Virus record (IMG/VR): IMGVR_UViG_2606217117_000004
Reading direction: 5' to 3' (one strand)
Length of the DNA stretch: 25,733 nt
Source: a virus
Lineage: Duplodnaviria > Heunggongvirae > Uroviricota > Caudoviricetes
In this document: piece after piece, positions 1 through 25,733 of the stretch
Numbering within the stretch: the stretch's first letter is position 1
How the letters are laid out: every line of letters starts with the position of its first letter
Program-made: the position numbers and the translations under genes
The notes under the pieces: generated by a model
Told to the model about the DNA's origin: nothing
Database searches by the model: none
What the model saw: only the letters and a program-made list of their open reading frames with translations

Positions 1-93
1 ACTCAGTTGCTGGTCTTTCTGACGGAGGGCTTCAGCCTGCTCAGAGAGCAACCTTTCCAGCTCTGCGATGCGAATGAGGTATTTCTGACTCAT
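1..93 (-). CDS. IS66-family transposase (Orf3/TnpC), N-terminal 31 codons only
   Basis: Reverse complement of 1..93 translates to MSQKYLIRIAELERLLSEQAEALRQKDQQLS, the typical IS66 transposase N-terminus; ATG at 93..91; continues past the window edge. Confidence 0.75.
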   Translation of the reverse strand, partial: MSQKYLIRIAELERLLSEQAEALRQKDQQLS

Positions 94-123
94 GACCGTT
101 TTTATAATGCGGTCAGGAGTTTT

Positions 124-474
124 TTACAACATTGTCAGTGAGTTACGGCTGGATGTTTTTGGCTGACGCCAGTCCAGCTTATCGAGGAGCATTGCCAGTT
201 GCGAGCGGGTAATGGATACCTTGCCGTCACGTACCGCAGGCCAGATAAACTGGCCTTCCTCCAGGCGTTTGGTGAACAGGCACAGACCATCAGCATCAGC
301 CCAAAGAATTTTGACGGTGTCACCCCGTCGGCCACGGAAGATAAACAGGTGACCGGAGAAGGGATTATCATTCAGCACATGTTGTACCTGTTCTCCCAGT
401 CCGTTGAAGGATTTACGCATATCGGTAACGCCGGCAACGAGCCAGATACGGGTACCTGATGGGAGTGAGATCAT
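124..474 (-). CDS. IS66-family Orf2 (IS66-type TnpB)
   Basis: 116-aa ORF MISLPSGTRIWLVAGVTDMRKSFNGL... matches the conserved IS66 orf2 product. Confidence 0.8.
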   Translation of the reverse strand: MISLPSGTRIWLVAGVTDMRKSFNGLGEQVQHVLNDNPFSGHLFIFRGRRGDTVKILWADADGLCLFTKRLEEGQFIWPAVRDGKVSITRSQLAMLLDKLDWRQPKTSSRNSLTML

Positions 475-896
475 CTTCCCCTCCCGGTCAGTTCACGGAT
501 CAACACTGTGAGCAGCTCTGGCGATGGATTTTCCAGCGTCATGTTACCGTGACGGAATTCCACCTTGCAGGAACTGGCACTGACTCTGGTCTGAGTGGAA
601 GTGGATAAAGACGGCGCAATGGCCGCCACAGGTTCTTTCTGCTCATCCGGCGTTATTTCTACAGGTAATAATTCAACGCCAGTGTCAGAAGAGGTCGTTA
701 CCGGAAGACGCCGCGAAACACGCCCTTCGTTCTGCCAGAGCCTGAGCCATTTGAAAATAACATTATCATTGACGCCATTTTCACGTGCAATCTGTGCAAC
801 ACAAGCTCCAGGTTGTGATGCCAGTTCCACCATACGAAGTTTGAATTCATTCGAATAGTTTTTACGAGGTTCTTTTCGCCAGTCCTGTAATTCCAT
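471..896 (-). CDS. IS66-family accessory protein Orf1 (TnpA-like)
   Basis: 141-aa ORF MELQDWRKEPRKNYSNEFKLRMVELASQPG... recognised as IS66 orf1; stop overlaps the orf2 start. Confidence 0.8.
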   Translation of the reverse strand: MELQDWRKEPRKNYSNEFKLRMVELASQPGACVAQIARENGVNDNVIFKWLRLWQNEGRVSRRLPVTTSSDTGVELLPVEITPDEQKEPVAAIAPSLSTSTQTRVSASSCKVEFRHGNMTLENPSPELLTVLIRELTGRGR

Positions 897-910
897 ACTT
901 AGATGTCCGT

Positions 911-2002
911 CTATATCAGATGGGCGTCTAAGTTACCAATTCTCGTCTGATGGCTACATACGGCGGTCAGTTTACGCTTACCCTCAATTGCAGATAATCT
1001 TTGTCTTAATTCTGCGTTTTCTTCTTCCAGTGCTGTTATCCTGTCGTCTGACTCTCTGGCTACCTGAACAAGCAAGCCAGTAACACCAGAATAATCTACA
1101 GTGTAATACCGTTCACCTTCTTCGCCTTCAGATCCGCTACCACCGTCCCTATATTTTATCGTAGAGCCTACGGACTCTGGAATTGCTTCTAAGGCTTCCT
1201 GTGCGATAACACCAGCGTAAGGCATCCCGTTTTCTTTAAGCGTGTATGTATAACCATTCATCTTACGGATGCGATTGGTTGCATTATCAATCACCTGAAT
1301 ATTATCTTTCAGGTCTCGGTCAGAGGTCTGGTTAAATGCGGTCGCTTGACATGCACCATTAACAGCAAATGCATATGTGTCATCTGTTTGTTTTTGACCG
1401 AAGAATATAAAAGCCCCACCATCTACACCAACTTCATAAACAACCGGACGGCTAGAATTGCCCCACAATTTAGCAGTAACGCCAGCGTGAGCGGTTCCCT
1501 GTGTGTTTAGTGTCATGGTCGAACCATGATTAGCATATTTGATCTGTAGTGTGTCTGTATAATCAAATTTAATCAGGGCATTATCTACACGATCCCCATA
1601 GGACATGAGGCATTTACCCATTTTCAAATAACCAGCAGTGCCAGGGAAAATTAAAGTTCCTCCGTAAAGATCACTAAAGTCCCAAAAGATACCTTTTGTC
1701 CCGTTATGTGTGACGATCCTCGTCATTGTATCTTTAGTACCATCAATATTTTTTCTGGTATATATATCACTATAAGCGTTTTCCGTTTCACCAGTCTTAT
1801 TTGACAAGTGAATCTTACCGCTAAATATAGTTCCAGTGGTCGGCAATGCCTTTTGATCATAGATTACATTGCAATAACTATTCCATGTTGTTTTATTGTC
1901 TACATATGATTTTGTTGCATAGCTTCCTTGATCAGTTTTTAGTTTACTAACATCGGATTTTAGCGTTTTGATGTCATCAGGAATTACTGTTTTTGTAACC
2001 AT
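911..2002 (-). CDS. Distal tail fibre protein with C-terminal intramolecular chaperone (peptidase S74-like) domain; 3' end replaced by IS66 sequence
   Basis: 363-aa ORF with GGAG ribosome-binding site 7 nt upstream. C-terminal SDRDLKDNIQVID...GYTYTLKENG...coiled coil resembles the auto-cleaving chaperone domain of tail fibres and endosialidases. The last ~24 codons (GKRKLTAVCSHQTRIGNLDAHLI) are read from the IS end. AT-rich codon usage. Confidence 0.6.
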   Translation of the reverse strand: MVTKTVIPDDIKTLKSDVSKLKTDQGSYATKSYVDNKTTWNSYCNVIYDQKALPTTGTIFSGKIHLSNKTGETENAYSDIYTRKNIDGTKDTMTRIVTHNGTKGIFWDFSDLYGGTLIFPGTAGYLKMGKCLMSYGDRVDNALIKFDYTDTLQIKYANHGSTMTLNTQGTAHAGVTAKLWGNSSRPVVYEVGVDGGAFIFFGQKQTDDTYAFAVNGACQATAFNQTSDRDLKDNIQVIDNATNRIRKMNGYTYTLKENGMPYAGVIAQEALEAIPESVGSTIKYRDGGSGSEGEEGERYYTVDYSGVTGLLVQVARESDDRITALEEENAELRQRLSAIEGKRKLTAVCSHQTRIGNLDAHLI

Positions 2003-2014
2003 TGTCTTACTCCA

Positions 2015-2284
2015 TTAAGCCCATGTCCTTACATGCTGATCTGTCGTAATGAAAGGCATTAAAGAAGATATGTTTTTACTGCCATCAACAATCCTCATGT
2101 TTACGAAAAAACCACCGCGATCAATGCCTGTACATCTTTCGTTTTCTGGCTCCTCGTAATCAATAATGCAGCCAATAACATCAACAAGAACCCCATTTTC
2201 TTCTTCAAGACTGAACAGGCCACTGTCATATACAATTGCGTTAAACTGTTCTCTGTTATCGAATCGTAATGTTATATCCCGCAT
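2015..2284 (-). CDS. Hypothetical small acidic protein (89 aa) between the two fibre genes
   Basis: ORF whose ATG overlaps the stop of the upstream fibre gene (TAATG), indicating translational coupling. AT-rich; no family recognised. Confidence 0.45.
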   Translation of the reverse strand: MRDITLRFDNREQFNAIVYDSGLFSLEEENGVLVDVIGCIIDYEEPENERCTGIDRGGFFVNMRIVDGSKNISSLMPFITTDQHVRTWA

Positions 2285-4638
2285 TATACGTATTCCTTAA
2301 GCTGCGTATCTGACAATGCTCTGTTCCAGAAACGGAGGTTTTTTATATGACCATTAAGGTGTCGTAATCCTGTCGTCGTTTGCCCCCCGATACGAATCAC
2401 GGCTGCTTCACGAATATATTTCCATACTGTTTTGGTTTCAGTGCTTATATTCTTATTTGCAAATGAGCATGTCATGCCGTCAGCCTTAACCCTGAATCCC
2501 ATAACGAGATCTCTTACTCCGCATGACTCATATACACGCCGGTTAGCCCCGCCTATATCGCAATACGAATAACCATCCTGACTGATAGTTCCAGAAGAAC
2601 CAAACCCCATAATAAATGGGCCTCCGGACTGGTGATTTTCTGAATCAATGACACGCGGTGCAGCATTATGAGAAATAAACCAGTTTTTATGGACTTCCAC
2701 CATGAACGTAAAAGGCATGGTATACATATTTTTCATCAGCGGAAATTTACATAAATCTGATGCACGAGTCGCTGGCTCTGTTGTCGTTATGATAAAGGAA
2801 GTTGCACAAGCACCATACTCGAATTGCGGGGTGGTTACTTCTATCCAGTCACCTGTTGCAAAAGCCCCCACTGCTCTGTCGGCTGCAATTTGCAGCTGCG
2901 TACCAACCATTCCCCATTCTGGCAGACATTTCAGTGTTGCCTGAAAATATATCCATCCACTACCAGGGTCGATTTCAAAGTTTGCTGTTAATAGCTGGGC
3001 ATTACCACCCGTAATTTGTAGTTCATGAGTCTGTAATGACAAATAGGCGTCACAAAGGAAAGTGTATCCTTCCGAGTTATACCGTTCAAAACGGATACGT
3101 GCGCGAACATTGAGATCACTTCTTACCCTGAACGACGCGGTAACATACGGACCTTTACTGTACTGATCATCGCCAGTCACATCTATGCCTTTATTACCAG
3201 CAACTGTGCATATATTTCTCCCTGTTGTCGTTCCTGCTATCTCACTTCCTACTGTGAAACGTCCATATTTAAACTCAAATTCATCTGTTGATGATGTTAC
3301 AGATATACCACCGCTTTTATTCCACGCATCAGGATTAAAACTATTTACGAACATGTTTGTTCGCTGATTCTCTATCAGCAAACCATATTTTTCAAAACGA
3401 GGAACGTTATTCCCTGCCACGGTAATATGCCCGGACTTATCAATATACGTTGCTGATGAAGCGCGGCTAAATTGGCATATGCCATTAACAGGCATTGTTA
3501 TTTCATCACTGCCGATGGTTATTGTTTTATAGCCCGGGGCATACCCTGTTATCGCTTCCAGAGAATCATTCAAGGGTAGCCAGATATCAGGAAGCGGAGG
3601 GACTGAAGCAGGATCAGCGGCATCTTCTGCAATCCGGGCTGCATTCTCTGCTCTTGTTGCGGCTGACGTTGCTTCTATCTCGCTGGCTGCTGCTTTTGTT
3701 TCACTCGTCTTTGCGTTAGTTTCACTGGTTTTTGCAGCTTTTTGGCTATTAGCTGCCGCACTTGCAGAACCAGCTGCGGCACTCTCGCTTTGGGCCGCTG
3801 CATCCTGACTGTTTTTTGCCGCAGTTTCGCTGGCTTTGGCATTCGTTTCGCTGGTCTTCGCTGCCGTCTGGCTGGACTTTGCGTTAGTTTCACTCGTCTT
3901 CGCAGCTTTCTGGCTGTTAGCCGCAGCAGTTGCTGATCCAGCTGCTGAAGTCGCAGAACCGGCTGCTGCGCTCTCGCTTTCAGCTGCTGCAGCCTGGCTG
4001 TTTTTTGCCGCAGTTTCACTGGCTTTAGCATTCGTTTCGCTGGTTTTCGCTGCCGTCTGGCTGGACTTTGCGTTGGTTTCGCTCGTCTTTGCTGCTGTCT
4101 CGCTGTTTTTCGCGTTGGTTTCTGATTTTTTAGCTGCTGTCGCGGAATTTGCCGATGCAGTCTGCGAGGCCGCTGCCGCCTGTGCGCTGTTAGCTGCATT
4201 CGTTTCTGAGGTTTTCGCCGCGTTCTTCGATGATGCCGCTGCAGTTTCGGATTTCTTTGCCGCCGCTGCGCTCTGAGAGGCAGCTTCAGCGTTACGTGCT
4301 GCTTCTTCCACCATAGCCTCAAAACGGCGTAATGCCTCCGGCATGACATCCTCTTCCGTCATGGCACCGAGAAAATCATTCAGCGTCCCCGGCTTAGAAT
4401 CTTCATACACGGTGATGGTCCCGGCATGTGAAGGCGGAAAACCTTCAACCAGCAGGGTGACGTTGTACTGGCCATACTCAACATCCATGCTGTAACGCCC
4501 GGCTTCATCCGGATTTTCAGAGGCCACCGTGTTCACCAGTACCGTGGTGCTGTTACGCTTTGCCTTCAGTTGAATAGTGCAGTTCTGTATTGGTTTTCCC
4601 GCACCATCTTTCAGCACACCTGAAATCTGTACTGCCAT
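2284..4638 (-). CDS. stf: Side tail fibre protein: lambda Stf-like N-terminus, Ala/Ser/Thr-rich repeat shaft, lectin-like (ConA/LamG-type) C-terminal domain
   Basis: N-terminus MAVQISGVLKDGAGKPIQNCTIQLKAKRNSTT... matches lambda Stf from memory. Likely start is the ATG at 4638 (GGAG upstream); the ORF track starts at a GTG at 4644. C-terminus ...GLRHLNGHIKNLRFWNRALSDTQLKEYV resembles Laminin_G_3 / ConA-like lectin domains. Confidence 0.8.
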   Translation of the reverse strand: MAVQISGVLKDGAGKPIQNCTIQLKAKRNSTTVLVNTVASENPDEAGRYSMDVEYGQYNVTLLVEGFPPSHAGTITVYEDSKPGTLNDFLGAMTEEDVMPEALRRFEAMVEEAARNAEAASQSAAAAKKSETAAASSKNAAKTSETNAANSAQAAAASQTASANSATAAKKSETNAKNSETAAKTSETNAKSSQTAAKTSETNAKASETAAKNSQAAAAESESAAAGSATSAAGSATAAANSQKAAKTSETNAKSSQTAAKTSETNAKASETAAKNSQDAAAQSESAAAGSASAAANSQKAAKTSETNAKTSETKAAASEIEATSAATRAENAARIAEDAADPASVPPLPDIWLPLNDSLEAITGYAPGYKTITIGSDEITMPVNGICQFSRASSATYIDKSGHITVAGNNVPRFEKYGLLIENQRTNMFVNSFNPDAWNKSGGISVTSSTDEFEFKYGRFTVGSEIAGTTTGRNICTVAGNKGIDVTGDDQYSKGPYVTASFRVRSDLNVRARIRFERYNSEGYTFLCDAYLSLQTHELQITGGNAQLLTANFEIDPGSGWIYFQATLKCLPEWGMVGTQLQIAADRAVGAFATGDWIEVTTPQFEYGACATSFIITTTEPATRASDLCKFPLMKNMYTMPFTFMVEVHKNWFISHNAAPRVIDSENHQSGGPFIMGFGSSGTISQDGYSYCDIGGANRRVYESCGVRDLVMGFRVKADGMTCSFANKNISTETKTVWKYIREAAVIRIGGQTTTGLRHLNGHIKNLRFWNRALSDTQLKEYV
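3700..4190 (-). repeat. Intragenic tandem direct repeats (~186-bp unit, about 2.5 copies) in the stf shaft
   Basis: Near-identical nucleotide blocks start near 3814 and 4002, with a partial copy near 3700. They encode repeated KTSETNAKSSQTAAKTSETNAKASETAAKNSQ...SESAAAGSA...NSQKAA units. Confidence 0.7.
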
Positions 4639-4646
4639 ACTCACTC

Positions 4647-4677
4647 CACAAATAAAAAAGGCGCCATTGCTGGCGCC
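4647..4677 (-). terminator. Intrinsic terminator between J and stf
   Basis: On the minus strand: 7-bp perfect stem GGCGCCA / TGGCGCC with GCAA loop (4660..4677), followed by TTTTTTATTT (4650..4659), directly downstream of the J stop. Confidence 0.6.
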
Positions 4678-4698
4678 CGTATTGGGGTTATAAATATT

Positions 4699-7600
4699 TC
4701 AACGGATACTGATACCGGAAGCAGCTTTTTTGGTCACAATCACCGTACAGTCTGTGATGTTACCTGCGCCCTGATTGCCTTTCTGGAAAATCTTAAACTC
4801 CAGAGTGACGTTACCACCACCACTCGGCATATCAATAACCGCACTGTAACTACCGGGAATGGCTCCTTTAGTTTCTCTGGATGCGATTAATACGCCATTT
4901 TTGCGAACTTCAAAACCATAACCCGTGTATCGCGTACCTCCCGGGTTATTACCGCTCCCCGGATCGTCATACGCCACACCGTTAAAAATAATGGGCGGAA
5001 TAATGATTTGGCGGTCAAAGTTATGATCATCGTAAATGGTGACTGTAACCGTCCCGTTTGGTGTTTCCGTGTTACCCCACGTACCAGCCTTTTTCGGGAA
5101 TGATTTGGATACAGTTTTAACGAAGTCACCTCTGACCTGGTTCGCCTCCAGCATGCCCTTAATCGTACAGTTTTCATTTACCGTGACATTATTGAGCGTC
5201 CCGGAGTTCGCATTCACGTTACCGCTGATATCAGCATTTCTCGCCGTCAGCCGCCCGTCCGGTGTCAGGGAAAATGCCGGAGGATTACCGCCACTGGTAA
5301 TGGTGGGAGCCGTCAGATACTTCAGGAACACTTCGTTCATGAATATCTGGTTGCCCTGCGCCACAAACATCGGCGTTTCATTCCCGTTTGCCGGGTCAAT
5401 AAACGCGATACGGTTAGCGGCAACCAGGAACTGGCTCAGTTTGCCTTCCTCCGTATCCTCCATGCTGAGGCCAAGCCCCGCGACATAATGTTTGCCGTCT
5501 TTGGTCTGCTCAATTTTGACGCCCCACATGGCATTCCATTTATCGTTGGCGTCCTTCCACTCTTTCGAAAACTCCTCCAGTTTGCTGGCGTTATCCTCCG
5601 TCAGCTCGACTTTTTCCAGCAGCTCCTTGCCGAGATGGGATTCGGTTATCTGGCCTTTGAAAAAATCCAGGTAACCTTCCGCATCATCGCTCGCCCGACC
5701 GACGGCCTCCACGAATGCCGATTTGCCAACGGTGTTCACACTGCGAACGTAAAAATAATAATCATGGCCCGGCTTAATATTGATACTGGCAGCTATCCAG
5801 TACAGCGCCGTGCCAAGATAGCGGGCTGTGGTTTCAACCTGCCTGATATCGGTAATCCGCTTTTCCGAGAACCAGAACTCAAACTGTACCGTCGGATCAT
5901 AAACGGCAAGATGCGGCGTGGCGGTTATCTGAAAATAGCCCGGCGTCAGCTCAATCCGAGATGGCGCTGCCGGTGCGGCAATCCGGAACGATACCGACGC
6001 CGGATCGCCCTGCTGCCCCCAGGCATTTGCCGCCCGGACTGTCAGCCTGTAGTTTCCCAGCGCCAGTTGCGTGAAGCGGTATGTGGTTTCCGTCGTCCGG
6101 GCCGTGCTGACCAGCCGCTCACTGCCGTCATCCGCTGCCACGGTCAGGCGAAGCATAAAGCTCACCCCCTTCACCACCTTCGGCGTATCCCAGCGCGCCA
6201 GCACCTGGTATTCCCCGCTGTCTGCAGTGACTTCTGCGGTCAGATGCTGCACTGCTGGCGGCGTGACACCATTCACCGTGCCGCTCTGGTCACCGTCAAA
6301 GTGCGCCCCGTTATCCACGATGGCTTCTTTCTCCGGTACATGCTGCACGGCAGTGATGGCATACGTACCGTCATCGTTCTCACGGATACTCACACAGCGG
6401 AACAGGCGCTGGCGCAGCGTCGGCAGCTTCAGCCCCCACACGCTGTACTCGGCAACGCCGTCAGGAACACGGCTCACTTTTACCTTCACGCCGTCGGTGA
6501 CGGACTGAACCTCCACGCTGACCGGACTCCCCTGCCCGTCAACCAGGCTTATCAGCGTGGTGCCGGAAGATGGCAGCGTGATTTCACGGTCGAGCGTCAG
6601 CGTCCGGGTCTGGCTGTTTACCGCCAGCACGCGCCCGCCGGTGCTGATACCGGCATAGTCATCATCGCAGATTTCAATGACATCGCCCGGTACATGGCGA
6701 AGCCCTTCGGCACCCACGCTGAAGTCCACGGTCTGCGTTTCCAGCAGTTCTGTTTTAATCAGCCACAGCCCGGCGCGATGTGCCTGCCCCCGGCTGGTAC
6801 AGCCAAAAGCATCCATCTTCGTGACGCTACGACCGTAACGGGCAATGGCCTGCGTGTCCTCCACAAGCTCTGTCGCCGTCTCCCAGCCGTTATTCGGGTC
6901 AATCCAGTTCACCTCAACGGCATTATGGCGGTCCTTCAGGGCGCTGAAGCTGTAGCGGAACGGCGCACCATCATCCGGCATCACCACATTACTGCGGTTA
7001 TAGGTCCACACCTTATCCGACGGTCGGTCCTGCACGAACGTCAGCGTCTGCCCGTTCCATACCGGCATACAGCGCATCGCCGAGCAGAAATCACTGAGCA
7101 CATCCCACGCCTTGCGCTGTGTGGTCAGGTACGCATTACAGGTGATGCGCGGCTCCGTGCCGCCAAAACCGTCCGGCACCGACTGATCGCAATGCTGGCC
7201 GATGACATACAGCGCCCATTTGTCCACATCCGCCGCACCAAGACGTTTCCCCATGCCGTAGCGCGGATGGGTCAGCATATCCCACAGACACCAGGCCATG
7301 TTGTTGCTGTATGCTGGCTTAAACGTTCCGTCCCAGATACCGCTGTATTGCCGCGTCTGCGGGTTATAGTTCGACGGCACCTGCAGAATACGCCCGCGCA
7401 GATGATAATTACGGCTCACCTGCTGGCTGCCGAACTGCTCCGAGTCCACCTGCACGCCGACCAGTGCCGTGTTCGGGTAGCACTGTTTCACATCGATGAT
7501 TTCGGTGTATGACGACCAGAGCGTTTTGTTCTGCAGCTGGTCTGTGGTGCTGTCCGGCGTCATCCTGCGCATCCGGATACTGAACGGGCGCGGCGGCAGG

Positions 7601-8112
7601 TTACCCACCACCACCGAGGCCAGATACTGCGAGGTGGTTTTGCCCTTAATGGTGATGTCTTTTTCCGTCACCCAGCCACCATTACGCTGTATCTGAACCA
7701 GCAGGCGGACTTCCGACGGATTCCTGTCCCCCTTTGAGGTGGTTTCCACCAGTGCCTGCACGCCGAAGGTAAAACGCAGTCGGTCAATGTTTGCCGACGT
7801 GATGGTCCGGGTGATCGGCGTGTCGTATTTCACTTCCGTACCCAGCACCGTCTCGGAGCCGGAGGATTCAAATCCCTCCGGCGGTGTCTGCTCCTGCTCA
7901 CCGGCCCGGAACACCACCGTGACGCCGGAGATGTTGGTATTCCCCTCACTGTCCAGCACTGGCGTACTGTTCAGCAGCACGCTTTTTAATCCATCCACCG
8001 GACCTTCAATCGGCCCTTCGCTGATGGCATCGATCACACTCAGCAACTGCGTGGACTTCAGGTTGTCCTTCGCTTCGCGCGGAGTATGCCCCTTACTGCT
8101 GCCTTTACCCAT
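4699..8112 (-). CDS. J: Central tail fibre / host specificity protein J
   Basis: 1137-aa ORF; the N-terminus and most of the length look lambda gpJ-like. The C-terminal ~145 aa appear to differ from my recollection of lambda J. Confidence 0.9.
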
Positions 8113-8171
8113 TCCTCACGCTCCATAAACGACAAAACCGCCCGGAGGCGGTTTCACATAAACGTTTTTCA

Positions 8172-8843
8172 TCAGCGACCAATCACCACAACCTGACCAC
8201 CATCCCCTTCGTCTGCCGTGCTGATCTCCTGAGAGACCACCCGCGACCCCACGCGCATTTCACCGTACAGAACGGGCAGAACATTGCCCTGGGCAACCAT
8301 GTTATCCAGTGAGGAGAAATAGGTGTTCTGTTTGCCGTTATCTGTACTTGCTGCCGTGGGCGTCCTGGCTTTCGGTGCCAACATCTGCGCCACACCACCG
8401 AGCACCATACTGGCACCGAGAGAAAACAGGATACCGGTCATACCACCGGCCCCAATGGCTGCCCCCCATGCTGCAAGGGTGGCTCCGGCAGTAAAGAATG
8501 ATCCGGCAATGGCGGCAGCCCCCAGAACAATCTGGAATACGCCCCCTGACTTGGCCCCGGCGACTCTGGGAACAATATGAATCACAGCGCCGTCAGGCAG
8601 AGTCTCATGTAACTGCGCCGTTAACCCGGACGTGCTGACGTCCCGCCCGGCAATCCGTACCTGATACCAGCCGTCGCTCAGTTTCTGACGAAACGCCGGG
8701 AGCTGTGTGGCAAGTGCGCGGATGGCTTCAGCCCCCGTTTTCACACGAAGGTCGATGCGGCGGCCAAATCGTTGCAAATCCCCGTAAAGGCAGATGCGTG
8801 CCATTCCCGGTGACGCCAGAGGGAGTGTGTGCGTCGCTGCCAT
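8172..8843 (-). CDS. I: Tail tip assembly protein I
   Basis: 223 aa, lambda gpI-like; overlaps K by 103 nt as in lambda. Confidence 0.9.
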   Translation of the reverse strand: MAATHTLPLASPGMARICLYGDLQRFGRRIDLRVKTGAEAIRALATQLPAFRQKLSDGWYQVRIAGRDVSTSGLTAQLHETLPDGAVIHIVPRVAGAKSGGVFQIVLGAAAIAGSFFTAGATLAAWGAAIGAGGMTGILFSLGASMVLGGVAQMLAPKARTPTAASTDNGKQNTYFSSLDNMVAQGNVLPVLYGEMRVGSRVVSQEISTADEGDGGQVVVIGR

Positions 8844-9484
8844 TTGTCGGTGTACCTCTCTCGTTTGCTCAGTTGTTCAGGAATATGGTGCAGCAGCTCG
8901 CTGTCACCACAGTAAATGGCGGCATGATTCGGCACCGATGAACCAAAACAGCACAGCAGCACATCGCCCGGTTGTGCTGATGACAACGGCACCTGATACA
9001 GCCCTGTGGCCTCCAGATTATCCAGATAGAGATTCTGACCGTGACGCCACCAGTCATCCCCGCGATGAAAATCCGGCATCTCAATCCCCGCCAGATGATA
9101 AGCATCCCGGAACAGCGTGTAACAGTCCGTCACCCCGTGCTCAAAGCGCCGCCCGGTGAGATGCGGCACACAGCGGAACTTATGAATCGTCCCCCGGCAG
9201 ACCAGCCACCACGGCAAATCACTCTGCACCTGCAGCCGCCGGTCGGCCTCACTCAGCCAGGGCAGACCTCCGGGGTGGCTGTGGACCAGCGCCATAATCT
9301 CACCCTGCATTTCTGCCTGCAGCCAGTCTTCCGGCGACATACGGAAATACGCCTCCGGCTCACCGGAGATATTCACGCAGGGGAAATATCTTTCCCCCTC
9401 CGGCGTGCTTACCACGAAGCCGCACGACTCCGCTGGCGCACATCGCCGGGCGTGCGCCAGAATCGCTGATTCTGTCTGTGTCAT
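8741..9484 (-). CDS. K: Tail tip assembly protein K (MPN/JAB plus NlpC/P60-like); long form
   Basis: 247-aa ORF with HSHPGG metal-binding motif and upstream Glu residues. An internal ATG at 9340 would give the 199-aa product of the classical lambda annotation. Confidence 0.85.
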   Translation of the reverse strand: MTQTESAILAHARRCAPAESCGFVVSTPEGERYFPCVNISGEPEAYFRMSPEDWLQAEMQGEIMALVHSHPGGLPWLSEADRRLQVQSDLPWWLVCRGTIHKFRCVPHLTGRRFEHGVTDCYTLFRDAYHLAGIEMPDFHRGDDWWRHGQNLYLDNLEATGLYQVPLSSAQPGDVLLCCFGSSVPNHAAIYCGDSELLHHIPEQLSKRERYTDKWQRRTHSLWRHREWHASAFTGICNDLAAASTFV

Positions 9485-9489
9485 GGTAT

Positions 9490-10188
9490 TTACTGCGAAA
9501 GTTTGTTAATGGAAAGGAAGCCGCCAAAGTTGCCGACGTTATTGCGGAACTTACAACCGCTCAGGCATTTGCTGCATTTATCCTTCGTGATATCGGACGT
9601 CGGCTGATCATATTCATCCGCGACTGCCGGACCGTGATAACCGCACTCATCGCCGCGATAGGTCCAGGTGCAGGTGTTGGCCAGCATGATACGTCCCGGA
9701 AAAACAGCGCCGTCCGTTTCCGTCGGCGTGGACAGTACAAAAGAGGCACTGACCGCGCTCAGTTCGCTGCACTGCTCGATGCGCCAGCGGCTGATCACCT
9801 CCTGCTCCGGATCGGCGTCACTGTTTCCGTTGACGAAGTTCACCGCATCCAGAAAACGGGCGTAAACCTTACGCCGGACCACCGTTCCGCCGACCAGACT
9901 CTGCATATCTTCCGCCATCCCGGTGACCATACCGTACAGGTTAGAAACCGTCAGCGTGGGGCGCGTACTGGTGCCTTTGCCATTCAGTTCAAAACCGCTC
10001 CCCTGAATGGGATACGGCTGATACTGTCGCCCCTGCCAGGTGACCGGCTCACCTTTTTCGTTCTGCTCATTACAGAAAAAATAACGTTCTCCACCGACCT
10101 CTGTCAGGTCGATTTCCCAGAGCACCACGCTGGCCGACTGCTCCGCACGGGTGCATTCATTCAGTGTTTCCTGCCGGATATCCTGCAT
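9490..10188 (-). CDS. L: Tail tip protein L
   Basis: 232 aa, same length as lambda gpL; Cys-rich C-terminus. Confidence 0.9.
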   Translation of the reverse strand: MQDIRQETLNECTRAEQSASVVLWEIDLTEVGGERYFFCNEQNEKGEPVTWQGRQYQPYPIQGSGFELNGKGTSTRPTLTVSNLYGMVTGMAEDMQSLVGGTVVRRKVYARFLDAVNFVNGNSDADPEQEVISRWRIEQCSELSAVSASFVLSTPTETDGAVFPGRIMLANTCTWTYRGDECGYHGPAVADEYDQPTSDITKDKCSKCLSGCKFRNNVGNFGGFLSINKLSQ

Positions 10189-10517
10189 CAGTTCACCACC
10201 TGTTCAAACTCTGCGCTGAACTCAACACGCAACATACTGACCTGCGACGACCATTTTGCGCAGGTCACCTTTATCTGCCGCCACTCATAAGGCGGCGTCC
10301 ACAGAAAGGATTTCCAGCCCCCGTGCTCTTCCAGAAACGACTCCAGTACCGTGGCCTCCTCACGGGGGACAGAAAGCGTCACGCTGTACGTTTTCAGGTT
10401 GGCATTCAGCCCGGCAGGCGCTCGCTGAGAATAGCCATCACCAAAGCGCACCTTTCTTACAGAAGGGACCGAAGCCACATCCATACCGGGTTTCACTTTC
10501 CAGCGGAAGGTCTTCAT
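10188..10517 (-). CDS. M: Tail tip protein M
   Basis: 109 aa, lambda gpM-like; overlaps both neighbours. Confidence 0.9.
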   Translation of the reverse strand: MKTFRWKVKPGMDVASVPSVRKVRFGDGYSQRAPAGLNANLKTYSVTLSVPREEATVLESFLEEHGGWKSFLWTPPYEWRQIKVTCAKWSSQVSMLRVEFSAEFEQVVN

Positions 10518-13075
10518 CGTCCACCTCCGGAGAACAGGCCACCATCACGCATCTGTGTCTGAATTTCATCACGGGCACCCTTGCGGGCCATGTCATACAC
10601 CGCCTTCAGAGCAGCCGGACCTATCTGCCCGTTCGTGCCGTCGTTGTTAATCACCACATGGTTATTCTGCTCAAACGTCCCGGACGCCTGCGACCGGCTG
10701 TCTGCCATGCTGCCCGGTGTACCGACATAACCGCCGGTGGCATAGCCGCGCATCAGCCGGTAAAGATTCCCCACGCCAATCCGGCTGGTTGCCTCCTTCG
10801 TGAAGACAAATTCACCACGGTGAACAATCCCCGCTGGCTCATATTTGCCGCCGGTTCCCGTAAATCCTCCGGTTGCAAAATGGAATTTCGCCGCGGCTGC
10901 CTGAATGGCTGTCCCGCCTGACGCGGATGCGCCCCCACCAACAGCCCCGCCAATGGCGCTGCCGATACTCCCGACAATCCCCACCATTGCCTGCTTAAGC
11001 AGAATTTCTGTCATCATGGACAGCACGGAACGGGTGAAGCTGCGCCAGTTCTGCTCACTGCCGGTCAGCATCGCCGCCATATTCTGCGCAATACCATCAA
11101 AGGTCTGCGCGGCTGCACTTTTAACCTGCGACATACTGTCCGTGGCGCTCTCTTCCCACTCACTCCAGCCGGACTTCAGGCCTGCCATCCAGCTCCCGCG
11201 AAGCTGGTCTTCAGCCGCCCAGGTCTTTTTCTGCTCTGACATGACGTTATTCAGCGCCAGAGGATTATCGCCATACTGTTCCTTCAGGCGCTGTTCTGTG
11301 GCTTCCCGCGCTGCCTGCCGGTCAGTCAGCCCCCGGCTTTTCGCATCAATGGCGGTCCGTTTTGCCCGTTGCTGCTGTGCGAATTTATCCGCCTGCTGCG
11401 CCAGCGCGTTCAGGCGCTCCTGATACGTAACCTTGTCGCCAAGTGCAGCCAGCTGGCGTTTGTACTCCAGCGTCTCATCTTTATGCGCCAGCAGGGATTT
11501 CTCCTGTGCAGACAGCTGGCGACGTTGCGCTGCCTCCTCCAGTACCGCGAACTGACTCTCCGCCTTCCACAAATCCCGGCGCTGCTGGCTGATTTTCTCA
11601 TTTGCTCCGGCATGCTTCTCCAGCGTCCGGAGTTCAGCCTGAAGCGTCAGCAGGGCAGCATGAGCACTGTCTTCCTGACGATCGCCCGCAGACACCTTCA
11701 CGCCGGACTGTTTCGGCTTTTTCAGCGTCGCTTCATAGTCCTTTTTCGCCGCCGCCATCAGCGTGTTGTAATCTGCCTGCAGAATTTTCCCGTCCTTCAG
11801 TGCCTTGTTCAGTTCTTCCTGACGGGCGGTATATTTCTCCAGCGGCGTCTGCAGCCGTTCGTAAGCCTTCTGCGCCTCTTCGGTATATTTCAGCCGTGAC
11901 GCTTCAGTATCGCTCTGCTGCTGCGCATTTGTGTCCTGTTGACTCTGCTGTTCAGCCTTCTTTCTCGCGGCTTCAAGCGCAAGACGGGCCTTTTCACGAT
12001 CATCCCAGTAACGCGCCCGCGCTTCATCGTTAACAAAATAATCATCCTTGCGCAGACTCCAGATGTCGTCCGCTTTCTTAAACGCAGCCTCTGCCTTAAT
12101 CAGCATCTCCTGCGCGGTATCAGGACGACCAATATCCAGCACCGCATCCCACATGGATTTGAATGCCCGCGCGGTCCTGTCTGCCCAGGTCTCCAGCGTA
12201 CCCATGTTCTCTTTCAGGCGGCGGGTCTGGTCATCAAACCCTTTCGTCGCGGCCTCGTTCGCCGCCTGCAATGCCCCGGCTTCATCGCCGGAACGCTGCA
12301 ACTGAGCAACATACGCAATCTGCTCCGCCGTCACGTTATGGAACTGGCGTGCCATCGCCGTCAACCCCGACGTCGGGTCTGTGGTCAGCTTCCCGAAGGC
12401 TTCAGCGACCTTGTCCACCTCCACACCGGATGCAGAGGAGAAACGCGCCACACTCTGGCTGATGGACGCAATCTGAGCCTCACCGCTTACTCCCGCCTTA
12501 ACCAGTGCGCTGAGTGACTCGCTGGTCTGGTTAAACGTCAGCCCTGCCGCCTGCCCGGCTCTGGACAGGACCAGCATGCGATCTGCCGTCAGACCCGACT
12601 GATTGCCGGAAAGGACCAGCGTTTTGTTGAAATCGGACAGGGTTGAGTTGCCCTGATACCAGGCATACGCCAGCGCACCGGTCGCCACCGCCAGCGAGGT
12701 GGCCCCGACCATCGGCAGGGTGATCGCACCGGCAAGCCCCCTGAACATGGGGATCATCCCGCCGAAGGAGTCCTTCACCTGACCACCCTGTTGCAGCAGG
12801 ATCAGCCACGGACTTTGCCCGCCTGCAAGCTGCGTGGCCACGTCGGTGAACTGTGCAGGCAGCATACGCATGGCGGCTTTATACTGTCCGACGGAAATCC
12901 CCGCTTTCTGTGCAGCCAGCGCCTGCCGGTTCATTGACTGTTCAACGACTGCCGCTGTTTTTTTCGCATCACTTTCCGTACCGGAAAAATGACGCCTGAC
13001 TCTGGCCATCTGCTCGTCAAATCTGGCCGCATCCAGACTCAAATCAACGACCAGATCGCCTACCGGTTCAGCCAT
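10514..13075 (-). CDS. H: Tail tape measure protein H
   Basis: 853 aa, same length as lambda gpH; coiled-coil-rich with Gly-rich C-terminal region. Confidence 0.92.
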   Translation of the reverse strand: MAEPVGDLVVDLSLDAARFDEQMARVRRHFSGTESDAKKTAAVVEQSMNRQALAAQKAGISVGQYKAAMRMLPAQFTDVATQLAGGQSPWLILLQQGGQVKDSFGGMIPMFRGLAGAITLPMVGATSLAVATGALAYAWYQGNSTLSDFNKTLVLSGNQSGLTADRMLVLSRAGQAAGLTFNQTSESLSALVKAGVSGEAQIASISQSVARFSSASGVEVDKVAEAFGKLTTDPTSGLTAMARQFHNVTAEQIAYVAQLQRSGDEAGALQAANEAATKGFDDQTRRLKENMGTLETWADRTARAFKSMWDAVLDIGRPDTAQEMLIKAEAAFKKADDIWSLRKDDYFVNDEARARYWDDREKARLALEAARKKAEQQSQQDTNAQQQSDTEASRLKYTEEAQKAYERLQTPLEKYTARQEELNKALKDGKILQADYNTLMAAAKKDYEATLKKPKQSGVKVSAGDRQEDSAHAALLTLQAELRTLEKHAGANEKISQQRRDLWKAESQFAVLEEAAQRRQLSAQEKSLLAHKDETLEYKRQLAALGDKVTYQERLNALAQQADKFAQQQRAKRTAIDAKSRGLTDRQAAREATEQRLKEQYGDNPLALNNVMSEQKKTWAAEDQLRGSWMAGLKSGWSEWEESATDSMSQVKSAAAQTFDGIAQNMAAMLTGSEQNWRSFTRSVLSMMTEILLKQAMVGIVGSIGSAIGGAVGGGASASGGTAIQAAAAKFHFATGGFTGTGGKYEPAGIVHRGEFVFTKEATSRIGVGNLYRLMRGYATGGYVGTPGSMADSRSQASGTFEQNNHVVINNDGTNGQIGPAALKAVYDMARKGARDEIQTQMRDGGLFSGGGR

Positions 13076-13906
13076 ACCTGACTCCTCCTGCGATCCCTTC
13101 TGATACTGTCATCAGCATTACGTCATCCTCCGTCATGTCCGCCACATCCGGGGAAGCGGGGATAACTTCATTCCCGTCCGGGCCAAAGCGGACGCCTCCG
13201 GCAAGCCCTGCCGCTTTCTGCATCAGCACATCATCTTCAGGCTCTTCATCAGCCTCGCGCCGGTTCAGCAGACTGAAATCCAGCGGATGCATATCCGGAT
13301 CGCTGAAAAACAGGCTGAGTACGGTGTACGTCAGCCCGGAAAAGTGCATATCCAGCAGAACATCATGAAAATAATGGGTACTGTAAAAGCGGTGCCAGTC
13401 GGCATACTCCGTGGATGACATCCCGGCAAGCATGGCGCGCCAGTCGGGTCGCCCCATCTCACGCGCCAGTTTCAGGGCAAAACTCAGCTCACCGTCGAAC
13501 ACTTTCCCGCAGAAACAGGCTCTGCTGGCCCGGCGTCATCTGCCTGTTCAGGTGCATCATTCACAACAAACTCAGACATACCGGACAGACGCATTACCAC
13601 ATTTTCAGCCTGAGCAATTGCCTCTGTGGGCCAGGTGGTAAGCCCTTCCTGCTCAATTTGTTTAACGGCTTCATTCATGGACGGCATCTTTGTCTTCTGC
13701 GGATGGCTATGCCACAGGGACATCGCCACCAGAAAAGCACCGGTTCTGACGAGATCTTCCACGCTCACCTGTCGATTGAGACTGGATCCCGCCTGTTCTG
13801 CCTGTCGTTTCAGCAGGGCGAGATGCTCAATTCGCTGCAGGGCTGACAGTTCAGAAAGCGTGACGCTCACACCGTTATATTCAAATGATTCGGTTTTCAG
13901 GAACAT
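13068..13906 (-). CDS. G-T: Tail assembly chaperone G-T fusion, made by programmed -1 frameshift joining the G frame to the T frame
   Basis: G ORF (13484..13906) and T-frame ORF (13068..13502) overlap across the slippery heptamer G GGA AAG. The T frame has no independent ATG. Confidence 0.8.
13484..13906 (-). CDS. G: Tail assembly chaperone G
   Basis: 140 aa, lambda gpG-like; ends ...AGKCSTVS. Confidence 0.9.
   Translation of the reverse strand: MFLKTESFEYNGVSVTLSELSALQRIEHLALLKRQAEQAGSSLNRQVSVEDLVRTGAFLVAMSLWHSHPQKTKMPSMNEAVKQIEQEGLTTWPTEAIAQAENVVMRLSGMSEFVVNDAPEQADDAGPAEPVSAGKCSTVS
13502..13508 (-). other. Programmed -1 ribosomal frameshift slippery site GGGAAAG (G/G-T)
   Basis: Minus-strand sequence GCG GGA AAG TGT at the 3' end of G. 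The -1 frame continues GGG AAA GTG TTC GAC..., which is the T reading frame (..VFDGELSFALK). Confidence 0.8.
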
Positions 13907-13921
13907 CGCTGACTCTCCGGA

Positions 13922-14662
13922 TTAACTGTCGGTGACGGTGATTTCTGCAACCACAGCAAGTTCACCATTACCGGATACAACCGGAATGTTGACCTTGCCT
14001 GCAGCAACACCTTTCACGGTGATGGTCATACCACTGACCGACACGGTGGCTTTTGTTTTATCCGCAGACACCGCACGGAAGCTCTTGTCGGTTGCGCCTT
14101 CCGGCTGGAATGCCACGGTCAGCGTGGTGCTCTGCCCTTTCACCACCGAAGTGCTGGCAGGCGTCACGGTCATGCCGGTTGCCGCTGTTACCGTGCTGCG
14201 ATCTTCTGCCATCGACGGACGTCCCACGTTGGTGACTTTCACCGTGCGGGTGATCACTTCCTTCGCCGTCACCGCCTTACCGATACTGCTGACCCAGCCG
14301 CGGAACACATCGACCGTGCCGTTCGGGAAGCGGATTTTATAGGCACGGGTATCCCCTTCATTAAACCACGCCAGCAGCGCCTGCTGCCCCTGCTCTCCGG
14401 GCATCCACGCCAGCGTGAAGCTGGTATCTCCGGCAGATTTCTGCCCCTGCCCGGTCGCAGTCCAGTCCGCATCTTCATCATCGAGATAGCTGTCGTCATA
14501 GGACTCAGCGGTCAGTTCGCCGGGCGTCAGGTCTTTAACTTTAGCCAGACGCGACCAGTCAACGTCTGAAAGCGGGTTCGCATAAGGGTCACCGTTCCCC
14601 TTATAAACCCACAGTGTGGTCCCGGCCCCTTTCACCGGCATTACTGGATTTGGTACAGGCAT
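13922..14662 (-). CDS. V: Major tail tube protein V (with C-terminal Ig-like domain)
   Basis: Start set at MPVPNP (ATG 14662); the ORF track extends 10 codons further upstream. 246 aa, lambda gpV-like. Confidence 0.9.
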
Positions 14663-14669
14663 ATCGTCC

Positions 14670-15065
14670 TCACATTTCATAGGTAATGACATAAGTCAGA
14701 TCGGCTGAACTCCACAGGCCCGCATCATCGTCGCGCCGGTAGTCATAGCCACTGGCCACCATACTGGTGATCAAATCTGACAGTGCCGGGACATCGCTCA
14801 TCACCGGATAAATCCGGGACTCCATCCACGAATCCAGCTCTGAATCCGGCACCTGAGCAGGCAGGAAAACTTCAATATGCAGCTCCGCCTGCCAGGTATC
14901 ACTGTCCAGCTCTTCGCCCGTGTATTCAGCGCCGGTGAGATAAACGGCAATTGCCGGAAAATCCGCCTCATCAAAAACAGCGGGGCGACCATCAAAAAGC
15001 GTCGCCCCGGTGTCATGCTTCTCCAGTGCATCCAGTACGGCTGCACGGAGTTCAGTATGTTTCAT
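14670..15065 (-). CDS. U: Tail terminator protein U
   Basis: 131 aa, lambda gpU-like. Confidence 0.9.
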
Positions 15066-15640
15066 CGCTTTATTACCATTCTCAGTTGATGCTGCAGCGC
15101 ATAGCCCAGCTCTTTCGGAAGACGTTCACGCCGTATCCGTTCAATATTCTGTTTAAACGCCGTGGTAAGCGGCACCGCCATCGGGATTTTCACCACATCA
15201 ATGGGGTAACGGTTTTTCCCGGCCACACGCTGCATGACATGCCACCGGCCATTTTTCAGTTGCTGAATAAACGCGCCGGGAATACGACGGTTTCCCACCA
15301 CAAGCACGCTGCCGCCACCTTTCAGGGATGAACGCTGCCCCTTTTTACGACGTCTGCGGCGGGAAAGGACAACCCGCGCGTTACCCAGCTTGATTACGGG
15401 CAAATCCCCCCGGTTAACCCTGATTCTGGCCTGCGGATTTTTGACCGTGGCCCTTTTCAGCCTGGCCCTTTCCTTTACCAGTTTCCGGCGTACCTTTGTC
15501 TCACGGGCAACCTGTGACGCCGACTGCGATATCGCGGATGAAGCAACGCGGTTAATGGCCATTGCGGCGGCACCGGGCACCGCCGTTCTGCTGATACGGC
15601 TGAGGTTTTCAACGGCCTGCTCAAGACCTTTTATGGCCAT
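15062..15640 (-). CDS. Z: Tail completion protein Z
   Basis: 192 aa, lambda gpZ-like. Confidence 0.9.
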   Translation of the reverse strand: MAIKGLEQAVENLSRISRTAVPGAAAMAINRVASSAISQSASQVARETKVRRKLVKERARLKRATVKNPQARIRVNRGDLPVIKLGNARVVLSRRRRRKKGQRSSLKGGGSVLVVGNRRIPGAFIQQLKNGRWHVMQRVAGKNRYPIDVVKIPMAVPLTTAFKQNIERIRRERLPKELGYALQHQLRMVIKR

Positions 15641-15651
15641 ACATCCCCCTT

Positions 15652-16005
15652 TCAGCGGCGACGGTTAACGGCAGGCGGTACGCCCCGCCCAAGCCAGAGA
15701 TGACAGCTTCCACCATCATCCGGCGAAACCCGATCTACCCAGAAATTTTCCTCACCGATGGTCAGCGTGTCTCCACGCCGCAGCTGCCGCACCTCATCAG
15801 TCCGGACAAACAGGGACGGGCTGGAGCCTTCAACGCGCACGCCCTGTCCGGCATAGCTGATATTTTCAGGGTCATCAAAAACACCACGTATCACCGCACC
15901 TGACTGCTCACCGGATGTCATGGTGGCTGACGTTCCCATGTACCCGCGAATCGTTTCATCGGCGCGGGCAATGGCAGCATCGAACAGGTTATCGAAATCA
16001 GCCAC
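15652..16005 (-). CDS. FII: Head-tail joining protein FII
   Basis: 117 aa, lambda gpFII-like. Confidence 0.9.
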   Translation of the reverse strand: MADFDNLFDAAIARADETIRGYMGTSATMTSGEQSGAVIRGVFDDPENISYAGQGVRVEGSSPSLFVRTDEVRQLRRGDTLTIGEENFWVDRVSPDDGGSCHLWLGRGVPPAVNRRR

Positions 16006-16016
16006 AGCGCCTCCCG

Positions 16017-16415
16017 TTATTGCATTCTGGCCAGGCCGCGCTCTGTCATTTCGGCTGCCACACCGGCAGAGACACGAAACGCCGTTCCCGGCAGCACAAA
16101 TGCCACAGGTTCATCCCGCGTGGCGTGAAGTGCATCAGTATGCAGCTTCACCAGTGCCACGACCATGACCAGTTCAGACGTATCCAGAATCACGGTATCC
16201 GGCTGCGCTGATCCCACCTCATTTTCATGTCCGGTCAGCACATTTTCCCGGCTGAGAGGGGTGTCCTGACCGGCAGTTTCATCCGTGTCATCAAGCTCCT
16301 CTTCCAGCTCTGCCACACGGAGCGCCAGTTCTTCTTTCGTCCCCGTCAGGCTGACATCACGGTTCAGTTGTTCACCCAGCGAGCGGAGACGGGCAATCAG
16401 TTCATCTTTCGTCAT
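16017..16415 (-). CDS. FI: DNA packaging / head assembly protein FI
   Basis: Start set at MTKDELIARLRSLGEQ (ATG 16415, GGAGGAG 5 nt upstream); the ORF track extends 13 codons further. 132 aa. Confidence 0.88.
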   Translation of the reverse strand: MTKDELIARLRSLGEQLNRDVSLTGTKEELALRVAELEEELDDTDETAGQDTPLSRENVLTGHENEVGSAQPDTVILDTSELVMVVALVKLHTDALHATRDEPVAFVLPGTAFRVSAGVAAEMTERGLARMQ

Positions 16416-16456
16416 GGACTCCTCCACAGAGAAACAATGGCCCCGAAGGGCCATGA

Positions 16457-17482
16457 TTACGCCAGTTGTACGGACACGAACTCATCAGGGTCAGCCAGCA
16501 GCATCAGCGGTGCTGACTGAATCATGGTGAACTCTCGCGCCGGATCGCCGGATGTCTTCCAGTTTTTCGGATAACGGGGAGACGCATTAATACCCTCACT
16601 CAATGCATCCGCATCCTGAATACAGCCATAGGTGCGCAGACCGCGTGCATGAGTGTTACCCAGCACCATCGTGTTGTCCGGCAGGAAGTTCTTTTTGACG
16701 CCGTTTTCCACGTACTGTCCGGAATACACGACGATGGCCACATCTCCATACATTCCCTTATAAGACACCGCTTTGCCCAGGTCTTTTACCGCTGTCTCCA
16801 GTTCGGAATGAGAGCCGCGACGGGTATCCAGCTTCTCCCTGACGGCTTTGAAGGAACGGAACAGCGCCCAGCCTTTCGGATCAAACACGATGATATTCAC
16901 CACGCCGCTGGCGTTCAGCGCGTAGGCTTCGATATCGTCGGTCGGATCATACGTGGACTTGTCACGCTTGCTCCACTCCGTGCCGCCGGACTGCGTGATG
17001 TTGTTGGCCGCACTGCGGCCCATATCCACCTCAACCGGATCGAAGGCTTCACCGGTCATGGTGTATTTGCCCTTGAGCACGGCAGAAACGGCCTGCATCT
17101 CTTCGACCTGAGCAATGGCCAGCTCTTCGTCACGCATGTTCTGCATGATGATGCGACGGCGGCGGTAAGCCGGGTCCGCCAGATTCTGCGGATCTTCATC
17201 CGGCAGGCGACGCAGGGTCATCTGCGGATTCACCTCATGCTTGGGTTTGACATATCCCGGCGTAAATTCAGAGGTGGAGCCGCCACGGGAGCGGATAACC
17301 TCACCGGAAACAATCGGCGAAACGTACAGCGCCATGTTTACCAGTCCCGGAATTTGTGAGAGATAGACTTTCTCCGTAGTGAAGGGATAGCTCTCACGGA
17401 AAAAGAGACGCAGAAACAGCGGATCAAACTTAAATTTCTGCTCATTTGCCGCCAGCAGCTGGGCGGTTGTGTACATCGACAT
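16457..17482 (-). CDS. E: Major capsid protein E
   Basis: 341 aa, lambda gpE-like. Confidence 0.93.
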   Translation of the reverse strand: MSMYTTAQLLAANEQKFKFDPLFLRLFFRESYPFTTEKVYLSQIPGLVNMALYVSPIVSGEVIRSRGGSTSEFTPGYVKPKHEVNPQMTLRRLPDEDPQNLADPAYRRRRIIMQNMRDEELAIAQVEEMQAVSAVLKGKYTMTGEAFDPVEVDMGRSAANNITQSGGTEWSKRDKSTYDPTDDIEAYALNASGVVNIIVFDPKGWALFRSFKAVREKLDTRRGSHSELETAVKDLGKAVSYKGMYGDVAIVVYSGQYVENGVKKNFLPDNTMVLGNTHARGLRTYGCIQDADALSEGINASPRYPKNWKTSGDPAREFTMIQSAPLMLLADPDEFVSVQLA

Positions 17483-17536
17483 AAAAAAATCCCGTAAAAA
17501 AGCCGCACAGGCGGCCTTTAGTGATGAAGGGTAAAG

Positions 17537-17869
17537 TTAAACGATGCTGATTGCCGTTCCGGCAAACGCGGTCCGTTTTTTCGTCTCGTCGCTGGCAGCC
17601 TCCGGCCAGAGCACATCCTCATAACGGAACGTGCCGGACTTGTAGAACGTCAGTGTGGTGCTGGTCTGGTCAGCAGCAACCGCAAGAATGCCAACGGCAG
17701 CACCGTCGGTGGTGCCATCCCACGCAACCAGCTTACGGGTGGAGGTGTCCAGCATCAGCGGGGTCATTGCAGGCGCTTTCGCACTCAATCCGCCGGGCGC
17801 GGTTGCGGTATGAGCCGGGTCACTGTTGCCCAGCGGCTGGTAATGGGTAAAGGTTTCTTTGCTCGTCAT
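17537..17869 (-). CDS. D: Head decoration protein D
   Basis: Start at [12 protein letters not shown] (ATG 17869); 110 aa, lambda gpD-like. Confidence 0.92.
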
Positions 17870-17878
17870 AAACATCCC

Positions 17879-18484
17879 TTACACTGGTGTGTTCAGCAAA
17901 TCGTTAACGGCATCAGATGCCGGGTTACCTGCAGCCAGCGGTGCCGGTGCCCCCTGCATCAGACGATCCAGCGCAGTGTCACTGCGCGCCTGTGCACTCT
18001 GTGGTGCTGCGGCCAGAATGCGGCGGGCCGTTTCCACGGTCATACCGGGGGTTTCTGCCAGCACGCGGGCCTGTTCTTCGCGTCCGTGAGCCTCCTCACA
18101 GTTGAGGATCCCCATAATGCGGCTGTTTTCTGCCGCAACCGCAGCGGTGATCTGCGCGTTCACGTCCGGCTGCGCCGCGCTGGCGTTTTCGCCCTCCGTC
18201 GCTGGCACCACGTCAGTAACGTCAGCCTGCGAAGCAGTGGCTGAAACAGTTGTTGATTGAGTCTCTTTGGTCATTCGCCCTCCTGAGAGACGGGATTTAC
18301 GTGCATCCAGTGCATCACGCATAACGGTGATCGCATCGGTGCTGTTGACAAGTTCATCAGCCAGTCCGGCATCAATGGCCTCCTGACCGCTGTACACTGC
18401 AGCCTCGGTATCCAGCACAGCCTGCACGGACAGGCCGGTATATGCCGACACCTTCTGCGCAAACATCCGGCGGGTTGCATCCAT
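17879..18484 (-). CDS. nu3: Scaffolding protein Nu3 (in-frame internal start within C)
   Basis: In-frame ATG at 18484 (MDATRRMFAQKVSAYTG...) gives a 201-aa product sharing the C stop codon, as for lambda Nu3. Confidence 0.7.
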   Translation of the reverse strand: MDATRRMFAQKVSAYTGLSVQAVLDTEAAVYSGQEAIDAGLADELVNSTDAITVMRDALDARKSRLSGGRMTKETQSTTVSATASQADVTDVVPATEGENASAAQPDVNAQITAAVAAENSRIMGILNCEEAHGREEQARVLAETPGMTVETARRILAAAPQSAQARSDTALDRLMQGAPAPLAAGNPASDAVNDLLNTPV

Positions 18485-19178
18485 CCGGGACTGCAGTGTC
18501 TCCCGGACGTCATCCGGAAGATGGCTGTAGGGGTTGCCATCCACCTTATGGCTGCCGCTGTAAATCAGCGTGATTTCCACGCCCTGTTTCTCCAGCGCAG
18601 CACCGTAATTACTGTGAGCCATCATGACGCCGATGGAGCCTGTCCGGGCGGTCTGCGTGACCAGACGTCGGGAGGCGGCGCTGGCAAGCAGCTGACCTGC
18701 ACTGCAGTTCATGTCGTTGGCCAGCGCCCATACCGGCTTTATGTCACGCACACGGGCGATGATGTCAGCGCAGTCAAATGCCCCTGCCACCATCCCGCCT
18801 GGCGTATCCATATCGAGCAGAATGCCGTCCACCATCGGGTCGCTGGCAGCCTGTTGCAAACGGGCGATAATGCCGTTGTAACCGGTCATCCCCGAATACG
18901 GCTGCAGCGCCCGCGTCCGACTGACCAGCGTGCCGGACACCGGCAGCACGGCGATACCGTTCATGACCTGATAACTGCGGGCCTGTCGTGGTCCGTCATC
19001 ATCAACGGATAACGCCAGCGCCGCGGGTGCCTCTCCGGCAGTCAGGCTGTCGCCGGATACCGCATCCGTCAGGCGGCTGATCCCAAGCTGGCCTGCAAGC
19101 GCACAAAAGAAAACCCGCGCATAGGCGGGTTCAAGCATCAGCGGCTCATTAAAGGCCATACTGGCAATATGCGGGAGA

Positions 19179-19198
<20 letters not shown>
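17879..19198 (-). CDS. C: Capsid assembly protease C (S49 family)
   Basis: GTG start at 19198 with GGAGGAG upstream gives a 439-aa product beginning (M)TAELRNLPHIASMAFNEPL, as in lambda gpC. The ORF track extends upstream in frame. Confidence 0.9.
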
Positions 19199-22879
<3,681 letters not shown>

Positions 22880-22905
<26 letters not shown>

Positions 22906-23425
22906 TCAGCAACCCCGGTATCAGTTCATCCAGCGCGGCTGCTTTGTTCATGGCTTTGATGATATCCCGTTTCAGGAAATCAACATGTCGGTTTTCCAGT
23001 TCCGGAAAACGCCGCTGCACCGACAGGGGGATCCCGTCGAGAATACTGGCAATTTCACCTGCGATCCGCGACAGCACGAAAGTACAGAATGCGGTTTCCA
23101 CCACTTCAGCGGAGTCTCTGGCATTTTTCAGCTCCTGTGCGTCGGCCTGTGCACGCGTAAGTCGGTGGCGTTCGTACTCAATAGTCCCTGGCTGGAGATC
23201 TGTCTCGCTGGCCTGCCGCAGTTCTTCAACTTCCCGGCGCAGCTTTTCGTTCTCAATTTCAGCATCCCTTTCGGCATACCATTTTATGACGGCGGCAGAG
23301 TCATAAAGCACCTCATTACCCTTGCCACCGCCTCGCAGAACGGGCATTCCCTGTTCCTGCCAGTTCTGAATGGTACGGATACTCGCACCGAAAATGTCAG
23401 CCAGCTGCTTTTTGTTGACTTCCAT
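22880..23425 (-). CDS. nu1: Terminase small subunit Nu1
   Basis: 181 aa, MEVNKKQLADIFGASIRTIQNWQEQGMPVLRGGGKGNEVLYD..., lambda Nu1-like winged-helix N-terminus. Confidence 0.93.
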
Positions 23426-23640
23426 TGTTCATTCCACGGACAAAAACAGAGAAAGGAAACGACAGAGGCCAAAAAGCTCGCTTTCAGCACCTGTCGTTTC
23501 CTTTCTTTTCAGAGGGTATTTTAAATAAAAACATTAAGTTATGACGAAGAAGAACGGAAACGCCTTAAACCGGAAAATTTTCATAAATAGCGAAAACCCG
23601 CGAGGTCGCCGCCCCGTAACCTGTCGGATCGCCGGAAAGG
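23426..23640 (-). other. cos: cos site: cosB (23426..23602), cosN 12-nt cohesive-end sequence (23603..23614), cosQ side (23615..~23640)
   Basis: Reverse complement of 23425..23614 reads GGGCGGCGACCTCGCGGGTTTTCGCTATTTATGAAAATTTTCCGGTTTAAGGCG..., the recalled start of the lambda genome. The adjacent CGTAACCTGTCGG is the reverse complement of the lambda right end ...CCGACAGGTTACG. Confidence 0.85.
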
Positions 23641-23813
23641 ACCCGCAAAATGATAATAATTATCATCTGCATGTCACAACGTGCATCTACGCCATCAAAC
23701 CACGTCAAATAATCAATTATGACGCAGGTATCATATTAATTGATCTGCATCAACTTAACGTAAAAACAACTTCAGACAATACAAATCAGCGACACTGAAT
23801 ACGGGGCAACCTC

Positions 23814-24008
23814 ATGTCAACGAAGAACAGAACCCGCAGAACAACAACCCGCAACATCCGCTTTCCTAACCAAATGATTGAACAAATTAACATCGCTCTT
23901 GAGCAAAAAGGGTCTGGGAATTTCTCAGCCTGGGTCATTGAAGCCTGCCGTCGGAGACTAACGTCAGAAAAGAGAGCATATACATCAATCCAAAGTGATG
24001 ATGGATGA
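23814..24008 (+). CDS. Small YlcI-like (DUF3950-type) protein, possible ribbon-helix-helix DNA binder
   Basis: 64-aa ORF MSTKNRTRRTTTRNIRFPNQMIEQINIALEQKGSGNF..., recalled as similar to small cos-proximal proteins of E. coli lambdoid prophages. Basic N-terminus followed by a strand-helix pattern. Confidence 0.55.
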   Translation: MSTKNRTRRTTTRNIRFPNQMIEQINIALEQKGSGNFSAWVIEACRRRLTSEKRAYTSIQSDDG

Positions 24009-24369
24009 ACATCCCGGTTTCTTCCACCATCGCACCGGAAAAGCGACTATGAGGGTAACCCTGCGTCTGTCAGCACAGTAAAACCCGGTGTGCATCGTTT
24101 TTGATTATTCCCGCACACTCACGCAGAAGGAATTCCCCGTCGGGCTACGGTCATGGTTAATGCGGGAATACGGCGACGATACAGCGCAGCTAAAAGGGTA
24201 ATGGACAGATAGAGCGGTTTATTTCATTCCACAGGATTCTGAGTGCCCCCCCCTCCTCCAATAGGCTGAGCATCCACCTATATAGTTTTAATTTTCATCA
24301 ATCCATTTAACTATCGTTTAATTGTTGTCACATAGGATTCTGCCGTTTTTAACAATGCAGGATAATAAG

Positions 24370-24663
24370 ATGAAAAAAATGTTGTTTTCTGCCGCTCTGG
24401 CAATGCTTATTACAGGATGTGCTCAACAGACGTTTACTGTTGGAAACAAACCGACAGCAGTAACACCAAAGGAAACCATCACCCATCATTTCTTCGTTTC
24501 GGGAATTGGACAGGAGAAAACTGTTGATGCAGCCAAAATTTGTGGCGGCGCAGAAAATGTTGTTAAAACAGAAACCCAGCAAACATTCGTAAATGGATTT
24601 CTCGGTTTTATTACTTTAGGCATTTATACTCCGCTGGAAGCGCGTGTGTATTGCTCACAATAA
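24370..24663 (+). CDS. bor: Bor lipoprotein (serum-resistance lysogenic-conversion protein)
   Basis: 97 aa, MKKMLFSAALAMLITGC AQQTFTV... with lipobox LITGC; lambda Bor-like. The ORF track start at 24322 is a non-ATG upstream extension. Confidence 0.9.
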   Translation: MKKMLFSAALAMLITGCAQQTFTVGNKPTAVTPKETITHHFFVSGIGQEKTVDAAKICGGAENVVKTETQQTFVNGFLGFITLGIYTPLEARVYCSQ

Positions 24664-24694
24664 TTGCATGAGTTGCCCATCGATATGGGCAGCT

Positions 24695-25156
24695 CTATCT
24701 GCACTGCTCATTAATATACTTCTGGGTTCCTTCCAGTTGTTTTTGCATAGTGATCAGCCTCTCTCTGAGGGTGAAATAATCCCGTTCAGCGGTGTCTGCC
24801 AGTCGGGGGGAGGCTGCATTATCCACGCCGGAGGCGGTGGTGGCTTCACGCACTGACTGACAGACTGCTTTGATGTGCAACCGACGACGACCAGCGGCAA
24901 CATCATCACGCAGAGCATCATTTTCAGCTTTCGCATCAGCTAACTCCTTCGTGTATTTTGCATCGAGCGCAGCAACATCACGCTGACGCATCTGCATGTC
25001 AGTAATTGCCGCGTTCGCCAGCTTCAGTTCTCTGGCATTTTTGTCGCGCTGGGCTTTGTAGGTAATGGCGTTATCACGGTAATGATTAACAGCCCATGAC
25101 AGGCAGACGATGATGCAGATAACCAGAGCGGAGATAATCGCGGTTACTCTGTTCAT
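24695..25156 (-). CDS. Rz: i-spanin Rz
   Basis: Start set at [17 protein letters not shown] (ATG 25156, overlapping the R stop as ATGA). N-terminal transmembrane segment followed by coiled-coil periplasmic domain. Confidence 0.85.
24754..24936 (-). CDS. Rz1: o-spanin Rz1 (embedded in Rz in the +1 frame)
   Basis: Lipobox LVVVGC followed by a proline-rich segment ([15 protein letters not shown]); lies entirely inside Rz. Exact start ambiguous. Confidence 0.7.
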
Positions 25157-25650
25157 TGCTGACCCCACAAACAGATTTCACGCTCAATCTCACGACGAGT
25201 CATGAGACCTTTCCATTGCTTACCGCCAGCATATGTCCAGCGACGTAGCTGATCACATGCGCCTTTGATATCGCCCTGGTTTATTTTGCGAAGAAGCGTC
25301 GATGTTCTGAAATTGCCAGCACCCACGTTGTAAACGAATGAGTAAAGAGCGCCGCGCATTGTTTCCGGTATATCGACTTTGATGTACGGGTTAATTTGTC
25401 TGGCGACAGTGGCAAGGTCTTTATTCAAGAGTGTTTTGCATTCTGCTTTGGTATACGTTTTACCGAGCATGATGTCTTTTCCTGTATGCCCGTGACATAC
25501 AGTCCATACACCAACAATATCTTTGTATGGTATGTAGCTGACACCTTCCAGACCATCGTTACCACTTGGGCCAGTGATTAACACTGATGCTATAGCAATT
25601 GCTCCGCCACCAATAGCAGCAGCAACGGCTTTTCGTAATGATGGAGGCAT
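25153..25650 (-). CDS. R: SAR endolysin (T4-lysozyme-type muramidase, phage 21 R-like)
   Basis: 165 aa. N-terminal Gly/Ala-rich signal-anchor-release segment ([20 protein letters not shown]). Catalytic E-x8-D-x5-T spacing in [18 protein letters not shown]. Not the lambda R transglycosylase. Confidence 0.88.
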
Positions 25651-25733
25651 TATTCACCTCTCGCAGCCTTGCGCTTATCTTCTTTAATCTTGAAATAAAG
25701 GTTTGTCAGGTACGTCAGCAGGCCAAATACCAG
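25650..25733 (-). CDS. S: Holin (phage 21 pinholin-like), C-terminal 27 codons only
   Basis: Reverse complement of 25650..25733 translates to [27 protein letters not shown]; the stop overlaps the R start (TAATG). Continues beyond the right edge. Confidence 0.7.

Follow-up and report, generated by a model that had tools for sequence, protein, structure and literature searches.

Fibres and tailspikes of the S74/ICA type, among them the K1F endosialidase, T5 pb1 and S16 gp37, share the Pfam domain PF13884, a Ser-x4-Lys dyad and a C-terminal domain ending in a heptad-repeat helix. In T5 pb1, the Ser1264/Lys1269 pair carries out self-cleavage, and the C-terminal helix forms the central triple coiled coil of the chaperone, where folding of the trimer has been proposed to begin (PMC4690869). 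In MYRF, the homologous ICA domain is followed by several hundred residues, and it trimerises and cleaves in that context (PMC3742443). ISEc23, for its part, is a catalogued insertion sequence (IS) of 2,532 bp with co-oriented tnpA-tnpB-tnpC genes, overlapping gene junctions, an 8-bp target duplication and GTAAGCG ends; ends of this type have been reported for other members of the IS66 family (PMC12888890). The closest described phage is Escherichia phage PhiR11_1 (PV340547.1, 49,016 bp), a lambda-like temperate phage for which our literature search found no published paper.

Here, we analyse a 25,733-nt stretch of DNA (the window) that resembles all three. It shares with PhiR11_1 the collinear late genes R through J, the Stf gene, an 89-aa gene and an S74 fibre, whereas PhiR11_1 has an uninterrupted 346-aa fibre followed by a terminator and a gene for a 95-aa protein, without ISEc23. 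Its element differs from annotated ISEc23 copies in the insertion site alone, and 981 bp of it lie within the window. Unlike other S74/ICA proteins, its fibre has the last six residues replaced by 23 IS-coded ones, and the predicted mature part is short (226 aa) and lacks a solved relative by sequence. Very probably, ISEc23 transposed into a lambda-like E. coli prophage, replaced the tip of a fibre chaperone and became a young lineage marker of neutral-to-mildly-deleterious effect.

The prophage and its late genes

Positions 982..25733 align with PhiR11_1 as one collinear block (99.44% identity over 24,753 bp, with 2 gaps). Gene lengths equal those of PhiR11_1 for R/Rz, Nu1, A, B, C, D, E, Z, U, V, G, T, H, M, L, K, I, J, Stf and the 89-aa gene, and full-length Pfam matches were obtained for Nu1, A, B, C, E, V, H, L, R and Rz. 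The fibre of PhiR11_1 is the uninterrupted form, with 100% amino-acid identity. The structural module had been described in a first-pass annotation as otherwise intact, and this collinearity with a deposited phage bears that out. No tRNA genes were found in the 25,733-nt window. A 50,509-bp variant, PhiR11_1_star (PV340548.1, listed host ECOR13), has an IS1 that splits the integrase gene and an IS2 near the right end, so IS-laden versions have been deposited as phage genomes.

Two genes precede the S74 fibre gene on the minus strand:

2284..4644, minus strand: Stf-like side tail fibre with a prophage tail fibre N-terminal domain (PF08400, E=6e-68; phrog_1419)
2015..2284, minus strand: 89-aa gene between the two fibre genes, of unknown function (PHROG match, phrog_1361)

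The Stf-like gene contains two 168-bp direct repeats (3751..3918 and 3940..4107, 87.5% identical) inside a long Ala/Ser/Thr-rich run (AAKTSETNAKSSQT...), and these are likely a substrate for variation in the length of the fibre shaft. The start of the 89-aa gene overlaps the Stf stop; the gene is conserved in its place between the Stf-like gene and the S74 fibre gene, and may encode an adaptor or assembly factor for the second fibre. An ORF of 674 aa on the plus strand (5488..7512), antisense to gene J, is almost certainly a non-coding shadow ORF.

Identity and boundary of the element

The window begins inside the insertion sequence, whose genes here (tnpA, tnpB and the first part of tnpC) are all encoded by the minus strand:

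1..981, minus strand: left part of ISEc23 (IS66 family); its 981 bp match the beginning of the 2,532-bp L005 element with 100% identity
1..93, minus strand: 5' end of tnpC (DDE transposase), with its ATG at 93..91; the gene exits the window at its start
124..474, minus strand: tnpB, an IS66 Orf2-like accessory protein of 116 aa (TnpB_IS66, PF05717, E=1.1e-36)
471..896, minus strand: tnpA, an HTH accessory protein of 141 aa (HTH_Tnp_1, PF01527, E=5e-12)
958..981, minus strand: left terminal inverted repeat, GTAAGCGTAAACTGACCGCCGTAT, pairing imperfectly with the right end, GTAAGCGTCAACGGAGCACCGTAT; five copies diverge past 981
982..989, no strand assigned: one copy of the 8-bp target-site duplication, CCTCAATT as read on the plus strand; single in the empty site of L002, double in L001 and L005

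The first 31 codons of tnpC are present, and they match the start of the CDS at 4480..6093 of L001 (strain LC-1302-2020). At L005 (assembly GCA_964038535.1), which matches the window with 100% identity over 8,002 bases, the full tnpC product of 537 aa has Pfam matches to LZ_Tnp_IS66, zf-IS66, DDE_Tnp_IS66 and DDE_Tnp_IS66_C. The IS66 gene set (tnpA HTH, tnpB Orf2 and tnpC DDE in one orientation) is therefore present, with the full tnpC seen in L005. When complete E. coli genomes were searched, the first 1,100 bases of the window had matches in 5,013 records, and in 2,292 records the best place had at least 99% identity. RefSeq labels identical copies as ISEc23, at thousands of places across E. 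coli genomes, and identity to annotated copies is 99.4-100%. By its sequence, the element at 1..981 is ISEc23, and the earlier assignment to the IS66 family is confirmed both by the tnpA and tnpB Pfam matches and by the RefSeq copies.

The end of the element falls exactly at 981, where …CGCTTAC is followed directly by CCTCAATT…. This is fixed from both sides: five independent ISEc23 copies in unrelated contexts are identical through ...CGCTTAC at 981 and differ from the next base, while the match of uninterrupted fibre alleles to the window starts at 982. The terminal repeat opens on the minus strand with GTAAGCGTAAACTG (981..968), at the coordinates where the first-pass annotation had placed it. 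Both terminal inverted repeats are imperfect and start with GTAAGCG, the left end being in the window and the right end in L005 and L001. Some copies had seemed to match 12-21 bases further than 981. Alignment showed unrelated flanks there, and we discarded these matches as chance or gapped extensions favoured by the ranking.

The first-pass annotation had also asked whether an 8-bp target duplication exists beyond the window, and it does. In strain FDAARGOS_1249 (L002), the empty site reads ...GACGCAAGCGCCG-CCTCAATT-GCAGATAATC..., with a single copy of the octamer. The same flanks are found in L001 and L005 with CCTCAATT on either side of the 2,532-bp element, and it is in such loci, identical to the window, that the second copy is seen. 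Because the flanks and both copies of the octamer surround the whole element there, the insertion is best read as simple transposition: it left an 8-bp duplication, as is characteristic of the IS66 family, and removed no sequence. From these identical loci we infer a complete element in the source genome, its right end lying outside the window.

Genome H3 (T309.Ta3) was considered as a third genome with this junction and was rejected; it has a different ISEc23 insertion, downstream of a small gene that follows a related fibre. An independent ISEc23 insertion is found in another lambdoid prophage (L004, NZ_CP128255.1, 3480..5981), at the distal end of the equivalent fibre module. There, the element lies downstream of the small gene after the fibre, and beyond it come a 21-aa tail-fibre-assembly remnant and pinQ.

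The chimeric fibre gene and the displaced region

The fibre gene and its parts are arranged as follows:

911..2002, minus strand: chimeric fibre ORF of 363 aa (340 native codons followed by 23 from the IS, and a stop)
1325..2002, minus strand: aa 1-226, the predicted mature fibre (phrog_4563), which the insertion leaves as it was; its DNA is 100% identical to that of the empty L002 allele
983..1324, minus strand: native chaperone part, aa 227-340 (Pfam S74 at aa 227-278), with the Ser227/Lys232 dyad and the C-terminal heptad helix
911..981, minus strand: IS-coded tail of the ORF, GKRKLTAVCSHQTRIGNLDAHLI, with TAG at 913..911 (direct reading)

The second side-fibre gene is interrupted 20 nt short of its end, and the fibre frame extends 71 nt into the left end of ISEc23. 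In uninterrupted alleles, including that of phage PhiR11_1, identical DNA encodes a native fibre of 346 aa ending in ...RLSAIEAALASK (…LSAIEAALASK). This is the full profile length of the phrog_4563 tail fibre (1-346 of 346). In the window, the fibre ends in ...RLSAIE followed by GKRKLTAVCSHQTRIGNLDAHLI (…AIEGKRK...HLI*), so the last six native residues, AALASK, are replaced by 23 others, of which the first (Gly) comes from a hybrid codon. The first-pass annotation had the ORF crossing the end of the IS and taking its last ~24 codons from it, in agreement with the 23 codons and stop found here. Intact homologues of this allele end not at the junction residue but six residues past it.

In the empty allele, a GC-rich hairpin with a T-run, an intrinsic terminator, lies 7 nt past the native stop. 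After it comes the gene for a hydrophobic 95-aa protein (phrog_1443, no Pfam match; 3651..3938 in L002 and 42625..42912 in L016). ISEc23 has moved these parts 2.5 kb away (the last six codons of the native frame, its stop, the terminator and the 95-aa gene), and none of them was deleted. Of the earlier suggestion that the native end was displaced or lost, displacement thus holds and loss does not, as the identical loci retain all four. HEPN- and FRG-domain genes lie further downstream of the 95-aa gene on the other strand. Together with the 95-aa gene, just past the left edge of the window, they resemble cargo or a defence islet in the right arm of the prophage.

The ISEc23 genes are co-oriented with the late operon, and 14 nt separate the chimeric stop (913..911) from the tnpA ATG downstream of it. 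In promoter and terminator scans of 1..2400, no site exceeded the shuffled expectation, and none resembling a terminator was seen between the fibre end and tnpA. Because of the shared orientation, the short distance and the lack of such a site, transcription from the late promoter could plausibly continue into the transposase genes.

The chaperone domain and the fate of the fibre

The Peptidase_S74 domain (PF13884, 'chaperone of endosialidase') matches aa 227-278 of the fibre with 50.3 bits, against a cut-off of 22, confirming the intramolecular chaperone that had been proposed for this gene. Across 19 aligned family members, S227, D228 and K232 vary hardly at all, and S227/K232 is the counterpart of the T5 pb1 cleavage pair. 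By analogy, the domain would nucleate trimerisation through its C-terminal coiled coil and then cleave itself at the conserved serine, here Ser227. The change made by ISEc23 would be confined to the C-terminal chaperone, the part predicted to be released after Ser227, and the mature fibre (aa 1-226) would keep its wild-type sequence if folding succeeds.

The heptad core of the last helix consists of I322, L325, N329, L332, L336, I339 and L343. Only the L343 layer is lost in the chimeric protein, which retains the core from I322 to I339 (6/7 layers). The length of this helix is naturally variable, since homologues with ~70% identity (P0018-P0033) end 3 residues before the column equivalent to the junction, and other homologues have helices ~20 residues longer. 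An AlphaFold2 monomer of the chimeric protein, built with the 19-sequence alignment, had a mean pLDDT of 56 and a pTM of 0.29, with a helix predicted at 304-360. Confidence falls from ~78 to 39 across the IS-coded tail, as expected where the alignment has no coverage. The model was too poor for a fold search and was set aside as a structural guide. Sequence searches against PDB chains gave no match at E<=0.01 for the native fibre, and for the chaperone domain only designed coiled coils and a weak match to S16 gp37 (6f45, E=0.12). A preprint on deep mutational scanning of the K1F tailspike makes no statement on stop-codon tolerance at the extreme C-terminus (PMC12632334).

Concern about the function of this fibre has a structural basis, because T5 pb1 folding is proposed to start at the C-terminal helix; it is weakened by the unchanged mature fibre and the small change in the chaperone. 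With the nucleation point proposed to be in this helix (PMC4690869), the Gly and the basic 23-residue tail, which contains a Cys, could interfere with trimer nucleation. The shorter and longer helices of natural homologues, and the MYRF domain with its long continuation, argue that the change is tolerable. Folding of the chimeric fibre probably succeeds, perhaps less efficiently.

Age and spread of the insertion

The IS-bearing allele and the empty allele of L002 have no differences in 3,508 flanking bp, and the ISEc23 copies of L001 and L005 are identical to each other; the event is therefore young. The exact 363-aa protein was found in 12-21 contigs, from at least 7 NCBI assemblies and one metagenome, compared with 51 contigs for the exact native protein. 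Some proteins of draft assemblies (P0126, P0129) stop right at the junction. Only two of the 5,426 complete E. coli genomes searched have this junction, and each of them contains a further IS3.

The IS3-family element of these genomes lies two codons upstream of Ser227, at a site corresponding to ~1327..1332 and thus almost exactly at the boundary of mature fibre and chaperone. It is seen in L001 (7333..8663) and L003 and yields a 241-aa protein (P0123, 42 contigs), while another split product, P0127, bears the IS66-coded tail. These IS3-bearing derivatives outnumber the exact chimeric protein. One strain also has a further IS3 in Stf. The insertion had been called recent and strain-specific; the first of these terms fits the identical flanks, whereas the second does not fit an allele found in several assemblies and with IS3 derivatives. 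The series of empty site, ISEc23, and ISEc23 with IS3 is one of stepwise IS accumulation in resident prophage fibre genes. The IS3-bearing descendants show that the fibre gene is dispensable in the lysogen, which fits a fibre that was still functional as well as one that was already dead.

Alternative explanations

Could the junction be a chimeric join made during assembly at a repeated IS? Short-read assemblies are commonly broken or mis-joined at IS copies, and the several draft proteins that stop exactly at the junction are of the kind this would produce. However, closed genomes from different laboratories have this junction too, together with a perfect 8-bp duplication at the far end of the element, which refutes an artefact for practical purposes and leaves it a vanishingly small probability. 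Inactivation of the fibre deserves more weight, though we consider it unlikely. Here, loss of the end of the coiled coil together with the foreign tail would give no trimer, and a misfolded, uncleaved protein. The proposed start of T5 pb1 folding at the C-terminal helix (PMC4690869), the Gly placed directly after E340, the loss of the L343 layer and the later IS3 insertions in the same gene of relatives would all agree with a dead gene. Against this, six of the seven core layers are retained, natural homologues have shorter helices, and the MYRF ICA domain tolerates a long C-terminal continuation (PMC3742443). L002 also has an IS5 in its Stf gene while its S74 fibre is intact, so IS elements accumulate without prior inactivation. 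Between a fibre that is still made, perhaps less efficiently, and one that is dead, we find the former likelier. The suggestion in the first-pass annotation that the insertion could inactivate or alter the fibre holds for alteration (six residues exchanged for 23); inactivation is possible but not indicated by the layers kept and the shorter natural homologues.

The main consequence might also fall on the phage genome and the IS rather than on the fibre, which seems to us improbable. PhiR11_1 at 49,016 bp with the 2,532 bp of ISEc23 would give a cos phage of ~51.5 kb, near the limit of the lambda head, whose capacity is ~105% of 48.5 kb. Late transcription would in addition enter tnpA-B-C, as the orientation, the lack of a terminator-like site, the 14 nt between stop and tnpA ATG and the displacement of the native terminator would allow. 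However, the PhiR11_1_star variant, which has IS1 and IS2 and a length of 50.5 kb, was deposited as a phage, and the limit is not clearly exceeded. A more speculative extension, to which we give little credence, places ISEc23 at the end of a Q-antiterminated late operon, where induction would set off a burst of transposase and, if ~51.5 kb can be packaged, the IS would be carried to new hosts. If true, this would be an IS using a viable phage as both switch and vehicle, with the fibre barely harmed.

Significance

The core of the first-pass reading, an IS66-family element in the 3' end of a fibre gene with an S74 chaperone, is supported, and we favour a simple history for it. A copy of ISEc23 transposed into the second side-fibre gene, 20 nt short of its end, and duplicated 8 bp of target. 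The insertion is best seen as a young marker of a single E. coli lineage, in which the fibre genes of the prophage go on gathering IS insertions. The event is real but ordinary, being a catalogued IS in a prophage gene, and it matters little beyond annotation. There, it explains why GenBank entries labelled tail fibre or 'chaperone of endosialidase family protein' have 363 aa rather than 346 aa. It also supplies a three-state lineage marker: empty, ISEc23, and ISEc23 with IS3. Finally, it offers a naturally occurring exchange of the C-terminus of an intramolecular chaperone, which could be used to ask how much of the terminal coiled coil such a chaperone needs.

Follow-up and report, generated by a model that had tools for sequence, protein, structure and literature searches.

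The segment that follows the tail-tip gene J in this lambda-like prophage of Escherichia coli probably specifies a side tail fibre of two jointed segments, which replaces the distal half of a lambda-type Stf together with Tfa. The window, by which we mean the whole 25,733-nucleotide stretch analysed (IMG/VR record IMGVR_UViG_2606217117_000004), carries on its minus strand J, stf, an ORF of 89 aa and a second fibre ORF (911-2002), in that order (Table 1). An earlier note on this DNA had placed a non-lambda distal fibre cassette downstream of J, and gene order, domain content, tblastn searches and base composition all confirm it. The three-gene module is widespread and was previously present in sequenced phages; the complete cassette was found in 86 of 5,426 complete E. 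coli genomes.

In the arrangement that we propose, a trimer of Stf would form the proximal segment, anchored at the tail tip by its lambda-type N-terminal domain. The C-terminal module of Stf, probably with the 89-aa protein, would form a socket for the N-terminal plug of the distal fibre, and lectin-like domains pointing sideways would supply a second glycan-binding site. The distal fibre would fold by means of its own chaperone domain, which would then cleave itself at S227, and the complete fibre would bind O-antigen or another surface glycan reversibly, before J engages the terminal receptor. Socket and plug would permit distal fibres to be swapped by recombination at the junction of the second and third genes. 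The viability of the cassette is supported by an identical one in the deposited genome of Escherichia phage PhiR11_1 (PV340547).

Table 1. Features of the fibre cassette and its surroundings (window coordinates)
Feature	Position	Strand	Basis or remark
gpJ, tail tip/central fibre	4699..8112	-	Upstream boundary, outside the cassette; all Pfam J domains found
Terminator-like hairpin and T-run	4659..4678	-	Inside the 60-nt J-stf spacer, at the position of lom in lambda
stf, proximal side tail fibre gene	2284..4638	-	784 aa from ATG 4638; matches phrog_1419 over full length
Lambda-type N-terminal anchor domain of Stf	4246..4638	-	PF08400
Ala/Ser/Thr-rich shaft, 'KTSETNAK'-type repeats	3607..4245	-	Tandem repeats and SETNAK motifs
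Non-lambda C-terminal module of Stf	2287..3606	-	440 aa, residues 347-786 of the 786-aa ORF
CBM-like beta-sandwich with homology to the fibre domain of the RcGTA head spike	2761..3378	-	Model and sequence match
Sub-threshold concanavalin-A-like (Laminin_G_3) signature	2299..2442	-	Final ~48 aa of Stf
89-aa protein gene	2015..2284	-	phrog_1361; translationally coupled to stf
Distal fibre gene, native part	982..2002	-	Residues 1-340 of 346; phrog_4563 match over 1-342 of 346
Conserved N-terminal 'plug' peptide MVTKTVIPDDIKTLKSD of the distal fibre	1952..2002	-	12/17 identical to Bas32 Gp24
Peptidase_S74 C-terminal intramolecular chaperone	983..1324	-	SDRDLK motif (S227, K232); last 6 aa missing
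8-bp target-site duplication CCTCAATT	982..989	.	Same octamer beyond the other end of the IS in strain LC-1302-2020
IS66-family element (ISEc23-like)	1..981	-	Cut by the window start; terminal inverted repeat ends at 981
tnpA of the IS66-family element	471-896	-	Pfam HTH_Tnp_1/TnpB_IS66 matches in the element; RefSeq annotation of the identical locus
tnpB of the IS66-family element	124-474	-	Pfam HTH_Tnp_1/TnpB_IS66 matches in the element; RefSeq annotation of the identical locus

Boundaries of the cassette and fate of the lambda genes

The J protein is 95-100% identical to that of lambda up to residue ~950 and ~33% identical beyond it; its final ~140 aa are also non-lambda. The hairpin in the spacer between J and stf has an 8-bp stem with six GC pairs, as found by a consensus scan. 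The absence of lom and of a Tfa-type gene after J, claimed earlier, was upheld: lambda Lom, orf-314 and Tfa had no tblastn match anywhere in the window (E<=1e-3), and orf-401, the N-terminal part of Stf, gave at 3622-4638 the sole match of the lambda set tried. The region from about 990 to 3600 is indeed richer in AT than the lambda backbone, with a GC content of 0.39-0.43 over 982-3606 (second fibre 0.402, 89-aa gene 0.389, C-terminal module of Stf 0.434 with GC3 0.36) compared with 0.58 in the body of J (0.583, GC3 0.71), 0.549 in the Stf repeats and 0.556 in the remaining window.

Comparison with other lambdoid phages places a breakpoint within the shaft of stf, because ev207 and 2G7b are 94-96% identical to the window from about 3751 upward only. 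Two relatives retain a 36-aa 3' remnant of a lambda-type tfa directly downstream of the cassette, which is direct evidence that the cassette replaced pre-existing sequence. The loss of lom was a separate event, since both PhiR55_1 and E. coli CB209 have lom ahead of the same stf. The replacement of lom-stf-tfa put forward in the earlier note therefore holds for the distal half of stf and for tfa, and not for lom, which was lost independently.

The proximal fibre and its C-terminal module

The mechanically called stf ORF begins at GTG 4644 (2284-4644, 786 aa). On sequence grounds, the true start is almost certainly ATG 4638, because GGAG lies 8 nt upstream of it and it agrees with lambda and PhiR11_1; Stf is 100% identical to the 'side tail fiber protein' of the latter. 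Its N-terminus is lambda-like, as had been claimed: PF08400 (prophage tail fibre N-terminal) spans residues 3-133 (E 6e-68), residues 1-120 are ~80% identical to lambda Stf, the DNA at 4289-4655 is 84% identical to lambda, and there is a match to PDB 9e7m, 'Tail fiber protein' (94 aa, E 2.5e-49). The shaft contains six SETNAK motifs and, at 3691-4141, tandem repeats with periods of 21, 42 and 189 nt, and it matches the LtfA shaft in PDB 8hqz.

Beyond the shaft, the C-terminal module, which we propose to be a glycan-binding joint or 'socket', is ~55-60% identical to the C-termini of Bas32 Gp22 and Bas25 LTF (the BLASTP figures of 46% and 44%, respectively, come from alignments that take in the shaft too). 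It has 2,677 relatives, joined to several kinds of N-terminal anchor. The module scores above the cut-off of NCBIfam GTA_spike_fiber, and a profile search reaches Rcc01080, the head-spike fibre of the Rhodobacter gene transfer agent, RcGTA (E 1.6e-11), for which binding to capsular polysaccharide has been demonstrated experimentally (PMC10218006). The AF2 model is confident for residues ~434-610 only; on either side, in stretches of ~90 and ~175 residues that would contain the socket, pLDDT is <50. Structure comparison identified the confident core as a CBM-like beta-sandwich, the best matches being a phage baseplate protein and then non-catalytic CBMs. The lectin-like character claimed in the earlier note is thus supported, mainly through this CBM-like, GTA head-spike domain, and Laminin_G_3 does not stand as the named family: it scored 20.7 bits against a cut-off of 27.6, with the same weak match in all four orthologues, and AF2 yielded no confident model for that region.

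It is very improbable that the module is instead an enzyme, such as a polysaccharide lyase or hydrolase: besides the non-catalytic nature of the CBMs among its top structural matches, Rcc01080, its sole sequence-level relative of known function, is a binding protein, and no enzyme family was matched in Pfam or NCBIfam.

The 89-aa protein

The stop codon of stf and the start of the 89-aa gene overlap in TAATG, in agreement with the coupling noted previously. Such a coupled small gene regularly accompanies the C-terminal module of Stf, and it overlaps the stf stop in 78 of the 80 IMG/VR loci that carry this module. The 89-aa protein had no match in Pfam, NCBIfam or PDB, Caudo_TAP (Tfa) included, and its model is mediocre (pLDDT 66), with no informative structural match. 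We propose that it helps the joint to assemble or serves there as an adaptor.

There is a serious contender, to which we give somewhat less than an even chance, in which the 89-aa protein would be a non-structural folding chaperone for the C-terminal module, a replacement for Tfa, and the distal fibre would dock on Stf alone. Besides being translated in coupling with stf, the small gene travels with the C-terminal module and not with the distal fibre; at least four IMG/VR contigs have module and small gene without a distal fibre, so that the small protein does not strictly depend on a distal partner. A P2-like prophage, moreover, has the same module and small gene followed by a plug-bearing distal fibre that is served by a separate Tfa. 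However, the 89-aa protein showed no resemblance to Caudo_TAP or other known chaperones, its Bas32 homologue is annotated 'tail fiber protein' (a label without supporting evidence), and a structural adaptor would fit the same data.

The distal fibre and exchange of the module

The distal fibre gene begins 12 nt past the stop of the 89-aa gene, with GGAG ahead of it. The S74-type chaperone domain reported for it earlier was recovered with 50.3 bits against a cut-off of 22 (PF13884, residues 227-278, E 3e-13). The first ~17 aa of the distal fibre are conserved across unrelated phage groups and the remainder is not: outside the plug, the protein is ~24% identical to Bas32 Gp24, and the motif MVTKTVIP.DI..LK, found also in PhiR55_1, Tritos, VogelGryff, the P2-like prophage and 64 IMG/VR loci, is conserved while the flanking proteins are just 24-50% identical. 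Part of this conservation could reflect a recombination hot spot and not a binding interface.

The same three genes, with the 89-aa homologue in the same position, occur in lambdoid, T5-like (Bas32), Seuratvirus and P2-like phages, where the unit follows PF08400, the T5 Ltf N-terminus, the Seuratvirus LTF or a P2 H-type anchor (PF12571/PF03406); the order is the same in Bas32 IrisVonRoten, Bas25 VogelGryff and Tritos. PhiR47_1 and PhiR55_1 carry the same cassette, and Tritos, HannyBb and PhiR63_1 a sister type with ~50% identity. Across E. coli genomes and IMG/VR contigs, one proximal module is paired with distal fibres of 346, 227 or 234 aa, and vice versa, the homology among these cassettes breaking at the start of the third gene. 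This recurrence behind widely differing anchors, together with the tfa remnant, bears out the suggestion of a horizontally swapped receptor-binding module.

Since several independent receptor-binding proteins occur in some phages, and attachment to Stf rests on prediction (the Bas32 model), the 346-aa protein might attach elsewhere on the tail tip, giving a virion with two kinds of side fibre. We regard this as unlikely. The second fibre has no recognisable tail-anchor domain, the 17-aa conserved peptide alone preceding its shaft; the plug is kept behind the same module in all four phage groups despite their differing tail tips and baseplates; and the first residues of the distal fibre co-vary with the upstream type (MVTKT with the 89-aa type, MATST with a 93-aa type). 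The two-component fibre that the earlier note had raised as a possibility agrees with this conserved plug and with the published AlphaFold-Multimer model of Bas32.

Insertion of an IS66-family element

The cassette does not extend to 911, as the earlier note had it: positions 911-981 of the second fibre ORF are sequence of an IS66-family element, an insertion at the 3' end of the gene that the note overlooked. The element, whose end reads GTAAGCG... on the minus strand, sits at codon 341 and parts the cassette from the membrane-protein gene that would otherwise follow it; strain LC-1302-2020 has an identical locus, in which the octamer of the target-site duplication recurs at L002:1441-1448. 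The present gene is a fusion ORF of 363 aa, in which the last six codons (native C-terminus ...SAIEAALASK) are replaced by 23 IS-encoded residues. Because these six residues belong to the chaperone domain, the distal fibre of this copy may, to judge from the sequence, be impaired.

That the cassette is here decaying cargo, its distal fibre inactivated by the IS and no longer involved in host recognition, is a possibility that we consider less likely than not. In addition to the truncated chaperone domain, two complete genomes with the same IS have extra IS3 insertions within the second fibre gene and stf annotated in pieces. On the other hand, the distal fibre gene retains 340 of its 346 codons and the cleavage motif, the two genes upstream of it are also intact, and all of this matches PhiR11_1 at 100% identity; over the remaining structural region the identity is 99.3%.

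Comparison with known systems

The closest counterpart of the jointed fibre proposed here is that of PhiR11_1, with the same order of J, stf, 89-aa and 346-aa genes, DNA that is 100% identical from window position 982 to 4800, the distal fibre gene thus matching as far as 982, and other structural genes that are 99.3% identical. Its 346-aa gene is intact and followed by a 95-aa membrane-protein gene, where the window has the IS66-family element; in GenBank both genes after stf are labelled merely 'hypothetical protein'. The record gives E. coli K-12 MG1655 as host, and because this strain lacks O-antigen (PMC11990801), the side fibre is probably dispensable for PhiR11_1 on it.

Bas32 IrisVonRoten (Tequintavirus) infects K-12 in which the O16 O-antigen has been restored (Humolli et al. 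2025, PMC11990801), and its Gp22, Gp23 and Gp24 are homologous, in the same order, to all three genes of the window, the small protein being 33% identical to the 89-aa protein. In the AlphaFold-Multimer model, a galectin-like domain protrudes at the C-terminus of proximal Gp22, which bears distal Gp24 (PMC11990801); this published arrangement is itself a prediction. The 92-aa Gp23 is absent from the main-text discussion of that paper (PMC11990801). Both distal fibres have an intramolecular chaperone at the C-terminal end. However, the Bas32 anchor is of the T5 Ltf type and that of the window Stf of the lambda PF08400 type, and Gp24 (574 aa) has an extra Gp12-like domain and forms a 'T-shaped' fibre, whereas the distal fibre of the window (346 aa) has a single tip.

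The cassette works like LtfA/LtfB of DT57C and DT571/2, in which a second fibre is carried via the first and O-antigen is recognised (Golomidova 2016, PMC4728585; Ayala 2023, PMC10713586), but lies outside that system. The shaft repeats of Stf and of the branched, L-shaped DT57C-type fibres are alike (PDB 8hqz). LtfA and LtfB, however, both end in S74, whereas in the window the proximal protein lacks S74 and has a lectin-like module at its end; the window, unlike DT57C, also has a small third gene between the fibre genes. With Stf of lambda (Ur-lambda), the window Stf shares the repeat shaft and the position after J, but the orf-314-type C-terminus, Tfa and lom are missing and the distal part comes from separate genes. 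The core of the C-terminal module is homologous to the RcGTA head-spike fibre Rcc01080 (PDB 6tb9; NCBIfam NF048003), which sits on the capsid spike as a single chain anchored through its 10 N-terminal residues, whereas the window has the domain as the C-terminal portion of a tail fibre.

Organization and base composition of the side-fibre region

All genes of the cassette segment lie on the minus strand, in the order stf, a gene for an 89-aa protein and a second fibre gene (fibre 2). The mechanical ORF of stf starts at GTG 4644; we placed the gene at 2284-4638 because ATG 4638, which is preceded by GGAG at 8 nt, is the start in lambda and in the record of the deposited phage genome PhiR11_1. 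The stf stop and the start of the 89-aa gene overlap as TAATG. A strong terminator-like hairpin (8-bp stem, six GC pairs), followed by TTTTTTATTT, occupies the position of lambda lom, after the J stop and ahead of the stf ribosome-binding site.

An earlier note had described this region as a swapped, non-lambda fibre cassette, and gene order, the absence of lambda genes and base composition all bear out that description. Searching the whole window by tblastn (E<=1e-3), we found no match to lambda Lom, orf-314 or Tfa, the sole lambda match being the N-terminal part of lambda Stf, and no Caudo_TAP match was returned by Pfam; lom and a Tfa-type gene are thus absent, as had been claimed. The GC content was 0.40 in fibre 2, 0.39 in the 89-aa gene and 0.43 (GC3 0.36) in the C-terminal 440 codons of Stf, compared with 0.55 in the Stf repeats, 0.58 (GC3 0.71) in the body of J and 0.56 in the rest of the window, which sets the cassette apart from its backbone. 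J itself matches lambda J at 95-100% identity up to aa ~950, but over its final ~140 aa identity is only ~33%, and GC drops to 0.47 at 4699-5250 (its C-terminal ~180 codons). The central fibre has thus had its receptor-binding domain swapped too, independently of the side-fibre cassette.

Coordinates of the fibre genes, the insertion element and related features (positions in the window unless a locus prefix is given: L001, phage PhiR11_1; L002, strain LC-1302-2020; L005, Tritos; L007, an intact relative; L008, E. coli CB209)
Feature	Position	Strand	Basis or remark
J (gpJ)	4699-8112	minus	every Pfam domain of lambda gpJ present
J-stf spacer	60 nt	minus	terminator-like hairpin and GGAG
Terminator-like hairpin (T-run follows)	4659-4678	minus	sequence; consensus scan
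stf	2284-4638	minus	start ATG 4638 (MAVQISG...)
89-aa ORF	2015-2284	minus	start overlaps stf stop
Fibre 2 ORF	begins 2002	minus	12 nt and GGAG after 89-aa ORF
IS66-family element end (ISEc23-like)	1-981	minus	Pfam; window begins inside element
tnpB	124-474		Pfam TnpB_IS66
tnpA	471-896		Pfam HTH_Tnp_1
ISEc23-like IS66-family element	L002:1449-3910		strain LC-1302-2020
tfa remnant	L005:2518-2625		Tritos
tfa remnant	L008:1930-2037		E. coli CB209
Membrane-protein gene	L001:3651-3938		PhiR11_1
Membrane-protein gene	L005:2645-2938		Tritos
Membrane-protein gene	L007:1564-1857
Membrane-protein gene	L008:2057-2350		E. coli CB209

The proximal fibre Stf

The N-terminus of Stf carries the tail-attachment domain PF08400 (aa 3-133 in ORF numbering; 227 bits, E 6e-68), matches the 94-aa 'Tail fiber protein' chain of PDB 9e7m (E 2.5e-49) and is ~80% identical to lambda Stf over aa 1-120, with DNA homology to lambda limited to 4289-4655 in the stf region. 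The shaft contains KTSETNAK-type repeats, and tandem repeats extend across 3691-4141. Other lambdoid phages are 94-96% identical to the window down to ~3751 and diverge beyond, which places one breakpoint within the stf repeats. Stf has no relation to lambda between aa ~347 (window 3606) and its C-terminus.

The C-terminal 440 aa (hereafter the C-module) are ~55-60% identical to the lateral tail fibre C-termini of the T5-like phage IrisVonRoten (Bas32) and the Seuratvirus VogelGryff (Bas25); the respective BLASTP values of 46% and 44% are for alignments that take in the shaft too. We retrieved 2,677 relatives of this module, located behind lambda-type, T5-type, Seuratvirus and P2 H-type N-termini. 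The suggestion that the Stf C-terminus is lectin-like held for the fold, and Laminin_G_3 (PF13385) itself matched only below threshold, with 20.7 bits against a gathering score of 27.6, over profile positions 104-150 in the last 48 aa of Stf; this weak match was consistent in four orthologues. NCBIfam NF048003 ('GTA_spike_fiber') matched aa 423-628 with 48.2 bits (cut-off 36), and a four-sequence profile matched the RcGTA head-spike fibre Rcc01080 (PDB 6tb9; chain 6tb9_F3) over ~245 positions (E 1.6e-11). In structural modelling, the core of the C-module has the beta-sandwich fold of carbohydrate-binding modules. An AF2 model of aa 341-786 was confident for aa ~434-610 only, pLDDT being <50 in the first ~90 and the last ~175 residues modelled, a range that covers the 'Laminin_G / galectin-like' terminal domain and any socket for the distal fibre. 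A direct assay has shown that Rcc01080 binds the capsular polysaccharide of Rhodobacter (PMC10218006). Because the searches did return homology of the lectin or jelly-roll kind, in the form of NF048003 and Rcc01080, the C-module is plausibly glycan-binding.

A distal fibre with an S74 chaperone and a conserved N-terminal peptide

Fibre 2 matched phrog_4563 over its full length, no tail-anchor domain was found in it and phmmer returned nothing at E<=0.01 among PDB sequences. It does contain the S74-type chaperone domain proposed earlier, as Peptidase_S74 (PF13884) matched aa 227-278 with 50.3 bits against a gathering score of 22. At the start of this domain lies SDRDLK (aa 227-232), an instance of the Ser...Lys motif S-D-x-x-x-K, which is also the cleavage site in endoNF. 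The motif marks the site of S74 cleavage (PMC4728585).

The first 17 residues of fibre 2 (MVTKTVIPDDIKTLKSD; hereafter the plug) share 12 of 17 positions with the distal fibre Gp24 of Bas32, while beyond the plug the two proteins are only ~24% identical. Corresponding peptides begin the distal fibres of PhiR55_1 (227 aa; MVTKTVIPGDITTLKGD), Tritos (MATSTVIPDDIKTLKSD), VogelGryff (MAKTITNIPKDITNLKN) and a P2-like prophage (MATVTTIPADITNLKKE), giving the consensus M-[AV]-T-x-T-x-IP-x-DI-x-x-LK. In the last of these (L089:5001-9052, ENA ERZ1743289), a P2 H-type fibre with a PF12571/PF03406 N-terminus bears the same C-terminal module as Stf. Downstream come a 92-aa homologue of the small protein, a distal fibre of 303 aa with the plug (Gp34_trimer) and then, as a separate protein, a Caudo_TAP chaperone (Tfa). 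The joint module therefore appears to serve myoviruses too.

Linkage of the 89-aa protein to the proximal module

The 89-aa protein belongs to phrog_1361, a family of unassigned function; it had no relative in Pfam, NCBIfam or PDB and no similarity to Tfa/Caudo_TAP (PF02413) or known chaperones. A word-index search with the protein alone retrieved only four fragments, and a profile from a four-sequence alignment recovered 329 relatives, all of them unnamed. Run against 1.84 billion representatives, the small-protein profile found just 93 clusters (50% identity), nearly all consisting of stand-alone proteins of 85-110 aa, with no informative fusion among them. Four very long proteins (P0278, P0302, P0305 and P0328; 1,360-4,009 aa) were set aside as probably spurious hits, each matching the profile in several short, partial stretches; PKD repeats were found in all three of those scanned. 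An AF2 model of the protein (60 sequences, pLDDT 66) was ferredoxin-like alpha/beta, and Foldseek comparison with viral models gave uncharacterised small phage proteins only.

Genomic context was more informative. In 78 of 80 IMG/VR contigs encoding the C-module, the small gene and the stf stop overlap, the overlap being 1 or 4 nt (one of the two exceptional contigs ends 24 nt after stf), and in 64 a plug-bearing fibre gene lies 10-13 nt after the small gene; all but two of these 64 fibres have an S74-type chaperone. At least four IMG/VR contigs have the C-module and the small gene without a distal fibre. In E. coli genomes the small gene stays with the C-module, while distal fibres are swapped on their own, homology breaking at the start of the third gene. 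Because it travels with the C-module, persists where the distal fibre is missing and coexists with a separate Tfa, the 89-aa protein is tied to the proximal module, and it may be either a structural adaptor or a chaperone.

Several IMG/VR contigs depart from the usual arrangement. In L070, L074, L077, L083 and possibly L087, genes for a 690-aa Stf that bears the C-module and for a 92-aa protein are followed directly by the membrane-protein gene, and a distal fibre gene is missing. L026 has no small ORF despite 404 nt after stf, and L010 and L013 have no distal-fibre ORF despite >3 kb; disruptions or insertions are possible in these three.

An IS66-family insertion in the distal fibre gene

The 100% identity to PhiR11_1 ends abruptly at window position 982, next to an insertion element whose end at 981 reads GTAAGCG... 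on the minus strand. The octamer CCTCAATT (982-989) recurs at the far end of the element in strain LC-1302-2020, forming an 8-bp target duplication. A GTAAGCG end and an 8-bp duplication are typical of IS66, and with tnpA and tnpB also present the element belongs to this family; RefSeq annotates the identical locus as ISEc23. The earlier note had extended the cassette over 911-4644 and missed the insertion: the cassette stands, but 911-981 is IS sequence and not fibre, since identity to PhiR11_1 ends at 982 and the IS occupies 1-981.

Native fibre 2 has 346 aa and ends ...SAIEAALASK. The window ORF joins aa 1-340 to 23 IS-encoded residues to give 363 aa, so that the last six residues (AALASK) are replaced and the C-terminal helical tail of the chaperone is incomplete in the window. 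The insertion may affect the fibre, and the second fibre ORF of the window should be annotated as an IS fusion rather than the native gene. Two complete sister genomes with the same IS66 insertion, LC-1302-2020 and MMC-J-0105, have one or two further IS3-family insertions within fibre 2, which suggests that the cassette is being eroded in this lineage and that its decay is ongoing. The stf gene of LC-1302-2020 (L002:6620-8974) is given by RefSeq as two pieces, one a pseudogene, and is ~100% identical (BLAST) to the unbroken ORF of the window; the repeat shaft may contain a small indel, or the split may be an artefact of annotation.

Distribution of the cassette and traces of replacement

PhiR11_1, for which K-12 MG1655 is the recorded host, matches the cassette at 100% identity and the other 21 kb of the window at 99.3%; a literature search on the source of the PhiR phages found no paper on their fibres. 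Among 5,426 complete E. coli genomes, 86 cover 982-3606 to at least 80%, and parts of it occur in 733. Just downstream of the cassette, Tritos and CB209 retain the C-terminal 36 aa of a Tfa of the lambda type (83-89% identical), a recombination scar of the replaced genes that is absent from PhiR11_1 and the window. Loss of lom in the same swap was ruled out, as PhiR55_1 and CB209 keep lom between J and the same stf, and its absence from the window is therefore a separate event.

In intact relatives, the gene after the distal fibre gene invariably encodes a predicted membrane protein of 95-97 aa (phrog_1443); in the window lineage this gene is on the far side of the IS. The protein may be a moron or exclusion factor belonging to the cassette.

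A proposed jointed side fibre and its relation to known systems

The most economical reading of these data is a jointed side fibre. A Stf trimer, anchored by its lambda-type N-terminus, would form the proximal segment; the C-module, probably together with the 89-aa protein, would grip the plug of the distal fibre and display the lectin-like domains; and the distal fibre would fold with its own S74 chaperone, which would afterwards be cleaved off at S227. The data show homology, synteny, gene coupling, modular exchange and the IS insertion; attachment of the two fibres to each other, glycan binding, self-cleavage and the effect of the IS are inferred. A more general proposal is that the C-module and the ~90-aa protein make up a universal 'socket' for the ~17-aa plug, a joint portable across lambdoid, T5-like, Seuratvirus and P2-like phages that would accept any distal fibre (S74 or Tfa) on any tail, with the ~90-aa protein as a new joint or assembly protein. 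We put this forward tentatively, and lean slightly against it.

Side tail fibres decide which O-antigen or capsule types a lambdoid phage can pass, and thereby determine host range, both for temperate phages and for lambda-based delivery particles. In our survey at least three distal fibres occur with the same proximal module, and two proximal types carry these distal fibres; the junction between proximal and distal segments is a natural exchange point. If the plug-and-socket proposal is true, it would supply a rule by which distal receptor-binding parts could be engineered onto lambda, T5 or P2 tails, and a role for a conserved protein now called 'hypothetical' in hundreds of E. coli genomes.

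Compared with lambda-type Stf, the Stf of the window shares the N-terminal attachment domain PF08400 but lacks the lambda/T4 gp37-like C-terminal tip and the downstream Tfa (Caudo_TAP). The proposed fibre would work like the branched LtfA/LtfB fibre of the T5-like phage DT57C (PMC4728585, PMC10713586). In DT57C each of the two fibre proteins has an S74 chaperone domain at its C-terminus, and the genes are adjacent (PMC4728585); the window does not belong to this type, as its Stf has no S74 match and a third gene intervenes. Bas32 has an orthologous fibre, all three of whose genes (Gp22, Gp23 and Gp24) are homologous to those of the window, with the same order and coupling. Its proximal Gp22, with a protruding galectin-like domain, is predicted by AlphaFold-Multimer to carry Gp24, and Bas32 is among the few BASEL siphoviruses infecting K-12 with restored O16 O-antigen (PMC11990801). 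The PHROG families of all three proteins, the exact DNA in GenBank and the two-segment design predicted for the T5-like orthologue were thus already known. Our comparisons indicate that the jointed design inferred for a T5-like phage is also used by lambda-like phages, and point to the same joint in Seuratvirus and P2-like phages, a conserved plug and a ~90-aa gene bound to the proximal module.

Follow-up and report, generated by a model that had tools for sequence, protein, structure and literature searches.

Does a prophage whose J protein is lambda-like over most of its length also recognise LamB, the receptor of lambda? The question is raised by a 25,733-nucleotide stretch of viral DNA (hereafter the window), for which the first-pass annotation had claimed that the last ~145 residues of J do not resemble the LamB-binding end of lambda J and that a different outer-membrane receptor would be used. 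Host specificity is set by the C-terminal part of gpJ (PMC11101478, PMC3509688). As a whole, the window proved to be late-region DNA of a lambda-like prophage, ~97% identical to lambda over the greater part of the head and tail genes, and positions 1-9000 were 100% identical to prophages of two human E. coli isolates. J sits in a lambda-like tail gene cluster, where it follows H, M, L, K and I and precedes the side tail fibre genes. Lambda-like late regions with annotated H, M, L, K and I showed 96-99% DNA identity to the window, and the gene order around J in phage PhiR11_1 is that of the window. The features are collected in Table 1, including the minus-strand placement of J, which the first-pass annotation had not mentioned; the stop codon of J occupies 4699..4701.

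Pfam analysis of J identified FNIII-A_GpJ, Phage-tail_3, Ig_J, Ig_J_second, Phage_Tail_Tip and Ig_GpJ_C in the expected order. Each of the six families was matched at full length and above its curated cut-off, which places the protein among the lambda-type gpJ proteins. Residues ~1-983 comprise the hub domains, the FNIII domains, the alpha-helical shaft and the central straight fibre. Ig_GpJ_C (PF12421) covers residues 1001-1136 with 88.9 bits against a cut-off of 26.2, and the Ig-like receptor-binding domain (RBD) proper corresponds to residues ~1001-1136.

Table 1. Features of the J region and its surroundings in the window.
Feature	Coordinates	Strand	Basis or description
Gene J, tail-tip attachment protein / central tail fibre	4699..8112	minus	1137-aa ORF plus stop
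Lambda-like part of J, residues ~1-983	5164..8112	minus	97% aa identity to lambda and 434
434-type RBD cassette, residues ~984-1137	4702..5163	minus	DNA and aa identity to 434
J-stf intergenic region, 434-type hairpin plus T-run	4645..4698	minus	Comparison with the annotated terminator of the 434 record
784-aa side tail fibre	within 911-4638	minus	PF08400 N-terminus, long Ala/Ser/Thr-rich repeats, full-length phrog_1419 match
89-aa ORF	within 911-4638	minus	phrog_1361
363-aa second fibre protein	within 911-4638	minus	Peptidase_S74 intramolecular chaperone domain, phrog_4563
HTH_Tnp_1 ORF	471..896		IS66-family
TnpB_IS66 ORF	124..474		IS66-family

When window J was compared with lambda J (NC_001416) by BLASTP, the two proteins were 88% identical over the full length and the mismatches clustered at the C-terminal end. 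Counted by alignment columns, identity was 97.1% in columns 1-960, fell to 80% in columns 961-985 and was 34.8% in the final 158; in an alignment of the RBD alone it was 62/154 (40%). Relative to lambda, the RBD carries a 2-residue insertion, a 6-residue insertion and a ~6-residue deletion. The change was also abrupt at the DNA level. In 30-nt steps, identity to lambda was 0.77-0.93 up to J nt ~2949, 0.63 at J nt 2950-2979 and 0.37-0.43 thereafter, which puts the break at J nt ~2950, or window ~5163. These results bear out the claim that the end of J is unlike the LamB-binding end of lambda J, with 35-40% identity there against 97% elsewhere. Both values for this end (34.8% and 40%) lie clearly below 90%, the mark set in advance for the last 150 residues, and the domain falls outside the lambda-type LamB-binding class, for which identity above 90% across lambda J residues ~985-1132 was required. 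The interval originally assigned to the divergence, 4699-5150, needed a small correction: its right edge in the sense of J coincides with the final base of the stop codon, and its left edge fell ~13 nt short of the real breakpoint. The peptide cited for it (...ISIR) corresponds to J residues 995-1137, window 4702..5130.

The sequence beyond the break was of the phage 434 type. From residue 975 to the end, window J and 434 J (OL657226) were identical at 150 of 163 positions (92%) without a gap, and the three indels against lambda were common to both, which places the window domain in the 434-type (h434) class. The DNA of the cassette from J nt 2950 was 0.83-0.97 identical to 434 and 0.37-0.63 identical to lambda. 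Between J nt 2952 and the stop codon, sites that distinguish lambda from 434 were mostly of the 434 type, with scattered exceptions. Upstream of the RBD (5164-8112), the window alternates at such sites between the lambda and the 434 state in many short runs, forming a fine mosaic. In this conserved part of J the pattern looks like the outcome of frequent fine-scale recombination; by contrast, the RBD boundary is single and clean. Exchange of C-terminal J cassettes between lambdoid phages is a textbook case of mosaicism.

A tblastn search of 50,697 phage records with the last 149 residues of J gave matches in 243, and the identities were bimodal, with 74 records at 90% or higher and 169 below 60%. 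The RBD was 100% identical in the deposited phages PhiR11_1, PhiR11_1_star, Tritos, HannyBb and PhiR63_1. The group at 90% or higher also includes mEp460 (96%), phage 2851, an Stx2c phage, along with several Stx-converting phages (95%), and phage 434 (92.6%). When a large protein database was searched with the RBD, the matches were mostly partial J fragments at 91-100% identity, with a few at 42-50%; the fragments came from E. coli, E. albertii and Shigella, and the search yielded no functional information on the RBD beyond alignment material. Collectively, as judged by sequence comparison, the diverged end of J is a 434/h434-type RBD cassette on a lambda-like J, and this exact RBD is already in public phage records. 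It is a long-known host-range cassette and an ordinary E. coli prophage variant, and nothing in the finding itself is new.

The frequency of the two domain types in E. coli was then counted. By megablast, the 462-nt RBD segment was present in 2112 of 5426 complete E. coli genomes (39%). Among the 2115 E. coli records with a match, DNA identity was 90-95% in 2059 and at least 99% in 45. The equivalent lambda segment was present in 98 of the 5426 genomes (under 2%), in every case at 99% identity or higher, and the five top-listed genomes were laboratory strains, namely a K-12 derivative, a B derivative, C41(DE3), C43(DE3) and BL21-Gold(DE3). The clusters in the large protein database, which range from hundreds to 1400 sequences of E. 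coli, E. albertii and Shigella, point the same way. By count, the 434-type RBD is the common natural type in E. coli, and it is the RBD of textbook lambda that is rare. This census is the sole point of the analysis that is of mild general use.

We wanted to relate the domain type to a receptor. It has been reported that a 434 tail fibre gene in place of lambda J redirects lambda to OmpC, the receptor of 434 (PMC11101478, PMC3509688). In the sequenced lambda h434 imm21 hybrid, J is of lambda origin as far as nt 2115, and 434 DNA takes over from nt 2133 and extends through lom and stf. The hybrid is consistent with the published OmpC switch, but with lom and stf inside its 434 segment it does not, taken alone, narrow OmpC use down to the last 150 residues. 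Since 434 and the lambda h434 hybrids use OmpC and not LamB, OmpC is the likeliest receptor here, and by homology to 434 the window phage would most likely use OmpC rather than LamB. The claim that the receptor differs from that of lambda thus gains support from homology, the RBD being 92% identical to that of an OmpC-using phage. The record of PhiR11_1, whose RBD is that of the window, names E. coli K-12 MG1655 as host. A literature search for adsorption or knockout data on the window RBD allele or its carriers (PhiR11_1, Tritos, HannyBb and the ECOR13-propagated set) found none, and PMC12315714, considered as a source on the phages with the identical RBD, describes other material. In phage 21, a single mutation or substitution in J adds OmpC as a receptor (PMC11336670), and the A8 and 1A2 gpJ RBDs both use OmpC and differ in the subsets that they accept among 23 OmpC variants (PMC11338833). 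OmpC use spans more than one RBD class, as A8, 1A2 and phi330 (below) show by their sequences.

An AlphaFold2 model of J residues 975-1137 was built as a monomer from a 12-sequence alignment; two chimeric fragments (P0056 and P0057) were left out of the RBD family alignment. The model was an all-beta domain of medium confidence (mean pLDDT 75, pTM 0.71). Confidence was low in the first 20 residues, at positions 77-79 and 82-84, and in the C-terminal 6 residues. Its strong PDB matches were gpJ RBDs alone (TMq 0.72-0.73). The best was A8 gpJ with OmpC (9WCB, E 3.4e-13, TMq 0.73), and the others were A8 gpJ closed (9WCA), lambda gpJ closed (8XCK) and lambda gpJ with LamB (8XCJ, TMq 0.72). The A8 gpJ RBD was also the best PDB match by sequence. 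In lambda, the RBD is Ig-like and its four bottom loops enter the LamB trimer; the spreading of the three RBDs is relayed up the fibre and the tail tip opens (PMC11101478). We propose that a 434-type RBD cassette was joined to an otherwise lambda-like J through homologous recombination, and that three Ig-like copies of the domain would cap the central tail fibre, as in lambda. The bottom loops would then dock on a trimeric outer-membrane porin, most likely OmpC rather than LamB for a domain of the 434 type, and this docking would trigger tail-tip opening. The docking and trigger steps are carried over by analogy from 434 genetics and from the lambda-LamB and A8-OmpC structures. Taken as a whole, from cassette to OmpC, we consider this explanation highly probable.

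The RBD of the window is not the same as that of 434, and the differences could matter for the choice of porin. Within residues 975-1137 there are 13 substitutions, located between 978 and 1115, and two of the window residues, T1000 and Y1027, were unseen in 11 other aligned family members. If the 434-type domain of the window bound another porin, such as OmpF, or certain OmpC variants only, its host range would be unlike that of 434. The minority status of the allele fits this, with DNA at least 99% identical in those 45 records only against 2059 at 90-95%, as do the different OmpC variants accepted by A8 and 1A2 (PMC11338833) and the OmpC use brought by one J mutation in phage 21 (PMC11336670). 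Such a minority allele might be tuned to particular OmpC surface-loop variants or extended to OmpF, and if this were true, alleles belonging to a single RBD class would divide E. coli lineages among themselves according to porin variant. We regard this as unlikely. The majority of the substitutions are conservative (V/I, S/A, N/S, N/D), PhiR11_1 with the identical RBD is recorded on K-12 MG1655, and 434 is a classical K-12 phage. Furthermore, dN/dS for the window allele against that of 434 came to 0.148 within the RBD and 0.067 over the remainder of J. Values this low give no hint of strong diversifying selection, and no positive-selection signal was found at this level of comparison. They indicate that the RBD is under purifying selection, somewhat relaxed relative to the other parts of J, and that the domain is not decaying.

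Evident purifying selection also argues against a decayed or non-functional J end in a defective prophage. An IS66-family element lies ~3.8 kb downstream, where it has modified a fibre gene at its 3' end, and lom is missing, as such a remnant might show. Yet the reading frame of J is uninterrupted over its 1137 aa and each of the six gpJ Pfam domains is full-length, and the RBD is identical in five deposited phage records, making this the least probable of the readings considered. Scarcely more probable is that the domain still binds LamB like lambda J and has diverged through neutral drift in a fast-evolving domain. The lambda RBD fold is retained (TMq 0.72 to 8XCK and 8XCJ) and the core motifs DDHxFDRQ, DMPxGxG and KKxxxGIS are conserved, both of which would be expected if LamB binding had been kept. 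Against this stand the mere 35-40% identity to lambda with three indels, the report that the near-identical 434 domain sends lambda to OmpC, and the abrupt DNA break beside flanks of 80-97% identity, which fits cassette exchange and not gradual drift.

With the acquired 434-type cassette as the preferred reading, the receptor-binding end of J is to be annotated as 434/h434-type, with OmpC as the probable receptor and not LamB. The receptor label bears on the strains predicted for infection or lysogeny. Swapping of J cassettes has already been used in engineering, as in the lambda gpJ chimeras A8 and 1A2 aimed at OmpC.

The junction between J and stf was compared with those of related phages, with lambda h434 imm21 serving as the stand-in for 434 downstream of J. 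The 434-like sequence runs ~50 nt beyond the J stop codon, through the hairpin, and BLASTN against 434 gave 85.5% identity over the first 69 nt downstream of J; lambda differs there. The hairpin is GGGCGCCAGCAATGGCGCCTTTTTTATT in the window and GGGCACCAGAAATGGTGCCTTTTTTATT in 434, and the stem change in the window preserves the base pair. Between J and stf (window 4638-4701) lom is absent, and the hairpin and T-run are followed by the stf ribosome-binding site and ATG. In lambda and 434, a ~600-nt gene of the lom/Ail family occupies this position between two terminators; PhiR11_1 likewise has no lom at the junction. The start of stf is likely the ATG at 4638 rather than the GTG at 4644 of the ORF list.

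The fibre module beyond the junction, made up of the side tail fibre, the 89-aa ORF and the second fibre, is unlike that of lambda. The IS66-family ORFs (124..474 and 471..896) adjoin the second fibre gene at its 3' end. Compared with a 346-aa protein of PhiR11_1, the last 6 codons are swapped for 23 unrelated codons in the window, and this altered end probably arose when an IS inserted into the terminal part of the chaperone domain.

A further observation concerns the conserved part of J. A lambda J peptide has been reported as the trigger of the prophage-encoded abortive-infection nuclease HepS (PMC13043305). The corresponding region, J residues 902-933 (window 5314-5409), keeps F924 and carries the changes D927E and R932Y. 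Because the trigger region is conserved, including the key F924, the window phage would probably be sensed by HepS.

Among known J proteins, that of PhiR11_1 (PV340547, XSB41485.1) is identical to window J at 1135 of 1137 residues and at 100% in the RBD; the two differences, V978I and E980Q, lie just upstream of the domain. The late region is shared as well, with 99.4% DNA identity over window 982-25000 and the same lom-less J-stf arrangement, and the similarity stops at window 982, where the window has the IS66-family ORFs. The J protein of 434 (OL657226, UMO75286.1) also has 1137 aa and resembles window J in its indel pattern against lambda, its C-terminal end and a similar hairpin past the stop codon; identity is 97% for residues 1-960 and 92% for the RBD region. 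It differs by the 13 substitutions noted above, and 434 has a lom-like gene after J and other side tail fibre genes. The lambda gpJ RBD studied with LamB (8XCJ, 8XCK; PMC11101478) shares PF12421, the Ig-like fold of the model and the J protein upstream, whereas its sequence is 35-40% identical with indels and its receptor is LamB. The OmpC-dependent EHEC siphophage phi330 was considered as a member of the 434-type class and rejected, its RBD being reported as 35-40% identical to those of 434 and lambda. The engineered chimeras A8 and 1A2 were likewise rejected as 434-type, A8 at 48% identity and 1A2 for a 3' end that encodes other sequence, and five DNA strings of the window RBD had no occurrence in the supplement of PMC11338833. 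The A8 gpJ RBD with OmpC (9WCA, 9WCB; PMC11338833) is, like that of the window, a natural gpJ C-terminal variant, and it is an OmpC user. At 74/154 identical residues (48%) it belongs to a separate RBD class, and the fold is common to both (TMq 0.73).
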